Part shown: piece after piece, positions 1 to 16,688 of the stretch
How positions within the stretch are numbered: the stretch's first letter is position 1
Layout of the letters: each line of letters opens with the position of its first letter
IMG/VR virus record: IMGVR_UViG_2529293040_000016
Direction: 5' to 3' (one strand)
From: a virus
Taxonomy: Duplodnaviria > Heunggongvirae > Uroviricota > Caudoviricetes
Length of the DNA stretch: 16,688 bases
Translations under genes and position numbers: made by a program
Notes under the pieces: model-generated
The model's input: the letters and a program-made list of their open reading frames with translations, nothing else
What the model was told of the DNA's origin: nothing
Database searches by the model: none

Positions 1-6
1 TGAACA

Positions 7-1347
7 TTAAAAATCAGCCTGATTCGGGATCAGTTTTTGCCAGATAACTGAAACGTATTTTGCTTGGTAACGGGCGTCATCAAGTGCATTATGGCGCTCA
101 CCTTCGAATGGAATAGCCGTTCTGGCATCGAAGTCTATGGCTTTCCCCAGCTCAACGATTGTGCGTACATCGCGATCGTTGTAGTAACGCCACGGGCAGG
201 GGATCCCCTGCCGTTCGTATGAACGGCGCAAAATCGTGTTGTCGAAGTTGGCTCCATTTCCCCAGACCTGAACAAAAAATTCACCGGAGTTTTCGTCGAT
301 AAATTCCCGCAATTGTAACAGTGCATCATCTAACGGGATTTCATCGGTCATAATGGCAGATTGCGCTTCGCGTGATTGCTTAAGCCACCATTTAATGGTG
401 TCCCGATCAATGACCCCGCCAGCAGTTTCCAGATCGATAGTCTTACTAAATTCCGGTCCCATATCTCCGGTTTGCGGATCGAAAAATATTGCACCTATTG
501 AGATGATCGGGGCATCAGGATTTTTTCCCATGGTTTCAAGGTCGATCATTAGATGGTCACACGTCCTGCTGGTGGATGTGATTTCGTGATGACCGTTCAC
601 CTTAATTGAGTGATCTGCCGTCTCGCCAGTTTCATTATCGCTATCGTGATGCTGATTGCCGTCAGTGTTCTCCTTGTGTGGATGCTCAGCGCCTTCCATT
701 TCCTCCGGATCATCTTCCTGAACTTCAACCTGATACTCTTCATCGAATGTTTCCTGGTATGTTGCGTCGCCCATCACCGCGCCACAATCAGGGCAGTTGC
801 CGCCGCCGGTCTGACCGCAGGCGGTGCAGACTTTTTCCACTTCCTGTTGCGCCACTGGTTCAGGCTGTTTCGTTTCTGGCTCGTTTTGTAACGCATTTGG
901 GCTGTTTTGTTCCGCTTTCTGGCCGTTCTGTTCCGTTTCTTGCTGGTTCTGATTCACTGAATCGCGGGTTTCAATCCCCTTCACCCATTTCGGATCATTC
1001 TGGTCGCTAATCCCTGCAACAAATTCTCCGCGAGAGGCAGCAAGCAACTTATCGGCGTCAGGCTGGCTGATATTGGCTGCCTGCATAATTTTGTTTACTT
1101 CGTCAGCGGTAACTTTTACCGGCTCTGGTTGTGCGGTCGTGTCAGATGCACCAGTATTTTGTTGTGAACCTGAGTATGTACCGTTTTTGCGGGCGAAATA
1201 TTCTTCTTTCGTGATTTCAGTAGCCCCTGTAGCCAGTGCCTTATCCAGACCAGAAAGTTTGTTTGCGCGACCGTATTTTTCGCTATCCTTGTCGGTGAAG
1301 AGGAAGTAGAACGGCCCTTCACGCTCTACAGATGGTTCGACTTCCAC
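7..1347 (-). CDS. DnaQ-like (DEDDh) 3'-5' exonuclease domain protein with acidic/Gln-rich N-terminal region containing a CxxC...CxxC zinc-ribbon-like motif
   Basis: 446-aa ORF in track. C-terminal half has the three exonuclease motifs as read by eye: MIDLETMG (D-x-E), [19 protein letters not shown] (H-x-x-x-x-D). N-terminal part has [16 protein letters not shown]. Start codon is GTG at 1347, overlapping the 3' end of the upstream gene by 22 nt; no clear SD, so start is uncertain. Confidence 0.75.
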
Positions 1348-2477
1348 TTTGCATTCGGTTTTTTCGTGTCCGGAATTGCCGTTTCCACTGCATCAGTTTC
1401 TGGTACTGGCGACGAGAGAGTATCAGTTGCGCTCTGATTTCTTCCTTCATCTTCAAACACGCCCTTTGTAGTCAGGTATTCAGTAATGTATTTGTTCAGT
1501 GCCACAGGGTCTTTGTGAATGTCGATCGGACGTTCACGGACAAGGCCAAAAATAGTCTGGCGGTCGTAGCGAAGGGCATCAGGCTGTTTGCGCATTGATG
1601 CCGAGATACGCTTCCAGTCTTCGCGGTCGTTGTCGATAACTTCTTTTTTTGCCCAGCGATGGATGCTGCCGTCAATGTTTCCGGCATCCACATCACCAGG
1701 CCAGAGAGCGTAGGCCAGTTCGTCATCCAGTGTTTTCCATGTCTGCTTGTATTCGCGATGAATGGCAGCAATGACCGGGCTGATTTTTCCTGTTGAATTT
1801 TCAGTGTGCTGTTGATTGGCTCTGGCGCGGGCGAGATCAACAACAGACGTGTATTTTCCGGTTTCCTTGCGTTCACCTTCGCGACGTTTTTTCCAGATGC
1901 GCATCTCTGCCTGAATTTCGGGCCATTTGGCACCAGGCTTACATTTATGCTTAACCCACCCGATGGCATGCAGCTTAAGCTCCGGATACATGGCGTTAAC
2001 TTCTGGCATTTTCATCAACGCTTCAACGATATGTCCGTCGAATGTTGCCATGTCTTCCTGCAACAATTCCTGTGCGCTAATAACCATATCAACGGTGATG
2101 TTTTCACATGTGTCGAACTTAACCATGACAGCGTTCGGTACTTCAGGGGCCAGCTTGTCAAAAGTGACGTTCATCGGATCTGATTCAGTCTCAACCGGGA
2201 CAAAGGAAGCAGACTCCTCATCCCAGCGGTTTTCCTGCATATATTCAGCATCCCAGGAATCGAGGGCAGGGCGGGGTATGCCGGGTTTATCCTCACAGAC
2301 AATAAATTTATAAGCGCAGTCCTGAGCAGCCGGATAATGTTCCAGGAATTGCCAGTGAAATTTTGCTCGAGCACGGCGTTCGTCGCCAGCTTCAATGGCT
2401 GTGGCTACAGCCACAGCGCCTTCTTCCCTTGTTGCCAGTTCGTCAGGAATAGCAGCGCAAATAAAGACTTTACTCAT
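1326..2477 (-). CDS. Prophage early-left-operon protein of unknown function (YdfE-like by position downstream of dicB/ydfD)
   Basis: 383-aa ORF, ATG at 2477 preceded by GAGG about 9 nt upstream. Same strand and tight spacing with flanking genes. No catalytic motif recognised. Naming by synteny with Qin prophage is inference. Confidence 0.7.
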
Positions 2478-2569
2478 TTTGTTTTACCTCATTACAGATT
2501 TAAGGGTGAACAAATCCCTGCCATTGCTGGCATATAAGAATGAAACCGGATGTTTATTACGGAACTGTT

Positions 2570-2761
2570 TTAAAGACCTGCCGGGATTTCGTTATTATCC
2601 TGGTGAATAACTTTATCGACCGGGTAACAGTTACCGGGAATTTTCTGTTCGGTTGCTGCAGTCACACACTCCTGCATTGTCCTGTGAACACTGACTGCAA
2701 TATCAACTGGCTCTCCGGAAACAAGAAAAACTGTCAGAACAAGTGCAAATGCTGTATTCAT
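2570..2761 (-). CDS. ydfD: Small membrane protein, YdfD-like (63 aa, N-terminal hydrophobic helix)
   Basis: ORF track 2570..2815; the internal ATG at 2761 has AGGA 8 nt upstream and overlaps the dicB stop as ATGA. Product MNTAFALVLTVFLVSGEP... is 63 aa with a single hydrophobic segment. Size and position immediately downstream of dicB match Qin ydfD from memory. Confidence 0.6.
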   Translation of the reverse strand: MNTAFALVLTVFLVSGEPVDIAVSVHRTMQECVTAATEQKIPGNCYPVDKVIHQDNNEIPAGL

Positions 2762-2946
2762 TGCCAGCATCCTTTTTGTATCGGACGTAAACGGGCCAGC
2801 ATTGAAAGAATGCATATTTTATTTAATAGCTCCCGTTCGTGTTTTCTCTTGTTAATGGCATCTTCAGTAAATACAGGGTTACTGATAGTGACACCAATTT
2901 CAAAACAACCTTCAGACGTATTAACGTTTGGTAATAACGTTTCCAT
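2758..2946 (-). CDS. dicB: Cell division inhibitor DicB (62 aa)
   Basis: Within track ORF 2758..3051; ATG at 2946 has GAGGA 7 nt upstream. Product METLLPNVNTSEGCFEIGVTISNPVFTEDAINKRK... matches my recollection of E. coli DicB nearly residue for residue. Lies directly downstream of the dicF sequence, as in Qin. Confidence 0.8.
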   Translation of the reverse strand: METLLPNVNTSEGCFEIGVTISNPVFTEDAINKRKHERELLNKICILSMLARLRPIQKGCWQ

Positions 2947-3120
2947 TATCGCGTCCTCAACAATGAATTTTGTGATGTGGTGCCTGGTGCCTCCAGGTGA
3001 CGTTAACCAGTTAACAATTAACGCCGGATACAGAGAATCCACCCATAACACTGTTTTTGGTTTTAACTGTTCCGCGTGCGCTCAGCCGCATTCACCGCAT
3101 CACAAAATTCACTTTAAAAA

Positions 3121-3173
3121 CGGCGGCAGAGCAGTCACGGAGTAAAACTGATACCGCCAAACGTCACCAGAAA
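3121..3173 (-). ncRNA. dicF: DicF small regulatory RNA (ftsZ-targeting sRNA of Qin-type prophages)
   Basis: Reverse complement of 3121-3173 reads TTTCTGGTGACGTTTGGCGGTATCAGTTTTACTCCGTGACTGCTCTGCCGCCG, essentially identical to the DicF sequence as I remember it, followed by a U-run on the minus strand. Correct position upstream of dicB. Confidence 0.8.
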
Positions 3174-3504
3174 ATTGATAACAGAGGGCGTTGCAGCGGG
3201 GTTGTCGCTTAAGCGTATGGTCAACCTGACAACCCGGTGTCCTCAACGGGGAAGGAATAACCCCGCCATACTTACCGCCGCGCCATTTCGCGGAGTGCCA
3301 CAACCGGAAGCGCACGGTCGAACTAAATTTAACGACACCGTACAGAGAGACCAATTTCGCCGTGCGCTTTCGCGTTATGCCCTGACTTTTCAGGGACATA
3401 TCCTTTCAGTAAACTGTCAGTGCCGGATGTTCACCCGTGTCCGGCGCACGCACTCCACCTGACCCGTGGAGAACTCCTTAATTACCAACCCTCAGGAGGG
3501 TGAA

Positions 3505-3783
3505 ATGGATAAAAAGCAAATTGAGGCCCTGCAATCTATTATTGAAAAACAAGATGAAGCTATCAGGATTCTTTCATATCGCACTGATATGATACTAAAT
3601 ATGCTTTCTGCATTAACGGCTGCGCTTGGTGGTACAAAAACAAACGTATACCGCGAAGTTGTTATTCAACAGATAGATAAATTTGAAAAAACCATACCAG
3701 GTATTAATGCTCATCTTGCAGAACAAGAGAAAGACCATGCTCTTATGGCAATTTCTTCAGTAGCTCTCCCGAAAGTTGAGTAG
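3505..3783 (+). CDS. Small predicted coiled-coil protein of unknown function, convergent to the early-left operon
   Basis: Track ORF 3466..3783; the ATG at 3505 is preceded by a strong SD (AGGAGGG, 5 nt spacing). Product MDKKQIEALQSIIEKQDEAIRIL... has heptad-like composition. Its 3' end overlaps the 3' end of the minus-strand 137-aa gene. Confidence 0.55.
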   Translation: MDKKQIEALQSIIEKQDEAIRILSYRTDMILNMLSALTAALGGTKTNVYREVVIQQIDKFEKTIPGINAHLAEQEKDHALMAISSVALPKVE

Positions 3784-4156
3784 TTTTAATTGTTGTTTTG
3801 AAATAATCACTGCTTTCACATTTGAGTGATTTCATGGCAATCCAAATGCGGGCCTCTGTGCCTGCATTTGGTTCCAGTTGCTGTAGACGTTTTGCGTCTT
3901 CCAAAAGTAAGGCGATAATGTGTTTCAGCTTCTCATCATTTGCTTGATTCTTGTTTTCAGGCGAATTCTGTCCGCCGAATAGGCGCTTCTCTTCATACAG
4001 ACCTATAAAGGCACGACGCACGTTACCGGATATAGTATCGATGGTTTCTTTTTCTACGGTACTCAGGTCAAGAGTCGCCAGTTGAGAGCGAACCACATTC
4101 GATGCCATTTCCTGGAATGGTACTGGTAAATCTTTAAATTCCATCGTCAACCTCAT
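3743..4156 (-). CDS. Hypothetical protein (137 aa) in dicB-type operon
   Basis: Track ORF. Start overlaps the stop of the upstream small gene as TGATG; an alternative ATG at 4144 has GAGG upstream. No family recognised. Confidence 0.6.
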   Translation of the reverse strand: MRLTMEFKDLPVPFQEMASNVVRSQLATLDLSTVEKETIDTISGNVRRAFIGLYEEKRLFGGQNSPENKNQANDEKLKHIIALLLEDAKRLQQLEPNAGTEARIWIAMKSLKCESSDYFKTTIKTTQLSGELLKKLP

Positions 4157-4308
4157 CAGTCAGTGTTTCTGGTTAACCAGCGACGCGCGCCAGCTTCAGT
4201 TTTAAACGTTTTGCTTCTGGTATACGTCATCGCGGTAAACGTGCCGTCCTGGTTGGGGAACACGCCACATACCAGAGATTCGTTGTTGCCAAGATTGAGC
4301 ATATCCAT
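4156..4308 (-). CDS. Small protein (about 50 aa), first gene of the leftward operon (YdfA-like by size and position)
   Basis: Track ORF 4156..4389; the internal ATG at 4308 has GAGG 5 nt upstream, whereas the longer N-terminal extension has no SD. Naming is inference from synteny only. Confidence 0.45.
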   Translation of the reverse strand: MDMLNLGNNESLVCGVFPNQDGTFTAMTYTRSKTFKTEAGARRWLTRNTD

Positions 4309-4493
4309 GTTGACCTCATTTCCCCTTAACGCCGGGGTAGCGGAACAAAAACCTGCTGCATAGTTATTAAAGTTGAACCCTGCCGTCATGTTCTTACGCC
4401 TCGGGCTGGCTACTTAACCCCTGACCACTGCCTGGTAACTCGAAGTATTGCCCTGCATTCTGTGGGGCGGGGTGGGTTGGTATGAAAAGAAGG

Positions 4494-4532
4494 ATACCCA
4501 TAGGTATTTAAAAAGTAAATACCTATGGGTAA
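4494..4532. promoter_or_regulatory. 39-bp near-perfect palindrome (ATACCCATAGGTATTTA - 5 bp - TAAATACCTATGGGTA), candidate left operator/promoter region
   Basis: Inverted repeat read directly from the sequence, between the repressor 3' end (4574) and the first leftward gene (4308). Half-site CCATAGGTA recurs in the repressor/cro intergenic region. Could alternatively act as an AT-rich terminator hairpin. Confidence 0.5.
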
Positions 4533-4573
4533 ATTTTTGCGGGGTCTTAACTGGTGACTAGTTGTTTGGTGAG

Positions 4574-4992
4574 CTATGATGCGTTTTGTGCTTTCTTTTT
4601 ACGGATTTCTTCGTAGATCATATTGTAATACTGTTTTTTCTCTTCAAGAGTTTTTAATAATTTATCCGCTTCACTTTCTGGCAGTTCGTCTAAGAGATCT
4701 AAAAAAATACGTTGTCGTGGCGTTAGAACCCTTGTTTCATAACTGGAGGCTGTGTTCGTTGATGATGAAACGATACCATCCATCCATCCCCGGGGTAACC
4801 CAAAGGACTCTTCGATAATCTCCACCATATCATCAGCGATCCGTTTTTTCCCTTTTTCCCCTCTGGGTACAACATTCTTGATACATAAGAAGGCTCGCGC
4901 CCGATCTTTCTGGCCACGTTAACCGCTTTACCATCGCATTTCTCATCACGAATTTTGATGAGTTGCTGTCGTCTAAATTCATATTTGTCCAT
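4574..4992 (-). CDS. Immunity repressor (N-terminal HTH) encoded in two overlapping frames; apparent -1 frameshift at an A/G homopolymer tract
   Basis: Track ORFs 4723..4992 (HTH-like ...GKAVNVARKIGREPSYVSRML...) and 4574..4828 (protein-like C-terminus ...LTPRQRIFLDLLDELPESEADKLLKTLEE...) are on the same strand, offset by -1. Both frames are open across the minus-strand GGGGAAAAAGGGAAAAAACGG tract (plus-strand 4843-4862). The ATG at 4992 has no SD. Confidence 0.6.
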
Positions 4993-5092
4993 AGGTAAAT
5001 AATAGATGCGATTACCGCAAGGTAAACAACCTGTGGGTATTGACTTTTGTTTACCTGCGGGTGTTCTTTGCTGTGTTTACTAAGGAGTAGCT
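4993..5092. promoter_or_regulatory. Divergent promoter/operator region between repressor and cro-like gene
   Basis: Repeated half-sites CCATAGGTAAAT (4989-5000), an imperfect inverted repeat ACCGCAAGGTAAAC (5013-5026) / GTTTACCTGCGGGT (5048-5061), and a TTGACT -35-like hexamer at 5040-5045. Promoter -10 elements not confidently assigned. Confidence 0.5.
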
Positions 5093-5374
5093 ATGGAAGA
5101 ATTAAGAATATTTCTCAATTCTCTTTCGTCAGATGAACAGCGTATGTTTGCATGCGAGTGTGGTACCAGCATCGGTTATCTAAGAAAGGCATTGAGTAAA
5201 GGTCAAGTGTTAGGGGCATCGTTATGTGTCCTTATTGAGCGAGCCAGTAATGGTGAAGTTACACGTCAGCAACTAAGGCCTTTTGATTGGATGAATATTT
5301 GGCCCGAGCTGGAAGATACCAAAACGTTAACACAACCACTTTCTAGGAGCTTGATTCATGAAAATCAAGCATGA
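5093..5374 (+). CDS. Cro-like HTH regulator (YdaS/DicC-type)
   Basis: Track ORF, 93 aa, strong SD AAGGAG upstream. HTH-like segment ...CECGTSIGYLRKALSKGQ.... Divergent from the repressor, which is the classical cro position. Confidence 0.75.
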   Translation: MEELRIFLNSLSSDEQRMFACECGTSIGYLRKALSKGQVLGASLCVLIERASNGEVTRQQLRPFDWMNIWPELEDTKTLTQPLSRSLIHENQA

Positions 5375-5783
5375 ACACATCCGCATGGCGATGAATGTCT
5401 GGGCGCATCCGGACGGCGAAAAAGTGCCGGCTGCGAAAATTACCAAAGCGTATTTCGAGCTGGGAATGACGTTCCCGGAACTGTATGACGACAGCCATCC
5501 GGAAGCCCTGGCCCGTAATACCCAGAAAATTTTCCGTTGGCTGGATAAAGACACCCCTGATGCTGTTGAAAAAATGCAGGCTCTGTTACCGGCGATCGAA
5601 AAGGCGATGCCGCCTTTGCTGGTGGCCCGTATGCGCAGCCACAGTTCTGAATATTACCGTGAGATCGTCGAACGGAGGGATCGGCTGGTGAAGGATGTCG
5701 ATGATTTTGTTGCGTCAGCGGTTGTTTTGTATGACCAGATGAATCGCGGCGGCCCGGCAGGGAATGCTGTGGTGATGCACTAA
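5358..5783 (+). CDS. YdaT-like / CII-like early regulator (141 aa)
   Basis: Track ORF with TAGGAG SD 8 nt upstream. Sequence resembles Rac YdaT as I recall it; position is that of cII. Family assignment is from memory, not computed. Confidence 0.7.
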   Translation: MKIKHEHIRMAMNVWAHPDGEKVPAAKITKAYFELGMTFPELYDDSHPEALARNTQKIFRWLDKDTPDAVEKMQALLPAIEKAMPPLLVARMRSHSSEYYREIVERRDRLVKDVDDFVASAVVLYDQMNRGGPAGNAVVMH

Positions 5784-5805
5784 AAGCACGGTGTTCGGGG
5801 GTTTT

Positions 5806-6768
5806 ATGAGCAGCAAGCTTCATGGTCTTGTCTGGGAAGGGTGCGCCTTCACCGGCATGATCTTATCCAGGGTGGCGGTTATGGCCCGTCTTGCAGACTA
5901 CAGCAATGACGAGGGCGTGTCATGGCCTGCCATTGAAACTATCCGGCGTCAGATCGGTGCAAGAAGTGAATCCACAGTGAAATCGGCTATTGCAGAACTG
6001 GCGAAAGAGGGCTGGCTGACGAAGGAAGAGCGTAAGGTCGGTGGGCGTAATGTAAGCAATATCTATCGGCTTAATGTGGAAAAACTCGAAGCAGCTGCGG
6101 CGGCGGCGCGTGAGTCATATAAACCGAAAAGAAAAATTAGCCCGGCAAAAAATGACCCGTTAACAGTTGACCCGTCAAATATTGACCCCTCAACGGTTGA
6201 CCCGTCAAATTTTGATGGATCAACTGTTGATAAAAAACTGCCGATTAGGGGGGCGATGATTGACCCCGATCCGTCAGTATTAAAACCTGATCCGTCAGAT
6301 AAAAGATCTTCTTGTCCGGACGCTTCGCAACCGGACCCGCAGACGGCTGAACAGGATTTTTTAACCCGACACCCTGACGCGGTTGTGTTCAGTGCGAAAA
6401 AACGCCAGTGGGGAAGTCAGGAAGATTTGGTGTGCGCACAGTGGATCTGGGGACGAATCGTGAGTCTTTACGAGCAGGCGGCCAGCTATGATGGCGAGAT
6501 CGCTAGACCGAAAGAACCCAACTGGACAGCATGGGCCAATGACGTTCGCACAATGCGGATGCTGGATGGCAGAACTCACAGACAAATTTGTGAAATGTTT
6601 GGGCGTCTCCAGCGGGATTCGTTCTGGGTAAAAAACATCATGAGTCCGGCAAAACTCCGGGAAAAATGGGATGAACTGGTTATCCGCCTGGGGCGTTCGC
6701 CTGCGCAGCGTTGCGTGAATCACATTTCTGAACCGGACACTGAAATTCCGCCGGGCTTCAGGGGGTAA
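5806..6768 (+). CDS. Replication initiator (O-like) with N-terminal winged-HTH domain and in-gene iterons
   Basis: Track ORF 5791..6768; the ATG at 5806 follows a G-rich SD. The N-terminus (...LSRVAVMARLADYSNDEGVSWPAIETIRRQIGARSESTVKSAIAELAKEGWL) is typical of phage replication-initiator HTH domains. The central DP(S/L)(T/N)(V/I) peptide repeats are encoded by tandem DNA iterons. Confidence 0.75.
   Translation: MSSKLHGLVWEGCAFTGMILSRVAVMARLADYSNDEGVSWPAIETIRRQIGARSESTVKSAIAELAKEGWLTKEERKVGGRNVSNIYRLNVEKLEAAAAAARESYKPKRKISPAKNDPLTVDPSNIDPSTVDPSNFDGSTVDKKLPIRGAMIDPDPSVLKPDPSDKRSSCPDASQPDPQTAEQDFLTRHPDAVVFSAKKRQWGSQEDLVCAQWIWGRIVSLYEQAASYDGEIARPKEPNWTAWANDVRTMRMLDGRTHRQICEMFGRLQRDSFWVKNIMSPAKLREKWDELVIRLGRSPAQRCVNHISEPDTEIPPGFRG
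6153..6242 (+). repeat. Iteron array: about six tandem 15-bp repeats (TGACCCGTCAAATNT-like), probable replication origin inside the initiator gene
   Basis: Direct repeats with 15-bp period starting at 6153, 6168, 6183, 6198, 6213 and 6228, the last two degenerate and followed by an A-rich stretch. Further related copies lie at about 6260 and 6288. Same architecture as ori-lambda within gene O. Confidence 0.65.
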
Positions 6769-6808
6769 GTGTTAATTTCTGGTCATGAGGTAATTTTCAG
6801 GAGGGCTT

Positions 6809-7231
6809 GTGGCAAAAGTTTTTACACAAGAAGAGCGGGAAAAAATTAAAGGGCAGGTTGTTGAACTCGTACGCCAGAGTGGGCGCGAGACGTTACGACA
6901 ACTGGAAACTAAAACTGGGGCAACAAGATATCTGATGAGCGTTCTGGCCAGAGAGCTGGTTGCCAGTGGCGATGTATACAACTCTGGTTACGGGTTATTC
7001 CCGTCTGAACAGGCGCGTAAGGACTGGCAAAATGCCCGTAAAAAGCTCTCAAGGGCAAAGCTGAAGAAACCATCTGCGGTTGATCCGGACCTTATCTGGT
7101 CATTACCTGACGGAGAAATACGTCGCTACGACAGGCGTCAGAACATAATCTGTCGCGAGTGCCGGAAGAGCGAAGCTATGCAGCGCGTACTGGCGTTTTA
7201 TCAGGGGAATTTTGAGGAGGTGGTGCGGTGA
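6809..7231 (+). CDS. Hypothetical protein (140 aa)
   Basis: Track ORF with GTG start and AGGAGG SD at 6794-6799. No Walker A motif, so not a DnaC/P-type helicase loader. Function unknown. Confidence 0.65.
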   Translation: MAKVFTQEEREKIKGQVVELVRQSGRETLRQLETKTGATRYLMSVLARELVASGDVYNSGYGLFPSEQARKDWQNARKKLSRAKLKKPSAVDPDLIWSLPDGEIRRYDRRQNIICRECRKSEAMQRVLAFYQGNFEEVVR

Positions 7232-7474
7232 GTGAATCAAAATGCCAGGTTAATGGCAACAAGATAGAACCATGTGCAGCACTGGCAAAGTCCCTTGAGC
7301 GTGATGCTGAATACACGATGCGAAAAGGTCTGCTGATATACAAAATCTGAAATGAGAGTTTAACTCGCGGTCCTGATTTTGTGATGTTGCGTTCCGGTGA
7401 ATTTTCTAAATTACCAGTTCGGGTTTCATTTTGTCCGTTCTGTGGTGAAAGTCTGAAAACGTGGGAGAACAGAA

Positions 7475-7786
7475 ATGAATGAAATTAAAGAAATACCAGT
7501 AGTACGTGATGAATATGGCTGCTGGACGCATCCTGAATATGAAAAATTCTGTGACGGTCGGGAATATATTTCAACGGAAGAGTTTAACGCCTGGATGGAG
7601 GAAAATAATCTTCAATACGGCCTCTGCTTCAGAGATGAAGGATGTGCTGACCTTGATGCGTGTGATGCTGATATTTCTGCATGGGAACCGGAACGACCAG
7701 AGGGCAATGGATGGTTTATTGGTTCAATACATGACACCGAAGATGGCCCGGTTTGTGTATGGCTGAGAAATAAGGTCGAAGCATAA
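7475..7786 (+). CDS. Hypothetical acidic Cys-rich phage protein (103 aa), nin-region type
   Basis: Track ORF. Codon usage and GC match the prophage backbone. No family assigned. Confidence 0.65.
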   Translation: MNEIKEIPVVRDEYGCWTHPEYEKFCDGREYISTEEFNAWMEENNLQYGLCFRDEGCADLDACDADISAWEPERPEGNGWFIGSIHDTEDGPVCVWLRNKVEA

Positions 7787-7918
7787 AGGCTATAAACCGA
7801 CTAACAACTAAATACTGAAGATTTAAATCAGAAACGATTTTTATTAAATCCTTAACCGGAGGGATTCCTGCACCCTCAAATCATCAGGAGGCCGCCCGAA
7901 AGGGCGGTGGAGATAATA

Positions 7919-8413
7919 ATGGGAATAACTAAAGAACGATTGTTGGAAATAGCAAACCTTAGTGATTGGGCATTAAGTGATGAGAGAATTGTTTCTCCTC
8001 ATGCTTATGAGTCAGTTACAAGTATAGAAATAACAACAATGGCTAGAATGCTGCTTGGTTATTTCAAAATAGAAAATAAAAAACAGATGGATAGTAATGT
8101 TGATATATGTGAGATTTTAGACGATTGGGGGGCTTGGGTTGTGGCTGGTAATAGTTCTATTGATTGGCAGGAAATAGCTGATAAATATAAAAATGTTGTT
8201 CCTCATGGTAAAAAATCACGTCGTCAGTGCAGCAATGATGAAGGGCGAATTATTGACATTAGTATCCTTAGGTTAGAAAGATATAAGCAACAAGAATATG
8301 AGTTAATTGTTGCTCATTTCGTGATTGGTTTATCTCTTCGTGCTATTGCAAAGCAACAAGGATGTTCAGATGGAACAATTCGTAAAAGATTGCAAAAAGC
8401 CTTAGGTTTTTGA
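7919..8413 (+). CDS. HTH regulator with sigma-70 region-4 / LuxR-like C-terminal helix-turn-helix (164 aa), encoded in the low-GC island
   Basis: Track ORF 7907..8413; the ATG at 7919 has GGAG 6 nt upstream. C-terminus ...EYELIVAHFVIGLSLRAIAKQQGCSDGTIRKRLQKALGF resembles sigma region 4 / LuxR HTH. Markedly AT-rich. Convergent with the three-gene cassette. Confidence 0.65.
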   Translation: MGITKERLLEIANLSDWALSDERIVSPHAYESVTSIEITTMARMLLGYFKIENKKQMDSNVDICEILDDWGAWVVAGNSSIDWQEIADKYKNVVPHGKKSRRQCSNDEGRIIDISILRLERYKQQEYELIVAHFVIGLSLRAIAKQQGCSDGTIRKRLQKALGF

Positions 8414-8435
8414 CTGGATATATAGCAATTACCAG

Positions 8436-9077
8436 TTAAGAGTCAGCGGTTTTTTTACCAGTGTAATGGTATAAGGATACTCCCATGTGTCTTACATGAT
8501 ATGGAAGCGCTGTTGCTGGATGCTTTGTGATACTCTTAAAGCGGAGGGGAGAGCCTTCCGCTTCAATTTCTGCGTCCGAAACGGTCGTAGAGAAAAATTC
8601 TTTCCATTCATTGAATTTTACTGCTGATTTGTCAGACTTTATATAAATTAGAATTCCTCCATGATCGTCACGTGACGTACCCGTGCCGTAACGTTCGGTT
8701 AGCTGAATCCAGCCATTATGAATAGATTTGGGGCCTCTCCATAATTTTGCTTCACCGATCCATTCGAATTTTCCGAATTGATGTTTAACTAATAAATCAA
8801 CGTGACCGCCATGTTGAGTATCATGTTCAACATCATAAAACCTACCTTTCAGGAAATTTTTGATCGACGCTGTTAGCTCGTCCTCTCCCCACTTAGCATC
8901 TTGATAGAAGTGTTTGTCATTTTCTAAATTCTGAATAGCGTCGTCTAAATCTTCATAGAGTTGCTTTACAAAAATATTTTTGTCTGCAGCTAATTTTCTT
9001 TGAACCATTCCCCTAAATTCAGGATCCATTCTAATTAATGATTGAAGGTCTGCAGTACAGATGTTTACATCACTCAT
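8436..9077 (-). CDS. Cassette gene 3: putative PD-(D/E)xK-fold nuclease (213 aa)
   Basis: Track ORF 8436..9140; the ATG at 9077 has GGAGAG upstream and lies 4 nt after the stop of the preceding gene. Motif GGHVDLLVK ... FEWIGEAK fits the hhhD ... hhE-x-K spacing of restriction-endonuclease-like nucleases. Assignment is inference from motif only. Confidence 0.6.
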   Translation of the reverse strand: MSDVNICTADLQSLIRMDPEFRGMVQRKLAADKNIFVKQLYEDLDDAIQNLENDKHFYQDAKWGEDELTASIKNFLKGRFYDVEHDTQHGGHVDLLVKHQFGKFEWIGEAKLWRGPKSIHNGWIQLTERYGTGTSRDDHGGILIYIKSDKSAVKFNEWKEFFSTTVSDAEIEAEGSPLRFKSITKHPATALPYHVRHMGVSLYHYTGKKTADS

Positions 9078-9498
9078 GCAGACTCTCCAAAAGACTCGAA
9101 GGAGTAAAGTATGGATAAAGATACTGGCTAAAATTATCAACCAATTCGCCAGTTTCTGGATGGTAAAAACTTCCTGTGTCTAAAGCATAGGAAATAAGAT
9201 CATCTTCAACTGGTATTGGTTCTTCCGTTAAATTATCAATGTATTGAAAATGCATATCCAATAGATGTGCTTTATAGCTAGATAAATAATCAGTTGCTTT
9301 TATTAGCAGGATATAGTCATCTTTCGTATCAGTTAGATAGGTTAAACCATTGATAAGGGTTTTGTATGTAAAGTGATTGATATTTTTAGCATCTTTACTA
9401 ACCAGAAAAAGAAAAAGATCACGACACACACTGCGAACAGGATCATTAAAATCCTGCTCTATTTGCGTGATAATGTCGTGATATATACTCTTTTTCAT
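9070..9498 (-). CDS. Cassette gene 2: acidic hypothetical protein (142 aa)
   Basis: Track ORF. Its ATG overlaps the stop of the upstream ORF as ATGA, indicating translational coupling. No recognisable domain. Confidence 0.6.
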   Translation of the reverse strand: MKKSIYHDIITQIEQDFNDPVRSVCRDLFLFLVSKDAKNINHFTYKTLINGLTYLTDTKDDYILLIKATDYLSSYKAHLLDMHFQYIDNLTEEPIPVEDDLISYALDTGSFYHPETGELVDNFSQYLYPYFTPSSLLESLHE

Positions 9499-10585
9499 TT
9501 ATGGCCTGATGATCTCGCTCTTCTTTTCTCTTCACAGGACTTAACAGAATCCAATATTTTTTCAACAATAAATATAATCGAATCAATGTTGTTACAGTTC
9601 TTCGCAATTGCTTCATGCAACCTAATTCTAGGATTATCAAGCATTGTCCTTTTTCCTGGTAATATTAACTCTACTGATAAAATATGTGAAGAACTTTGTG
9701 GTAAATCCCAAATTTTTCCCAACTTAAACTTTGTCAATATTGGGCTTGCGGACTCTCCACTATGATGGTAAACATCTTGACGCAAACACTTTTGACTTGG
9801 TTTGAGTTTTAAAGAACTTGTATTGCCATCTGAGGTGATAAAAGATACATGAGAAATTCTGCCATCTACTTTTTCGTAAAGATCTTGTATTGAACCAAAT
9901 AATTCAAGAGGATTGTTTAAAATAACGCCAGCTTCTTTTTTATAAATTTAGCCACAAGGTATTGTTGAGGCTGTGATTCACTTCTTGGAAGGATAGATAA
10001 ATCAATCGTAAGAATTAATATTTTTTCTGCAGGCATTAGCATGATGGTATTAAAGCATTGCGTGACTTGGCGTGTTTTGCATTTTATTTCTCCACCATTA
10101 GCACGTAATTCCATACCCGCATCGCTAAGATGTGTTGGGTCAAGCTCTATCACTTCAGTGTAATACGCTTTGGATAAAAAAACAGCAGTGTCAATTTGTT
10201 TATCACGAATGATATCTTGACGTAGTTCAGCAAAATGCAGCTCAGTATCAGCAACTAACAGCTCCTCTCTGGATAAAGGAATTGGGTATTTTTCTGAGAA
10301 GGGGCTATTGTCCTTTTTCTGATTTGTGAAAATTGTTTGTAATTTTGCTACGTCTTCATCGGTGATTCTATAAATAGAAAGTAATCGATTCCCGCTAAAA
10401 ATTAAACCTTTCCAGAAATCGTCGATTCTGTCTTTTAGGTCGGGATTATGCTGAACTACACTATTTACACGTTCAATAAAAAGGGGTAATCCTTGGGCCG
10501 TTACACCCAGTGATGAACCAAGAAGCTTACGGGTGTTGCGCCAGCCAAAGCGTGAATTGATGTTTTTTACTGTTTGCTCAAGCAT
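9495..10585 (-). CDS. Cassette gene 1: protein of unknown function encoded in two frames (zero-frame product 222 aa; -1 fusion product about 363 aa)
   Basis: Track ORFs 9917..10591 and 9495..9785; the ATG at 10585 has AAGGAAG 6 nt upstream. The frame of the downstream ORF is open all the way up to 9947 and is -1 relative to the upstream ORF. The overlap contains A_AAA_AAG in the zero frame (plus-strand 9935-9941). Confidence 0.55.
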
Positions 10586-10726
10586 TAACACTTCCTTAAT
10601 TTTCCCTTAACAATTTAGGGTGCTAAACTTTTTTGCGCAGTTTACATAAAAAAATAGTGCGTACGCAAAAACTATCTAACATGATGAGCTTTAACCGGGA
10701 AATTTGTATATGTTGTGAGCATAAAG

Positions 10727-10755
10727 TTGGCTGAGAAATCTAAAACGGGTAGAAT
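10727..10755 (+). promoter_or_regulatory. Candidate hok/mok mRNA promoter (TTGGCT - 17 bp - TAGAAT)
   Basis: Hexamers read from the sequence at 10727-10732 and 10750-10755. A transcript from here to the terminator at about 11181 would be about 420 nt, typical of hok mRNAs. Not verified. Confidence 0.35.
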
Positions 10756-10874
10756 GACTGCGGGTGCTTGAGGCTATCTGTCTCAGGCATGAACACCAAA
10801 AGGCAGATAGAGAAAAGCCCCAGTTAACATTACGCGTCCGGCAAGACGCTTAACATTAATCTGAGGCCATATCT

Positions 10875-11087
10875 ATGCTCTACACACGTAGGTTAGCCTC
10901 TTACGTGCCGAAAGGCAAGGAGAAGCAGGCTATGAAGCAGCAAAAGGCGATGTTAATCGCCCTGATCGTCATCTGTTTAACCGTCATAATGACGGCACTG
11001 GTAACGAGGAAAGACCTCTGCGAGGTACGAATCCGAACCGGCCAGACGGAGGTCGCTGTCTTCACAGCTTACGAACCTGAGGAGTAA
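10875..11087 (+). CDS. mok: Mok-like regulatory ORF (in-frame N-terminal extension of hok)
   Basis: 70-aa track ORF containing the hok ORF in the same frame, as in chromosomal mokC/hokC loci (recalled). Confidence 0.55.
   Translation: MLYTRRLASYVPKGKEKQAMKQQKAMLIALIVICLTVIMTALVTRKDLCEVRIRTGQTEVAVFTAYEPEE
10932..11087 (+). CDS. hok: Hok/Gef-family type I toxin (51 aa)
   Basis: MKQQKAMLIALIVICLTVIMTALVTRKDLCEVRIRTGQTEVAVFTAYEPEE is a clear Hok-family sequence (TM helix plus conserved ...TRKDLCEV...RTGQTEVAVF...). AAGGAG SD 9 nt upstream of the ATG. Confidence 0.85.
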   Translation: MKQQKAMLIALIVICLTVIMTALVTRKDLCEVRIRTGQTEVAVFTAYEPEE

Positions 11088-11154
11088 GAGACCAGGCGGG
11101 GGAGAATCCCTCGCCACCTCTGATGTGTCAGGCATCCTCAACGCACCCGCACTT

Positions 11155-11181
11155 AACCCGCTTCGGCGGGTTTTGTTTTTT
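11155..11181 (+). terminator. Rho-independent terminator downstream of hok
   Basis: Stem CCCGC (11157-11161) / GCGGG (11166-11170) with TTCG loop, followed by TTTTGTTTTTT. Confidence 0.6.
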
Positions 11182-11253
11182 CCTGGCATTCTGGTTTACA
11201 ATTCGCACGCCAGCCTGAACAACTGGCACCTGCTGCGCCAGCAGAGACAACCG

Positions 11254-11532
11254 ATGGCGCACGATACCAAATTACACAATTCTGATGATTCTGCCGTCTT
11301 TGCCAGCAGGCACGGGCGGCGTTCCCGCACTTTCAAATCTGACTGGTTCCAGCATCCCCCATGCACTGAAGAACAGGCCGAGTGGCTAATTCAGTGCTAC
11401 CGCAGACACGGATACGAGATTAAGAAAGCCCTCAGCCTCGATTATCGTCACTGGATAATCTCCGTCAGGCTTCCTTACTCCGAACGACCACCGCGTCCGT
11501 CCCGCACATTCCAGCAACGCATCTGGAGGTAA
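11254..11532 (+). CDS. Hypothetical protein (92 aa), in the position occupied by rem in Qin
   Basis: Track ORF 11125..11532 trimmed to the first ATG beyond the hok terminator. Weak SD. Function unknown. Confidence 0.45.
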   Translation: MAHDTKLHNSDDSAVFASRHGRRSRTFKSDWFQHPPCTEEQAEWLIQCYRRHGYEIKKALSLDYRHWIISVRLPYSERPPRPSRTFQQRIWR

Positions 11533-11533
11533 C

Positions 11534-12583
11534 GTGCGGGTATTACTTCGACCTGTTCTGGTACCGGAACTCGGGCTGGTGATCGTTAAGCCGGGCCGTG
11601 AATCCATGCCGGTATTCCACAATACCCGGGTACTGGTGGAGCCGGAACCGAAAAGCATGCGTAATCTGCCGTCCGGGGTCGTTCCTGCCGTTCGCCAGCC
11701 GCTGGCGGAGGATAAATCATTACTGCCATTTTTCAGCGACGAACGAGTGATTCGTGCTGCTGGTGGCGCTGGCGCATTGTCTGACTGGTTACTGCGCCAT
11801 GTTAAATCCTGCCAGTGGCCACACGGTGATTATCACCACAGTGAAACCGTCATTCACCGTTATGGTACCGGCGCAATGGTGTTGTGCTGGCACTGCGACA
11901 ACCAGCTGCGCGACCAGACCTCCGAATCACTCGGGCAACTTGCTCACCAAAACCTGTCAGCATGGATGATTGACGTCATACGCCATGCAATGAATGGCTC
12001 GCAGGAACGGGAATTATCGCTGGCTGAATTATCCTGGTGGGCGGTCCGCAATCAGGTGGCGGACGCGCTACCGGAAGCGGTATTACGTCGTTCGCTGGGG
12101 TTGCGTGCGGAAAAAATCCGCTCAATGTACCGTGAAAGCGACATCGTACCGGGAGAGCAGACCGCCACCAGCATACTGAAACAGCGCACAAAAAATCTTG
12201 CGCCGCTGCCTCACGCCCACCAGCAACAGAACCCACCACAGGAAAAGACGGTGGTCAGCATTGCCGTTGATCCTGAGTCTCCGGAATCTTTCATGAAACG
12301 ACCTAAACGTCGCCGCTGGGTTAACGAGAAATACACACGCTGGGTGAAGACACAGCCGTGTGCGTGTTGTGGTAAGCCAGCCGACGATCCCCATCACCTG
12401 ATTGGTCATGGTCAGGGCGGAATGGGGACAAAATCTCACGATATTTTCACGCTACCGCTGTGTCGGGAGCATCACAACGAGCTTCATGCGGATCCGCTGA
12501 CGTTCGAAGAAAAGCATGGTTCTCAGGTTGATTTAATTTTTCGTTTTCTTGATCACGCCTTTGCAACTGGCGTGCTTGGGTAA
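11534..12583 (+). CDS. ydfU: YdfU-like prophage protein (DUF968-type) with C-terminal Cys/His-rich HNH-like motif
   Basis: 349-aa track ORF with GTG start. C-terminal CACCGKPADDPHHLIGHGQGGMGTKSHDIFTLPLCREHHNELH resembles a zinc-binding HNH-type motif. Position upstream of rusA/Q matches Qin ydfU. Name from memory. Confidence 0.65.
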   Translation: MRVLLRPVLVPELGLVIVKPGRESMPVFHNTRVLVEPEPKSMRNLPSGVVPAVRQPLAEDKSLLPFFSDERVIRAAGGAGALSDWLLRHVKSCQWPHGDYHHSETVIHRYGTGAMVLCWHCDNQLRDQTSESLGQLAHQNLSAWMIDVIRHAMNGSQERELSLAELSWWAVRNQVADALPEAVLRRSLGLRAEKIRSMYRESDIVPGEQTATSILKQRTKNLAPLPHAHQQQNPPQEKTVVSIAVDPESPESFMKRPKRRRWVNEKYTRWVKTQPCACCGKPADDPHHLIGHGQGGMGTKSHDIFTLPLCREHHNELHADPLTFEEKHGSQVDLIFRFLDHAFATGVLG

Positions 12584-12595
12584 AAGAGGTGACTG

Positions 12596-12955
12596 ATGCT
12601 CATAGATTTGGTTTTACCTTACCCGCCGACGGTGAACACTTACTGGCGACGCCGTGGCAGCACATATTTTGTATCAAAAGTCGGTGAGCGTTATCGCCGT
12701 GATGTGGCGCTTATTGTTCGCCAGCAGCAACTGAAATTAAACCTGTCCGGAAGGCCGGCAATAGAAATTATTGCAGAGCCACCGGATAAGCGCCGTCGTG
12801 ACCTGGACAATATCCTGAAGGCACCACTGGATGTACTGACGCATGCGGGGCTGCTCATAGACGACGAGCAGTTTGATGAAATTAATATTGTGCGCGGTCA
12901 GCTTGTTCCTGGTGGGCGGTTGGGGATAAAAATCACAGAACTGGAGTATGCATGA
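12596..12955 (+). CDS. rusA: Holliday-junction resolvase RusA
   Basis: 119 aa. Conserved RusA signatures read by eye (N-terminal LPYPPTVNTYW, catalytic region PDKRRRDLDN, C-terminal GGRLGIKITE) align with E. coli RusA from memory. AGAGGTG SD. Stop overlaps the Q start as ATGA. Confidence 0.85.
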   Translation: MLIDLVLPYPPTVNTYWRRRGSTYFVSKVGERYRRDVALIVRQQQLKLNLSGRPAIEIIAEPPDKRRRDLDNILKAPLDVLTHAGLLIDDEQFDEINIVRGQLVPGGRLGIKITELEYA

Positions 12956-13641
12956 ATAACCAGTATTTACAGTTTGTTCGTGAGCAACTCATGATTGCCA
13001 CCGCCGATTTGAGTGGATCAACAAAAGGGCAGCTTGAGGCCTGGCAGGAGAATGCCATGTTTGATACAGGGCGTTACAGGCGTAAAAAAATCCGGTACCG
13101 CGATGAAGTGACTGGAAAAATGATAACGCGGGATAATCCACCAATCCCGGGAAAGCAATCGCTGGCGAAGGGGGCGTCAATTCCTCTCGTCAGTCCGGTT
13201 GAGTTTTTGACATCATCGTGGCGGCGGGCTGTTCTGTCTCTTGAAGAACATCATAAAGCCTGGTTGTTGTGGTGTTACAGCGGGAGTATTTGTTGGGAAT
13301 ATCAGATCGCGATAACACAGTGGGCGTGGAATGAATTTAATACTCAATCCGGTACCAGAAAAATTGCTGGGAAAACGCAGGAACGCCTGAAAAAATTAAT
13401 CTGGCTGGCGGCGCAGGCAGTAAAAGCAGAACTTTTTGGTGGGGAAGGTTATGAATATCAGGAGCTGGCATTACTGGCGGGAGTGACAACTAAAAACTGG
13501 TCCAAAACATTTACTCGTCACTGGGTTGCAATGAAACACATTTTTCACCGACTGGATAGTGAGGCTTTATTATTTGTAATGAGAACACGTTCAAAACAAA
13601 AGGCGGCATTTTCAAAGCAAAGTGTTGCAAAAGTAGATTGA
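12952..13641 (+). CDS. Late-gene antiterminator Q-like protein (229 aa)
   Basis: Track ORF immediately followed by a pR'-like promoter and strong intrinsic terminator, and preceded by rusA, which is the canonical nin-Q-pR'-tR' arrangement. Assignment is mainly by context. Confidence 0.65.
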   Translation: MNNQYLQFVREQLMIATADLSGSTKGQLEAWQENAMFDTGRYRRKKIRYRDEVTGKMITRDNPPIPGKQSLAKGASIPLVSPVEFLTSSWRRAVLSLEEHHKAWLLWCYSGSICWEYQIAITQWAWNEFNTQSGTRKIAGKTQERLKKLIWLAAQAVKAELFGGEGYEYQELALLAGVTTKNWSKTFTRHWVAMKHIFHRLDSEALLFVMRTRSKQKAAFSKQSVAKVD

Positions 13642-13653
13642 AAGGCATATATT
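13625..13653 (+). promoter_or_regulatory. pR'-like late promoter (TTGCAA - 17 bp - TATATT) with downstream qut-like region
   Basis: Hexamers at 13625-13630 and 13648-13653, overlapping the 3' end of the Q-like gene. Followed by a short structured leader and a terminator. Confidence 0.5.
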
Positions 13654-13706
13654 TCATGCAAATCTGATATTTTGCCGATTTTGTACGTGATGGCAAAATC
13701 AAACAA

Positions 13707-13731
13707 AACCCGCCCACAAGCGGGTTTTTTT
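13707..13731 (+). terminator. tR'-like rho-independent terminator
   Basis: Stem CCCGC (13709-13713) / GCGGG (13720-13724) with a 6-nt loop, followed by TTTTTTT (13725-13731). Confidence 0.75.
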
Positions 13732-13857
13732 GTGCCACTTATCTCGGATAGACATGGTGAATGCGCTGGTGGAGGAGATAAGGGTGATTTTTGTATGCTT
13801 GCAAGTAACCGGCTCATTTAAACCGTCTGGTCTGTTTCCTCCGGCTCTACAAAAATA

Positions 13858-14533
13858 ATGTCCATCATTTTTAATGGACACTATCGTATGAAACACCGGA
13901 CCTGGATCACTGAAGCTTTACGTCTTCACTTTGAAGAACATTTACCCCGGGTTGTGGCCGGGCGTCGCCTGGGTGTACCAAAATCAACAGTTTGTAGTAT
14001 GTTCGTGCGCTTTCGGAGAGCTGGCCTTTCGTGGCCTTTGCCCGCAGGCATGTCGGAGCAGGAACTTGATGCCTGCCTTTACGGACAATTTTCCACGGTA
14101 CCAGTCGTACGTCCTGAAAGCACCGTTATATCCGAAGCCCCCGTGGTAAAAACGTCCCCGGCGGCCCAACTTCCCTTATGAGTTTAAAATCGCCTTAGTG
14201 GAGCAGTCACTGCAGCCCGGAGCCTGTGTGGCGCAGATCGCCCGGGAAAACGGAATCAACGATAACCTGCTCTTCAACTGGCGCCATCAATACCGGAAAG
14301 GTGGCCTGCTGCCTTCCGGAAAAAATATGCCGGCACTGCTTCCCGTGACGTTAACGCCGGAGCCGGATAATAAAATCCCGGCCCCCGCACAGGAACCAGA
14401 GCAGATAAATACACCGTCCGACAGTCTGTGTTGTGAGCTGGTTCTGCCGGCCGGAACTCTCAGGCTTAAAGGTAAACTGACGCCGGCGTTATTACAGACA
14501 CTTATCCGCGAAATAAAAGGGAGCAGCCACTGA
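13858..14533 (+). CDS. tnpA: IS66-family tnpA, split between two frames (13858..14181 and 14150..14533)
   Basis: The downstream frame carries the conserved TnpA core (RRPNFPYEFK...PGACVAQIARENGINDNLLFNWRHQY) but has a TAA immediately upstream of it. The upstream 107-aa ORF (HTH-like) ends 30 nt later in the +1-offset frame. The overlap contains AAAAA and CCCC runs. Confidence 0.5.
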
Positions 14534-14880
14534 TGATATCTCTCCCTGCAGGTTCGCGTATCTGGCTGGTTGCAGGTATCACCGATATGCGAAATGGCTT
14601 TAACGGCCTGGCATCAAAAGTTCAGAACGTCCTGAAGGATGACCCGTTCTCCGGACACCTGTTCATCTTCCGCGGACGCCGGGGTGACCAGATAAAAGTG
14701 TTGTGGGCTGACAGTGACGGACTGTGCCTCTTCACCAAACGCCTGGAGCGGGGCCGCTTCGTCTGGCCAGTCACCCGTGACGGCAAGGTGCACCTTACTC
14801 CGGCTCAGTTATCCATGCTTCTTGAAGGTATCAACTGGAAGCACCCGAAACGAACGGAACGCGCTGGAATCCGCATATAA
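14533..14880 (+). CDS. tnpB: IS66-family TnpB (Orf2, 115 aa)
   Basis: Sequence MISLPAGSRIWLVAGITDMRNGFNGLASKVQNVL...FRGRRGDQIKVLWADSDGLCLFTKRLERGRFVWP is the characteristic IS66 Orf2 signature. Start overlaps the tnpA stop as TGATG. Confidence 0.85.
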   Translation: MISLPAGSRIWLVAGITDMRNGFNGLASKVQNVLKDDPFSGHLFIFRGRRGDQIKVLWADSDGLCLFTKRLERGRFVWPVTRDGKVHLTPAQLSMLLEGINWKHPKRTERAGIRI

Positions 14881-14899
14881 CCCGTTGTAAAGTGAGGAT

Positions 14900-16471
14900 A
14901 TGGACACCTCACTTGCTCATGAGAACGCCCGCCTGCGGGCACTGTTGCAGACGCAACAGGACACCATCCGCCAGATGGCTGAATACAACCGCCTGCTCTC
15001 ACAGCGGGTGGCGGCTTATGCTTCCGAAATCAACCGGCTGAAGGCGCTGGTTGCGAAACTGCAACGTATGCAGTTCGGTAAAAGCTCAGAAAAACTTCGT
15101 GCAAAAACCGAACGGCAGATACAGGAAGCACAGGAGCGAATCAGCGCACTTCAGGAAGAAATGGCGGAAACGCTGGGTGAGCAATATGACCCGGTACTGC
15201 CATCCGCCCTGCGCCAGTCTTCAGCCCGTAAACCGTTACCGGCCTCACTTCCCCGTGAAACCCGGGTTATCCGGCCGGAAGAGGAATGCTGTCCTGCCTG
15301 TGGTGGTGAACTCAGTTCTCTGGGATGTGATGTGTCAGAGCAACTGGAGCTTATCAGCAGCGCCTTTAAGGTTATCGAAACACAACGTCCGAAACAGGCC
15401 TGTTGCCGGTGCGACCATATCGTGCAGGCACCAGTACCTTCAAAACCCATTGCACGCAGTTATGCCGGAGCGGGGCTTCTGGCCCATGTTGTCACCGGGA
15501 AATATGCAGACCATCTGCCGTTATACCGCCAGTCAGAAATATACCGTCGTCAGGGCGTGGAGCTGAGCCGTGCCACACTGGGGCGCTGGACAGGTGCTGT
15601 TGCTGAACTGCTGGAGCCGCTGTATGACGTCCTGCGCCAGTATGTGCTGATGCCCGGTAAAGTCCATGCTGATGATATCCCCGTCCCGGTCCAGGAGCCG
15701 GGCAGCGGTAAAACCCGGACAGCCCGGCTGTGGGTCTACGTCCGTGATGACCGTAACGCCGGTTCACAGATGCCCCCGGCGGTCTGGTTCGCGTACAGTC
15801 CGGACCGGAAAGGTATCCATCCACAAAATCACCTGGCCGGTTACAGCGGTGTGCTTCAGGCCGATGCTTACGGTGGTTACCGGGCGTTATACGAATCCGG
15901 CAGAATAACGGAAGCCGCGTGTATGGCTCATGCCCGGAGAAAAATCCACGATGTGCATGCAAGAGCGCCCACCTACATCACCACGGAAGCCCTGCAGCGT
16001 ATCGGTGAACTGTATGCCATCGAGGCAGAGGTCCGGTGCTGTTCAGCAGAACAGCGTCTGGCGGCAAGAAAAGCCAGAGCCGCGCCACTGATGCAGTCAC
16101 TGTATGACTGGATACAGCAACAGATGAAAACACTGTCGCGTCACTCAGATACGGCAAAAGCGTTCGCATACCTGCTGAAACAGTGGGATGCACTGAACGT
16201 GTACTGCAGTAATGGCTGGGTGGAAATCGACAACAACATCGCAGAGAACGCCTTACGGGGAGTGGCCGTAGGCCGGAAAAACTGGATGTTCGCGGGTTCC
16301 GACAGCGGTGGTGAACATGCGGCGGTGTTGTACTCGCTGATCGGCACATGCCGTCTGAACAATGTGGAGCCAGAAAAGTGGCTGCGTTACGTCATTGAAC
16401 ATATCCAGGACTGGCCGGCAAACCGGGTACGCGATCTGTTGCCCTGGAAAGTTGATCTGAGCTCTCAGTAA
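14900..16471 (+). CDS. tnpC: IS66-family transposase TnpC (523 aa)
   Basis: N-terminal leucine-zipper-like coiled coil, Cys4 zinc finger (CPACGG...CCRCDH), and a long catalytic region typical of IS66 transposases. GTGAGG SD upstream. Confidence 0.85.
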
Positions 16472-16610
16472 ATATCAATACGGTTCTGACGAGTCGCTTA
16501 CGATAAATGCACCGGCATCATCATAAAAAGTGAGCCAGCCAAATGGAAGGTATCGTTAAACTCACCGGTAGTGTCAGTGGGTCGTCTGAGATGCCTGCAT
16601 GAGTTATCAG

Positions 16611-16642
16611 AGCCATCAGTACTTAACTGGTGGCTTTTTTTA
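16611..16642 (+). terminator. Rho-independent terminator in the flank right of the IS
   Basis: Stem AGCCATCAG (16611-16619) / CTGGTGGCT (16627-16635) with one central mismatch, loop TACTTAA, then TTTTTTT. An RBS and ATG (16677) of an unrelated ORF begin just before the window ends. Confidence 0.5.
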
Positions 16643-16688
16643 TTGTTGTCAGCTTCCGGATAACGGGAGACGGGGTATGGACCAGATG

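Follow-up and report, generated by a model that had tools for sequence, protein, structure and literature searches.

An intact dicF-dicB-ydfD cassette in the probable leftward early operon of a lambdoid prophage with a frameshifted repressor-like gene

The dicBF operon of the Qin prophage in Escherichia coli K-12 (ydfABC-dicF-dicB-ydfDE) is under the control of DicA and DicC, and loss of DicA function in K-12 leads to filamentation. Cassettes of this kind are already known, ordinary and widespread: they are present in most E. coli genomes, and intact copies of dicF, dicB and ydfD are found in thousands of genomes as well as in complete phages. [quoted passage not shown] Pairing of DicF with ftsZ has been described, as has the wide occurrence of the dicF locus in lambdoid prophages other than Qin (PMC5069750), and YdfD is an inhibitor of IspG (PMC8835842). 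Among complete temperate phages (for example Escherichia phage Tritos, vB_EcoS-640R1 and vB_EcoM-606R7) the counterpart of our whole region 2570-3490 is matched at 93-95%, and in Tritos, which has its own CI, Cro and Rha and keeps small ydfB/ydfC-like ORFs, the three genes are annotated as dicF, dicB and ydfD. The immunity regions of these cassette-bearing complete phages differ from the one described below.

The DNA analysed here (the window, 16,688 nucleotides of a viral contig, IMG/VR record IMGVR_UViG_2529293040_000016) carries at 2570-3173 a module that homology confirms as an intact DicF-DicB-YdfD unit in the canonical order and with exact coordinates, and the dicF sequence, 62-aa DicB and 63-aa YdfD-like protein called by the first-pass annotation are borne out by full-length Rfam and Pfam matches and by 96% nucleotide identity to Qin. 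Aligned to the K-12 operon, the stretch from 3490 down to 1711 is 96.1% identical and runs from 21 nt after ydfC through dicF, dicB, ydfD and ydfE; chance origin is excluded, given the E-values and this level of identity over 1.78 kb. The order and strand logic are those of Qin, i.e., repressor, ydfA, leader, dicF, dicB, ydfD and exonuclease. An even closer relative is the ompW prophage of EPEC O127:H6 strain E2348/69 (NC_011601, 1.4275-1.449 Mb), which has the same genes in the same order at 99.4-99.6% identity over 13.8 kb (99.4% over the first 8.4 kb of the window) and which has int, xis and ompW to its left, in a part that corresponds to DNA beyond the left edge of the window; the dicF-dicB region is also shared with the "PPompW" prophages of STEC (93.6-98%). 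Departures from E2348/69 comprise four 1-nt deletions, a patch of 27 substitutions at 2328-2442, and the interval 13804-16502, where E2348/69 has a copy of ISEc13. Thus, we are highly confident that the region is the distal part of a leftward early (PL-type) operon of a lambdoid prophage, that a near-identical prophage adjoins ompW in E2348/69, and that the region carries the known dicBF cassette. One further copy of a textbook prophage cassette has little weight by itself.

The gene for DicF, a 53-nt Hfq-dependent antisense sRNA, occupies 3121-3173 on the minus strand and has a terminator hairpin of its own, after which comes a run of five U. The whole RF00039 model of Rfam (positions 1-52 of 52) aligns to 3121-3172, scoring 72.5 bits where 48 is the gathering threshold (E = 1.3e-14), and alignment with MG1655 dicF, the check proposed for this stretch, gives 52 identical positions out of 53, both base-pairing regions included. 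The sole change, C to G at the last base, lies 3' of the terminator stem and is common to E2348/69. All positions of the Rfam consensus stem are paired in the terminator hairpin (3121-3159) with no non-canonical pair flagged, and UUUUU follows directly at 3116-3120; the hairpin, a two-tier stem with an 11-nt apical loop, was not listed by a simple terminator scan limited to loops of 3-8 nt. The duplex with ftsZ is predicted to be retained, at -38.9 kcal/mol with K-12 ftsZ (positions -29 to +25), the host's own ftsZ lying outside the window. As a point against our reading, this energy beats only 479 of 500 shuffles, and 21 of the 500 do as well. The gene is unannotated in the closest RefSeq genomes, which is worth recording. 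A 96-aa minus-strand ORF (3109-3399) overlapping dicF was rejected as coding, given its RNA-type compensatory changes and the lack of a K-12 annotation. Some phage records place a "hypothetical protein" on this ORF region. None of the Pas sRNAs of E2348/69 lies at the dicF locus, PasA and PasC being near RusA/TerB/DUF1627 and PasD near Q and the lysis genes.

Downstream, after a spacer of 174 nt that has the same length in K-12, dicB (2758-2946, minus strand) encodes a 62-aa cell-division inhibitor that matches Pfam PF05358 over the whole profile (1-62 of 62; 127.4 bits, cut-off 27) and K-12 DicB at 55 of 62 residues (89%). It is followed by the ydfD homologue (2570-2761, minus strand), encoding a 63-aa DUF1482 protein of the single-pass membrane lysis type (Pfam PF07358, 88 bits against a cut-off of 25) with a hydrophobic N-terminal segment and 59 of 63 residues identical to K-12 YdfD. 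Relative to Qin, DicB therefore differs at 7 residues and YdfD at 4, and each exact protein sequence is found on at least 1000 contigs. The 89% identity, together with the literature, suggests that DicB would inhibit FtsZ ring assembly in a MinC- and ZipA-dependent manner, and for both proteins we infer the phenotypes from homology to their K-12 Qin counterparts. The stop codon of dicB and the start of ydfD overlap by 4 nt (ATGA, 2758-2761), as in K-12. Several such junctions had been announced for the module, and this is the only one inside 2570-3173; the other one meant was probably the junction of the ydfA-like gene with orf133 near 4156, which reads TGATG only with a 137-aa start, whereas RefSeq annotates the 133-aa start at 4144. 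The gene downstream of ydfD, that of a large 3'-5' exonuclease (7-2477, minus strand), is homologous to the K-12 ydfE pseudogene. In Qin it is truncated by IS2, in E2348/69 it is intact (823 aa), and here it is full-length except for a 1-nt deletion near 1366 that splits the gene.

Upstream of dicF, the stretch 3176-3742 had been described as roughly 570 nt of untranslated, GC-rich DNA. This holds for 3176-3490, a conserved leader homologous to Qin with a GC content of 53-56%, but not for 3500-3740, which is AT-rich (GC 0.35-0.37) and contains a gene for a 92-aa protein. The distal Qin-type leader (3305-3490, minus strand) shares about 92-96% of its nucleotides with the region between ydfC and dicF in K-12, and 3100-3490 as a whole is 92.4% identical, compared with 96.1% for the entire block 3490-1711. 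Its minimum-energy fold contains a long imperfect duplex of 3429-3458 with 3290-3323. The 5' end of the 190-nt species of K-12 maps to about 3310, inside this predicted duplex, where we place a putative RNase III site in a region about 92-96% identical to Qin. In the linker (3174-3189, minus strand) the sequence GUUAUCAA|UUUCUGG, identical to that of K-12, would be cut by RNase E at 3174|3173 to make the 5' end of DicF. Both processing sites foreseen for the leader are putative, placed solely by homology to K-12, and are confined to its proximal 140 nt.

Farther upstream the window departs from Qin, where ydfB and ydfC take the place of orf133 and the convergent orf92. The latter (3505-3783, plus strand; WP_000358771.1 in E2348/69) encodes a conserved hypothetical 92-aa protein antisense to the operon (PHROG 18692, E = 5.9e-63); an AGGAGG ribosome-binding site precedes it, all three minus-strand frames of the region contain stops, and the ORF is preserved in Salmonella homologues that are 71-82% identical. 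These more distant protein homologues were used in place of a codon-position test, for which the compared loci offered only 4 variable sites. The hypothetical early-left gene orf133 (3743-4144, minus strand; PHROG 1363, E = 9.5e-45; WP_001339605.1) lies in a region for which the alignment with Qin detected no homology. The first gene of the operon is the ydfA homologue (4156-4308, minus strand), a 153-nt CDS for a 50-aa DUF1391 protein (Pfam PF07151, 97 bits) with 88.8% nucleotide identity to K-12 ydfA. Lying between the presumed promoter and dicF, orf92 is absent from Qin and could hinder read-through, which counts against the operon reading.

The immunity region has a PL/OL layout, with a repressor gene upstream on the same strand, a divergent cro-like gene and related operator-like repeats at both gaps. 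A perfect 37-bp palindrome at 4495-4531, the candidate OL, holds two operator-like TACCYRYRGGTA sites, and the candidate OR at 5028-5063, between the repressor-like and cro-like genes, holds two more with one mismatch each at a spacing of 24 bp; related inverted repeats were detected as well. In the window the TACCYRYRGGTA motif has four matches against 0.18 expected, all of them at these two places. The palindrome, with its 16-bp stem, also resembles a bidirectional terminator just after the repressor gene. A sigma-70 scan of 4309-4573 returned no site reaching 9 of 12 matches, and a hand-picked candidate (TTTACT-17-TATCCT, about 4516-4488), which overlaps the second operator-like site, has 8 of 12; this lack of a promoter at threshold counts against our reading. 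The repressor-like gene (4574-4992, minus strand) is in the position of cI or dicA, and its product, named phage repressor CI by the sources, matches PHROG 5736 "transcriptional regulator" (E = 6e-70). A Pfam search gave this protein no domain, and it is unrelated to DicA. The operator-like sites also differ from those of Qin, and the proposed control over the operon draws on gene position and the operator-like repeats, a further point against our reading. On the other side of the candidate OR, the cro/YdaS-like regulator (5093-5374, plus strand) matches PHROG 35 "transcriptional repressor" (E = 4.8e-23) and, weakly, Pfam YdaS; this gene and the cII/YdaT-like gene are intact.

The original proposal of a module that is normally under an immunity repressor is right in its core, and by analogy with Qin promoter position, cleavage, expression and phenotypes can be predicted as follows. 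Once the repressor is lifted, transcription would start in the interval between the repressor-like gene and the ydfA homologue, which holds the palindrome with its two operator-like sites, and would proceed through the ydfA-like gene, orf133, the leader, dicF, dicB, ydfD and the exonuclease gene, with xis and int following in E2348/69. RNase III would cut the long leader duplex near 3310 to give a precursor of about 190 nt, from which cleavage by RNase E, with the hairpin at 3121-3159 and its U tract setting the 3' end, would yield the 53-nt DicF. With Hfq, DicF may then pair across the ftsZ ribosome-binding site and block FtsZ synthesis. Read-through transcripts would give DicB, which would direct MinC to the septum to depolymerise FtsZ rings and could also block ManYZ-dependent phage entry, as well as YdfD, expected to act as a membrane lysis protein inhibiting IspG.

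A PL/OL operon would be expected to have a functional repressor; here the 139-aa ORF, intact in E2348/69 (WP_000362153.1), is split because an A7 run of its coding strand has shrunk to A6 (seen as T6 at 4844-4849). The first-pass annotation had noted an apparent disruption, and the split itself is there, but it may be an assembly artefact because every one of the four indels that separate the window from E2348/69 over 13.8 kb (near 1366, 4844-4849, 8406 and 9935) is the loss of one T from the plus strand, in three cases within a run of T6-T7, and disrupts a reading frame (those affected being the exonuclease, the repressor, a Q-family antiterminator and a 364-aa protein). The prophage would then in reality have an intact 139-aa repressor, lost through under-calling of a homopolymer, and its module would be silent as in any ordinary lysogen, an explanation to which we give slightly less than an even chance. 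Scattered substitutions relative to E2348/69 number only about 22, the A6 allele is rare (one viral contig against at least 120 with A7), and the exact 89-aa product occurs on one contig compared with at least 1000 for the intact protein. Moreover, an intact toxic dicBF module without a repressor should be selected against. However, two other sequences, the complete genome MLI104K2 and an unrelated prophage contig (L134), also have this A7 tract shortened, so that it may be a real mutational hotspot, and an 84-aa ORF for the C-terminal fragment is called in dozens of genomes. Four runs that are now A7 in the aligned region are unchanged and only two of the five T7 runs of E2348/69 differ, a pattern that is not statistically decisive; the homopolymer census does not separate artefact from real mutation.

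We regard it as a possibility of somewhat lower standing that the frameshift is real and the prophage decaying, the module being held by a homoimmune repressor in trans, by Cro/YdaS-like repression of the leftward promoter (an anti-immune state), or by some repressor restored through rare slippage on the A run. In genomes with the region, related places number 2 at the median and 9 at the maximum, so that immunity in trans is plausible, and the intact repressor allele is very common. The cro-like and cII/YdaT-like genes are intact, the switching of DicA/DicC in K-12 is bistable (PMC10448788), and the frameshifts in other genes of the same prophage fit decay. Nevertheless, a second repressor copy would lie outside the 16.7-kb window, sequencing error fits the indel pattern equally well, and dicF, dicB and ydfD still seem to be under purifying selection, contrary to what one would expect of a constitutively de-repressed module. 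The neighbouring frameshifts need a check at the level of reads before a de-repressed toxic module is inferred.

We consider it very improbable that the module is a transcriptionally dead remnant whose integrity reflects recent acquisition only, its promoter lost or its transcription stopped either at the palindrome/terminator (4495-4531) or through interference from the convergent orf92. The absence of a consensus-grade promoter upstream of the ydfA-like gene, the terminator-like palindrome with its 16-bp stem upstream and the antisense gene inside the operon would all fit such a remnant. Yet this very architecture, orf92 and palindrome included, is 99% conserved in E2348/69 and many other genomes, and the three cassette genes stay intact across the thousands of genomes and the complete phages mentioned above. 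The K-12 module, which shares 96% identity with ours from 3490 onward (leader, dicF, dicB and ydfD), is expressed both in stationary phase and when de-repressed, although the promoter and upstream genes there are those of Qin itself.

Between the RNase III region and the linker, 3190-3304 (minus strand; 115 nt) forms a four-helix-junction RNA element that makes up the 5' body of the 190-nt DicF precursor. Its helices are P0 (3304-3297/3197-3190), H1 (3293-3289/3282-3278), H2 (3265-3261/3251-3247) and H3 (3235-3228/3206-3199). In a covariation analysis 89.8% of cells were paired, compared with 38-62% when partners were slid, eight pairs had changed on both sides and none of 500 shuffles reached the score; after re-alignment to the model 92.5% were paired. 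A permissive Rfam search of 2500-4600 (Rfam 15, E ≤ 1) returned only DicF and a sub-threshold STnc100, and no family for the leader element. A tRNA-like reading was dropped, ARAGORN having found no tRNA or tmRNA in the window, and a pseudoknot between the H2 loop and J2-3 (UCCUU:GAGGA, CAUU:AAUG) was no better than shuffled tails. The minimum-energy fold hints at antiterminator pairing between the conserved GGCGGUAAG junction and the terminator's 3' arm, but this is speculation, as a GGUGG/CCACC variant (L037) lacks matching covariation.

The element also occurs in phages without a detectable dicF and in P1 and P7, whose ban operon has a leader with a "dicF-like region" that shares it; identity there is 76-81%, and P0, H2 and H3 show compensatory changes. 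In these two phages a repressor-controlled promoter lies immediately before the element, and a hairpin with a U tract comes after it. This hairpin is unrelated to that of DicF, the Rfam model finds no DicF in P7 at the gathering threshold or in the P1 leader at E ≤ 1, and the place of dicB is taken by tRNA genes and ban. A stretch of the HK022 record (21000-29000), beyond which the PL region may lie, has neither a put annotation nor a model match. Throughout the lambdoid and P1-type phages that have it, the element is always early in a repressor-controlled operon and a terminator hairpin always follows within 10-45 nt; the hairpins differ between phages, most of them keeping their ends (UUUGGCGG...CCGCC plus U5) with different interiors, and variants of the hairpin are present in an Stx2c phage and in pPE4. 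Tentatively, and with rather more doubt than belief, we propose that 3190-3304 may be more than a passive leader, namely a constant structured platform with an exchangeable seed hairpin of which DicF is one allele, the cassette in turn being combined with one or another toxic gene downstream (dicB or kil). Such a platform might guide processing by the two RNases, or control read-through at the sRNA terminator in the manner of a put-like element or an attenuator, or be set free as a stable RNA in its own right; the putative cuts at about 3310 (RNase III) and 3174 (RNase E) would excise almost exactly this element. If true, a platform with swappable hairpins would account for the way in which temperate phages vary the targets of their early-operon sRNAs and would offer a means to study how transcription gets beyond the DicF terminator into dicB.

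The dicF-dicB spacer (2947-3120, minus strand), which is the 5' UTR of dicB, resembles STnc100 (RF02076), an sRNA of Salmonella and E. coli prophages that is related to PasD and whose matches are common in lambdoid prophages (bioRxiv 10.64898/2026.05.13.724894). The match at 2914-3123 covers the full model and shares the UCACCNGGAGGCACCNGGCACCA core, with 35.3 bits against a gathering score of 47 (E = 1.7e-5); by Rfam's criterion the spacer is not a member of this family, and unlike here, the PasD loci sit near Q and lysis genes. A stretch homologous to the spacer lies in front of kil in both Shigella phage 75/02 Stx and pPE4, and in front of terB in P7.

Rfam scanning of the whole window at gathering threshold returned two families, one of which was DicF at 3121-3172 on the minus strand (full-model match, 72.5 bits against a gathering threshold of 48, E 1.3e-14). 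Aligned to the reference of E. coli K-12 MG1655, the 53-nt dicF gene (3121-3173, minus) is identical at 52 of 53 positions, and the sole difference, a C to G change at the last nucleotide, is common to the EPEC strain E2348/69, which carries the nearest-relative prophage. On the same strand follow a 62-aa ORF (2758-2946) that matches Pfam DicB end-to-end with 127 bits and a 63-aa ydfD homologue (2570-2761) with an 88-bit match to the Pfam family DUF1482/YdfD; these share 55/62 and 59/63 residues with their K-12 counterparts, and at least 1000 public contigs carry each exact protein sequence. As in K-12, the dicB stop overlaps the start of ydfD in an ATGA (2758-2761). The first-pass annotation, which had read an intact, canonically ordered DicF-DicB-YdfD module with ATGA overlap from the sequence alone, is confirmed in its observation, with exact coordinates, and the core of its interpretation is right; its account of the upstream stretch needs correcting and that of the repressor needs caution.

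From 3490 to 1711 the minus strand is 96.1% identical to Qin, the cryptic K-12 prophage, in a match that starts 21 nt past the ydfC stop and spans the intergenic leader, dicF, dicB, ydfD and ydfE, and a second Qin-matching block (4346-4177, 88.8%) corresponds to ydfA. Identity to the E2348/69 prophage, which adjoins ompW and has int and xis to its left, is higher still (99.43% over 1-8400 and 99.6% over 1-13804). Related DNA occurs in 4773 of 5426 complete E. coli genomes, at a median of two places per genome, and also in complete phages, e.g., the temperate phage Tritos, whose annotation names dicF, dicB and ydfD. Given this wide occurrence, and since the literature (PMC5069750) describes the dicBF locus as widespread among lambdoid prophages, both Qin-like and other, at times in multiple copies, the module is already known.

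The roughly 570-nt stretch upstream of dicF had been described as untranslated and GC-rich, a description that holds for 3176-3490 (GC 0.53-0.56, homologous to the K-12 ydfC-dicF intergenic region) but not for 3500-3740, which is AT-rich (0.35-0.37), has no homology to Qin and, while closed by stops in all three minus-strand frames, contains most of a gene on the plus strand. This gene, orf92 (3505-3783, plus, 92 aa), has an AGGAGG ribosome-binding site, matches PHROG 18692 over its full length, is annotated in E2348/69 and is carried by at least 1000 contigs; in its Salmonella homologues (71-82% identity) the frame is maintained and the core is strongly conserved. Thus orf92 is a convergent gene within the operon, lying between the leader and orf133, a hypothetical early-left gene with which it partly overlaps (3743-3783); Qin, by contrast, has no such convergent gene in its operon. 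No consensus promoter was found just upstream of orf92. An antisense promoter-like site (TTAACA-16-GAGAAT, 9/12) is present in the dicF-dicB spacer at 3011-3038 (plus), and a transcript starting there would cross dicF and the leader in antisense towards orf92; matches of this kind are not above chance in the region (4 found, 5.3 expected).

Work in K-12 (PMC10448788) attributed a 190-nt species to RNase III and the 5' end of the 53-nt DicF to RNase E, and found no internal promoter. Carried over by alignment, the RNase III end would map to ca. 3310, which the leader's minimum-energy fold places within a long, imperfectly paired duplex (3429-3458 with 3290-3323), and the RNase E cut is predicted by homology between 3174 and 3173, where the surrounding sequence is identical to K-12. 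With integrity, order and sequence identity as observed here, and with all later steps taken over by analogy, the K-12 mechanism most likely applies to the window. De-repression would thus yield a polycistronic leftward transcript, from which RNase III, RNase E and the terminator would release the 53-nt DicF, which together with Hfq would block ftsZ translation; the window DicF is computed to keep an extended duplex with ftsZ from -29 to +25 (-38.9 kcal/mol). DicB would act through MinC on FtsZ rings and would also block ManYZ-dependent phage entry, and YdfD would inhibit IspG and cause lysis, as reported for YdfD (PMC8835842).

Just upstream of dicF, the leader contains a conserved 115-nt four-helix-junction RNA (3190-3304, minus), folded as a closing helix P0 and three hairpins, which is also present in comparison loci L003, L005 and L007-L012 and in the viral loci L013-L132. 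When 24 diverse copies were aligned with plain MAFFT, 89.8% of cells were paired, compared with 38-62% for slid partners; both sides changed in eight pairs, and the covariation score was reached by none of 500 shuffles. In a model-based re-alignment of 38 copies, pairing stood at 92.5%. Compensatory changes are seen in P0 (GUUGUGGC/GCUGCAAC and GUUGUGGU/ACCACAAC), H2 (CGGGG/CCCCG, CUGGG/CCCAG and CAGGUG/CACCUG) and H3 (UGUCA/UGACA and UGCCA/UGGCA). The element matched no Rfam 15 family at E<=1, and the RNase III (~3310) and RNase E (3174) cuts placed by homology would excise it almost exactly. It recurs without detectable dicF in Stx2c phages, a cdtI phage, Salmonella F1055 and pPE4, and the Rfam DicF model gives no hit to the downstream hairpins of the Stx2c phage, F1055 and pPE4 even at E<=0.1. 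P1 and P7 carry it too; the model did not find DicF in P7 at gathering threshold or in the P1 leader at E<=1, and the P1 record places a 'dicF-like region' label directly after the C1-controlled ban promoter. We tentatively raise the possibility, doubtful as it is, that this is a distinct functional element, so far undescribed, which might serve as a maturation platform, in read-through control or as a second RNA.

Every copy of the element is followed, within the next 10-45 nt, by a terminator hairpin with a U tract. At least ten hairpin sequence types exist, canonical DicF being by far the commonest, and most have the common ends UUUGGCGG...CCGCC, the exceptions being the P1/P7 and F1055 types. 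These types are shuffled against the downstream gene, i.e., dicB and ydfD, kil, or neither. The dicF-dicB spacer itself (2914-3123, minus) gives a full-model match to STnc100 in Rfam, at 35.3 bits under the threshold of 47, and its homologues lie before kil in Shigella phage 75/02 Stx and pPE4 and before terB in P7, which points to a 5' UTR module that small toxic early genes have in common. STnc100 has been linked to the PasD sRNAs of E2348/69 (2026 preprint), whose loci lie elsewhere in prophages. The four-helix leader RNA, with its covariation support and exchangeable hairpins, is the only part that merits follow-up.

Upstream of the ydfA homologue, and 43 nt past the stop of the repressor gene, lies a perfect 37-bp palindrome (4495-4531) made up of two copies of a 12-bp quasi-palindrome, TACCYRYRGGTA. 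With one mismatch allowed, this motif has four matches in the window (0.18 expected), the remaining two lying in the gap that separates the repressor-like from the cro-like gene (5028-5063) and none outside these two regulatory gaps, which is the OL/OR layout that control of the leftward dicF operon by the immunity protein would predict. The palindrome also resembles a bidirectional terminator. No consensus-grade promoter was found in the regulatory DNA upstream of the ydfA homologue; hand inspection gave a candidate, TTTACT-17-TATCCT, overlapping the second operator-like site.

At the cI/DicA position, divergent from a Cro/YdaS-like gene, E2348/69 encodes a 139-aa protein (PHROG 5736 'transcriptional regulator', E 6e-70; named phage repressor CI in the sources) in which neither a Pfam domain nor an S24 peptidase domain was found. 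In the window, loss of one A from an A7 run (T6 at 4844-4849, plus strand) breaks this gene into ORFs of 89 and 84 aa, the disruption proposed in the first-pass annotation; it may be a sequencing artefact or a true mutation. Only four indels separate the window from E2348/69 over 13.8 kb, all of them single-T deletions (~1366, 4844-4849, ~8406 and ~9935; three in T6-T7 runs, one TT to T), and each disrupts one reading frame (823-aa exonuclease, repressor, Q-family antiterminator and a 364-aa hypothetical protein), a pattern that suggests homopolymer sequencing error or prophage decay. The A6 allele occurs in one viral contig versus at least 120 with A7, and the exact 89-aa product in one contig only; the complete genome MLI104K2 and an unrelated prophage contig also have this tract shortened, and dozens of genomes carry an ORF call for the C-terminal fragment, as would be expected if the run were a real mutational hotspot. 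The homopolymer census does not tell sequencing artefact from true mutation.

Elsewhere, 27 substitutions relative to E2348/69 fall within a 115-nt cluster (2328-2442) at the exonuclease gene's 5' end, the rest of the region being almost identical; MLI104K2 agrees with the window here, and a small patch of recombination is the probable explanation. The two prophages diverge downstream of the Q gene (13804-16502 against 16308-20459 of the E2348/69 locus), E2348/69 having tRNA-Ile, tRNA-Arg and an ISEc13 copy in this part, whereas ARAGORN found no tRNA in the window. A Sok antisense RNA (RF01794, 117 bits; 10762-10937, plus) lies beside a hokD-type toxin gene (ORF ending at 11087), as annotated in E2348/69, and the two form a type I toxin-antitoxin pair of the same prophage.

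Follow-up and report, generated by a model that had tools for sequence, protein, structure and literature searches.

The segment 4491-5067 of the window (the whole stretch of DNA analysed here, 16,688 nucleotides in length) is, with high probability, the immunity switch of a lambdoid E. coli prophage of the Rac/Qin/CP-933P type, as judged by comparing its sequence with that of related loci. Its putative operators are copies of a single 12-bp dyad, TACC-N4-GGTA, set on both sides of a short repressor gene. The original prediction, a lambda-like OL/OR logic with one repressor recognising sites at both ends of its gene, is supported, and that support is comparative: it comes from 43 related loci, from phage mEp043, from a natural domain swap in phage Tritos, from the pattern of N4 variation within E. 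coli and from the prophage CP-933P. The operator motif and the DNA-binding domain that matches it seem to be undescribed so far, although the kind of system is an ordinary one: literature on mEp043, on the operator sequences and on RefSeq repressor accessions held nothing relevant among searchable papers, and no binding, footprint or transcript-mapping data for the repressor or any homologue were found there.

The window represents a Rac/Qin/CP-933P-type E. coli prophage, 99.5-99.6% identical to that of E2348/69, and its immunity type is carried by 822/5426 complete E. coli genomes (~15%), E2348/69 and ST131 strains among them. Rightwards from the switch, a YdaS-family gene is followed by a YdaT-family gene, as in the Rac/Qin/CP-933P module (Table 1), with the YdaS_toxin Pfam match of the cro-like gene (25.8 bits) falling under the 30-bit cutoff. 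The YdaT box TTGATT-N6-AATCAA occurs as an exact copy at 5351-5368, the ydaS/ydaT junction, in agreement with its published position (PMC9986795). This copy is the sole exact match in the window, where two matches are found at up to two mismatches against 1.55 expected, and the box is present in 79/86 relatives.

The 39-bp palindrome first noticed at 4494-4532 is a perfect inverted repeat (4495-4510/4516-4531) with 16-nt arms that are 100% complementary; its 5-nt spacer was correctly described, but the 17th base (4494) is unpaired. By our own estimate, chance would produce a perfect hairpin with 16-nt arms somewhere in 16.7 kb with odds of ~1e-4 or less. A half-site of this palindrome was said to recur at 4989-5000 and does so, as CCATAGGTAAAT, but the repeating unit is the full 12-bp dyad and not the half-site. 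Similarly, a second inverted pair proposed to bracket TTGACT (5040-5045) is real but was placed one base off, its members being ACCGCAAGGTAAAC at 5014-5027 and GTTTACCTGCGGGT at 5049-5062, and a further copy abutting the -35 (AACCTGTGGGTA, 5028-5039, here OR2) had been overlooked. Together the related repeats on this side span 4987-5063, and all copies in both regions fit TACC-N4-GGTA, without mismatch at 4495, 4520 and 5013, with one mismatch at 5028 and 5052, and with two at 4987. Exact copies number three in the whole 16.7-kb window, all within the OL and OR regions; at up to one mismatch there are nine window-wide against 3.65 expected, five of which lie inside these regions. As a separate observation, many two-copy repeat families in the repeat listing of the window are chance matches.

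Table 1. Features in and around the putative immunity switch, in window coordinates.
Feature	Position	Strand	Description
PL operon first gene (DUF1391, ydfA-like)	4156..4389	-	Pfam DUF1391, 97 bits
PL (predicted)	4491..4519	-	-35 TTTACT (4519-4514), 17-nt spacer, -10 TATCCT (4496-4491)
OL1	4495..4506	none	dyad TACCCATAGGTA; exact motif match; overlaps PL -10 on minus strand
OL2	4520..4531	none	dyad TACCTATGGGTA; exact motif match; directly upstream of PL -35
OL2-spacer-OL1 hairpin, then UCCUUCUUUU	4495..4531	-	candidate intrinsic terminator of PRM transcript
Repressor gene	4574..4992	-	139 aa when intact (WP_000362153.1 type); frameshifted in window
Weak fourth site	4987..4998	none	TGTCCATAGGTA; minus strand TACCTATGGACA; two mismatches; spans repressor ATG and predicted PRM +1
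PRM (predicted)	4999..5026	-	-35 TTTACC (5026-5021), 16-nt spacer, -10 TATTAT (5004-4999)
OR3	5013..5024	none	TACCGCAAGGTA; exact match; overlaps PRM -35; ~-33 from ATG in related loci
OR2	5028..5039	none	AACCTGTGGGTA; one mismatch; abuts PR -35; ~-48 in related loci
PR	5040..5067	+	-35 TTGACT (5040-5045), 16-nt spacer, -10 TGTTCT (5062-5067)
OR1	5052..5063	none	TACCTGCGGGTG (GGTA in relatives); one mismatch; overlaps PR spacer and -10; ~-73 in relatives
Cro-like gene (YdaS family)	5093..5374	+	strong Shine-Dalgarno AAGGAG; PHROG 35, E = 5e-23
CII-like gene (YdaT family)	5358..5783	+	Pfam YdaT_toxin 40.9 bits (cutoff 21); PHROG 163 'CII-like'

Between the divergent start codons of the repressor (4992, minus strand) and the cro-like gene (5093, plus strand) lie back-to-back promoters with the dyads among them. 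PRM is the sole promoter-like call made by a promoter scan of 4100-5400 and is also called in relatives; PR is called in the relative L002 and not in the window, where the -10 carries an A-to-G change at 5063 that is unique among ~83 relatives, nearly all of which read TATTCT. In related loci OR2, the centre of which lies ~-41.5 from the predicted PRM start, nearly always deviates by one base from the consensus at one particular end, which reads GGTT on the repressor strand in 14/27 loci and GGGA, GGTC or GGCA in nearly all others. The site at 4987-4998 is the weakest copy, invariant among E. coli relatives and absent from other genera, and its sequence is partly set by Met-Asp-Lys codons.

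As in lambdoid switches, a second operator set lies beyond the repressor gene, over a predicted leftward early promoter. The palindrome left of the repressor gene keeps its proposed reading as an operator region, but resolves into two operators that flank the predicted PL -35 and overlap its -10. These are 25 bp apart, an arrangement conserved in 34/46 related loci (a pair spaced 24-26 bp, with TTGAC after the first site), and within E. coli their variation is confined to the N4 centre. PL can be laid in register over 20 nt (80% complementary) on the PR module, where OR2 and OR1 form an equivalent pair, and it matches the TTGAC-type -35 boxes that follow OL2 in related loci; it scores 8/12 against the sigma-70 consensus, which is under the threshold of the promoter scan and explains its absence from the calls.

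The repressor ATG at 4992 is preceded by TATTAT-TTACCT, an AT-rich stretch without a Shine-Dalgarno sequence, just as originally observed. In 31/45 loci a -10-like hexamer ends 6-7 nt ahead of the repressor ATG, and only 6/45 have a Shine-Dalgarno-like sequence there. As the PRM -10 of the window likewise ends 6 nt before the ATG, which begins at the seventh nucleotide after it, a leaderless mRNA is implied, and the evidence supports a putative PRM start at or beside the A of this codon. The mRNA of the CP-933P repressor gene paaR2 has been shown experimentally to be leaderless (PMC8630535), so that the earlier hint of a leaderless repressor message gains from a precedent as well as from the conserved geometry and the scarcity of Shine-Dalgarno-like sequences.

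For the repressor itself, Pfam returned no family with either of the two frameshifted halves or with the intact 139-aa protein, even at E = 10, and PHROG placed it in 5736 ('transcriptional regulator'). When the PDB was searched by sequence, first with the one protein and also with a profile, nothing matched the DNA-binding domain, and the matches obtained were due to chance or to the S24 part of long-form relatives. An AlphaFold2 model (pLDDT 85.6), which among PDB structures matches a short phage repressor best, comprises an N-terminal helix-turn-helix (HTH) domain and a helical C-terminal domain; the former is predicted to have five helices, of which the one near residues 34-40 (EPSYVSR) would be the recognition helix. 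The latter, a helical hairpin of DicA type, resembles DicA residues 84-129 with 33% identity (E = 2e-7), and the NCBIfam DicA match falls below the family cutoff. Residues 1-72 of the intact repressor are 65-82% identical to the N-terminus of S24/LexA-family CI repressors of 220-242 aa, in which the C-terminal domain matches that of lambda CI (E = 1e-23). The 139-aa protein has no S24 (LexA-like) autocleavage domain, PF00717 being found only in these long-form relatives, and RecA-dependent induction is therefore not expected. A scan for LexA boxes that might place an antirepressor under SOS control found one exact CTGT-N8-ACAG, inside a long ORF, and no enrichment. Since many lambdoid prophages, CP-933P, Rac and Qin among them, also lack an S24 domain, this feature marks the lambda subtype and not the switch itself.

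In the window the repressor gene is frameshifted by the loss of one T in the run 4844-4849 (T6, against T7 in relatives), or else the frameshift is a homopolymer sequencing error. Given the frameshift and the A-to-G change in the PR -10, the switch in this window has probably decayed, and it may be dead. That the promoter mutation compensates for loss of the repressor is not supported as a rule: locus L089 has the same frameshift and yet a normal PR -10 (TATTCT), and E2348/69, whose repressor is intact, has a variant PR -35 (TTGGTT).

Beyond E. coli prophages of this type, the DNA-binding domain of the repressor is found in phage mEp043 and, in all, in 43 loci of Gamma- and Betaproteobacteria, ranging from Yersinia to Neisseria and Xanthomonas. 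Across these loci TACC-N4-GGTA is seen again near positions -73, -48 and -33 relative to the repressor ATG, with a density of 13.9 sites/kb upstream of the gene against 0.47/kb elsewhere, and the motif is absent from two loci (L043 and L047) with a DNA-binding domain only 35-38% identical. The 83-87 E. coli copies compared differ almost exclusively in the N4 centres, with the TACC and GGTA quartets invariant. The cI protein of mEp043 (Aguilavirus, NC_019706) has a DNA-binding domain 65% identical to that of the repressor over residues 1-86, with EPSYVSRMLY identical, and is accompanied by a Cro-like protein 73% identical to that of the window and by the same dyad, present at three sites at OR and two at an annotated putative PL. 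It differs in that its cI is 228 aa long with an S24 peptidase domain and in carrying lambda-type cII and N instead of ydaT; no description of its operators was found in searchable papers. Phage Tritos offers the converse comparison. Its CI has the C-terminal domain in common with this repressor and a different DNA-binding domain, and GTAC-type repeats stand at the same place between identical flanks; Tritos represents a natural domain swap in which the repeats change together with the DNA-binding domain.

From this pattern we infer that the repressor would bind the TACC-N4-GGTA dyad as a dimer. Most loci have both the repressor and the Cro-like protein, so that comparison by itself does not fully settle to which of them the motif belongs, and one might suppose that it is recognised only by the Cro-like YdaS-family protein, the repressor binding something else. 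A YdaS-like homologue does stand divergent from the repressor, accompanying the motif, in 33/43 loci and in mEp043, and the footprint of YdaS in CP-933P falls on the region that the repressor occupies there (PMC8630535). However, seven loci (five of them Klebsiella) retain the dyads upstream of the repressor without a YdaS-like gene within 3 kb, most of them also keeping the OL pair; dyad positions are fixed relative to the repressor ATG and PRM; and a repeat search of the OL and OR regions revealed no alternative repeated motif. Recognition by the Cro-like protein only is accordingly improbable, and is rejected as the sole explanation by the seven YdaS-less loci and by the placement of sites relative to the repressor ATG. 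Far less credible still is a reading in which the repeats have no regulatory role and merely resemble one another by chance, or are left over from transposon ends, an attachment site or the like. The general frequency of short repeats is all that speaks for it, against the clustering of the motif, its conserved position across two proteobacterial classes and its variable centres with invariant quartets; position-specific conservation across loci effectively refutes it.

A stronger contender is that the palindrome at 4495-4531 serves, instead of or besides its role as an operator pair, as an intrinsic terminator of the repressor transcript, its hairpin and U-rich tail halting PRM transcription before the PL operon. 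We regard this as possible, if somewhat doubtful. A pattern scan flags the element as terminator-like, for the window on either strand and for relative L002 on the minus strand alone, the RNA minimum free energy of 4470-4580 is -23.2 kcal/mol (z = -6.2), and a scan found no other terminator-like element between the stop codon (4574) and OL. Unlike the window, mEp043 has a separate GC-rich terminator ahead of OL, and Qin seemingly has its own right after dicA, a candidate hairpin and T-run in sequence read by eye. Complementarity of the arms past the dyads (TTTA/TAAA) is confined to this E. coli lineage, where all 16 pairs are kept in the minus-strand RNA of 83/87 copies compared with 16/87 for the plus strand, and one pair has undergone a U-A to C-G double change. 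On the other hand, the stem is AU-rich (5/16 GC pairs) and the tail is interrupted; the strand asymmetry goes back to a very small number of mutations, mainly a single G.U pair of high frequency; and the likeness of the arms could be maintained in the absence of selection, through template-switch correction of quasi-palindromes. Covariation amounts to the one double-changed pair, in a sample whose ascertainment is biased because the search pattern fixed the flank of one arm, and shuffle controls are marginal (3/500 for percentage paired, 3/500 for covariation score, 154/500 for number of pairs). Termination as the exclusive function is rejected, since 34/46 loci conserve dyads 24-26 bp apart with -35/-10 boxes and without extended complementarity.

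Read as an operator-based switch, the region would work as follows. Repressor bound to OR1/OR2 and OL1/OL2 would shut both early promoters, of which PR would drive the cro-like ydaS, the cII-like ydaT and the replication genes, and PL would drive the ydfA-like DUF1391 gene, DicF and the dicB operon leftwards. From OR2, centred at -41.5 relative to the start of PRM, which is also the lambda arrangement, the repressor may activate PRM. Negative autoregulation would be provided by OR3 and perhaps also by the weak site at the ATG, and the Cro-like protein, itself conserved, is a probable competitor for these sites. The analysis itself establishes the sequence with its statistics and the conserved placing of sites, geometry of promoters and set of partner genes; binding, cooperativity, PRM activation, looping and the transcript ends are all features that we infer.

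Set beside lambda, the region has the same divergent repressor/cro arrangement, dyads overlapping PR and PRM, a second operator set at PL beyond the repressor gene, a promoter-proximal pair spaced 24-25 bp and a -10-to-ATG distance implying a leaderless mRNA, and long-form relatives of its repressor carry a lambda-CI-type S24 C-terminal domain. It departs from lambda in a dyad of 12 bp instead of 17 bp, in OR2 and OR3 only 15 bp apart centre to centre, in two OL sites instead of three, and in a DNA-binding domain whose sequence shows no detectable likeness to the N-terminal domain of lambda CI. CP-933P (E. coli O157:H7; PaaR2/YdaS/YdaT), for which OR sites and PL/OL were established by experiment (PMC8630535), is similar in its short repressor, which lacks a peptidase domain and is encoded divergently from ydaS-ydaT, in repeated operators over PR and PRM within an intergenic region of ~100 bp, in a second operator set with PL past the repressor operon, in a leaderless repressor mRNA (proven there, predicted in the window) and in the YdaT box; its operators, however, are 18-bp inverted repeats of the GTTTAGTAA type as opposed to TACC-N4-GGTA, and its paaA2-parE2 toxin-antitoxin genes have no counterpart after the repressor of the window. 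Rac (RacR/YdaS/YdaT) matches in gene layout and in its DUF1391 neighbour, and has three inverted-repeat operators between racR and ydaS, one of them over the racR ATG (PMC9638921), whereas the RacR operator is (T/A)TAGGC-N3-GCCTA(T/A) and RacR has no sequence similarity to this repressor. With Qin DicA/DicC of E. coli K-12 the likeness lies in the repressor C-terminal domain only (DicA residues 84-129), in the downstream order of repressor (dicA), ydfA (DUF1391), then DicF and dicB, and, from sequence read by eye, in dyad repeats on both sides of dicA; the DNA-binding domain differs, as do the operators, which by eye are of the TTAGC/GCTAA type.

A more far-reaching proposal, tentative and unlikely to hold in all its parts jointly, is that the OL pair of this E. 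coli lineage, a perfect 16-bp hairpin in one 37-bp element, would act as the PL operator-promoter at the level of DNA and as the intrinsic terminator of the leaderless repressor mRNA at the level of RNA; that the Pfam-less HTH would define an ancient immunity cassette of Gamma- and Betaproteobacteria (DNA-binding domain, TACC-N4-GGTA, YdaS-like Cro, leaderless PRM) fused to an SOS-cleavable or a non-cleavable C-terminal domain; and that a non-cleavable prophage copy could be an SOS-blind immunity factor against mEp043-type phages.

DicF and dicB are cell-division inhibitors, and ydaS and ydaT are toxic upon derepression in Rac (PMC5700373). As the repressor would hold down both PL (DicF, dicB) and PR (ydaS, ydaT), its operators may help to tell in advance which strains stand ready for growth arrest driven by the prophage. 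The occurrence of one DNA-binding domain on a cleavable or a non-cleavable C-terminal domain predicts cross-immunity between cryptic prophages and inducible phages. What emerges is an operator consensus open to testing, TACC-YNNR-GGTA, along with a map of promoters for the immunity type of those 822 of 5426 complete E. coli genomes, together with a putative DNA target for a widespread HTH domain outside Pfam coverage, by which the lambda paradigm would be extended and not overturned.

Every repeat that the original prediction had noted around the repressor gene reduces to a single 12-bp dyad, TACC-N4-GGTA. Reading of positions 3900-5700 together with a repeat finder confirmed the inverted repeat left of the gene, with perfect arms TACCCATAGGTATTTA (4495-4510) and TAAATACCTATGGGTA (4516-4531) separated by 5 nt; given this reduction, the supposed 39-bp palindrome is, as a unit, two dyads with centres 25 bp apart (the left operators OL1 and OL2), and the supposed half-sites are whole dyads, the recurrence of CCATAGGTAAAT at 4989-5000 being genuine. 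The second inverted pair exists and brackets TTGACT at 5040-5045, with its coordinates corrected by one to 5014-5027 and 5049-5062. Across the whole window, allowing one mismatch gave nine copies where 3.65 are expected, and two of 200 shuffles reached nine; the stretch 4495-5063 holds five of these copies, the three exact ones among them.

Features of the immunity region and its surroundings (positions in the window)
Feature	Position	Strand	Remarks
Exonuclease, dicB			left end of gene order
DicF antisense RNA	3121-3172	-	Rfam, 72.5 bits, above gathering threshold; within PL operon
DUF1391/ydfA-like gene	4156-4389	-	
Exact TACC-N4-GGTA (OL1, OL2, OR3)	starts 4495, 4520, 5013		motif scan
One-mismatch copies (OR2, OR1)	starts 5028, 5052		motif scan
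Two-mismatch copy	start 4987		
PL (predicted)	-35 TTTACT 4519-4514, 17 nt, -10 TATCCT 4496-4491	-	register with PR and other loci
Repressor	4574-4992	-	frameshifted in the window
PRM (predicted)	-35 TTTACC 5026-5021, 16 nt, -10 TATTAT 5004-4999	-	sole promoter call in 4100-5400
PR		+	in relatives TTGACT, 16 nt, TATTCT, called by promoter scan
YdaS-like cro	5093-5374	+	
YdaT box TTGATTCATGAAAATCAA	5351-5368		exact copy; straddles ydaT start codon
YdaT-like cII	5358-5783		right of YdaS-like cro
Replication genes			right of YdaT-like cII
sok antitoxin RNA of hok/sok locus	10762-10937	+	Rfam, 117 bits, above gathering threshold

The dyad was followed through 43 loci encoding the repressor's DNA-binding domain, obtained by scanning one genome per species and spanning Yersinia, Edwardsiella, Klebsiella and Pantoea through to Aeromonas, Neisseria, Paraburkholderia, Xanthomonas and Stenotrophomonas. 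With up to one mismatch, it occurs at 13.9 per kb within 166 bp upstream of the repressor ATG vs 0.47 per kb elsewhere, at near-fixed offsets of -73, -48 and -33 from the ATG (-71, -47 and -32 in the window). The raw alignment gives the skeleton TTTACC-N4-GGTAA, ~9 nt, TCAATACC-N4-GGTTATTTACC-N4-GGTAA, a further ~9 nt, a -10-like hexamer, 6-7 nt and ATGGAYAAATA. Beyond this upstream stretch, most matches form pairs that lie downstream of the repressor gene with a spacing of 24-26 bp; such a pair, with TTGAC after the first dyad and a -10 under the second, is present in 34 of 46 loci. Over all 160 sites the N4 centre has the consensus Y-N-N-R, and in 83-87 E. coli copies, drawn from IMG/VR and from complete genomes, nearly all substitutions hit these centres, the TACC/GGTA quartets being fixed.

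Two phages extend the comparison. The S24-type cI of mEp043 has a DNA-binding domain 65% identical to that of the window's repressor; the OR of this phage holds three dyads, and two more stand at a promoter annotated by its depositors as putative PL. Phage Tritos CI has a DicA-like C-terminal domain in common with the window's repressor and a different N-terminal helix-turn-helix (HTH); its downstream repeats (L004, 2420-2960) stand at the same place but are of a GTAC type, while the flanking DNA is that of window 4440-4480, which sets the mosaic joint directly beside the operators. Seven loci retain the dyads although they lack a YdaS-like gene in the vicinity, which points to the repressor domain as the probable reader of the motif. 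A YdaS-like Cro is present in 33 of the 43 loci (that of mEp043 is 73% identical), and the Cro-like protein probably also binds the dyads. Dyad positions across loci, mEp043 and the Tritos exchange thus argue, at the level of sequence, for the lambda-like OL/OR logic originally proposed, as amended to whole dyads and shifted coordinates. In two Advenella loci whose DNA-binding domains are 35-38% identical, TACC-N4-GGTA is absent; they carry another palindrome, of the type ATACCGC..GCGGTAT, at about -60 to -35 from the ATG, which suggests diverged specificity inside the same domain family. Five Klebsiella loci, whose homologues are S24-type and 242 aa long, retain dyads resembling OR1 and OR3, and in four an OL pair is present as well; their upstream architecture differs in that OR2 and the YdaS-like divergent gene are missing.

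The operators sit over the promoters accordingly placed in the table: OR2 adjoins the PR -35 and OR1 overlaps its -10, while PL, which scored 8/12 and under the threshold of the promoter scan, shares with PR a register of 20 nt at 80%. Counted from the predicted PRM +1 (4992), OR1 is centred at -65.5, OR2 at -41.5 and OR3 at -26.5. The corresponding lambda positions relative to PRM are near -66 for OR1 and -42 for OR2, and this resemblance makes activation of PRM from OR2 plausible. The repressor ATG starts 7 nt past the PRM -10, a geometry kept in 31 of 45 loci; as had been noted, it has no Shine-Dalgarno sequence, and similar tetramers occur in just six of the 45. The start codon itself is fixed by the invariant N-terminus M-D-K-Y-E. 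On these grounds the hint of a leaderless repressor mRNA is supported, and leaderlessness would be a conserved trait. A weak fourth dyad (4987-4998, minus-strand TACCTATGGACA) covers both the ATG and the predicted PRM +1. It is invariant among E. coli copies, whereas other genera lack it; it may add a further site of autoregulation, or just be conserved Met-Asp-Lys codons beside a chance TACC.

The left palindrome could, in addition to its role as an operator pair, act as the intrinsic terminator of the repressor transcript, a possibility that we consider real but on balance doubtful. A pattern scan called 4495-4531 terminator-like; RNA of the minus strand has a folding energy of -23.2 kcal/mol (z = -6.2), and UCCUUCUUUU comes next after the fold. 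From the stop codon (4574) to OL there is no other terminator-like element, in contrast to mEp043, which has a separate GC-rich terminator, and to Qin, where a hairpin and T-run can be read directly after dicA. Pairing beyond the dyads (TTTA/TAAA) and between the N4 centres was seen only in this E. coli lineage, where one stem pair has undergone U-A to C-G double changes and all 16 pairs are kept in repressor-sense RNA in 83 of 87 copies (G.U allowed) vs 16 of 87 on the other strand, although these counts rest on very few mutational events. Furthermore, the search pattern used to collect the copies fixed the flank of one arm, the right-arm flank doubles as the PL -35, and quasi-palindrome correction could imitate selection on the arms. 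As the sole explanation of 4495-4531 a terminator fails, because other loci conserve the dyad pair without extended pairing.

The intact repressor has 139 aa and matches no Pfam family, even at E = 10; it does match PHROG 5736, "transcriptional regulator". Its AlphaFold2 model (mean pLDDT 85.6) comprises an N-terminal five-helix domain with the HTH at 23-40, a disordered linker (77-86) and a C-terminal helical hairpin. The top solved structure, a weak match (E = 1.6e-3), is Salmonella temperate phage Rep (5d50/5d4z), a short, antirepressor-controlled protein, followed by restriction-modification controller (C) proteins, HigA and SinR. The C-terminal domain resembles DicA of K-12 Qin (NC_000913; 33% identity over 46 residues, E = 2e-7), with an NCBIfam DicA match below cutoff; sequence comparison with RacR gave no similarity. 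Database searches and alignment found residues 1-72 (MDKYE..R..LI.IRDE.C.GKAV.VAR.I.REPSYVSRMLYPEGKKGKKRIADDM..) to recur, at 65-82% identity, as the N-terminal part of LexA/S24-family repressors 220-242 aa long, both in many Enterobacterales and outside this order. These relatives end in a domain matching the lambda CI C-terminal domain (E = 1e-23), and precomputed Pfam annotation of these long forms (P0031-P0114) lists PF00717 only, with nothing over the DNA-binding domain. As the N-terminus is shared and the C-termini differ, one DNA-binding domain occurs in two fusion types: cleavable, with a lambda-CI-type S24 peptidase (220-242 aa; e.g. L003, 2501-3187), or short, with a DicA-like helical domain (135-140 aa).

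In this window the switch carries two lesions. A run of T6 at 4844-4849, T7 in relatives (A6 vs A7 on the coding strand), frameshifts the repressor so that its product ends after residue 49. An A-to-G change at 5063, unique among ~83 haplotyped relatives, turns the PR -10 from TATTCT into TGTTCT and the OR1 GGTA into GGTG; it damages OR1 and, in the -10, the critical second position, and PR went uncalled by the promoter scan here. None of 822 genome copies is identical to 4820-5080, the closest (99.2%) having two differences. The same frameshift occurs independently, with a normal PR -10, in an IMG/VR contig (L089): the T run is thus prone either to mutation, as a hot spot, or to a repeated homopolymer sequencing error, and the two changes are not obligatorily linked. 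In E2348/69 the repressor is intact and the PR -35 is the variant TTGGTT.

The window represents a lambdoid prophage of E. coli, 99.5-99.6% identical to the E2348/69 prophage adjoining ompW; among 5426 complete genomes of this species, 822 carry its immunity region. Rac (RacR) and Qin (DicA/DicC) share the layout but differ in operator sequence. Lambda is the archetype, from which the window departs in that its repressor lacks the S24 domain, and induction through RecA would accordingly not be expected; a LexA-box scan gave no convincing box. The characterised system nearest in function is CP-933P (PaaR2/YdaS/YdaT), in which leaderless paaR2 has been demonstrated by experiment, OR sites are bound by repressor and YdaS, PL/OL lies past the repressor operon (PMC8630535) and YdaT acts as CII (PMC8630535, PMC9986795). 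The footprinted YdaT operator of CP-933P has the same sequence and position as the window's box (PMC9986795), which is present in 79 of 86 relatives and probably marks a PRE-like, YdaT-activated leftward promoter. The literature searched made no mention of the operator strings, the protein accessions or the mEp043 operators, and the operator consensus and DNA-binding domain family appear to be undescribed. What is new here is modest: this consensus and its domain family, the deep conservation of the whole cassette, and the possibility that OL serves both as operator and as terminator.

Follow-up and report, generated by a model that had tools for sequence, protein, structure and literature searches.

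The cryptic prophages Rac and Qin of Escherichia coli K-12 carry the immunity modules RacR-YdaS-YdaT and DicA-DicC, respectively, in which a small repressor without an S24 domain is encoded divergently from YdaS-type and YdaT-type genes. Silencing or loss of this analogous repressor in Rac releases ydaS and ydaT from repression, with lethal effect, and a lysogen needs its prophage repressor to survive (PMC5700373, PMC5700377, PMC5917428). A second group of described relatives comprises the LexA-family (S24 peptidase) CI-type repressors of Enterobacterales, which are proteins of 221-242 aa.

We analysed a stretch of 16,688 nucleotides, referred to below as the window, which is the reverse complement of AIFA01000004.1 from the 2012 draft genome of the EPEC strain E. 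coli DEC2A. Among complete genomes, the nearest relative is a prophage of EPEC E2348/69, with 99.6% identity over 13.8 kb. As in the K-12 modules, a small repressor gene lies divergent from a Cro/YdaS-like and a YdaT/CII-like gene, and it is because of this arrangement that the gene is assigned as an immunity repressor, the name already given to it in an earlier note on this DNA. The prophage is lambdoid, and its immunity repressor has a lambda-type helix-turn-helix and lacks an autocleavage domain. Further parallels with the Qin and Rac modules are the presence of dicB and DicF in the window and the resemblance of the C-terminal 50 residues of the repressor to the C-terminus of DicA. Unlike DicA, however, the protein has an N-terminal domain that is 64-83% identical to LexA/S24-family phage repressors (Salmonella, Klebsiella, Pantoea, Edwardsiella). 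The features around the repressor gene, together with two small RNAs encoded elsewhere in the window, are as follows:

3121..3172, minus strand: DicF antisense sRNA (72.5 bits), adjoining dicB
4495..4531, minus strand: perfect hairpin with 16-nt arms followed by a T-rich tail, with a terminator-like score on both strands
4574..4992, minus strand: repressor gene, 419 nt in the window against 420 nt when intact; the intact form encodes a 139-aa CI-like repressor identical to WP_000362153.1
4574..4918, minus strand: C-terminal frame, at -1 relative to the N-terminal frame; its first ATG, at 4828, begins an 84-aa ORF with its stop at 4574
4723..4992, minus strand: N-terminal ORF of 89 aa, from the ATG at 4992 to the stop at 4723; residues 1-49 are authentic repressor and residues 50-89 out-of-frame read-through
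4841..4861, minus strand: G/A tract GGGGAAAAAGGGAAAAAACGG, with an A6 run at 4849..4844 that is A7 in intact alleles
4993..5092, between the repressor and the cro-like gene: putative divergent promoter/operator region, its function read from the sequence
5093..5374, plus strand: Cro/YdaS-like regulator of 93 aa (Pfam YdaS_toxin E = 9e-6, below the curated cut-off; phrog_35 E = 5e-23)
5358..5783, plus strand: YdaT/CII-like regulator of 141 aa (Pfam YdaT_toxin 40.9 bits against a cut-off of 21; phrog_163 'CII-like transcriptional activator' E = 3e-47)
10762..10937, plus strand: sok antitoxin RNA (117 bits), with a hokD-type toxin gene

The DicF/dicB and sok/hokD-type pairs are typical cargo of Qin/Rac-like prophages. 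Within the repressor/cro-like intergenic region we found an inverted repeat, AGGTAAACAA / TTGTTTACCT, at 5020-5029 / 5047-5056, an extra copy of AGGTAAATAA at 4993-5002 and, on the minus strand at 5026..4999, a sequence resembling a promoter. At three positions next to the inverted repeat (5043, 5044 and 5063), this putative operator region carries a base other than that of E2348/69. The hairpin at 4495..4531 is likely the terminator of the repressor gene; it shares ATACCCATAGGT / TACCTATGGGTAAAT with the repeats in the intergenic region (4983..5056), and might double as a distal operator in addition to its terminator role.

The split gene and its intact counterpart

Two open frames on the minus strand, offset by -1 over a G/A tract, had been described in the earlier note, and we find them as it placed them: both are open from 4918 to 4723, the C-terminal frame opening at 4918, just past a stop at 4921..4919. 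The codons of the N-terminal frame over the tract read GAG GGG AAA AAG GGA AAA AAC GGA, so that the two slippery motifs recorded there, G_AAA_AAG (4858..4852) and A_AAA_AAC (4849..4843), do lie in the zero frame where the two frames meet. Beyond residue 49 the zero frame continues as NGSLMIWWRLSKSPLGYPGDGWMVSFHHQRTQPPVMKQGF, a tail that contains three Trp residues and gave no match, in agreement with its earlier description as Trp-rich and not protein-like. An alignment over 450 nt to two intact homologues, the approach that had been recommended for locating the indel, reveals a single difference, one missing A that turns A7 into A6 at 4849..4844 (T7 into T6 on the plus strand). The lesion is thus an indel of one base within a long A/T run (six bases or more). 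Adding one A to the A6 run restores the exact 139-aa protein, and the trans-frame fusion that had been proposed as the meaningful product equals the intact homologue at every residue. At least 1000 public contigs in the protein collection encode exactly the protein that this one-A insertion yields, so the two-frame arrangement is far more than chance. We rejected the 84-aa ORF as an indicator of the frameshift because annotations of A7 genomes such as RM12761 include it too.

In E. coli JE86-ST05 and E2348/69 the orthologue is a single 420-nt ORF encoding 139 aa (WP_000362153.1), a protein recorded as 'phage repressor protein CI' or as hypothetical. Compared with the loci that encode this protein in the prophage of E. 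coli O127:H6 E2348/69 and in many others, the window has the same DNA over 450 nt bar one A and the same neighbourhood of DUF1391, repressor, cro-like, YdaT-like and replication genes; it differs in having A6 in place of A7, hence the split ORF. The underlying gene is an already known, common and unremarkable prophage repressor. A PHROG search with the intact protein returned a full-length match to phrog_5736 'transcriptional regulator' (E = 6e-70), while Pfam searches with the intact protein and with both fragments gave no match and a search of PDB sequences gave only insignificant ones, to the Z-alpha domain of ADAR1 (E about 0.08). Identity as DicA was rejected: the DicA model (NCBIfam NF007257) scored 24.5 bits against a cut-off of 101 and aligned to residues 86-136 only, which falls short of a full-length match above the curated cut-off.

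The homologue search recovered two architectures that share residues 1-72, one of proteins of 135-140 aa and the other of LexA-family proteins of 221-242 aa with an S24 peptidase. Residues K46, K50, R51 and I52 are invariant among 38 diverse homologues (43-91% identity to the first sequence) and sit exactly at the frameshift site, and the DNA-binding region held in common with the LexA-family CI-type repressors includes the invariant KKRIAD at this same position. Unlike those repressors, the window protein has no S24 autocleavage domain (PF00717 was not found at the C-terminus by Pfam), and the AlphaFold2 model places a helical hairpin there instead. Mean pLDDT of this model is 83.8 overall and about 90 for residues 1-70. 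It predicts an N-terminal domain of helices 3-18, 23-30, 34-40 and 54-63, as expected of a helix-turn-helix domain, followed by a disordered linker at 77-87 and the C-terminal hairpin (helices 92-103 and 106-138). The best Foldseek matches are the Rep protein of Salmonella phage SPC32H (5d50) and Xre-type C (controller) proteins, with a TM-score of about 0.7 on the target. A DicA-like helical hairpin thus stands in the place of the peptidase behind an N-terminal domain of LexA/S24 type, an arrangement suggestive of a domain swap, by which RecA-dependent autocleavage would be lost.

In the model, the reading frame is lost beyond residue 49, within the loop that leads into helix 4. The 89-aa product would lose part of the DNA-binding fold and the entire C-terminal domain and is no stand-alone small repressor. 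The alternative that the N-terminal ORF alone might be a complete and conserved small repressor, which had been raised from the sequence, therefore does not hold, because the frameshift cuts within the conserved DNA-binding domain.

Homopolymer contractions across draft assemblies

We consider it highly probable that the split is a homopolymer under-calling artefact of the draft assembly. The seven-A run (T's on the plus strand) would have been called as six in the draft consensus, as in flow-based (454-type) sequencing, and the living strain would most likely have a single intact ORF and a normal repressor. What E. coli DEC2A carries would then be an ordinary CI-like immunity repressor of 139 aa, encoded by a lambdoid prophage that also has DicB and DicF.

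The repressor is not the only gene of the window with such a lesion. Against E2348/69, the window has 49 substitutions and four indels, and all four indels are single-T deletions on the plus strand (at 1367, 4844, 8407 and 9936), each of which breaks a gene that is intact in E2348/69. Besides the one in the repressor, the following contractions were found:

1366..1368, plus strand: TT to T, splitting an 823-aa exonuclease gene into ORFs 2477..1326 and 1347..7; private to the window contig
8407..8411, plus strand: T6 to T5 relative to relatives, changing the end of an antiterminator-Q-family gene (7919..8413); patchy, in 3 of 5 sibling drafts
9936..9941, plus strand: T7 to T6 relative to intact relatives, cutting a 363-aa hypothetical gene to 222 aa; in the same five drafts as the repressor A6
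14148..14152: A7 to A5 inside the IS66 element, a contraction relative to near-identical relatives

The broken exonuclease product corresponds to EHU35836.1 of E. coli DEC2A. Among five sibling drafts (the window and the four others retrieved first, all with A6), contraction rises with run length, from none of 299 observations of 5-mers to 9 of 126 for 6-mers and 12 of 40 for 7-mers; a single 5-mer observation was expanded, and no 6-mer or 7-mer. Several of these contractions are spread among the five drafts in mutually incompatible patterns. The error is strongly site-specific or batch-specific, because two of the 7-mer sites are contracted in all five drafts and four in none, with two more contracted in one draft of the five. 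DEC2A was presumably sequenced at the Institute for Genome Sciences, on what we take to be the 454 platform, and we infer that the sequencing was flow-based, of 454 type. A 2012 E. coli genome paper reports 454 Titanium sequencing with Celera assembly for strains sequenced at that institute (PMC3491183). Consensus errors in 454 assemblies have been described to be biased towards A/T homopolymers, to rise with run length and to create artificial frameshifts (PMC3277595). The contractions in these drafts share the A/T bias, the dependence on run length and the artificial frameshifts, and are of one or two bases only; they depart from the general description in that two given 7-mers fail in the same five assemblies, a more site- and batch-specific behaviour.

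Evidence that bears directly on the repressor tract comes from further assemblies of the same clone, which we found by identity of the window's DUF968 protein. Seven same-clone assemblies have A7 and the intact 139-aa ORF (UFZD, on a 5.1-Mb contig, AFJB, AIEV, AIEY, ADUL, JBNHRT and JBNDDK), and five, namely the window with AIEW, AIEX, AIFB and AIFD, have A6. UFZD and two assemblies from 2025 have zero indels against each other, and among the same-clone assemblies compared, A6 is restricted to drafts with other homopolymer contractions. The SNPs do not follow the tract. A block of about 29 SNPs in the window, which has A6, recurs only in AIEY, which has A7, and three SNPs are common to AIFD (A6) and ADUL (A7). 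Because A6 occurs in both major SNP clades and is thus homoplasic, a real mutation would have had to arise independently at least four times. Moreover, when assemblies were compared across both sites, the T7 to T6 contraction 5 kb away turned up in all five with A6 and in no other. A single transferred haplotype is ruled out, since a SNP between the two contraction sites varies among the five A6 assemblies. This conflict with the tree, coupled with the joint occurrence of the two contractions, is the signature of a batch or platform effect. The block of about 29 substitutions lies at 2328..2442, in the 5' part of the exonuclease gene, sets the window apart from E2348/69 and most siblings, and serves as a lineage marker; it looks like a short recombination patch.

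A shared, lineage-fixed real mutation was plausible while the first five drafts all had A6, and was ruled out by the seven further assemblies and the SNP pattern. We infer that DEC2A itself carries A7. Of the three possibilities listed in the earlier note, namely a mutation, programmed slippage and a sequencing indel, it is the last that is favoured by the A7 runs of the seven same-clone assemblies and by the conflict with the SNP tree. The single in-frame ORF that resequencing might yield has been found in independent assemblies of the same clone, these being assemblies of strains other than DEC2A itself.

Other readings of the tract and the A6 allele in public sequences

Of 5426 complete E. 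coli genomes, 822 carry the gene. Exact probes, which leave out roughly 110 complete genomes with SNPs in the flanks, place A7 (91-mer) in 709 of these 822 genomes and A6 (90-mer) in two, while the A8 form (92-mer) is exact in none of the complete E. coli genomes. The exact 89-aa frameshift product occurs on one other contig only, in the Logan assembly of run ERR4562137, and both this assembly and another A6 record, MLI104K2, contain more homopolymer contractions, one of them within the same gene. ETEC1703, a complete genome with A6, has no obvious homopolymer noise over the 6 kb compared and, given this clean record, a real A6 allele may exist somewhere.

The reading that comes next after an under-call is that a real and recent replication slippage from A7 to A6 inactivated the repressor, leaving the DEC2A prophage without a functional immunity repressor, possibly with traces of product made by spontaneous -1 slippage. 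We regard this as unlikely. Homopolymers are true mutational hot spots, A6 is seen in five related drafts and in the complete genome ETEC1703, and the prophage, which has an IS66 insertion and in one sibling an IS21 insertion, may be decaying; by codon reading, a -1 slip at G_AAA_AAG or at the A run would recreate the wild-type amino acids. The mutation would nevertheless have to be reconciled with the SNP tree, on which each of its at least four events would be coupled to the same second contraction 5 kb away, and the indel-free assemblies of the clone all have A7. If the deletion were true, the prophage would have no repressor and yet intact cro-like, ydaT-like and replication genes, a state in which a null allele would be expected to be counter-selected. 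In this respect, the lethality of repressor loss in Rac lowers, by analogy, the plausibility that five strains stably carry a null allele, the window proteins being only distant relatives of the Rac ones. The loss of the repressor suggested in the earlier note is thus not borne out, as sister assemblies of the clone have A7 and the pattern of A6 conflicts with the SNP phylogeny.

If A6 were real in some strains, the G4A5G3A7 tract could act as a contingency or slippage site, where changes between A7 and A6 would switch immunity in subpopulations or where -1 ribosomal or transcriptional slippage would sustain an A6 lysogen; we hold this to be very improbable. By codon reading, a -1 slip in the A7 gene would give a truncated product of 53 aa.

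The weakest reading, to which we give next to no credence, is that the arrangement is programmed, with a -1 ribosomal frameshift at G_AAA_AAG / A_AAA_AAC or transcriptional slippage producing the full-length repressor and the 89-aa product serving as a second isoform. In dnaX-type programmed -1 frameshifting, the slippery sequence A_AAA_AAG is preceded by a Shine-Dalgarno-like element and followed by a hairpin. The window is similar in having Lys-codon slippery motifs in the zero frame, with a G-rich, Shine-Dalgarno-like element (GAGGGG) just upstream, and a -1 shift yields the exact wild-type protein; this last property follows trivially from the loss of one base from a homopolymer and is no evidence of design. 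In contrast to dnaX, the arrangement is not conserved, has no downstream structure and is seen only in error-prone assemblies. The single A7 ORF outnumbers the two-frame A6 form by 709 to 2 among the 822 genomes, all 38 diverse homologues are single-frame, the zero-frame tail is without matches, and A6 tracks assembly quality rather than lineage. No stimulatory RNA structure was detected downstream of the tract, the minimum free energy against shuffled sequences giving z = 0.11 over 98 nt and 0.42 over 53 nt. With more than 99% of alleles and all diverse homologues in a single frame and with no stimulatory structure, programmed frameshifting is close to excluded, and we set aside the suggestion of programmed slippage that had been made from the sequence.

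We therefore return to homopolymer under-calling as the preferred explanation, which carries a wider caution: in drafts from 2010-2012, A/T runs of at least six bases are sites of artificial frameshifts, and these can mimic pseudogenes, programmed frameshifts and phase-variable loci. At least four genes are hit in this single DEC2A contig. Annotation pipelines spread the resulting fragments, as seen with the 'phage repressor protein' entries of 84 aa and with a PHROG family limited to residues 1-50 of the repressor. The latter, PHROG 27486, has a profile of 59 positions. Database proteins of 135-136 aa (P0101, P0104, P0105, P0107, P0110) have a third-frame start, MNLDDSNSS..., and join the C-terminal frame at ...REKKRIADD, which implies that other assemblies carry an A8 form of this tract. 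Frameshifted fragments of the tract thus appear to have seeded database families.

The window differs from its relatives in one further region. The IS66-family element at 13803..16501 (ORFs 14198..14533, 14533..14880 and 14900..16471) is inverted relative to the sibling assembly UFZD, and its flanks are shorter than in UFZD, with about 370 nt missing on the left and about 2.2 kb, most of the DUF6645 gene, missing on the right, towards the end segment 16502..16688. At the position of the IS66 element E2348/69 has tRNA-Ile and tRNA-Arg, and no tRNA genes were found in the window. Either an IS-mediated event rearranged this region or the contig was joined wrongly at a repeat.

Follow-up and report, generated by a model that had tools for sequence, protein, structure and literature searches.

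Sequencing platforms prone to homopolymer error, such as 454, Ion Torrent, and early nanopore, are a known source of false frameshifts in draft genomes. Frame changes at A runs can also have a biological role, as in dnaX and the transposases of the IS3 and IS1 families, where programmed −1 frameshifting takes place on A_AAA_AAG, and decay is known from the cryptic lambdoid prophages Rac, DLP12, and Qin. The locus described here is like the products of homopolymer-error platforms in that its indels are confined to A/T runs or to positions next to them, miscalls become steeply more frequent with run length, deletions dominate, and the errors vary between sibling drafts, duplicate contigs, and IS copies and are gone in independent assemblies. 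It departs from them in that at two sites the miscall is repeated in five of six drafts, a more systematic pattern than pure random error would give. With Rac, DLP12, and Qin the locus shares a lambdoid early gene set, an IS insertion, and a deletion, but its frameshifts are off the phylogeny and occur in core genes as well, and the prophage haplotype is intact elsewhere. As in dnaX and IS3/IS1, in-phase heptamers are present at two breaks and a −1 shift would restore the protein; unlike in those systems, the split is unconserved, the heptamers result simply from shortening an in-phase A7, no stimulatory structure lies downstream of the ISCro1 tract, and one of three sites reported in an earlier note on this DNA needs a +1 shift.

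Five broken genes in a prophage contig of E. coli DEC2A

The window, by which we mean the whole stretch of DNA that was analyzed (16,688 bp), is the entire contig AIFA01000004.1 from the draft genome of E. coli DEC2A; the accession range AIEV–AIHS corresponds to the DECA collection. The contig consists of the early region of a lambdoid prophage, carrying recE-like exonuclease, dicB, hokD, ydfU (DUF968), rusA, and Q genes, and one ISCro1 element. This prophage region with its IS insertion lacks approximately 4.1 kb relative to E2348/69. The earlier note had described three frame changes, in the repressor, cassette gene 1, and tnpA, and had called two of them −1 shifts. All three are present where it had placed them, and the repressor and cassette gene 1 are each one base short, a −1 shift; the tnpA break differs, being a two-base deficit (A7 to A5) that is equivalent to a +1 shift. 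Its count was too low, however, as two further lesions had been overlooked (T6 to T5 at 8407–8411 and TT to T at 1367). The genes and lesions, with the protein lengths of the intact genes, are as follows.

7–2477, minus strand: exonuclease gene with PF16473 Rv2179c-like C-terminal domain, intact 823 aa
1359–1367, no strand: lesion 1, one T of TT lost at 1367, next to a T6 run (1359–1364); reads T6-CG-T
4574–4992, minus strand: CI-like prophage repressor (WP_000362153.1), intact 139 aa
4844–4849, no strand: lesion 2, T7 to T6 in the repressor; reference T7
7919–8413, plus strand: Q-family antiterminator (PF06530), intact 173 aa
8407–8411, no strand: lesion 3, T6 to T5 in the Q-family antiterminator; reference T6
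9495–10585, minus strand: cassette gene 1, hypothetical protein (WP_000893384.1), intact 363 aa
9936–9941, no strand: lesion 4, T7 to T6 in cassette gene 1; reference T7
13805–16501, plus strand: ISCro1 (IS66 family), with tnpA, tnpB (14533–14880), and tnpC (14900–16471)
13858–14533, plus strand: ISCro1 tnpA (WP_001339397.1), intact 225 aa
14148–14152, no strand: lesion 5, A7 to A5 in tnpA; intact ISCro1 A7

All five lesions are deletions, with six bases lost and none gained, and every one lies in or adjoins an A/T run of six or seven bases. Runs of at least six bases make up 1.3% of the window yet hold four of the five lesions, a placement far beyond random expectation. The exonuclease gene is split into ORFs at 1326–2477 (383 aa) and 7–1347 (446 aa), the repressor into ORFs at 4723–4992 and 4574–4828 on the minus strand (89 and 84 aa), cassette gene 1 into a 222-aa N-terminal piece at 9917–10585 and a 96-aa ORF at 9495–9785, both on the minus strand, and tnpA into ORFs at 13858–14181 (107 aa) and 14198–14533 (111 aa). 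The Q-family antiterminator is shortened to 164 aa and its C-terminus is changed, an in-frame TGA arising from the T5 at 8407–8411. When the missing base or bases are added back, uninterrupted ORFs of 139, 363, 225, 173, and 823 aa are obtained for the repressor, cassette gene 1, tnpA, the antiterminator, and the exonuclease, respectively.

The lesion at 1367 is itself outside any long run; the site reads T6-CG-TT in E2348/69 and in two sibling drafts, L005 and L007 being intact. With regard to naming, one source calls the repressor “Phage repressor protein CI”. Pfam and PADLOC searches suggested no function for any of the three cassette genes, and for cassette gene 1 neither returned a match. 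No target-site duplication was found flanking ISCro1 at 13805–16501.

Run lengths in related assemblies, core DNA, and complete genomes

Compared with E2348/69 (L001), the window is 99.6% identical, with 49 substitutions, 31 of which fall within one mosaic patch, and four one-base deletions, each in or beside a T run; there are no insertions. Outside the mosaic patch, this amounts to four indels against 18 substitutions, and the indel-to-substitution ratio of natural E. coli divergence is far lower. Three assemblies (L030, L034, and L036) share the SNP haplotype of the DECA drafts and show no indels against E2348/69. The first of these is a 5.1-Mb contig (UFZD01000005.1) in which ISCro1 is located as in DEC1A and DEC1B. 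At each of the prophage sites, the runs are of full length in independent assemblies of this haplotype. The T6 forms at 4844 and 9936, common to five of the six DECA drafts, had looked universal, but DEC1A (L033) has T7 at both sites, and the repressor and cassette gene 1 runs are likewise T7 in L030, L034, and L036. The T5 at 8407 is present in three of the six DECA drafts (the window, L004, and L008) and in none of L005, L007, L033, and the independent assemblies.

Among the sibling drafts, run-length errors form a patchwork that is in conflict with the SNP phylogeny. With drafts designated by locus id and sites in sibling drafts given in E2348/69 coordinates, runs are under-called at 4687 in L005 and L008, at 9409 in the window, L004, and L008, and at 12180 in L004 and L005, and all pairs among these three sites fail the four-gamete test. 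Both T6 alleles (4844 and 9936) are found in, and missing from, each of two SNP groups. Discrepancies of the same kind exist inside the DEC2A assembly. Positions 1–3306 of the window were assembled twice, as they also form the end of DEC2A contig 41 (L025) in a 3306-bp overlap, and the copies on contig 4 and contig 41 differ by six indels and a single substitution. On contig 41 the exonuclease gene reads T5-CG-TT, an equal one-T deficit located 3 nt from that of the window. The ISCro1 element of the window has no substitutions relative to an intact element (L002), from which it differs solely by the change from A7 to A5, and the tract is A5 in one of the three DEC2A copies and A6 in the other two, one of which also has an A3 to A4 change; apart from these runs, all three match the intact element. 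In the ISCro1 copy of L005, a sibling draft, there are no substitutions and three other A-run indels; that of sibling L004 is perfect.

The frequency of miscalls depends on run length. In five DECA drafts taken together, miscalls affected 1 of 318 five-base runs, 9 of 134 six-base runs (6.7%), and 12 of 42 seven-base runs (28.6%), and the rate for runs shorter than five is close to zero except at one poor contig end. The earlier note had proposed looking for run-linked breaks elsewhere in the same genome, and in the 7.39 kb of core chromosome sampled here (ppnP to iraP) such breaks were indeed found: DEC2A differs from E2348/69 by two substitutions and two indels, both of them A7 to A6, one truncating psiF from 106 to 74 aa and the other in an intergenic A7. 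Seven-base runs are shortened in two of four cases in this core sample versus two of eight in the prophage, and the lesions are not enriched in the prophage over core genes.

In complete genomes, no more than 0.5% of repressor and ISCro1 tracts have a short allele, and no cassette gene 1 tract does. The exact T6 form of the repressor site occurs in 2 of the 822 complete E. coli genomes that hold the segment, and the T6 form of cassette gene 1 in 0 of 14. At the ISCro1 tract, A5 occurs in 0 of 1857 complete-genome records (4366 places) and A6 in 10 records, with more than 99% of the copies in complete genomes being A7. The truncated 222-aa product of cassette gene 1 is confined to drafts of the DECA collection and two Logan runs. 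Logan assemblies of SRR070669 and SRR490662 again carry the T6 alleles at 4844 and 9936, and the ISCro1 A5 is also present in the Logan assembly of a later run, SRR11867891. Outside the DECA collection, the ISCro1 tract was encountered with A5, A6, and A8, the last seen once, in AEZI02, ADUM01, BPVU01, and the Logan assemblies of SRR11867891 and SRR21973105, and some of the length variation at this tract may be real. One further contig, from ERR4562137, has five homopolymer indels in 2 kb. Logan contigs with T6 or A5 (SRR070669, SRR490662, ERR4562137, and SRR11867891) were considered as independent confirmation and set aside, their platforms not being established.

Base-calling error weighed against decay, recoding, and phase variation

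On the strength of these sequence comparisons, the five frame changes are very likely consensus base-calling errors in the DEC2A draft rather than mutations of the bacterium. The lengths of A/T homopolymers would have been under-called in the DEC2A assembly, as in the DECA collection to which it belongs, and the real genome would read T7 in the repressor, T7 in cassette gene 1, A7 in tnpA, T6 in the Q-family antiterminator, and T6-CG-TT in the exonuclease gene, all five then being very probably intact single ORFs. The sequence comparisons show that there are such errors and what pattern they follow. The platform was probably flow-based pyrosequencing (454), as inferred in part from a sister project. 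That project, run in the same year by the same center, was sequenced on 454 Titanium FLX and assembled with Celera (PMC3491183). The DECA genomes themselves were announced by Hazen in 2012. The earlier note had named systematic under-calling of homopolymers as typically behind such a pattern, a reading that the evidence here supports; it had also held that decay or genuine recoding could equally account for the breaks, and this equivalence is unsupported in view of the core indels, the A6 copies of ISCro1, and the intact runs in assemblies of the same haplotype.

Were the lesions instead real, they could be pseudogenizing mutations that replication slippage at A/T runs had introduced as a cryptic prophage and its IS decayed. 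The prophage is interrupted by an IS and has lost approximately 4.1 kb relative to E2348/69, natural indels also prefer homopolymers, two T6 alleles are common to five drafts, and the repressor T6 allele is present in two complete genomes. We nevertheless regard this reading as highly unlikely: core DNA carries the same type of lesion (psiF and the intergenic A7), the lesions conflict with the SNP phylogeny and are missing from same-haplotype assemblies including that of DEC1A, the 3.3-kb duplicates inside one assembly are separated by six indels and one substitution, three identical IS copies have differing run lengths, and the proportion of four indels to 18 substitutions outside the mosaic patch is far above that of natural E. 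coli divergence. The lesions are not inherited along the phylogeny of the element. A mismatch-repair-deficient mutator lineage was also considered and rejected, since the indels disagree with the SNP tree and are not the same in the duplicate copies within the assembly. Genuine recoding, in which programmed −1 ribosomal frameshifting, or else transcriptional slippage at the A runs, would yield the full-length proteins, is suggested by slippery heptamers that lie in phase on the coding strand (repressor, A_AAA_AAC; cassette gene 1, A_AAA_AAG); a −1 shift is needed in both and, in cassette gene 1, would yield exactly the native protein. Taking one A out of an in-phase A7 produces such heptamers by simple arithmetic, however, and the split form is unconserved: among complete genomes, the homologue is a single ORF in 14 of 14 for cassette gene 1 and in approximately 820 of 822 for the repressor, and over 99% of ISCro1 copies are unsplit. 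The tnpA break would need a +1 or −2 shift, for which no known motif is present, and the antiterminator and exonuclease lesions have no recoding logic at all. We regard recoding as extremely improbable. A search for stimulatory RNA structure, carried out downstream of the ISCro1 tract only, found none (MFE −17.4 kcal/mol, z = +1.56 versus shuffles), and, with no such structure, programmed −1 frameshifting at the A7 of intact ISCro1 was rejected.

The runs could also be real hypermutable tracts subject to phase variation, most plausibly the A7 of ISCro1 tnpA, with the contig displaying one real variant. The A5, A6, and A8 forms outside the DECA collection and the ten complete-genome records with A6 point in this direction, but the datasets outside DECA with a variant tract are of platforms not established, more than 99% of complete-genome ISCro1 copies are A7, and none has A5. 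All three DEC2A copies are short and other runs in them vary too, which a technical cause fits better than a site-specific switch. Length variation of the runs among accurate assemblies is at most rare, with some residual doubt for the ISCro1 tract, where rare A6 and A8 variants exist, and we judge phase variation to be very improbable. A narrower proposal concerns this tract alone. The tnpA A7 is an in-phase A_AAA_AAA heptamer situated between the N-terminal and HTH_Tnp_1 domains, and there is a slim chance that it is a natural slippage hotspot and the A5 of the window a real allele. If so, short and long alleles would toggle ISCro1 between a single TnpA with both domains and two products made separately.

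Consequences for annotation of the DECA drafts

Under the base-calling explanation, the frame changes are almost certainly not a real biological feature of DEC2A and the genes are very probably intact. Functional readings of the contig should count all five broken genes as intact, and the present evidence gives no ground for postulating a repressor-defective prophage or an inactive IS. Truncated proteins annotated in the DECA drafts, such as EHU35836.1, EHU35835.1, EHU35850.1, and EHU35856.1, are for practical purposes annotation artifacts. Pseudogene counts taken from DECA drafts would likewise be inflated, with roughly one-quarter to one-half of seven-base A/T runs miscalled. The occurrence on many contigs of the 84-aa C-terminal piece of the repressor and the 74-aa piece of psiF is uninformative, as annotation of an intact gene from an internal start can give the same sequences.

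Gene content and frame lesions of the window

The window is the whole of contig AIFA01000004.1 (16,688 bp) from the E. coli DEC2A draft genome (GCA_000249155.2), a member of the diarrheagenic E. coli (DECA) collection (accession range AIEV-AIHS). The region resembling a prophage of EPEC O127:H6 strain E2348/69, used here as the reference, encodes an exonuclease, dicB, a CI-like repressor, replication genes, a Q-family antiterminator, a three-gene cassette on the opposite strand, hokD, DUF968, rusA, and Q; the two antiterminator genes are unrelated.

Layout of the window
1-13804, lambdoid prophage early region, 99.6% identity to the EPEC O127:H6 E2348/69 prophage
7919-8413, Q-family antiterminator (PF06530; part of it resembles sigma-70 region 4), upstream of the cassette
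8436-10585, minus strand, three-gene cassette (363, 142, and 197 aa)
12952-13641, classical Q (PF06323), downstream of rusA
13805-16501, ISCro1 element (IS66 family)
16502-16688, prophage resumes, 4.15 kb further along E2348/69

Frame lesions (T6, a run of six T, and so on)
1367, adjoining the T6 run at 1359-1364, TT to T, 823-aa exonuclease split
4844-4849, T6 run, 139-aa repressor split
8407-8411, T6 to T5, Q-family antiterminator truncated
9936-9941, T6 run, 363-aa cassette gene split
14148-14152, A5 run, 225-aa ISCro1 tnpA split

The earlier note had listed three frame changes, in the repressor, the cassette gene, and tnpA. All three were found in the sequence, at T6, T6, and A5 runs, but the tally was incomplete, as the lesions at 8407-8411 and 1367 had been overlooked. 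Base-by-base comparison with E2348/69 resulted in 49 substitutions (31 within one 115-bp mosaic patch), four one-base deletions, and no insertions, and the window ISCro1 differs from the intact element solely by A7 to A5, with no substitutions. Four of the five lesions lie inside runs of at least six bases, though such runs make up 1.3% of the window. Putting the missing base(s) back gave full-length ORFs in all five broken genes.

Independent, sibling, and internal comparisons

The strongest evidence for an artefact is provided by clean assemblies of the same haplotype. A look-up of the unbroken cassette protein (363 aa) gave several assemblies of the same prophage, and haplotypes were compared on a substitution matrix. 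Three of these assemblies (L030, L034, and L036) share the SNP haplotype of the DECA drafts, and all three have no indels relative to E2348/69; L030 (UFZD01000005.1), a 5.1-Mb contig, has ISCro1 placed as in DEC1A and DEC1B, with an A7 tract. DEC1A, itself a DECA draft, reads T7 at the repressor and cassette sites, where T6 had seemed universal, and its sole indel is a private G6 to G5 change. Among the five sibling drafts sharing the prophage, the lesions form a patchwork.

Distribution of lesions among sibling drafts (E2348/69 coordinates)
4687, A6 to A5, L005 and L008
9409, T6 to T5, window, L004, and L008
12180, T6 to T5, L004 and L005
9453, T7 to T5, L004 only
7632, 11652, and 13194, L007 only

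Sites 4687, 9409, and 12180 fail the four-gamete test in each pairwise combination. The repressor and cassette T6 alleles are both present and absent in each of the two SNP groups, a pattern incompatible with inheritance. One sibling ISCro1 copy is perfect; another has three A-run indels and no substitutions. Close to a contig end in L007 (AIFD01000014.1, 690-720, tRNA-Ile region), nine single-base deletions fall within ~40 bp, a pattern typical of low coverage at contig ends.

The DEC2A assembly also contradicts itself. Window positions 1-3306 are duplicated in the terminal 3306 bp of DEC2A contig 41 (AIFA01000041.1), including all DEC2A-specific SNPs, and the two copies are six indels and one substitution apart; the exonuclease break is TT to T in the window and T6 to T5 in contig 41, 3 nt away. 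Three DEC2A ISCro1 copies have tracts of A5 (window), A6 with A3 to A4 (L019), and A6 (L021), and are otherwise identical to the intact element. Contig 41 (127.8 kb) runs on into the integrase and ompW, and so shows what truly lies to the left of the prophage.

Run-length dependence and alternative explanations

Breaks at runs elsewhere in the same genome, which the earlier note had proposed looking for, were found. A 7.39-kb sample of the DEC2A core chromosome (ppnP, aroM, aroL, proC, adrA, psiF, phoA, and iraP) differs from E2348/69 by two substitutions and two indels, both A7 to A6, with two of four seven-base runs shortened. One of these (L021 8480, AIFA01000035.1) truncates psiF and is the reason why the DEC2A annotation gives this gene 74 aa; in the protein collection, the 74-aa entry is also assigned to several other DECA strains. 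The lesions are without prophage specificity. Pooled over five drafts, miscalls rose from 1/318 runs of five bases to 9/134 of six and 12/42 of seven, and were close to zero for runs below five bases, one poor contig end excepted. Of 15 seven-base runs examined in DEC2A, 7 came out short.

Homopolymer under-calling, the earlier note's leading reading, is supported by the clean same-haplotype assemblies, the draft patchwork, the self-contradicting assembly, and the run-length dependence. Judged from assembled sequence, the whole lesion set is very probably a sequencing artefact. The inferred cause is a flow-based platform that under-called long A/T runs, with the error passing into the consensus. 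The DECA genomes presumably followed a 454 Titanium FLX and Celera route. A sister E. coli project at the same centre in 2012 sequenced paired-end libraries on 454 Titanium FLX and assembled them with Celera (PMC3491183). Some doubt comes from both T6 alleles being repeated across five of six drafts and also in two Logan assemblies (of public read runs) of unspecified platform.

Three findings contradict prophage decay, under which the lesions are real: core genes are hit as well, the lesions disagree with the phylogeny, and the assembly contradicts itself. Genuine recoding has a single argument on its side: the shortened runs retain in-phase heptamers, A_AAA_AAC in the repressor and A_AAA_AAG in the cassette gene, at which a -1 shift would bring back the protein in either case. 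These heptamers arise automatically when an A7 that is in phase loses one A. Conservation of the split form is lacking, tnpA would require a +1 shift, and no RNA structure was found downstream of the ISCro1 A-tract. Short alleles are very rare in complete genomes: the T6 form was found in 0 of 14 for the cassette gene and 2 of 822 for the repressor. There is a small chance that the tnpA A-run is a real hypermutable tract, given that a few datasets of other projects contain A5, A6, and A8 forms. A7 accounts for more than 99% of finished copies; A6 occurs in 10 of 1857 complete-genome records (4366 places) and A5 in none. The frame changes are not a feature of the biology, and the genes are best treated as unbroken.

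Cassette, ISCro1, and mosaic patch

The three-gene cassette runs counter to prophage transcription between the Q-family antiterminator and hokD, and occurs in just 14 of the 5426 complete genomes of E. coli. A Pfam search of its genes gave no matches, and its only PADLOC hit was marginal (PDC-S54, E = 0.0014). The cassette is a moron that awaits characterisation, and it may be a defence candidate.

The A7 tract of intact ISCro1 (L002 643-654, tnpA codons 97-100; window 14146-14155) forms an A_AAA_AAA heptamer that is in phase. It separates the N-terminal region of the 225-aa TnpA from the HTH_Tnp_1 domain, and a -1 shift there would yield a 107-aa product identical to that of the window A5 allele. 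The element lacks a target-site duplication (left gcttgcaa, right gataaatg; window 13797-13812 and 16494-16509). Beside it, ~4.15 kb of E2348/69 is missing, comprising tRNA-Ile, tRNA-Arg, ISEc13, and most of a DUF6645/SASA gene. In sibling drafts, ISCro1 lies elsewhere, where it replaces ISEc13, and is oppositely oriented. This arrangement suggests that the IS mediated a deletion or rearrangement, or that the contig was mis-joined.

In the exonuclease N-terminal region (window 2328-2442), the 31 substitutions relative to E2348/69 are spaced mostly at multiples of 3 nt. This patch is common to both DEC2A copies of the region and resembles a short tract acquired from a diverged allele by recombination.

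Follow-up and report, generated by a model that had tools for sequence, protein, structure and literature searches.

Iteron plasmids such as pSC101 (RepA), R6K (pi) and P1 (RepA) have a winged-helix initiator that binds tandem direct repeats. They rely on host DnaB–DnaC and encode no loader of their own, and P1 oriR additionally requires clustered GATC sites. Phage lambda follows a design in which the repeats lie inside the initiator gene. Its 18-bp iterons, spaced 20–24 bp, occupy gene offset 348–432 nt and are accompanied by a 40-bp AT-rich block and the P gene, and the O protein ends in the tail TDWIYGVDL. A survey of lambdoid phages found "O-only" modules in 34 of 314 cases; that study regards their replication as not understood, and mentions neither the repeats nor the tail (Genome Res 2025, PMC12315714). 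Phages LLS, SfII, SfIV and HannyBb are of this kind: they have an O homolog but lack genes for a helicase or a helicase loader.

The host protein DnaT is brought to forks by PriA/PriB, not by sequence-specific dsDNA binding. No DnaT–DnaC contact is documented (PMC5778457), and a 2026 structure paper proposed that DnaB/DnaC is recruited through the N-domain of DnaT (PMC13377028). DopC joins an HTH_36 N-domain to the DnaT C-terminal motif; it is a domesticated chromosomal gene paired with the P-like DopE, and no iteron-like repeats were found at its locus (Brezellec et al., 2017, PMC5509034).

Here we analyze a locus of a lambdoid/Rac-like E. coli prophage within a window of 16,688 nucleotides, the whole stretch of DNA examined. 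Sequence comparison indicates that 15-bp repeats inside its initiator gene are likely the initiator-binding iterons of a prophage replication origin of the lambda ori-inside-O design.

Results

An O-like initiator gene with a 15-bp repeat array

The genes and protein domains considered are the following:
5093–5374, plus strand: YdaS/Cro-like gene of the upstream early operon
5358–5783, plus strand: YdaT/CII-like gene of the upstream early operon
5806–6768, plus strand: replication initiator gene, 320 aa (PHROG 391), with HTH_36 N-domain, linker predicted to be disordered, lambda-O-type C-domain and DnaT-like tail
5806–6120, plus strand: N-terminal winged-helix domain, aa 1–105, the presumed repeat-binding part (Pfam HTH_36, E 2e-6; weak DnaD_N match)
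6349–6705, plus strand: lambda-O-type C-terminal domain, aa 182–300, from BLASTP to lambda O; helical in the AlphaFold2 model (pLDDT 72–90)
6706–6765, plus strand: DnaT-like C-terminal tail, aa 301–320, QRCVNHISEPDTEIPPGFRG, predicted to be disordered (AlphaFold2)
6809–7231, plus strand: DUF977/LygF/"Ren-like" gene, 140 aa (Pfam DUF977, E 2.6e-30; PHROG 142)

A preliminary description of this DNA had taken the open reading frame at 5806–6768 for a replication initiator, and this holds. The whole product aligns with PHROG 391 ("replication initiation O-like", E 2e-115), its C-domain shares 39% identity with lambda O across 119 aa (BLASTP, E 5e-26), and its N-domain is of the winged-helix type. 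It corresponds to RefSeq WP_000095665.1 in the 99.9%-identical E2348/69 locus, and its cluster contains more than 3,000 member sequences, with relatives in more than 30 genera. As in lambda, the initiator consists of a DNA-binding N-domain, a linker and the homologous C-domain, and its gene follows cro-/cII-like genes in the early rightward operon, with a ren-like gene downstream. The N-domain is different, being HTH_36 only: BLASTP to lambda O aligns the C-domain alone, and Phage_rep_O is not matched. AlphaFold2 modeled the N-domain with pLDDT 76–88 and an H-H-H-H-strand-strand topology. When the whole model was compared to the PDB with Foldseek, this domain retrieved only generic wHTH regulators (MarR/ArsR/PadR), some of them solved on DNA.

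Five to six tandem 15-bp repeats, internally quasi-palindromic and coding for DP-type pentapeptides, had been reported inside this gene, together with two further copies near 6260 and 6288. All of these were recovered by Tandem Repeats Finder, motif scanning and in-frame translation, the array being resolved into five phased units and a degenerate sixth:
6152–6226: putative iteron array, five 15-bp units, each TTGAC-N2-GTCAA plus a 3-bp spacer
6152: unit 1, ATGACCCGTTAACAG
6167: unit 2, TTGACCCGTCAAATA
6182: unit 3, TTGACCCCTCAACGG
6197: unit 4, TTGACCCGTCAAATT
6212: unit 5, TTGATGGATCAACTG
6227–6241: unit 6, a degenerate half unit, TTGATAAAAAACTGC, which holds a short A-run and is part of the low-stability segment 6207–6236
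6260–6277: distal copy 1, TTGACCCCGATCCGTCAG, containing GATC
6287–6298: distal copy 2, CTGATCCGTCAG, containing GATC

Tandem Repeats Finder returned a 15-bp period (6141–6215, 5.0 copies, 71% matches) and a 30-bp period (6141–6230, 3.0 copies, 80% matches; 84% over 6141–6215). The latter super-period arises from spacers that alternate between G/C-containing (CAG, CGG, CTG) and all-A/T (ATA, ATT) triplets. Units 2 and 4 are perfect 5+5 palindromes. The motif TTGACNNGTCAA was found with 0–2 mismatches at 6152, 6167, 6182, 6197 and 6212, a spacing of exactly 15 bp, and with 0–1 mismatch it is confined to the array within the 16.7-kb window. Single matches with up to two mismatches are not enriched over the whole window (8 found vs 9.6 expected). 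Five matches within 75 bp occurred in none of 300 first-order Markov random windows, in which the maximum was 3. The non-random feature is the phased cluster only, and not the frequency of the motif across the window.

The array occupies gene offset 346–435 nt, very close to that of the lambda iterons. Its geometry is more compact, with abutting 15-bp units (about 1.4 helical turns) built on a 12-bp palindrome instead of the spaced 18-bp iterons of lambda. The units are in frame and encode NDPLT VDPSN IDPST VDPSN FDGST VD, following a (V/I/F)DPS(N/T) pattern, and the repeat peptide units of relatives read DPSxV or SKSDx. The encoded peptide is part of the interdomain linker (residues 109–178), which AlphaFold2 predicts to be disordered (pLDDT ~30). 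The earlier name of pentapeptide-repeat linker does not hold in the beta-helix sense of Pfam. Membership in the Pentapeptide-repeat family (right-handed beta-helix, A(D/N)LXX) was ruled out by the lack of a Pfam match and the predicted disorder of the segment.

Constraint on the repeat DNA

The repeats might be selected at the protein level only, either as a DPSxV linker kept for flexibility or as an acidic, ssDNA-mimicking segment docking PriB. The linker is predicted to be disordered, acidic and Ser/Pro-rich in all relatives, gain and loss of repeats is common in disordered linkers, and the acidic linker of DnaT binds PriB (PMC13377028). Codon choice, however, is strongly position-specific: Ser is TCA in 99–100% and TCT in 94–98% of cases at the respective positions of the unit. 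Overall, TCA/TCT account for 79% of Ser codons in the repeats vs 41% elsewhere in the same genes (Fisher 5e-27), and GAC for 68% of Asp codons vs 42% (Fisher 3e-17). Given the majority amino acid, the majority codon is used at 0.84–0.97 in the linker, compared to 0.55 in the N-domain and 0.60 in the C-domain of the same 77 sequences, and synonymous-site conservation among 77 relatives is 0.84 in the array vs 0.55 in the N-domain. Variation in the peptide coincides exactly with variation in the DNA spacer and also affects the unit edges (V/I/F, N/T), yet the bases of the palindrome that encode these edges (xTT, Axx) are fixed. Dyad symmetry, moreover, is a property of DNA with no rationale in protein, and the repeats found in the same place in HannyBb (23 bp) and lambda (18–24 bp) do not code for pentapeptides. 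These comparisons support a constraint acting on the repeat DNA, not only on the peptide, and make a purely protein-level explanation extremely improbable. If the repeats are iterons, as is likely, the pentapeptides would mostly be a side effect of the DNA repeats, and the disorder of the linker would allow them to be tolerated.

The number of units changes among close relatives. Relatives that are 87–92% identical carry 5, 4, 3 or 2 units, in steps of exactly 15 bp and with conserved flanks, and across 78 loci the number ranges from 2 to 9 with a mode of 5. The repeat sequence in turn varies together with the N-domain. Class A N-domains pair with repeats of the form TTGA-SSSN-YCAA-NNN and class B N-domains with CTGAC-NCN-TCAAAAT. 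In HannyBb, where an unrelated N-domain is joined to the same C-domain, five dyad repeats of 23 bp are found at the same position in the gene. This covariation, which comprises only about four independent pairings (class A, class B, HannyBb and lambda), supports the view that the repeat family tracks the type of initiator DNA-binding domain.

Elements flanking the array

Two segments flank the array:
6111–6151: A-rich left flank, TGAGTCATATAAACCGAAAAGAAAAATTAGCCCGGCAAAAA, a candidate unwinding segment with an AT skew of +0.67
6260–6336: conserved block with the two iteron-like GATC-containing sites and a third GATC at 6305, conserved up to the GAC codon at 6334

Among 77 relatives from many genera, the codons GAT CCG TCA GTA ... 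GAT ... TCA of the 6260–6336 block are 97–100% identical, one Pro codon being at 82%. This identity spans both N-domain classes and several C-domain types, and the GATC triplet is kept in every class A genus. In the same 77 relatives Asp is always GAT in the block, vs 81% GAC in the iterons. Fixation of GAT, which creates GATC, suggests that a particular DNA motif is under selection and that low divergence alone is not the cause. The block is a candidate for the site of helicase entry or for a Dam/SeqA-sensitive element of the origin.

A second alternative bears on both elements. The repeats might serve autoregulation, copy control or transcription pausing by binding the initiator or a different regulator of the phage, with the origin elsewhere, and the block might be separately conserved as a mosaic boundary. 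Plasmid iterons do act in autoregulation and handcuffing too, and lambdoid mosaicism is known for conserved "linker" sequences where modules meet; the block lies exactly at the junction joining at least three C-domain types to the N-domain-plus-repeat module. On the other hand, the surroundings of the replication genes showed neither a second repeat cluster of this kind nor a strongly AT-rich intergenic region that could serve as an origin, and in lambda the equivalent repeats, with the same C-domain and gene offset, are the origin. The choice of GAT in the block and GAC in the iterons also speaks for selection of a DNA motif. We consider this alternative very unlikely, and an origin within the initiator gene remains the preferred reading.

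Low-stability DNA near the array is modest. The least stable 30-mer of the initiator gene lies in the left flank at 6111–6140 (dG −33.2 vs a window mean of −40.3, sd 3.8; 96.9th percentile), and the segments 6111–6140, 6207–6236 and 6278–6307 reach only the 94th–97th percentile of the window. An A-rich segment following the array, reported previously, is present as GATAAAAAAC but is weak and only about 10 nt long. Stability and AT profiles revealed no lambda-style 40-bp AT-rich block by the array. DnaA boxes were rejected as part of the origin: conservation of the consensus-type TGTGGAAAA (6075–6083) is limited to close E. coli relatives and does not extend to other class A genera. Together with a weaker DnaA-box-like site at 6225–6233, this box flanks the array.

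The absent loader and the C-terminal tail

The preliminary description saw no DnaC/P-type loader and no Walker A motif in the downstream 140-aa protein, and both observations proved correct. The window contains no DnaC-, P- or DnaB-like gene; within 3 kb of the initiator no homolog of lambda P, DnaC or DnaB was found, and the next gene is that of the DUF977 protein. The remote-homology search then recommended for this protein identified DUF977 with a Ren-like motif, a 20-aa C-terminal stretch common with lambda Ren (12/20 identical), and no loader match. DUF977 as a hidden helicase loader was ruled out, as it has no Walker A and no PDB, PADLOC or NCBIfam match and is missing from the O-only phages SfII and LLS. 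The initiator module falls within the O-only definition, since neither a helicase nor a loader gene accompanies the O homolog. The loading mechanism had been called unclear; the window does lack a loader, but two clues emerged, a DnaT-like tail on the initiator and a DnaC-paralog cassette beside a nearly identical initiator.

The cassette is found in viral contig L121, which is 99.5% identical from window position 5700 to the initiator stop. There, about 1.5 kb with a DnaC-like gene follows the initiator, after which DUF977 resumes at 90% identity. The module in this prophage might then be a defective remnant, in which the repeats are or were iterons, the cognate DnaC-paralog gene has been deleted and the missing loader reflects decay. 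Besides the cassette of L121 that is missing here, this would fit the DnaC paralog found downstream in 10 of 11 viral loci combining HTH_36 and a lambda-O C-domain with enough flank, and the pseudogene with an internal stop annotated after DUF977 in E2348/69. The loader-less layout recurs, however, with contig L122 being 99.3% identical over 1.8 kb and having the same junction, and at least 80% of a 1.6-kb query is found in each of 412 complete E. coli genomes. Both the initiator and DUF977 open reading frames are intact. In addition, isolated phages have the initiator followed by DUF977 (HannyBb) or O-only modules (LLS, SfII), and 34 of 314 lambdoid phages are O-only (PMC12315714). We consider decay of this module unlikely.

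Residues 301–320 of the initiator are 14/20 identical and 18/20 similar to residues 160–179 of E. coli DnaT, C-terminal in both proteins, and the shared motif ...VN.VSEPD..IPPGFRG stands at the extreme C-terminus, ending in ...IPPGFRG-COOH. The NCBIfam DnaT model matches only at positions 159–179 (16.8 bits vs a cut-off of 201). DnaT homology beyond the tail was ruled out (hhalign probability 0.2% outside the tail), and the initiator has neither the N-terminal oligomerization domain nor the three-helix ssDNA-binding domain (residues 84–153) of DnaT. The same tail is present on YdaU, HannyBb, LLS, SfII and other scaffolds, in at least seven initiator-domain combinations, several of them unrelated.

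Among 42 species representatives of tail-bearing loci, none has a loader gene, whereas the lambda-O-like W..(E/D)..L tail is accompanied by a P-like gene in 7/7 loci. The 80 tail-bearing viral loci, gathered by a DNA-pattern scan of viral contigs, include none with a P-like gene and 38 with a DnaC paralog directly downstream. A rule that the tail always means no loader gene is contradicted by contigs L089 and L121 and by YdaU, and was revised to never a P-type loader, but a DnaC-type one or none. A third class of loader-less initiators is without the tail. In the host chromosome dnaT lies directly upstream of dnaC, and in Rac ydaU, whose product has the same tail, lies directly upstream of the DnaC-like ydaV. 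There are also viral proteins in which the whole DnaT C-terminal domain plus tail is fused to phage initiator N-domains.

Discussion

The ori-within-O architecture first suggested for this locus is upheld in silico by the lambda O C-domain, the gene offset of the repeats, the disordered linker, synonymous conservation, unit-number steps and N-domain-specific repeats. We are confident in proposing that the N-terminal winged helix would bind the TTGAC/GTCAA half-sites at 6152–6226 and the two sites at 6260–6298, and equally that the initiator would form a multimeric complex on about 150 bp. With moderate confidence, this complex would destabilize an adjacent low-stability segment (6111–6151, 6207–6241 or 6278–6313), and the GATC-rich 6260–6336 block would belong to the functional origin. 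Rightward transcription through the YdaS/Cro-like and YdaT/CII-like genes would run into this origin, as in lambda.

Compared to iteron plasmids, the initiator has no Rep_3/two-winged-helix architecture (Pfam), and the repeats are intragenic, have a 15-bp period vs about 22 bp and lack a conserved DnaA box. Among O-only phages, LLS and SfII have HTH_36 domains 64–66% identical to that of the initiator and class B 15-bp repeats, although LLS has another C-domain. HannyBb differs in its N-domain and 23-bp repeats. LLS, SfII, SfIV and HannyBb all end in IPxGFRG, as the tail described here. The combination of HTH_36 domain and DnaT motif is the same as in DopC, whose P-like partner counts against the argument drawn from the tail.

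The neighborhood resembles that of the Rac prophage of E. coli K-12 (ydaU-ydaV-ydaW, oriJ), with racR/ydaS/ydaT-like regulators, DUF977 (ydaW-like), dicB/DicF and hok/sok. YdaU ends in the same DnaT-like tail, and Rac has the DnaC paralog YdaV, for which there is no counterpart in this window. Homology to the K-12 Rac oriJ module was nevertheless ruled out, as YdaU is a DUF1376 protein and an unrelated initiator. The literature gave nothing relevant on the repeat sequence, the PGFRG motif or YdaU/oriJ; neither a paper with the repeat sequence nor published results on initiator binding or origin activity were found.

The tail suggests a route to the helicase. The initiator and DnaT both act, or are presumed to act, upstream of DnaB–DnaC delivery. 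It is a reasonable possibility, to which we give somewhat less than even weight, that the lambda-O-type C-domain and the DnaT-like tail bring in host DnaB–DnaC, probably through contact with DnaC. Such a route would parallel the presumed action of DnaT in replication restart. More tentatively, the 20-residue peptide (R-x-V-N-x-V-S-x-P-D-x-x-I-P-P-G-F-R-G) could be a portable docking motif for host helicase loading, its target most likely being DnaC within DnaB–DnaC. It could let O-only phages dispense with their own loader and could also be the element by which DnaT hands the primosome to DnaB–DnaC; the host dnaT-dnaC operon could then be a domesticated phage pair. The viral fusions of the DnaT C-terminal domain and tail to phage initiator N-domains favor such a phage origin.

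The origin itself is not surprising: it follows the textbook case of lambda, except that the DNA-binding domain is another one and the repeat, at 15 bp, is compact. This type of origin is already known; what is new beyond the earlier description is the DnaT-like tail and the kind of loader gene that follows tail-bearing phage proteins. Knowledge of this architecture should help to annotate origins in thousands of enterobacterial prophages. The finding also bears on how O-only lambdoid phages (34/314 surveyed) load their helicase (PMC12315714) and on how DnaT recruits DnaB–DnaC in replication restart (PMC5778457, PMC13377028). A shared tail that is never found with P-type loaders and often lies beside DnaC paralogs joins these two helicase-loading questions, and it may explain how O-only phages manage without a helicase loader of their own.

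Repeat array inside the initiator gene

At 6141-6230, inside the initiator ORF, Tandem Repeats Finder detected a 15-bp periodicity overlaid by a super-period of 30 bp. Copies of TTGACNNGTCAA lie at 6152, 6167, 6182, 6197 and 6212 (0-2 mismatches), spaced by exactly 15 bp, and no copy with 0-1 mismatch occurs elsewhere in the window. Single degenerate matches to the motif were not above chance in the window (8 found vs. 9.6 expected); none of 300 random windows contained a phased five-copy cluster, 3 copies being the most reached. The array, which is translated as NDPLT-VDPSN-IDPST-VDPSN-FDGST-VD, is real. The tandem 15-bp repeats proposed in a preliminary description were thus recovered, as were the two more distant copies that it mentioned, both containing GATC. 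The A-rich segment that it placed after the array is present but was overstated, being only about 10 nt long. A 21-bp tandem repeat (865-940, 3.7 copies, 70% matches) lies within a long minus-strand ORF (7-1347).

Features of the initiator gene and of its product (AlphaFold2 model based on 86 homologs)
5806-6768 (+), initiator gene, 320 aa, preceded by divergent repressor, YdaS/Cro-like and YdaT/CII-like genes
6227-6241, degenerate sixth unit, directly after the five-unit array
6260-6277 and 6287-6298, two array-related sites with GATC, 3' of the sixth unit
Residues 1-105, winged-helix domain, pLDDT 76-88
Residues 109-178, disordered stretch, pLDDT about 30
Residues 205-295, helical domain, pLDDT 72-90
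Residues 298-320, disordered tail

The window is a lambdoid/Rac-like E. coli prophage. Its stretch 5700-7300 is matched at 99.9% identity in E. coli O127:H6 E2348/69, whose copy of the element is inserted beside ompW, and at least 80% of this stretch is covered in 412 complete E. coli genomes. ARAGORN found no tRNA in the window, whereas the region of the E2348/69 locus that would correspond to the right end (~13800-16688) contains tRNA-Ile and tRNA-Arg, and the two therefore diverge there. The prophage holds two antiterminator Q-family genes, at 7907-8413 (Pfam match) and ~12952-13641 (near-identical E2348/69 annotation), which suggests a composite or tandem prophage remnant. It also encodes a DicF antisense sRNA adjoining a dicB-like gene (3121-3172, minus strand; Rfam RF00039, 72.5 bits) and the sok antitoxin RNA of a hok/sok (hokD) type I toxin-antitoxin locus (10762-10937, plus strand; RF01794, 117 bits).

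An O-family initiator with exchanged DNA-binding domain and repeats

The initiator aligns from end to end with PHROG 391 (replication initiation O-like; E 2e-115). Its N-terminus matches Pfam HTH_36 and resembles winged-helix DNA binders of the MarR/ArsR/PadR type, and its C-domain is homologous to the lambda O C-terminal domain (39% identity over 119 aa, E 5e-26). The disordered stretch predicted between them is exactly the product of the repeats and of a conserved block. The annotated iterons of lambda are at an offset of 348-432 nt in gene O, and the repeats here at 346-435 nt in theirs. Because of this C-domain homology and matching offset, the protein is, as judged by sequence, an O-family initiator in which another DNA-binding domain and other repeats take the positions of those of lambda.

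Repeat families change with the N-domain. Class A N-domains (MSSKLHGLVWEGCA...) go with the unit T-T-G-A-S-S-S-N-Y-C-A-A-M-N-R (36 units) and class B N-domains (MS[TV]KL..YVWDxCA...) with C-T-G-A-C-N-C-N-T-C-A-A-A-A-T (349 units), the difference being at position 1 and positions 13-15. Phage HannyBb has an unrelated N-domain on the same lambda-O-type C-domain; inside its O-like gene, five 23-bp dyad-symmetric repeats, CATCGGGTCAAAATGGCCTGATG (L002:3346-3461), are offset as in the window array and are likely an unannotated phage origin. The 18-bp iterons of lambda, at the corresponding position, are a further family. Four DNA-binding domains thus correspond to four repeat families at one gene position, although independent pairings are few. 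Binding of each N-domain to the repeats that follow its own coding sequence would produce such a pairing.

Constraint on the repeat DNA

All relatives (80 loci taken from species-representative genomes, with further loci from phages and metagenomes) carry in-phase 15-bp units in the linker, from 2 to 9 with a mode of 5. Amino-acid differences between linkers fall precisely at the DNA spacers, and at the unit edges the amino acids vary (V/I/F, N/T) while the palindrome nucleotides (xTT, Axx) are fixed. Among close E. coli relatives (87-92% identical), exact 15-bp deletions leave 5, 4, 3 or 2 units between conserved flanks. Serine codons in the repeats are TCA in 47% and TCT in 32% of cases, whereas the remainder of these genes has 25% and 16% (Fisher 5e-27); for Asp, the share of GAC is 68%, compared with 42% (Fisher 3e-17). 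DPS is written GAC-CCG-TCA in the iterons but, in all relatives, GAT-CCG-TCA, which makes GATC, in the two distal sites.

Synonymous conservation (majority-codon share among majority-amino-acid sequences; codon alignment of 77 non-identical relatives)
N-domain, 0.55
Iterons, 0.84
Codons 147-152, 0.97
GATC pair, 0.91
C-domain start, 0.60

Shared ancestry cannot account for this regional contrast, because all regions come from the same sequences. The variation pattern, codon usage and synonymous conservation point to constraint acting at the DNA level.

No other DNA of the gene is as well conserved as the block 6260-6336 across genera, both N-domain classes and several C-domain types, and the three GATCs of the block are kept in class A. 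We take it to belong to the origin, possibly as a helicase-entry or Dam/SeqA-sensitive part. The block also sits at the mosaic junction between modules, so that its conservation may instead stem from recombination. The array is flanked by the 30-mers of lowest stability in the gene (6111-6140, 6207-6236 and 6278-6307), which reach only the 94th-97th percentile of the window, and a lambda-like AT block is absent. A consensus-type DnaA box (6075-6083) was discounted as an origin part, being conserved in close relatives only. Very probably the array supplies the iterons of a lambda-type origin located within the gene of an O-family initiator. The repeat type is widespread in Enterobacterales prophages, and no description of it was found in the literature searched.

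Helicase loading and the DnaT-like tail

No homolog of lambda P, DnaC or DnaB is encoded within 3 kb downstream of the initiator, in agreement with the preliminary description, which saw no DnaC/P-type loader and no Walker A motif in the next gene (6809-7231, plus strand). This 140-aa DUF977/LygF protein indeed lacks a Walker A motif and gave no structural or defence-system match; its likeness to lambda Ren is confined to a 20-residue C-terminal motif, and its gene is missing from other O-only phages. The loader-less, O-only situation is recognised in the literature, in a study that reports no tests with dnaB, dnaC, dnaT or priA (PMC12315714). HTH_36 initiators of a third loader-less class (L014-L020, L045, L049, L074 and related loci; 335-375 aa; Providencia, Proteus, Yersinia and Rahnella) end in ...W.xIW(K/Q)..., without the DnaT-like tail, and have no DnaC-, P- or DnaB-like gene downstream.

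The last 20 residues of the initiator, QRCVNHISEPDTEIPPGFRG (encoded at 6706-6765), share 14/20 identical and 18/20 similar residues with the very end of E. coli DnaT; the rest of the protein has no DnaT likeness. This tail accounts for the naming of phage homologs as "primosomal protein I", and the isolated O-only phages HannyBb, LLS and SfII each carry it.

Tail type and downstream loader gene in the species-representative genome set
...GFRG-type, 42 loci, none
Lambda-O-like W..(E/D)..L, 7 loci, P-like in 7/7 (E 1e-32 to 1e-43)
Other tails, 25 loci, one DnaC-like

A P-like partner is associated with tail type in this set (Fisher p = 0.002, uncorrected for phylogeny). Scanning viral contigs for DNA encoding D-x-x-I-P-x-G-F-R-G-stop returned 80 tail loci, with the tail on seven or more combinations of scaffolds. 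A P-like gene follows none of the 80, whereas 38 (34 of the 68 with sufficient flank) have a DnaC paralog downstream.

The simple view of the tail as a substitute for a loader gene is contradicted by three loci. P0002 (90% identical, same tail) is followed by a DnaC paralog with 80% identity to Rac YdaV and 47% to host DnaC. In viral contig L121, identity to the window is 99.5% until the initiator stop, after which comes a 1.5-kb DnaC-paralog cassette. In K-12, the Rac protein YdaU, an unrelated DUF1376 protein, has the same tail (...VN.VS.PD..IPPGFRG) at its C-terminus (L086:3418-3474), and ydaU lies directly 5' of DnaC-like ydaV, mirroring host dnaT (L085), directly upstream of dnaC. The cassette in L121 raises the question of whether the window prophage is a cassette-deleted, defective derivative; contig L122 (99.3%) has the same cassette-less junction as the window, and we consider a defective derivative unlikely.

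We infer from these gene neighbourhoods that the tail accompanies the DnaC route (phage paralog or host protein) and not the P route. For this reason it might help to recruit DnaB-DnaC, a helicase-delivery step that we regard as possible but somewhat short of an even chance. No DnaT-DnaC contact is documented (PMC5778457), and in preprimosome structures from 2026 the tail is unresolved and the DnaT N-domain is favoured as recruiter (PMC13377028). DopC, described as HTH_36 plus the DnaT C-terminal motif, is partnered with a P-like protein (PMC5509034). Four viral loci (L096, L124, L142 and L156) encode the entire DnaT ssDNA-binding domain (residues 85-153) together with the tail (E 1e-16 to 1e-27), fused to DUF1376 or other phage N-domains, a hint that a phage replication module may have given rise to dnaT as well as to dnaC.

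The iterons alone would not surprise a specialist. The tail, an idea that is cheap to test, connects them to two open questions: how O-only phages load their helicase, and how DnaT recruits DnaB-DnaC.

Follow-up and report, generated by a model that had tools for sequence, protein, structure and literature searches.

RdgC, YejK and RexA all bind DNA non-specifically, and RdgC and YejK form rings around it. RdgC modulates RecA (cited in PMC11077077). Iml3, CENP-L, Chl4 and CENP-N have been reported as structural relatives of RexA (PMC11077077) and of YejK (PMC11229321). The PANGU system combines a YejK/NA37-like nucleoid-associated sensor with a variable effector and was validated as an abortive-infection defence (bioRxiv 10.64898/2026.04.06.716658); its sensor leaves the nucleoid when phage infection degrades the genome, and this activates the effector. 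DefensePredictor also validated a system containing a YejK domain.

The window (the whole 16,688-nt stretch of viral DNA that was analysed) contains a low-GC island with a three-gene operon encoding a predicted RdgC-like protein (A, gene 1), a small acidic protein (B, gene 2), and a nuclease-fold protein (C, gene 3). This cassette is conserved and unnamed, and by analogy with the systems above it probably has an anti-phage role.

Borders and composition of the island

The GC content was calculated in 400-nt windows. Between about 7800 and 10800 it was 0.32–0.40, compared to about 0.50 on the left and 0.52–0.57 on the right. This bore out the sharp AT-rich drop between the nin-region genes and hok that the first-pass annotation had proposed. 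By segment, the values were 0.347 for the Q-like gene, 0.389 for gene 3, 0.333 for gene 2, 0.363 for gene 1, and 0.347 upstream of the operon, with flanks of 0.50–0.52. The island had been placed at 7790–10870; its low GC stood, but its right edge did not, as it ends near 10760 and positions 10762–10870 belong to the hok/sok locus detected by Rfam. At the equivalent position of E2348/69, hokD is annotated. The hok/sok locus lies outside the island and forms the conserved flank on the right of the cargo slot. A consensus scan upstream of gene 1 (10586–10761) gave no minus-strand promoter site reaching threshold.

On the left side, the gene at 7919–8413 had been described as an HTH regulator dedicated to the operon. 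It is instead a member of the phage antiterminator Q family, is kept in place beside at least four different cargos, and is convergent with the operon, not divergent. The Q-like gene is the conserved left flank of the slot and not a cassette-specific regulator. The window copy is C-terminally shortened by a 1-nt deletion in a T-run (8407–8411). The intact copy matches Phage_antitermQ with E = 9e-32 and would end near 8439, overlapping the end of gene 3. The island as cargo of foreign composition in a variable prophage slot is supported. The features are collected in Table 1.

Table 1. Features of the island and its flanks (positions in the window).
Feature	Position	Strand	Basis or remark
Low-GC block: Q-like gene, three-gene cassette, and upstream region	7800..10761	.	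GC by segment; right edge from Rfam sok/hok start
Antiterminator Q-family gene (PF06530)	7919..8413	+	Pfam Phage_antitermQ, E = 6e-30
Gene 3 (C), 213 aa, PD-(D/E)xK nuclease fold, putative effector	8436..9077	-	ATG at 9077
Gene 3 catalytic codons	E65 8885-8883, D94 8798-8796, E109 8753-8751, K111 8747-8745	-	Conserved motif
Gene 2 (B), 142 aa, small acidic protein	9070..9498	-	ATGA overlap with gene 1; pI 4.6
Gene 1 (A), 363 aa if intact	9495..10585	-	RBS AAGGAAG at 10597-10591, ATG at 10585; RdgC-like fold (predicted)
Gene 1 frameshift site: A6 run on the coding strand, A7 in intact copies	9936..9941	-	Alignment with E2348/69 and five other genomes
AT-rich region upstream of the operon, presumed promoter location	10586..10761	-	GC 0.347
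hok/sok type I toxin-antitoxin locus	10762..11087	+	Rfam sok RF01794, 117 bits, 10762-10937

The three-gene operon and its products

The three minus-strand genes were present as the first-pass annotation had placed them, translationally coupled, and the ATGA overlap of genes 1 and 2 was read directly in the sequence. Gene 3 had been thought to start 4 nt after gene 2; it overlaps gene 2 by 8 nt instead, with its ATG 8 nt inside gene 2 (ATGAGTGA). This 8-nt overlap is conserved across cassettes. The description of a self-contained, tightly coupled operon closing with a nuclease-fold protein was thereby supported.

Gene 1 did span two frames, 10585–9917 and 9785–9495, because of a single-base contraction from A7 to A6. 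In E2348/69 and in other strains it is an unbroken ORF of 363 aa. When the window was compared to E2348/69 over 13.8 kb, all four indels were single-T deletions in the window, and three of the four fell in T6–T7 runs. Because of this pattern, the contraction in gene 1 is probably a homopolymer sequencing error. If the indel is real, the frameshift in gene 1 would make the window copy inactive, but a sequencing error is likely. Two other complete genomes also have a disrupted gene 1, through 1-nt deletions that arose independently. Such disruptions could mean that function has been lost, that a toxic system is selected against, or that the assemblies contain errors. The idea that the frameshift allele is common, taken from cluster P0053 (219 aa, 74 members), was rejected: P0053 is a C-terminal fragment with the A-run read in frame.

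The predicted fold of gene 1 is RdgC-like, with a low global TM-score of 0.30–0.34. Compared to RdgC it has about 60 more residues at the N-terminus, which form a helical bundle, and a long helix at the C-terminus. Iml3, CENP-L, Chl4, and CENP-N were among its structural matches, and RexA was absent from them; one of the fold searches was Foldseek against the PDB. The RdgC-like predicted fold suggests that gene 1 encodes a putative DNA-binding sensor. The family comprises at least 500 representatives (sequence clusters) and has no Pfam, NCBIfam, or PADLOC model. A profile search of PDB sequences gave no real matches, and hhalign gave no sequence-level link to RdgC, NA37, or DUF6731.

The second-gene products were acidic in all six cassettes examined. 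Homologues of gene 2 are the second genes of distant cassettes (hhalign 84%), and the protein matches PHROG 11490, for which no function is assigned. No PDB relatives were obtained in a sequence profile search, and no antitoxin or DNA-binding domain was recognised in the Pfam and PDB profile searches. Gene 2 is a putative adaptor or nuclease inhibitor.

For gene 3, the PD-(D/E)xK-like motif that had been noticed in the last protein was confirmed by conservation and by fold. Residues E65, D94, E109, K111, and Q125 did not vary among 39 homologues, nor among seven cassettes whose identity falls as low as 29%. The model (pLDDT 92.8) has a restriction-endonuclease-like alpha/beta core, with D94 in strand 91–98 and E109-A-K111 in strand 105–112. 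Its closest folds were the Type II restriction enzymes BamHI, BglII, BstYI, and OkrAI, and McrC. The sole addition to the core is an N-terminal helical extension, and there is no obvious specificity domain. One gene 3 entry carries the UniRef name 'Restriction endonuclease', and a weak local match to PADLOC PDC-S54 (E = 0.0016) runs across the nuclease motif. A profile search of the PDB detected no sequence similarity for gene 3; Rab and FMRP matches in the PDB profile searches of the cassette proteins were discarded as noise. From the predicted structure and the intact invariant D...ExK core, we are confident in assigning gene 3 as a PD-(D/E)xK nuclease with a BstYI/BamHI-like fold.

None of the three proteins had a significant match in Pfam, NCBIfam, or PADLOC-DB v2.0.0. 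The earlier statement that they could not be assigned to any family thus held at the sequence level and did not hold by predicted structure, where gene 3 is BamHI/BstYI-like and gene 1 RdgC-like. The defence-predictor run that had been proposed was made with PADLOC v2.0.0, in which no curated model covers the three proteins; among 63 diverse gene 1 family members, no v2.0.0 model matched more than one. All three proteins fall in PHROG families without assigned function, and therefore homologues occur in phage genomes. In sequenced phage isolates, the sole find was a remote Acinetobacter relative on bacterial-looking contigs. No published description of the cassette was found in the literature, and none of ten cassette accessions was present in the DefensePredictor supplements.

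Occurrence of the cassette and occupants of the slot

The cassette was found in 26 of 5,426 complete E. coli genomes. This rare and patchy distribution is as expected for accessory defence cargo. The same A-B-C order, with matching gene sizes, was seen in a second E. coli prophage family, in Yersinia, Shewanella, and Acinetobacter, and in metagenomes, and homology of all three genes between distant cassettes was confirmed. All three genes were conserved in every cassette examined; gene 1 is as strictly conserved as genes 2 and 3 and is always first. The cassette moves as a unit between unrelated mobile-element contexts, including prophage cargo slots. One remote cassette lies amid PIN, MNT/HepT, YhaV, and ParE-like toxin-antitoxin genes and another adjoins ParE/Phd, while some (L019 and Acinetobacter) occupy ordinary chromosomal sites without defence genes nearby.

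The slot had been equated with the position of relBE in Qin. In K-12 Qin, relB-relE directly adjoin hokD and the backbone order is identical, in agreement with this. Other E. coli strains have, in this Q-like/hok slot, NA37-plus-partner pairs in the PANGU layout, a DUF6731 protein with a 159-aa protein that has a weak RexB match, or another uncharacterised pair; a 309/182-aa pair was also named. A shared origin of the first genes of the slot was considered and rejected. With 31- and 63-sequence gene 1 profiles, hhalign gave less than 1% probability in all comparisons of gene 1 with DUF6731, NA37, the L014 protein, or RdgC, so that a single common origin is unsupported at the sequence level. 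The interval between the PF06530 Q gene and hok/sok is a cargo-exchange site of Rac/Qin-like prophages, and it could be mined for more systems, such as the DUF6731 pair and the 309/182-aa pair.

Possible role and comparison with described systems

By analogy, we lean towards reading the island as a moron, prophage cargo with a so far undescribed anti-phage cassette of three genes (sensor, adaptor, and nuclease). In favour of this are the coupled genes of foreign composition, the invariant nuclease core, the recurrence of the whole operon, the PANGU-like pairs in the slot, the toxin-antitoxin surroundings of some cassettes, and the patchy distribution. Against it are the low TM-score of gene 1 with no sequence-level link to RdgC, NA37, or DUF6731, the absence of RexA from its structural matches, the lack of PADLOC v2.0.0 matches, of published descriptions, and of a promoter site reaching threshold, the cassettes at ordinary chromosomal sites, and the broken gene 1 copies. 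Following the example of RexA-RexB and PANGU, A would sit on or survey DNA and change state upon infection, triggered by phage-induced genome degradation or by phage replication or recombination intermediates. B would couple A to C or keep C inactive, and released C would cut DNA, so that the infection is aborted. The operon runs antisense to transcription from the Q side, and lytic transcription of the prophage could, speculatively, thereby silence the cassette and avoid self-targeting.

Several features would also fit a tripartite toxin-antitoxin module that mainly stabilises the mobile element, with C as the toxin, B as the antitoxin, A as a DNA-binding regulator or chaperone, and phage defence as a side effect. 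The acidic B directly upstream of a nuclease gene with the conserved 8-nt overlap is a classic antitoxin-toxin layout, cassettes occur amid ParE/Phd, PIN, HepT/MNT, and YhaV genes, and the slot adjoins hok/sok and holds relBE in Qin. However, a strictly conserved gene 1 in first position is unusual for a plain type II pair, and B has no recognisable DNA-binding or antitoxin domain; we consider this module unlikely. In three genomes gene 1 alone is broken while B and C are intact and the cells are evidently viable, which is uninformative on toxicity. Since abortive-infection defence is itself carried out by many toxin-antitoxin systems, this explanation and the defence reading overlap. A solitary restriction system of Type IV-like character, lacking a methyltransferase, appears improbable. 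In such a system A would load on or recognise the DNA, for example modified or unusual phage DNA, and C would cleave the incoming DNA without killing the cell. The closest folds of C are true Type II restriction enzymes and McrC, one gene 3 entry is labelled as a restriction endonuclease in UniRef, no methyltransferase lies in or beside the operon, and the predicted RdgC-like fold would allow A to slide or thread on DNA. Yet no modified-base reader (SRA, YTH/EVE, DUF3427, etc.), NTPase, or translocase was recognised, C, with its 213 aa, is small and lacks any obvious specificity domain, having just a helical extension at the N-terminus, and the alternative cargos of the slot suggest sensor-effector systems of the abortive type.

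It is highly improbable that the cassette works for its own phage (recombination, replication restart, or RecA modulation) through an RdgC-like protein that dampens host RecA and acts together with a nuclease. RdgC is a RecA modulator (cited in PMC11077077), phage recombination modules often include PD-(D/E)xK nucleases, and all three proteins have PHROG families. Against this, the operon, which is of foreign GC, runs antisense to the phage genes around it, and the same slot swaps the cassette for unrelated cargos. Outside prophages, the cassette is also found in a toxin-antitoxin island and at plain sites of the chromosome. Related prophage backbones are common, yet the cassette is restricted to 26 of 5,426 E. 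coli genomes. Moreover, C resembles the BamHI/BglII class and not lambda-exonuclease or RecE.

If the anti-phage cassette does defend against phage, a widespread system of Gammaproteobacteria and metagenomes would join the bacterial immune repertoire. It would link lambda Rex, PANGU, and the housekeeping clamp RdgC, which are currently separate lines, through the common idea that ring- or clamp-like DNA binders are infection sensors that license a range of effectors. With a small third protein placed between sensor and nuclease effector, the cassette would then be a workable system for how such sensors relay their signal. More tentatively, the RdgC/RexA/YejK class may be a general family of 'DNA-state sentinels', for which mobile elements supply interchangeable effectors. 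The cassette would then be a third, independently evolved branch. As an immune system it would be widespread and so far without a name, and it would respond to DNA state in the infected cell instead of recognising a particular phage protein. The Q-like/hok slot would be a dedicated exchange site for sentinel-effector pairs. Known or candidate effectors of the sentinels may include RexB (membrane), the toxSAS and membrane effectors of PANGU, and a restriction-fold nuclease acting via an acidic adaptor.

Gene 3 shares its predicted fold with the Type II restriction endonucleases BamHI, BglII, BstYI, and OkrAI, but no sequence similarity to them was detected in the PDB profile search, and it is always coupled to genes 1 and 2. 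No methyltransferase domain was present in the three proteins or the neighbouring genes, and none travels with the other cassettes. Hachiman, composed of the HamA nuclease and the HamB helicase, likewise has, as do other sensor-nuclease defences, a PD-(D/E)xK effector, which in the cassette, by analogy, a DNA-monitoring partner would restrain or activate. In contrast to Hachiman, the cassette has no helicase or ATPase, its partners are unrelated, and it gave no PADLOC match. Gene 1 shares its predicted fold with E. coli RdgC (PF04381; PDB 2OWL), but at the TM-score given above and with the N-terminal bundle and C-terminal helix as extra parts. It has no Pfam match, and the hhalign probability was 0.8%, with limited sensitivity as RdgC was used as a single sequence. 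RdgC is also a solitary housekeeping gene without a nuclease operon partner.

The cassette resembles lambda RexA-RexB as prophage-encoded cargo and, by analogy, in a logic where a sensor would trigger an effector; the partner of the DUF6731 cargo in the same slot, with its weak RexB-like match, is a further link. The differences are that the effector is a predicted soluble nuclease and not a membrane protein, that an extra small acidic protein is present, and that the cassette lies outside the immunity region. The products of genes 2 and 3 had no membrane-protein family match in family searches, RexA was not among the structural matches of gene 1, and no PADLOC Rex model matched gene 1.

Compared to PANGU, gene 1 is not YejK/NA37 by sequence. 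It had no PF04245 (NA37) match at E ≤ 5, nor had 63 diverse family members at E ≤ 0.01, and hhalign of the family profile against an NA37 protein of the same slot gave 0.15%. Its predicted fold is nearer to RdgC than to YejK, and the only link seen is the structural neighbourhood shared via RdgC. The cassette has three genes and PANGU two, and its PD-(D/E)xK effector is outside the ten effector clusters of bioRxiv 10.64898/2026.04.06.716658. In both, the first gene of a tight operon encodes an approximately 350-aa protein of the RdgC/YejK structural neighbourhood and the effector follows, in a modular architecture. The best reading is a cassette that is analogous to Rex and PANGU and a member of neither.

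A conserved and mobile three-gene unit

The minus-strand operon next to the hok/sok locus comprises genes 1, 2 and 3, referred to together as the cassette. A deep profile search (E <= 1e-3) placed at least 500 representatives, counted as 50%-identity clusters, in the gene 1 family, and most of the 150 matches listed were full-length, at about 335-400 aa. Wherever the flanking sequence sufficed, the three genes had the same order and similar sizes; one contig (L029) stops within the second gene. The cassette was found in a Yersinia prophage tail region, in a Shewanella islet between a resolvase and a DUF6538 protein, in a metagenomic phage beside a HipA-family kinase gene, in Acinetobacter, and at an ordinary chromosomal location. 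Further copies adjoined ParE/Phd, lay amid a series of toxin-antitoxin genes (PIN, MNT/HepT, YhaV and ParE-like), or, in a second family of E. coli prophages, separated Q from the holin gene. In E. coli it is rare, and its two variants occurred in 14 and 12 of 5,426 complete genomes. Thus the coupled genes 1-3 are conserved, inherited and moved as one unit. None of the PADLOC v2.0.0 models covers the cassette and no paper describing it was found in the literature searched, and on these two sources it is apparently undescribed so far.

Protein features and gene coupling

In gene 3, residues E65, D94, E109, K111 and Q125 were invariant in an alignment of 39 homologues. The AlphaFold model was confident (pLDDT 92.8) and placed D94 and E109-x-K111 on successive core strands. 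The first-pass annotation had noted a PD-(D/E)xK-like motif in this protein, and the invariant residues and their placement on the strands bear this out: gene 3 belongs to the PD-(D/E)xK superfamily and is a predicted nuclease. The catalytic residues persist in the third genes of distant cassettes with as little as 29% identity. A sequence search of gene 3 against solved structures returned no match.

The predicted fold of gene 1 is RdgC-like: when the model was compared with the whole PDB using Foldseek, RdgC was the sole significant match (E = 1.6e-5). Because the TM-score was only 0.30-0.34, the model suggests that the domains of gene 1 are arranged differently from those of RdgC. Similarity to RdgC, IML3 and CHL4 is also reported for the published structure of lambda RexA, a protein shown to bind DNA non-specifically (PMC11077077). 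The N-domain of YejK is reported to resemble RdgC and CENP-N, and the nucleoid proteins YejK and RdgC each form a ring around DNA (PMC11229321). At the sequence level, no link was found between gene 1 and RdgC, NA37 or DUF6731. The best-conserved motif of gene 1 spans residues 266-295 (window approximately 9790-9700, minus strand), with R269, H274, G277 and W293 nearly invariant among 63 diverse members. It coincides with the lowest-confidence loop of the model (pLDDT < 50 at residues 268-285), and this loop is a candidate site for a DNA-binding or partner-binding element.

The gene 2 product has 142 aa and evolves fast, yet it is recognisably conserved (hhalign 84%). In each of the six cassettes examined, the second-gene product was acidic (pI 4.6-6.1). 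No family match and no PDB relatives were found for gene 2.

Gene 1 starts at an ATG at 10585 on the minus strand, preceded by a good ribosome-binding site (AAGGAAG). Its ATGA overlap with gene 2, as first annotated, was confirmed on that strand. Gene 3 had been placed 4 nt after gene 2; its ATG at 9077 instead sits within the end of gene 2, giving an 8-nt overlap (ATGAGTGA) that was found in six lineages.

The description of gene 1 as spanning two frames holds for the window, whereas E2348/69 (an E. coli O127:H6 strain with a near-identical prophage) and several other genomes contain a single intact ORF of 363 aa. The locus in E2348/69 is NC_011601.1, 1437328-1439478. The frameshift lies at 9936-9941, where the window has A6 and E2348/69 and the other intact copies have A7. 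The Q-like gene beside the cassette shows a comparable contraction in the window, from T6 to T5, at 8407-8411. Over the 13.8 kb compared with E2348/69, all four indels were single-T deletions in the window, three of them in T6-T7 runs, and this pattern is likely the signature of homopolymer sequencing error. The deposit of E. coli DEC6B contains a 222-aa product, equal in length to the truncated gene 1 of the window. Independent 1-nt deletions occurred in gene 1 of two other complete genomes, JB2 (L015, at 10412) and N51 (L017, at the start codon), and in the Q-like gene of a third, RM9154-C1 (L016). From these sequence comparisons, the ancestral state of gene 1 is the intact one, under real decay and assembly error alike. 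None of the three deletions in the near-identical island copies of JB2, N51 and RM9154-C1 fell in genes 2 or 3, but these are too few cases to distinguish selection from assembly error. Cluster P0053 was considered as a sign of a common frameshift allele and was rejected on its own sequence.

The island, its slot and the prophage backbone

The sharp drop in GC content reported earlier was reproduced: between about 7800 and 10800 the values were 0.32-0.40, compared with about 0.50 in the left flank and 0.52-0.57 in the right flank. By segment, GC was 0.347 in the Q-like gene, 0.389 in gene 3, 0.333 in gene 2, 0.363 in gene 1 and 0.347 upstream of the operon. Since the sok/hok RNA spans 10762-10937 (Rfam), the right edge of the island lies near 10760; therefore, the last 110 bases of the segment first drawn, which ended at 10870, belong to hok/sok. 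The equivalent position in K-12 Qin does hold relBE adjoining hokD, as had been stated. The block is a real, well-delimited cargo island.

The gene at 7919-8413 had been called an HTH regulator dedicated to the operon. It encodes instead a phage antiterminator Q-family protein, and in other genomes it stays beside at least four unrelated cargos. Therefore, this Q-like gene is a conserved flank of the slot (the cargo site between it and hok/sok) and not a regulator dedicated to the cassette. The Q-like gene and the operon converge, and their 3' ends overlap in intact copies. Convergent 3' overlaps between the cassette and a PF06530 Q gene were observed in two unrelated lambdoid backbones, with 4 nt in one (L001:8648-8651) and 25 nt in the other (L023:9612-9636), which suggests either that the junction recurs or that the Q gene is transferred together with the cassette.

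In other E. coli strains the slot is filled by different cargos, always on the minus strand, and it is a cargo-exchange site. The 159-aa partner of the DUF6731 protein gave a weak RexB match (PADLOC E = 0.0015) and weak cytochrome-b-like membrane matches. DUF6731 was not mentioned in the literature searched, and the two proteins may be another uncharacterised Rex-like pair. One partner of an NA37 protein had a weak SAVED-fused 2TM match at its C-terminus; neither the NA37 protein nor its partner matched a PADLOC model. A further gene pair (L014) had no match in Pfam or PADLOC.

Features of the window and alternative cargos of the slot in other genomes (prefix L, compared loci)
Feature	Position	Strand	Remarks
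DicF small RNA	3121-3172	-	Rfam RF00039, 72.5 bits; upstream of dicB, as in Qin
Q-like gene, antiterminator Q family	7919-8413	+	PF06530, E = 6e-30
Gene 3	8436-9077	-	
Gene 2	9070-9498	-	
Gene 1	9495-10585	-	
Second antiterminator Q gene	12952-13641		PF06323; before lysis genes
IS66-family element	13805-16500		Parts in the next three rows
HTH_Tnp_1	14198-14533		
TnpB_IS66	14533-14880		
DDE transposase	14900-16471		
Alternative cargo	L003:4607-6016, L011:5100-6509	-	DUF6731 protein (304 aa) and 159-aa protein
Alternative cargo	L012:5119-7582, L013:5095-7450	-	NA37 (YejK-like) protein and 406-477-aa partner
Alternative cargo	L014:3163-4627	-	Overlapping gene pair, 309 and 182 aa

The window is a lambdoid prophage of Rac/Qin-like type and shares 99.6% identity over 13.8 kb with a prophage of E2348/69. 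Its backbone runs from dicB and DicF through cI/cro-like regulators with YdaT, replication genes, DUF977 and the Q-family gene to the island, followed by hokD, DUF968, RusA, the second Q and the lysis genes. The two antiterminator Q genes of this one prophage belong to different Pfam families, PF06530 beside the island and PF06323 before the lysis genes. At the position of the IS66-family element, E2348/69 has tRNA-Ile, tRNA-Arg and an ISEc13 element instead; no tRNA gene was found within the window. Among the 49 substitutions that separate the two sequences, 31 were packed into 115 bp of the exonuclease gene (window 2328-2442), a cluster resembling a short patch of recombination or gene conversion.

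Possible function and comparison with known systems

The locations of the cassette include sites of defence and toxin-antitoxin cargo, and by analogy a defence function is slightly favoured. A tripartite addiction module, a reading that overlaps with defence, is rather unlikely. No methyltransferase was found near gene 3. A direct restriction system working without one is less probable again, and a recombination module serving the phage is very improbable.

The specific relay of sensor, adaptor and nuclease is less likely than a defence function as such. By analogy with Rex and PANGU, the gene 1 product would bind or survey DNA and change state upon infection, the gene 2 product would link it to the gene 3 product or restrain the latter, and the gene 3 product would then cleave DNA and abort the infection. 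The cassette runs antisense to transcription from the Q side, with overlapping 3' ends, in two prophage backbones that are unrelated; thus, speculatively, the prophage's own lytic transcription may silence it.

Many candidate defence systems of a comparable sort already exist without tests of function. We rate the cassette as sensor-effector defence cargo of mobile elements, a function that we infer by analogy, and its tie to the emerging clamp-as-sensor idea is an attractive link.

In PANGU, a recently described abortive-infection system of two genes, degradation of the genome induced by phage is sensed by a YejK-like nucleoid protein, which in turn activates effectors of variable kind (bioRxiv 10.64898/2026.04.06.716658), and DefensePredictor provided independent validation of a system with a YejK domain. 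The NA37 and partner pairs found in the slot have the same gene layout as PANGU. The logic of the cassette would resemble that of Rex and PANGU, yet it is a member of neither. Gene 1 tested negative as NA37 and as RexA, the cassette has three genes where PANGU has two, and its predicted nuclease effector sets it apart from both systems.

Follow-up and report, generated by a model that had tools for sequence, protein, structure and literature searches.

Loss of one A from an A7 run as the probable origin of two overlapping reading frames in a three-gene module of an Escherichia coli Rac-like prophage

A three-gene module between the Q-family antiterminator gene and hokD

The stretch of DNA analysed here, which we call the window (16,688 nt), is AIFA01000004.1 (GCA_000249155.2) from an E. 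coli draft of the DECA collection, the drafts of which span accessions AIEV-AIHS (PMC3558956). The window is a Rac-like lambdoid prophage whose best relative is the prophage of EPEC strain E2348/69 (99.6% over 13.8 kb), and its cargo comprises an exonuclease, YdaT, replication genes, a Q-family antiterminator, hokD, DUF968, RusA and Q. An IS66-family element at 13805-16501, with accessory ORFs at 14198..14533 and 14533..14880 and a transposase at 14900..16471, stands in for about 4.1 kb of E2348/69 that hold tRNA-Ile, tRNA-Arg, ISEc13 and a DUF6645 gene; the E2348/69 sequence resumes in the window at 16502.

Between the Q-family antiterminator gene and hokD lies a module of three genes with a low GC content (34-38%), all on the minus strand. 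The adjoining type I toxin gene hokD occupies 10932-11087 on the plus strand and is followed by a strong terminator-like hairpin at 11155-11172. The first gene of the module (gene 1) is spread over two overlapping frames in the window, and the features that bear on its interpretation are the following.

9917..10585, minus strand: gene 1, 5' part (zero frame); intact codons 1-216, then six codons read out of frame (KLALF and one further K) up to a premature TAA
9495..9935, minus strand: gene 1, 3' part (-1 frame, EAGVILNN...SSGHK*); residues 217-363 of the intact protein
9935..9941, minus strand: heptamer A_AAA_AAG, which includes the A6 run (9936-9941); one base pair is missing here in comparison with A7
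9070..9498, minus strand: gene 2, 142 aa, phrog_11490; its ATG and the gene 1 stop share the sequence ATGA
8436..9077, minus strand: gene 3, about 213 aa from the ATG at 9077, phrog_9664, a predicted PD-(D/E)xK nuclease
8436-10585, minus strand: the three-gene module as a whole; other copies lie at 6001-8159 in loci L016-L019, 5001-7145 in L021/L022 and 5001-7144 in L023/L024

The module stands antisense beside the Q antiterminator gene in prophages of E. coli, Salmonella and Enterobacter. The gene order and the overlapping junctions are kept in the Salmonella and Enterobacter lambdoid prophages, where it lies between the Q and holin genes, and also in Yersinia, where it adjoins a gene for a giant LPD/MuF polyvalent protein, an unrelated context. 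A tblastn search of a phage collection with gene 1 returned only a weak partial match from Acinetobacter, so no annotated phage in that collection carries the module.

Profile scans of the three module proteins against Pfam, NCBIfam and PADLOC gave no meaningful match, and PHROGs placed them only in families of unknown function; gene 1 belongs to phrog_12777, whose function is unlabelled. Gene 1 has no Pfam match at E <= 1, the RdgC family PF04381 included, and no NCBIfam match, and sequence searches of the PDB with the gene 1 family profile, with gene 2 and with gene 3 were likewise without a match. An AlphaFold model of gene 1 built from a 31-sequence alignment (pLDDT 83, pTM 0.81) is nevertheless predicted to adopt an RdgC-like three-dimensional fold, the next structural matches being IML3, CENP-L and CHL4. 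Lambda RexA, an exclusion protein that binds DNA non-specifically, has been reported to have the same fold relatives (PMC11077077), although RexA itself is not among the top structural matches of our model. Gene 1 would thus share the RdgC and RexA fold but lacks the membership that Pfam, NCBIfam or PDB sequence matches would confer. The module also differs from the RexA system in its partners, which here are a soluble-looking protein of 142 aa and a PD-(D/E)xK nuclease and not a RexB-like membrane protein.

No fold could be assigned to gene 2 from its sequence. Gene 3 is predicted to have a restriction-endonuclease-like fold with an invariant D94...E109-x-K111, the signature of the PD-(D/E)xK nucleases. 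RefSeq annotates gene 3 with 197 aa, whereas its homologues measure 207-218 aa from an ATG that corresponds to window 9077 and gives an 8-nt overlap with the end of gene 2; since the homologues begin there, the RefSeq start is probably placed too far downstream. In PADLOC-DB 2.0, genes 1 and 2 have no match and gene 3 matches PDC-S54 weakly (E 0.0014), so that no catalogued defence system is recognised in the module. A literature search for the RefSeq protein accessions gave no result. From the predicted fold and the genomic context, the three genes may form a mobile module that is possibly a candidate phage-exclusion system.

The slippery heptamer at the junction of the two frames

On the minus strand, the zero frame of gene 1 runs for 222 codons from the ATG at 10585-10583 to the stop at 9919-9917 and ends with ...GCT AAA TTT ATA AAA AAG AAG CTG GCG TTA TTT TAA. 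Up to the lesion it is identical to residues 1-216 of WP_000893384.1, and the truncated product of 222 aa has already been deposited, as an exact match, under the description hypothetical protein (ECDEC1B_1533-type). In the -1 frame, a TAA at 9950-9948 precedes an open stretch that extends from 9947 to the TGA at 9497-9495, the earliest ATG, GTG or TTG within it being the TTG at 9785. The heptamer A_AAA_AAG is in phase with the zero frame (ATA AAA AAG), as the X_XXY_YYZ register requires. A -1 slip on it would give ...KFIKK-EAGVILNNPLELF..., a product of 363 aa with the junction peptide FIKKEAGVILNNPLELFGSIQDLYEK, in which every residue is that of the intact E2348/69 protein. The original prediction had given these positions for the two frames and the heptamer, had noted that the -1 frame holds no start codon before the TTG at 9785 and had anticipated a ...KFIKK- fusion of 363 aa. 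The sequence agrees with it on all of these points, the fusion being the E2348/69 protein itself. We dropped motif enrichment as a line of evidence; AAAAAAG is not over-represented in the window, where it occurs 4 times against an expectation of 5.8 +/- 2.3 (at least 4 occurrences in 171 of 200 shuffles).

Two explanations had been offered for this arrangement, programmed -1 frameshifting and the loss of a single base from the A run. Programmed frameshifting of the dnaX/IS3 type would mean that an evolved signal yields a short form of 222 aa and a long form of 363 aa in a set ratio. The junction has much that such a signal should have: the heptamer is canonical and correctly in register, A_AAA_AAG ranks among the most shift-prone heptamers of E. 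coli (PMC4066793), the -1 frame is without a start of its own, and a slip would yield a protein that is both complete and conserved. The heptamer and its register are indeed those of dnaX and of IS3/IS911-type sites, as is the geometry of the overlap, in which the zero-frame stop follows soon after the heptamer. Unlike at those sites, however, the heptamer here is not conserved, it has neither an upstream Shine-Dalgarno stimulator nor a downstream stem-loop, and the long product does not fuse two functional units but is the ancestral protein, encoded in a single frame.

Neither of the two kinds of stimulatory element was found around the heptamer. The 65 nt that follow it fold with an MFE of -3.6 kcal/mol (z = +1.23), and 182 of 200 shuffled sequences fold equally well or better; a downstream stimulator, whether hairpin or pseudoknot, is ruled out by a fold that is weaker than that of the shuffled controls. 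Upstream, inspection by eye of the 20 nt before the heptamer revealed no Shine-Dalgarno-like (GGAGG-like) sequence. A systematic study in E. coli (Sharma et al. 2014, PMC4066793) put the background at 0.055% and found heptamers that lack a stimulator to exceed it 2.1-10 times; from these published values an unstimulated slip would be expected to give about 0.5% or less of full-length product. Because no stimulator is present, slippage at such a trace level would amount to leakiness and not to a programmed isoform switch. The A6 allele may all the same be slightly leaky, since a slip regenerates the exact wild-type sequence. The review by Atkins et al. 2016 (PMC5009743) treats adventitious frameshifting as able to 'correct' indels translationally, and here too the slippery run at the indel could restore the frame in a few ribosomes. 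The junction bears no sign, though, that such leakiness is selected or plays a physiological role, and the yield expected is small.

The A run in other E. coli genomes and in diverged homologues

A megablast search of 5,426 complete E. coli genomes with the gene found 14 loci at >= 99% identity, eight of which (L001-L008) were fetched and aligned with the window. All eight have A7 at the site, read as ATA AAA AAA GAA (I K K E), and the length of the match implies A7 in three further loci of the 14. Over 9450-10650 the window is the E2348/69 sequence save for one missing A, which BLAST maps to window 9935 and E2348/69 reference position 10829. RefSeq annotates a single CDS of 1092 nt for 363 aa (WP_000893384.1 or WP_000893387.1) in E2348/69, RM9154-C1, 2013C-3181, STEC367 and CFIAFB20190172. 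The split gene of the window thus has a near-identical orthologue with an uninterrupted ORF, WP_000893384.1 of E2348/69, as is expected of a frameshifted pseudogene. The second of the two explanations is the one that holds up, with A7 in each of the fetched loci and one CDS in those that are undisrupted. Judged from these sequence comparisons, one A has probably been lost from the A7 run, an ordinary frameshift mutation in place of programmed frameshifting. What is not random is the position of the heptamer, exactly where two frames of one known protein meet, and a 1-bp deletion in the A7 run accounts for it.

More distant relatives bear on the same question. A protein search returned 32 clusters, one of which is a 5'-truncated form (219 aa) of the E. 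coli protein, and the other 31 were used. They come from Salmonella, Enterobacter, Klebsiella, Kosakonia, Cronobacter, Pantoea, Erwinia, Rosenbergiella and Yersinia, share 39-99% identity and measure 336-408 aa, apart from one partial sequence of 305 aa. All 31 are single-frame, and the conserved two-frame arrangement that a programmed site should leave among homologues is absent. The residues at the site vary (KFIKKEAG, KFVKEHAG, QYVRSVTG, QFVRNVSG, HFIQDTTT), and so do the codons, which read GTG AAG GAG CAT in a relative of 75% identity and GTA AGA AAT GTT or ATT CAA GAC ACC in relatives of 50% identity. These diverged relatives have neither an A run nor a slippery heptamer at the homologous site, and the KK dipeptide is not conserved. 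An alternative form of the idea, in which the wild-type A7 allele itself would slip at A_AAA_AAA to make a short form, found no support, the run being unconserved in homologues.

The part of gene 1 that lies in the -1 frame encodes the majority of the family's invariant residues. The densest invariant block stands downstream of the shift (Y237, DGR241-243, DGN253-255, YH273-274, GK290-291, WD293-294, GKR311-313), which argues that the 3' part is integral to one protein and is not a separately regulated extension. The short form would end in six frame-shifted residues with this conserved core gone, which is hard to reconcile with an evolved pair of isoforms. So is the distribution of the arrangement: it is limited to one clonal haplotype, and the other alleles and the diverged homologues (31 clusters) are all single-frame and have no heptamer at the site. 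A canonical programmed -1 site is therefore without support from homologues, heptamer conservation or RNA structure. The comparative data already go most of the way to refuting programmed frameshifting, which we hold to be exceedingly improbable.

A different concern is that the strain may truly have A7 and that the draft under-calls the homopolymer, in which case there would be neither a frameshift nor a pseudogene. The source is a 2012 draft of the DECA collection, and the window differs from E2348/69 over 13.8 kb by 49 substitutions and four gaps, each of the latter being a 1-bp deletion in a T or A run on the window side (1366, 4843, 8406 and 9935) that breaks an ORF. The sister drafts, too, show sporadic and mutually inconsistent run lengths: indels of 1-2 bp are dispersed over their A/T runs and vary from one assembly to the next (reference positions 9299 in 3/5, 12070 in 2/5, and 9343-44, 13084 and 11542). 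The A6 call behaves differently. It was found only in five DEC drafts (AIEW, AIEX, AIFA, AIFB, AIFD) and in two Logan assemblies of independent read runs (SRR070669, SRR490662), and it is present in 5/5 of the former and 2/2 of the latter; all seven carriers have one haplotype in common over 2.35 kb. In both Logan contigs A6 is the sole indel, and the remaining four 7-mers of the same 6.7-kb stretch each have the wrong length in only 0-1 of the 5 drafts. With a sporadic error of about 10% per run per assembly, the same error would arise by chance in all seven with a probability below about 1e-5. Although the drafts do carry homopolymer noise, the agreement of seven assemblies on A6 within one haplotype makes a sequencing artefact unlikely. 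We infer that the deletion is biological, and it appears to be a 1-bp deletion inherited in common by the members of one clonal group, a conclusion of which we are fairly confident.

The other three gaps of the window were recorded as well. The deletion at 1366 (T run) splits a 2472-nt exonuclease gene into ORFs 7..1347 and 1326..2477, that at 4843 (T run) splits a hypothetical gene of 139 aa into ORFs 4574..4828 and 4723..4992, and that at 8406 (T run) affects the Q-family antiterminator gene at its 3' end (stop at 8413). The indel at 8406 is common to 3/5 of the DEC drafts that span that stretch, and 1366 and 4843 lie outside the stretch compared. The pattern suggests that these three run deletions are homopolymer sequencing noise.

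The 3' part of gene 1 carries no second lesion. Its intactness fits continued use through frameshifting, but is no less compatible with a mutation that arose very recently among near-identical clones.

Repeated inactivation of gene 1 and consequences for the module

Gene 1 has been disrupted independently, and in other ways, elsewhere. Among the fetched E. coli loci (L002, L003 and L008), a G is missing from JB2 at the equivalent of window 10413, the start ATG of N51 is without its T (window 10584), and ETEC1746 carries an IS1 that has taken away the 5' end. In the protein collection, truncated forms of 206 aa and 153 aa occur on 130 and 51 contigs, respectively, and one intact sequence of 363 aa on 62. 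Genes 2 and 3 are intact in the complete genomes examined. Set beside these cases, the lesion of the DEC strains reads as another inactivation of a frequently lost gene.

Repeated inactivation also raises the possibility of phase variation, in which the A run would be a reversible contingency tract that switches gene 1 on (A7) and off (A6). The lesion does sit in a homopolymer, the recurrent losses in E. coli suggest fluctuating or negative selection, and the module resembles a potentially costly system that contains a nuclease. However, only two states are seen and they are sorted by lineage, A6 in a single haplotype and A7 in 8/8 fetched loci and the three where it is implied, with none of the within-lineage polymorphism of a contingency locus. 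A tract of 7 nt is short for such a locus, the other lesions (a G deletion, the loss of a start codon, an IS1 insertion) are not changes of tract length, and the tract is missing in homologues. We regard phase variation as highly improbable.

Loss of one A as an ordinary mutation leads to the following account. In its usual form, gene 1 is a single open frame of 363 codons that includes an A7 run. In an EPEC clonal group of the DECA collection (DEC1/DEC2) one A would have been lost, most likely by replication slippage, and ribosomes would since then meet a TAA six codons further on and release a fragment of 222 aa that lacks the most conserved, C-terminal third. The in-register A_AAA_AAG would be an accidental by-product of the deletion, and a rare spontaneous -1 slip on it would remake the exact wild-type protein in a trace amount (about 0.5% or less). 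The A6 allele would accordingly be functionally null or nearly so. Premature termination may in addition reduce the coupled translation of genes 2 and 3, because the gene 1 stop and the gene 2 start overlap as ATGA and ribosomes would now terminate 420 nt upstream of that junction.

A variant of this account is that the A6 allele is not dead but an attenuated state of a prophage defence or exclusion module, with spontaneous -1 slippage on the new A_AAA_AAG or reversion of the tract keeping the gene 1 product at a trace level. If that were true, the cost of a potentially self-damaging module would be lowered while some of its function was kept, but we think it very unlikely. An ordinary inactivating deletion is also of a kind already known, since frameshifted homopolymer pseudogenes are common in the cryptic prophages of E. 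coli. As in those, there is here a loss of 1 bp, intact and otherwise identical orthologues and a truncated product, and the same prophage likewise carries further run-length lesions and IS insertions. We see no essential difference from that class; the oddity of the present case is an in-register A_AAA_AAG at which a slip can restore the frame.

The locus illustrates that losing 1 bp from a run of A's can produce what looks like a textbook programmed frameshift site, and that near and diverged homologues together resolve the matter. Calls of homopolymer length in the 2012 DECA drafts are unreliable, and annotation of the DEC drafts should treat the two ORFs as a single disrupted gene. For the biology of these prophages the lead is the module itself: it moves between lambdoid prophages, in which it lies next to Q, is absent from the defence catalogues and is often inactivated in E. 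coli, and it may deserve a test for phage exclusion.

What the first reader, a model, noticed from the sequence alone, without database searches (positions are those of the whole stretch)
10727..11181. Type I toxin locus (mok/hok with candidate promoter and terminator) abutting the unknown cassette
A Hok-family toxin with an in-frame Mok-like extension, a plausible promoter (TTGGCT-17-TAGAAT) and a clean intrinsic terminator form a complete hok-type unit of about 420 nt. The antisense Sok-like RNA should be encoded opposite the mok start region (around 10840-10930), but I could not confidently assign its promoter. The locus is divergent from, and shares its upstream region with, the promoter of the unknown three-gene operon, which also contains a palindromic element (TTTTGCG...CGCAAAA, 10630-10679).
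Basis: partly seen in the sequence, partly recalled or inferred. Interest (0 to 1): 0.45.

Follow-up and report, generated by a model that had tools for sequence, protein, structure and literature searches.

The report
Intact prophage hok/mok/sok toxin–antitoxin locus
This is an ordinary, complete copy of the well-known hok/sok "host-killing" toxin–antisense-RNA module carried by an E. coli lambdoid prophage, nearly identical to copies already annotated (hokD) or tested (hokW-sokW) elsewhere.

Summary
Window 10727-11181 carries a complete hok-type type I toxin-antitoxin unit.

- **Toxin:** a 51-aa Hok ORF at 10932-11087 (Pfam HOK_GEF, 4e-23), one residue different from K-12 HokD.
- **mok:** an in-frame ORF at 10875-11087.
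- **hok promoter and start:** TTGGCT-17-TAGAAT, with the mRNA starting at 10762.
- **Terminator:** a hairpin at 11155-11172 followed by a T run.
- **RNA model:** the hok-mRNA leader matches Rfam RF01794 over its full length (117 bits).
- **mRNA fold:** the 419-nt mRNA folds with its 5' end (tac) paired to a 3' element (fbi). That helix shows compensatory changes across 44 loci from several genera.
- **Sok:** I assign it by homology to the annotated K-12 sokC and sokB. It lies on the minus strand at 10883 to about 10807, with promoter TTGCCT-17-TAACCT at 10918-10890.

The locus is about 93% identical to the experimentally validated hokW-sokW of prophage Sp5. Matching DNA occurs in 4971 of 5426 complete E. 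coli genomes. It is therefore already known and of low interest.

Two side observations are worth recording:
- A 22-nt hypervariable patch sits exactly on the target of the Sok 5' tail.
- An invariant TadA-editing motif sits at Tyr47.

The parts
10727..10755 (+). hok promoter: -35 TTGGCT (10727-10732), 17-nt spacer, -10 TAGAAT (10750-10755)
   Evidence: The consensus scan finds it with 9 of 12 matches. The -10 box is conserved as TAGAAT, TATAAT or TATATT in 44 loci. Prophage relatives carry a -35-like TTGGC/TTTGC at the same spacing. The distance from the -10 to the start equals that of R1 hok, where the T at -7 is the last base of the -10 (PMC9841398).
10762..11180 (+). Full-length hok mRNA, about 419 nt
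   Evidence: The 5' end is position 1 of the Rfam model. The 3' end is the terminator. The minimum-free-energy fold is -169.6 kcal/mol, z = -7.9 against shuffles.
10762..10773 (+). tac (translational activator) element GGGUGCUUGAGG at the mRNA 5' end
   Evidence: It pairs with 11136-11148 in the minimum-free-energy fold. That helix is 91% paired in 44 loci, with U-A changed to C-G in 11 sequences.
10815..10821 (+). ucb (upstream complementary box, anti-SD) AAGCCCC
   Evidence: It closes the long hairpin by pairing with the mok SD in the full-length fold. It pairs with tac in the Rfam (open) structure. It is nearly invariant. The definitions come from PMC9841398.
10807..10883 (-). Sok antisense RNA, about 77 nt: 5' single-stranded tail 10883-10869, hairpin 10868-10816, then UUUUCUCU
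   Evidence: The ends are transferred from annotated K-12 sokC. sokB gives the same geometry, with the 5' end 9-11 nt inside mok. The fold is -32.1 kcal/mol, z = -5.1. The hairpin is identical to that of the validated sokW. The ends have not been mapped experimentally.
10890..10918 (-). Sok promoter: -35 TTGCCT (10918-10913), 17-nt spacer, -10 TAACCT (10895-10890)
   Evidence: It is positionally conserved in 44 loci as TTGCCT/TTGACC - 17/18 nt - TAACCT/TAATCT/TAGCCT. It is identical in Sp5 sokW. It matches only 7 of 12 consensus positions, so the scans did not pick it up.
10863..10866 (+). mok Shine-Dalgarno sequence GAGG
   Evidence: It lies 8 nt upstream of the mok ATG. It is 95-100% conserved.
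10875..11087 (+). mok ORF, 70 aa, in frame with hok
   Evidence: ORF list. K-12 mokC and hokC have the same in-frame layout. 29 of 44 loci are in frame; 10 of 44 are 1 nt longer and so out of frame.
10868..10889 (.). Hypervariable patch around the mok start codon. It covers the target of the Sok 5' tail plus the 6 nt between the Sok start and its -10 box.
   Evidence: In 78 prophage copies encoding Hok at least 98% identical, pairwise difference is 0.31 in the patch, against 0.076 and 0.04 in the flanking leader and 0.007 in hok. There are 17 variants.
10896..10900 (+). dcb (downstream complementary box) GCCUC, which pairs with the mok SD in the open form
   Evidence: Rfam structure alignment. 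It is invariant in 44 loci. The definition comes from PMC9841398.
10919..10924 (+). hok Shine-Dalgarno sequence AAGGAG, which overlaps the TTG of the Sok -35 on the other strand
   Evidence: CAAGGAG is invariant or nearly so. It lies 7 nt upstream of the hok ATG.
10932..11087 (+). hok toxin ORF, 51 aa: MKQQKAMLIALIVICLTVIMTALVTRKDLCEVRIRTGQTEVAVFTAYEPEE
   Evidence: Translation. Pfam HOK_GEF. PHROG 251, MokW-like host killing. RefSeq annotates it as hokD. It differs from K-12-type HokD by V20M.
11069..11075 (+). UUACGAA: the Tyr47 codon UAC followed by G, a TadA A-to-I editing motif. The edited A would be 11071, recoding Tyr to Cys.
   Evidence: It is invariant in 44 loci. Editing of K-12 hokC, hokD and hokE at the equivalent codon is reported in PMC12214031. 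Editing was not tested here.
11095..11115 (+). 3' stem-loop GGCGGGGGA-GAA-UCCCUCGCC, the presumed protective 3' end of the processed (truncated) mRNA
   Evidence: It is present in both folds. It is 96.6% paired, with compensatory changes (helix 18). Its role is inferred from R1 (PMC9841398).
11136..11148 (+). fbi (fold-back inhibition) element CCUCAACGCACCC
   Evidence: It pairs with tac and covaries with it.
11155..11181 (+). Intrinsic terminator: a 7-bp stem with a GC-rich core, loop TTCG, then a T run
   Evidence: Terminator scan. It is conserved in the closest relatives. Sp5 hokW diverges from this locus here.

Best explanation
This is an intact hok/mok/sok type I toxin-antitoxin module of a lambdoid (DicB/DicF-type) E. 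coli prophage. It is a full-length relative of K-12 hokD and of Sp5 hokW-sokW. The proposed mechanism is inferred from the R1 paradigm; the sequence elements for each step were verified here.

1. The hok promoter makes a stable mRNA of about 419 nt starting at G10762.
2. In the full-length RNA the 5' tac element pairs with the 3' fbi element, and the mok SD is sequestered by ucb at the base of a long hairpin. The RNA is then neither translated nor bound by Sok.
3. Slow 3' trimming removes the terminator and fbi, back to the 11095-11115 stem-loop. The 5' end refolds (tac pairs with ucb, the SD with dcb). mok becomes translatable, and hok translation is coupled to it.
4. Sok is a short-lived antisense RNA of about 77 nt, made from its own promoter inside mok. 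It pairs through its 5' tail with the mok start region, and RNase III destroys the duplex.
5. When Sok supply stops, Hok is made. This could follow loss of the element, host shut-off, or prophage induction. Hok inserts in the inner membrane and kills or lyses the cell.

In a prophage the likely pay-offs are stabilisation of the element, help with lysis on induction as shown for hokW-sokW, or both.
For: - Family signatures: Rfam RF01794 at 117 bits over the full model, and Pfam HOK_GEF at 4e-23.
- The same Rfam model hits the hok strand of K-12 hokC, K-12 hokB and Sp5 hokW at 110-118 bits. The annotated sokC and sokB are nested on the opposite strand. This fixes the position of Sok here.
- The tac/fbi stem appears in the minimum-free-energy fold of the full-length RNA, z = -7.9.
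- Over 44 loci from Escherichia, Kluyvera, Photorhabdus, Pantoea, Citrobacter and Pseudocitrobacter, tac/fbi is 91% paired, with U-A changed to C-G in 11 sequences.
- For the whole structure, 45 pairs show double changes, against 32.7 in shuffles and 20-28 in slid controls.
- The Sok promoter geometry is conserved, and Sok folds as a tail, a hairpin and a U run.
- The locus is about 93% identical to hokW-sokW, with an identical Sok promoter and hairpin. For that system, toxicity, Sok-dependent neutralisation, RNase III and Hfq dependence, and a role in lysis after mitomycin C were shown experimentally (PMC8621323).
- No IS element or truncation is present, unlike K-12 hokC and the relBE-linked K-12-type hokD.
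Against: - No transcript, toxicity or processing data exist for this copy.
- The Sok promoter matches only 7 of 12 consensus positions, and neither scan found it.
- The minimum-free-energy fold of a truncated RNA (10762-11122) shows the 5' metastable hairpin, not the open tac/ucb form. Forcing the open form costs about 27 kcal/mol in this model. The open conformation is therefore supported only by the covariance-model match and by R1 literature.
- The biological role in this prophage (addiction, lysis help or phage exclusion) is not discriminated.
Confidence: 0.9

Rival explanations
1. It is a decayed, non-functional hok relic, like most K-12 chromosomal hok loci. The sequence resembles the family, but the system no longer kills or is no longer regulated.
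For: K-12 hokA, hokC and hokE are disrupted by IS elements, and K-12 hokD lacks its regulatory elements (PMC12214031). The window shows several 1-nt deletions elsewhere relative to E2348/69. The Sok -10 box is weak by consensus.
Against: Every element is intact and in register: both promoters, tac, ucb, both SDs, mok, hok, dcb, the 3' stem-loop, fbi and the terminator. The 701 bases around the locus are 100% identical to E2348/69. In 78 prophage copies almost all positions outside one patch are at least 90% conserved, which argues for purifying selection.
Confidence: 0.06
2. It is a toxin gene without its own antisense control, expressed as part of a larger operon. K-12 hokD/relF downstream of relBE is the model, and the 'Sok' match would be a database artefact.
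For: The Rfam family named 'sok' hits the plus (hok) strand, not the antisense strand. RefSeq annotates only the hokD CDS here.
Against: relBE is absent; the upstream gene is divergent. The Rfam model covers the hok leader in K-12 too, and there the annotated sokC and sokB lie antisense within it. The leader is complete here, whereas relBE-linked copies lack it.
Confidence: 0.03
3. The unit works as hok/sok, but its selected role here is to anchor or stabilise the rare neighbouring three-gene cassette. The two would form one functional module sharing a regulatory region.
For: In 13 of the 14 E. coli genomes that have the cassette, the match runs through to the hok -10 region at the end of the query. 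The two are divergent across a 176-bp spacer.
Against: hok/sok occurs in thousands of genomes without the cassette. There are 32 different upstream contexts among 78 prophage copies. The palindrome in the spacer is at chance level. No convincing minus-strand promoter overlaps the hok promoter.
Confidence: 0.05

Closest known systems
hokW-sokW of Sakai prophage 5 (Sp5, VT2-Sakai), E. coli O157:H7
   Same: It is about 93% identical at the DNA level over 10749-11158. The tac element, Sok hairpin, Sok promoter, hok SD and fbi element are identical. It also sits in a lambdoid prophage. [quoted passage not shown]
   Different: The patch around the mok start, which is the Sok 5' tail target, differs: CCATATCTATGCTCTACACAC here against CTCAATCCATGCTGAACACAT in Sp5. 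There are several amino-acid differences in the C-terminal part of Hok. The sequence diverges after 11152, so the terminator differs. The upstream neighbours also differ.
E. coli K-12 hokD (relF) in the Qin prophage
   Same: The toxin differs by one residue, V20M. The 3' UTR with fbi and the terminator is the same. The prophage is also of the DicB/DicF type.
   Different: The K-12-type copy sits directly downstream of relBE. It lacks the hok promoter, tac, ucb, mok start and Sok. The window copy has all of them.
E. coli K-12 hokC (gef)/mokC/sokC
   Same: It has the same architecture, including an in-frame mok. The alignment is 78% identical per column. Its Rfam score is the same at 118 bits. 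Its annotated sokC was used to place Sok here.
   Different: K-12 hokC is disrupted downstream by IS186. Its Sok hairpin is 18 nt shorter, and its Sok -10 region differs.
hok/sok (parB) of plasmid R1, the paradigm
   Same: It has the same set of elements (tac/fbi, ucb, dcb, mok, hok, Sok) and the same promoter-to-start distance (PMC9841398).
   Different: The toxins are distant: HokW and R1 Hok are 44% identical (PMC8621323). R1 is a plasmid post-segregational killing system.

Membership tests
[quoted passage not shown] | Small hydrophobic Hok/Gef toxin ORF of about 50 aa | tested here: met
   A 51-aa ORF at 10932-11087. Pfam HOK_GEF 81 bits against a cut-off of 22. PHROG 251. 98% identical to K-12-type HokD. 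The NCBIfam Hok models match below their cut-offs.
[quoted passage not shown] | An upstream overlapping mok reading frame with its own SD, through which hok is translated | tested here: met
   SD GAGG at 10863-10866 and ATG at 10875. The ORF runs into hok in frame. The ATG and SD are conserved in 39 of 44 loci. Translational coupling itself cannot be tested here.
[quoted passage not shown] | hok mRNA leader with the conserved secondary structure (tac/ucb stem, target hairpin, SD/dcb stem) | tested here: met
   Rfam RF01794 at 117.1 bits against a gathering score of 59, covering the full model.
[quoted passage not shown] | Long-range 5'-3' fold-back (tac/fbi) that locks the full-length mRNA | tested here: met
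   It is present in the minimum-free-energy fold. It is 91% paired over 44 loci, with compensatory U-A to C-G changes in 11.
[quoted passage not shown] | A cis-encoded antisense Sok RNA with its own promoter, complementary to the mok translation initiation region | tested here: inconclusive
   It is placed by homology to annotated sokC and sokB. The promoter geometry is conserved and identical to the validated sokW. The promoter matches only 7 of 12 consensus positions, and no expression data exist.
[quoted passage not shown] | Refolding of the 3'-processed mRNA into a translatable, Sok-accessible form | tested here: inconclusive
   The pairing partners exist. The thermodynamic prediction for 10762-11122 prefers the 5' metastable hairpin, and the enforced open form is about 27 kcal/mol worse.
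[quoted passage not shown] | Hok toxicity, neutralisation by Sok, and RNase III cleavage of the duplex | not testable with these tools
   Shown for the relative hokW-sokW, about 93% identical (PMC8621323).

The most novel reading that the evidence does not exclude
The 22-nt patch around the mok start (10868-10889) covers the target of the Sok 5' recognition tail. It occurs as discrete, strongly divergent alleles. Among 78 prophage copies with at least 98% identical Hok there are 17 variants, while the rest of those loci is nearly identical. The patch alleles are shuffled relative to the upstream context. This could reflect diversifying selection for non-cross-reacting Sok specificities. Such selection would keep co-resident prophage or plasmid hok/sok copies from neutralising one another, and would prevent resident copies from acting as anti-addiction modules. 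The recent Hok survey read here did not analyse Sok sequences, and I did not check the older literature. If the reading is right, this window simply carries the commonest allele.
Probability: 0.35. Interest if true: 0.4.

Novelty: already known. Interest (0 to 1): 0.12.

Why it matters
Its main value is for annotation. RefSeq marks only the hokD CDS here. mok, Sok, both promoters and the tac, fbi, ucb and dcb elements can now be placed to the base. This shows that the copy is a complete module, unlike the crippled K-12 hokD. Anyone cloning or deleting the neighbouring unknown cassette should know that a potentially lethal locus, whose antitoxin promoter lies inside mok, starts 140 bp away. The hypervariable Sok-target patch gives a cheap, testable handle on how many hok/sok copies can coexist in one genome.

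Tried and rejected
- **Palindrome as operator.** The inverted repeat has 8-nt arms separated by 26 nt. 418 of 2000 dinucleotide shuffles give one as good. I rejected it as evidence of regulation.
- **Shared divergent promoter.** Neither the strict nor the relaxed scan finds a convincing minus-strand promoter in 10586-10761. This is unresolved, and the claim is not supported.
- **The -35 box lying in strain-specific DNA.** Megablast homology to most copies begins at 10749. Alignments show that relatives keep TTGGC/TTTGC at the same spacing. The promoter therefore belongs to the module.
- **Truncated-mRNA folding.** I folded a truncated mRNA to look for the open conformation. The minimum-free-energy fold gives the metastable 5' hairpin instead.
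- **Local tRNA-like hairpin around the UACG editing motif.** None is predicted to be stable.
- **Mutated Sok promoter bases of sokW and R1.** I looked in the papers' supplements, but none are held.
- **The three cassette proteins.** Pfam, NCBIfam and PADLOC give nothing useful. PHROGs returns only families of unknown function. Phage records hold no DNA match.
- **R1 parB.** It was not aligned directly.

Full report
**Where the window comes from**

The window is a lambdoid prophage of E. coli. Bases 1-13804 are 99.6% identical to E2348/69 (NC_011601.1). The 701 bases around the finding are 100% identical.

The prophage carries dicB and a DicF sRNA (Rfam 72 bits at 3121-3172, minus strand). It also carries a nin-type region with DUF968, RusA and Q genes.

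RefSeq annotates a 51-aa CDS at window 10932-11087 as 'type I toxin-antitoxin system toxin HokD'. It annotates nothing else in the locus.

**Check of the observation**

- The promoter TTGGCT-17-TAGAAT (10727-10755) and the terminator hairpin 11155-11172 with its T run are the plus-strand hits that belong to the locus in a consensus scan of 10550-11300.
- The 70-aa ORF at 10875-11087 contains the Hok ORF in the same frame.
- It matches Pfam HOK_GEF at E=4e-23 and PHROG 251, 'MokW-like host killing'.
- Rfam RF01794 matches 10762-10937 on the plus strand at 117 bits, E=1e-26, over the entire model.

**What the Rfam 'sok' match actually models**

Despite its name, this Rfam family models the hok mRNA leader, not the antisense RNA.

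- In K-12 it hits the hokC/mokC and hokB/mokB strand at 118 and 110 bits. The annotated sokC and sokB lie nested on the opposite strand.
- The model's first base, G10762, lies 7 nt after the last T of TAGAAT. R1 hok has the same geometry, where the last T of the -10 box is at -7 (PMC9841398).

**Anatomy of the mRNA**

The definitions of tac, fbi, ucb and dcb are taken from PMC9841398.

- The minimum-free-energy fold of 10762-11180 is -169.6 kcal/mol, z = -7.9. It pairs the 5' end (tac, 10762-10773) with 11136-11148 (fbi). It also closes a long hairpin by pairing the mok SD (GAGG, 10863-10866) with GCCCC (ucb, 10817-10821).
- The Rfam structure represents the alternative open form. In it GGG.GCUU pairs with AAGCCCC (tac/ucb), and GAGGC pairs with GCCUC at 10896-10900 (SD/dcb).
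- The stem-loop at 11095-11115, just upstream of fbi, corresponds to the protective 3' end of the processed mRNA in R1.
- Folding a truncated RNA (10762-11122) did not give the open form. It gave a 5' hairpin in which tac pairs with the sequence immediately downstream. This resembles the 'metastable' nascent structure described for R1 (PMC9841398).
- The conformational switch is therefore inferred, not shown.

**Comparative support**

A scan of one genome per species returned 66 loci encoding relatives of this Hok. They include Escherichia, Shigella, Kluyvera, Photorhabdus, Pantoea, Citrobacter and Pseudocitrobacter. I aligned 44 of them that carry a leader.

- On the window's predicted structure, 84.8% of cells are paired, against 36-43% for slid controls.
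- 45 pairs show changes on both sides, against 32.7 in shuffles and 20-28 in slid controls.
- The tac/fbi helix is 91% paired, with U-A replaced by C-G in 11 sequences.
- Copies linked to relBE, the K-12 hokD/relF arrangement, lack the whole leader. The window copy is thus the complete form of which K-12 hokD is a truncated derivative.

**Placing Sok**

- K-12 sokC starts 9 nt inside mokC. It ends 50 nt upstream of the mokC ATG, about 43 nt downstream of the hokC mRNA 5' end. sokB starts 11 nt inside mokB.
- Transferred through the alignment, Sok here runs on the minus strand from about 10883 to about 10807.
- It folds as a 15-nt 5' tail, a long hairpin (10868-10816) and UUUUCUCU (-32.1 kcal/mol, z = -5.1).
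- Upstream on the minus strand lies TTGCCT (10918-10913), a 17-nt spacer, and TAACCT (10895-10890).
- The layout TTGCCT/TTGACC - 17/18 nt - TA(A/G)(C/T)CT is kept in most of the 44 loci. The hokC group departs in the -10 box.
- The TTG of the -35 box overlaps the invariant hok SD, CAAGGAG, on the other strand.
- The promoter and hairpin are base-for-base identical to the corresponding sequence of Sp5 hokW-sokW. In that system, sokW promoter mutations unleashed HokW toxicity and sokW in trans partly rescued it (PMC8621323).

**mok frame**

The in-frame mok is normal for this family.

- K-12 mokC is in frame with hokC, while mokB is not.
- Among the 44 loci, 29 have a 57-nt in-frame mok-to-hok offset and 10 have 58 nt.
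- It is therefore translation of mok that is conserved, not the Mok peptide.

**Mechanism and role**

The most likely mechanism is the R1 scheme.

1. A stable, locked full-length mRNA is made.
2. Slow 3' trimming removes fbi.
3. The RNA refolds and exposes the mok SD.
4. Abundant but unstable Sok then pairs with the mok start region, and RNase III cleaves the duplex.
5. Hok is produced once Sok is no longer replenished.

The sequence elements for every step are verified here. The steps themselves are inferred.

For the closest tested relative, mitomycin C lowered sokW, raised HokW in a RecA-dependent way, and halved phage release when the locus was deleted (PMC8621323). Help with lysis on induction is therefore a plausible role, besides prophage stabilisation. 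These alternatives cannot be separated here.

**The neighbouring cassette and the spacer**

- The three minus-strand genes encode proteins of 363, 142 and 197 aa in E2348/69. In the window they span 8435-10585.
- They are present in 14 of 5426 complete E. coli genomes. In all 14 the three genes occur together, and in 13 the match runs through to the hok -10 region.
- hok/sok itself occurs in 4971 genomes. Among 78 prophage copies it has 32 different upstream contexts.
- The cassette is therefore one rare occupant of a variable slot beside a conserved module. It is not a partner of hok/sok.
- The spacer palindrome is at chance level.
- No convincing promoter for the cassette was found in the spacer.

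**Side observations**

1. A viral-contig scan returned 80 loci encoding Hok at least 98% identical to this one, and 78 of them carry the leader. In those 78, almost every position of the 440-nt locus is at least 90% conserved. The exception is 10868-10889, which has 17 variants. Pairwise difference there is 0.31, against 0.04-0.076 in the flanking leader and 0.007 in hok.
2. This patch covers the Sok 5' tail target plus the few bases between the Sok start and its -10 box. Patch types are shuffled relative to upstream context. Because Sok is cis-antisense, any change alters toxin target and antitoxin together. Discrete specificity alleles are a reasonable but untested reading.
3. The Tyr47 codon lies in an invariant UUACGAA (11069-11075). 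K-12 hokC, hokD and hokE are reported to be A-to-I edited by TadA at the equivalent tyrosine, recoding it to a cysteine that is DNA-encoded in HokA and HokB (PMC12214031).

**Verdict**

The finding is real and correctly interpreted. It is a textbook system that is already annotated and has been experimentally characterised in a relative about 93% identical. Novelty: already known. Interest: low.

Noticed in passing
window 10868-10889: A hypervariable 22-nt patch around the mok ATG, covering the Sok 5' tail target. There are 17 variants among 78 prophage copies that are otherwise nearly identical. Pairwise difference is 0.31 there, against 0.007-0.076 elsewhere in the locus. The window carries the commonest variant (23 of 78).
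   Followed up: partly
window 11069-11075 (A at 11071): The Tyr47 codon UAC followed by G lies in UUACGAA, which is invariant in 44 loci. This is the TadA A-to-I editing motif. Editing of K-12 hokD at this codon is reported at 6% (PMC12214031). A local hairpin is not predicted to be stable.
   Followed up: partly
window 8435-10585, minus strand: A three-gene cassette of unknown function, encoding proteins of 363, 142 and 197 aa in E2348/69. It matches PHROGs 12777, 11490 and 9664, all of unknown function. There is no Pfam or NCBIfam hit, and only one weak PADLOC match (E=0.0014). It is present in only 14 of 5426 complete E. coli genomes, with the three genes together in all 14. Phage records hold no DNA match. 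It occupies a variable slot upstream of hok that shows 32 different contexts among 78 prophage copies.
   Followed up: partly
window 1366, 4843, 8406, 9935: Four single-T deletions relative to E2348/69, each within a run of 5-6 T. The one at 9935 splits the 363-aa cassette gene into ORFs of 224 and 96 aa. They look like homopolymer sequencing errors or slippage, not biology.
   Followed up: yes
window 7917-8438 (+) and 12952-13641 (+): Two antiterminator-Q-type genes lie in one prophage and bracket the cassette and hok/sok. The first also gives weak sigma-70 region-4-like NCBIfam matches. This suggests a mosaic junction between two lambdoid genomes.
   Followed up: no
window 3121-3172, minus strand: A DicF sRNA (Rfam RF00039, 72.5 bits, full length) lies next to dicB, as in the K-12 Qin prophage.
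   Followed up: no
Rfam RF01794, seen at window 10762-10937, L002 402-554, L070 467-618: The Rfam family named 'sok antitoxin' matches the hok mRNA strand and spans the 157-position leader. The annotated sokC and sokB are antisense and nested within it. Strand calls from this model therefore need to be inverted to locate Sok.
   Followed up: yes
alignment A2 (44 loci); L002, L070: The mok reading frame is in frame with hok in 29 of 44 loci and shifted by 1 nt in 10 of 44. K-12 mokC is in frame and mokB is out of frame. The Mok peptide sequence is therefore not what is conserved.
   Followed up: yes

Follow-up and report, generated by a model that had tools for sequence, protein, structure and literature searches.

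A full-length ISCro1 copy in an E. coli prophage contig, with a split tnpA gene that probably reflects an under-called homopolymer

The window analyzed here, 16688 nt in length, is the entire contig AIFA01000004.1 of draft assembly GCA_000249155.2. Toward its right end, beside prophage genes, lie four consecutive open reading frames (ORFs) on the plus strand: 13858-14181 (107 aa), 14198-14533 (111 aa), 14533-14880 (115 aa), and 14900-16471 (523 aa). NCBI names link the 107-aa protein to E. coli DEC1D. Pfam and NCBIfam place the last three ORFs with tnpA, tnpB, and tnpC of an insertion sequence, and a preliminary description had read the first two as a tnpA gene broken by a frame change. The locus therefore raises the question of whether these two ORFs really belong to one gene and, if they do, whether the break is a property of the element or of the assembly in which it was recorded.

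Positions 13805-16501 hold a full-length copy of ISCro1, a member of the IS66 family with the genes tnpA, tnpB, and tnpC. The identification is based on RefSeq annotation together with Pfam and NCBIfam matches. A megablast search with positions 13700-16600 as the query against 5426 complete E. coli genomes returned thousands of copies in this species, and in these genomes RefSeq labels the copies "IS66-like element ISCro1 family transposase," plus tnpA and tnpB. When compared with RefSeq-annotated copies of ISCro1, 2697 of 2699 nt were identical, the intact element being 2699 bp long and that of the window 2697 bp; this near-identity is at the level of an isoform and refers to RefSeq-labelled copies, not to the ISfinder type sequence. 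In the alignment with the reference copy at L001:602-3300, a run of five A residues (A5) in place of seven (A7) was the sole difference over 2697 nt. ISCro1, whose name comes from Citrobacter rodentium and which is common across E. coli, is an already known insertion sequence, and the copy here is an ordinary one. Like other copies, it carries tnpA, tnpB, and tnpC in this order between the ends GTAACC.../...GCTTAC and encodes the same TnpB and TnpC proteins, but it differs from them in having A5 rather than A7 in tnpA as recorded and in being without an 8-bp target duplication.

The three genes lie on the same strand, and each matches family models (PF01527 and NF038385 for tnpA, PF05717 and NF033819 for tnpB, PF03050 and NF033517 for tnpC), which bears out the earlier assignment to IS66. 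The view that tnpB and tnpC are intact also held. tnpB (14533-14880, plus strand) encodes 115 aa and matches PF05717 with an E value of 4.7e-40, while tnpC (14900-16471, plus strand) encodes an IS66-family DDE transposase of 523 aa, as named in RefSeq, which matches PF03050 with an E value of 3.7e-103 and in Pfam also has LZ, zinc-finger, and C-terminal domains. The start codon of tnpB overlaps the stop codon of tnpA in the ATGA-type arrangement (TGATGA) found in IS66 elements: 14528-14539 reads CAC TGA TGA TAT, with the tnpA stop at 14531-14533 and the tnpB ATG at 14533-14535, an overlap that would be the basis of translational coupling between the two genes.

The ends of the element are confirmed as 13805 and 16501, and the support for them is independent of the inverted repeat. 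The left terminal inverted repeat, which begins GTAACCGG, occupies 13805-13832 on the plus strand, and the right one, which ends ...GTCGCTTAC, occupies 16474-16501 on the minus strand. Matching the left repeat to the reverse complement of the right gave 17/25 and 18/28 identical positions, and thus reproduced the count of about 18 in 28 from which a provisional left end at 13805 had been proposed; in the IS66 family, too, the inverted repeats at the termini are imperfect, span about 20-30 bp, and start with GTAA. That left end proved correct. Copies in other E. coli genomes start at query positions 104-106, equivalent to 13803-13805 of the window, and many of them end at query position 2802, equivalent to 16501. 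The flanks of two reference copies, L001 and L002, diverge from the window directly 5' of GTAACCGG. Homology to E2348/69, an enteropathogenic strain (EPEC) and the closest finished genome, breaks after 13804 and is back from 16502. Finally, perfect 8-bp target duplications bracket the reference copies (GATAAACA in L001 and CTACAGAG in L002), abutting GTAACC...GCTTAC and giving the same right-end base as in the window element.

The frame change lies within tnpA. Its 5' part, the 107-aa ORF at 13858-14181 on the plus strand, is identical to the reference gene up to the A-run and comprises TnpA residues 1-98, followed by a nine-residue out-of-frame tail (TSPAAQLPL) and a TGA at 14179-14181. The site of the change is the A5 run at 14148-14152 (plus strand): positions 14145-14154 read GGTAAAAACG in the window and GGTAAAAAAACG in the reference, where A7 stands in GTA AAA AAA CGT. 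As seen in a homopolymer census, this A7 is the sole 7-nt homopolymer in ISCro1. The 3' part of the gene (14153-14533, plus strand) encodes reference residues 100-225, which include the HTH_Tnp_1 domain (PF01527, E = 5.7e-10) and the C-terminal region. The adjacent frame in which it lies contains KRPRRPNFPYEFK...NLLFNWRHQY and is closed on its 5' side by a TAA at 14147-14149; the longest ORF with a start codon in it is the 111-aa one that runs from GTG 14198 to 14533, and no Shine-Dalgarno-like sequence was found 5' of that GTG.

The 107-aa and 111-aa ORFs are halves of one gene, and the 190-position model NF038385 spans both. The intact 225-aa TnpA covers positions 1-189 of the model (296 bits), the 107-aa ORF positions 1-80, and the 111-aa ORF positions 99-189; the deposited sequence encodes the two halves in place of the intact protein. 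In these respects the reference alignment agrees with the preliminary description, which had placed the 107-aa ORF in the adjacent frame with its stop at 14179-14181 and had taken tnpA for a single gene interrupted by a frame change in the stretch that holds the A-run. Some details have to be amended. An in-frame TAA does precede the conserved core, but it lies three codons (K-R-P) rather than two before RRPNFP. A TnpA of 225 aa is indeed the intact length, but the ancestral difference is one of 2 nt (A7 to A5), not the single base that had been proposed, although with one base deleted at the split the two parts would likewise be in frame, as a protein of 224 aa. The statement that the 107-aa ORF contains a helix-turn-helix is plausible rather than demonstrated, as this ORF matched no Pfam family significantly and gave weak matches only, to HTH_23 (E = 0.083) and Sigma70_r4 (E = 0.093).

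In the sequence comparisons, a single fused tnpA is the norm. The two RefSeq ISCro1 copies that we opened each have an undivided tnpA of 678 nt, whose product is the 225-aa protein WP_001339397.1, and this exact protein is present on 968 contigs. A protein search recovered full-length relatives of 205-229 aa, with 56-70% identity, from Salmonella, Pantoea, Erwinia, Serratia, Yersinia, Klebsiella, Edwardsiella, and others, and in DNA from species-representative genomes (53-66% identity) the domain junction falls inside one open frame in every relative. We give almost no credence to a normal arrangement of two separate genes, a small upstream ORF and a tnpA starting at GTG 14198, a case that had been named beforehand as one that would overturn the split-gene reading. 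Other IS66 subgroups do have a short TnpA of about 113 aa, and model NF047595 matches the C-terminal half only, but the single 678-nt gene of RefSeq ISCro1, the 968 contigs with the 225-aa protein, the span of NF038385 over both halves, and the fused state of all relatives inspected speak against it. Alignment to reference elements, suggested earlier as a check and carried out here with RefSeq ISCro1 copies, fixes both ends (13805 and 16501) and an intact tnpA product of 225 aa.

The organization of the element is also that of IS679 and other IS66 members with a long two-domain TnpA. These share the three-ORF organization, the stop-start overlap of tnpA and tnpB, and a TnpA, about 205-229 aa long, in which the HTH_Tnp_1 domain is preceded by an N-terminal extension. 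The three-ORF organization of IS679 was reportedly set out by Han et al. in 2001. Two further observations were made among the relatives. A contig labelled "MAG: Clostridiales bacterium" (L007, SFGJ01000083.1) has the complete ISCro1 length of 2699 bp and a near-identical 225-aa TnpA, and is probably enterobacterial DNA that was mis-binned into the metagenome-assembled genome. Pantoea stewartii ATCC 8199 (NZ_CP046558 and its plasmids; L010-L086) has undergone a large expansion of related IS66-family elements, with more than 70 loci that encode relatives of the two-domain TnpA of IS66 type; these belong to several subtypes (57-66% identity), and in some of the elements the open frames are shortened.

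A break at an A-run may also bring to mind a programmed event. In the reference, GTA AAA AAA CGT puts the heptamer A_AAA_AAA in the zero frame, in the canonical X_XXY_YYZ register, and the -1 frame reaches a stop nine codons on, exactly at the boundary of the two TnpA domains. The zero-frame heptamer and the nearby -1 stop are shared with the A_AAA_AAA/G type of -1 frameshifting known from dnaX and from the IS1 and IS3 families. The A-run might accordingly be a recoding site, at which a -1 ribosomal or transcriptional slip would yield a 108-aa N-terminal-only regulator, with dnaX gamma and IS911 OrfA as models for such a product, and which the A5 of the window would hard-wire. Unlike those systems, however, ISCro1 has neither conservation of the motif nor a stimulatory structure, and its zero frame already gives the full protein. 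Relatives at 53-70% identity have RK, SR, AE, YR, or HK at the position of the A-run, and in those at 53-66% identity the A-runs around the junction reach 2-4 nt at most, in a single open frame. VVKK is kept in the TnpA of two relatives at about 90% (P0046 and P0054); among the relatives inspected, A7 itself is confined to ISCro1 and a 92% relative from Citrobacter. The RNA downstream of the tract, in which a stimulatory structure was sought, had a minimum free energy of -20.1 kcal/mol, compared with a mean of -25.4 for shuffled sequence (z = +1.71), and is therefore less stable than shuffled sequence. Moreover, A5 is no slippery heptamer in the register that would restore the frame, and a passage on the IS66 family in a published review describes its proteins as expressed via translational coupling, without translational frameshifting (PMC3469429, citing Han et al. 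2001). We rejected programmed frameshifting on the grounds of its non-conservation in relatives and of downstream RNA folding no better than shuffled, and we regard it as extremely improbable.

The remainder of the contig offers a more ordinary explanation. Over 13.8 kb, the flanking prophage differs from that of the finished E2348/69 genome by 45 substitution blocks and 4 indels, and all four indels are 1-nt contractions of T-runs in the window, at 1366, 4843, 8406, and 9935. Three of the four split coding sequences that are intact in E2348/69, namely, an exonuclease gene of 2.47 kb (7-2477, recorded as 7-1347 and 1326-2477), a 139-aa hypothetical, and a 363-aa hypothetical; the contraction at 8406 alters the C terminus of a second Q-family antiterminator. 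Relative to E2348/69, 2/8 of the 7-nt runs and 1/28 of the 6-nt runs are contracted, and there were no expansions. The four T-run contractions are probably base-calling errors. Replication slippage in a living genome also favors long homopolymers, so the dependence on run length does not separate an artefact from a mutation.

Other ISCro1 copies in the same assembly behave in a similar way. Two more are present in GCA_000249155.2, on contig 52 (AIFA01000052.1, L095) and contig 35 (AIFA01000035.1, L100); both have A6 and zero mismatches to the window copy, and one differs at another A-run as well (AAAA versus AAA at 14889). The three copies of this genome differ in homopolymer length only, and none of them has A7, the length recorded nearly everywhere else. 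DEC1B-named proteins that cluster with the window product also correspond to A6 (...VVKNVPG, P0011), and P0011 is the only A6 product among the truncated TnpA clusters. The remaining clusters (100% identity at about 52% coverage; P0068, P0077, P0138, and others) were considered as A-run variants and rejected, because they reflect duplications or disruptions elsewhere.

We then asked how often the run departs from A7 beyond this assembly. The exact A5 stretch was found at none of 4385 places in the 5426 complete E. coli genomes. A6 occurs in ten complete-genome records, and in the one that we opened, MBT-5, PGAP marks tnpA as "frameshifted." An 80-nt variant in three finished genomes, in which C4 is followed by A5, was considered as a natural A5 lineage, but this was rejected: the copies in question have 11-19 indels per 2.7 kb, frameshifts are flagged in all three of their genes, and they look like assembly noise. 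Across the loci L095, L100, L094, L098, and L099, A6 was present in two other drafts besides this assembly, and A8 in Logan assembly SRR21973105. The tnpA A-run is a hotspot of length miscalls or mutations. It is very unlikely, in our judgment, that A5, A6, and A8 are real phase variation of IS activity, with the A7 tract acting as a contingency or recoding site (through ribosomal or transcriptional slippage, or reversible mutation) that would toggle between the full TnpA and an N-terminal regulator of about 107 aa.

Our preferred explanation is that tnpA appears split because a homopolymer was under-called in the draft assembly, a technical rather than a biological cause, and we consider this probable. 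It is favored by the unchanged state of the rest of the element, as further changes would be expected in a pseudo-element undergoing decay. It is also favored by the other indels of the contig, which are all gene-breaking homopolymer contractions, and by the copies of the same assembly, which have A6 and are otherwise free of mismatches. Some points stand against it. The contractions elsewhere in the contig are of 1 nt, smaller than an under-call of 2 nt. A5 was also recorded in three independent assemblies: in the window contig, in AIEY01000031.1, and in a Logan contig from SRR11867891. The copy in AIEY01000031.1 has A5 and a tnpC full of G/C-run differences, and is consistent with a low-quality consensus over repeats. 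This copy (L005, 7043-8636), from the same accession series as the window contig, lies beside a Tn5-like transposase near rdgC and close to the contig end, and its tnpC is broken into three ORFs by those differences. The A5 copy of SRR11867891 lies at afaF, a locus at which the matches in 21 complete genomes span 2 nt more, as A7 predicts; the ISCro1 at the afa locus of ST131 has been described (PMC8764528).

The main competing explanation is that A5 is a real 2-nt slippage deletion, which would make tnpA a pseudogene with a 107-aa N-terminal fragment and the copy non-autonomous. The three independent assemblies with A5 count in its favor, as do the A6 of the 10 finished-genome records and the A8 of the Logan assembly, which suggest that the tract may be truly mutable. 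Nevertheless, we think it unlikely: elsewhere the element does not differ from the consensus, and the same kind of gene-breaking homopolymer contraction occurs four more times in the contig. In addition, all three copies of this genome are contracted, and unequally so (A5, A6, and A6), which would require several independent hits without any other substitution.

If A5 were real, the C-terminal half of TnpA, without a ribosome-binding site, would be poorly translated. The TGATGA overlap of tnpA and tnpB is present in the sequence, and tnpB would lose its translational coupling and would probably be expressed at a lower level, since its ATG overlaps the tnpA stop and IS66 elements are said to rely on such coupling. 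Mutating any of the three IS679 ORFs is said to have abolished transposition in the work of Han et al. from 2001. The copy would then be predicted to be mobile only with TnpA supplied in trans from intact copies, a non-autonomous ISCro1 and still a routine one. The earlier suggestion that this copy may be immobile for want of an intact tnpA is not supported here, as the evidence points to a homopolymer under-call.

In ISCro1, TnpA is an accessory protein of 225 aa, in which a C-terminal HTH_Tnp_1 domain follows an N-terminal domain with weak, sub-threshold HTH matches only. The only 7-base homopolymer of the element, A7 in GTA AAA AAA CGT, stands as A5 in the deposited sequence; reading then enters the -1 frame and meets a stop nine codons on, and tnpA appears as two ORFs. 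Under the preferred reading, the physical element would have an intact tnpA and would be an ordinary, potentially active copy of ISCro1, an element that normally makes 8-bp target duplications. The case falls in the same class as the IS pseudogenes annotated as frameshifted in draft and long-read assemblies, with no difference of substance; some finished records likewise contain copies with numerous homopolymer indels.

The window copy itself has no 8-bp target-site duplication: the left flank at 13797-13804 (GCTTGCAA), 3' of a phage Q antiterminator gene, is not repeated in the right flank at 16502-16509 (GATAAATG), which lies within the last 25 nt of a prophage DUF6645/SASA-esterase gene. 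This absence reflects a deletion or a chimeric join and not a lack of membership in IS66 or ISCro1. The Q gene is lambdoid and occupies 12952-13641 (PF06323), with the element about 160 bp downstream. The prophage is syntenic with the ompW-adjacent prophage of E2348/69, in which the order is Q, tRNA-Ile, tRNA-Arg, ISEc13, the DUF6645/SASA esterase gene, and holin. Between the two IS junctions of the window, about 4.15 kb of E2348/69 (L003 15309-19458, containing tRNA-Ile, tRNA-Arg, ISEc13, and the esterase gene) is missing. This could be due to an IS-mediated adjacent deletion, to recombination between two ISCro1 copies, or to a chimeric or collapsed assembly join. In the last case, the left junction of one ISCro1 copy could have been joined to the right junction of another, and the other junctions of two collapsed copies would be GCTTAC followed by GCTTGCAACATTG and GGAGATAAATG followed by GTAACCGG. 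Neither IS junction was found in any other complete E. coli genome searched. The right flank is 187 bp long, to the contig end; its top hits joined the IS with the holin region, and it was considered as a ydfR/DUF1327 remnant, but this was rejected, as the piece joined to the IS is the 3' terminus of the SASA/DUF6645 esterase gene, which precedes the holin. A hit that shared 33 nt of the left flank (H6) was a spurious extension from an unrelated yhiM-pco context.

Two other features of the prophage were observed. At 13703-13732, about 65 nt 3' of the Q gene and about 75 nt 5' of the IS, a GC-rich hairpin is followed by a T run (aaaacccgcccacaagcgggttttttt), which resembles an intrinsic terminator and occupies the place of a tR'-type terminator in lambdoid phages. 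The IS accordingly sits in the leader of the late operon and would come between the lysis genes and transcription that depends on Q. Within the exonuclease gene, 2328-2442 carries about 24 substitutions relative to E2348/69, mostly 3 nt apart, compared to about 20 scattered differences over the rest of the 13.8 kb; the stretch looks like a small recombination patch with changes mostly at third codon positions.

The analysis shows which element is present, where exactly it begins and ends, and what kind of change has occurred at which site, whereas the technical origin of that change is inferred; the practical lesson is one for curation. Neither in tnpA nor in the four prophage genes should the frameshifts of this contig be taken as pseudogenization without read support, and the Q-IS-holin junction, having no target duplication, is not a proven deletion. 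The biological weight of the split tnpA is small: this is a well-known insertion sequence whose apparent pseudogene is most likely a homopolymer error.
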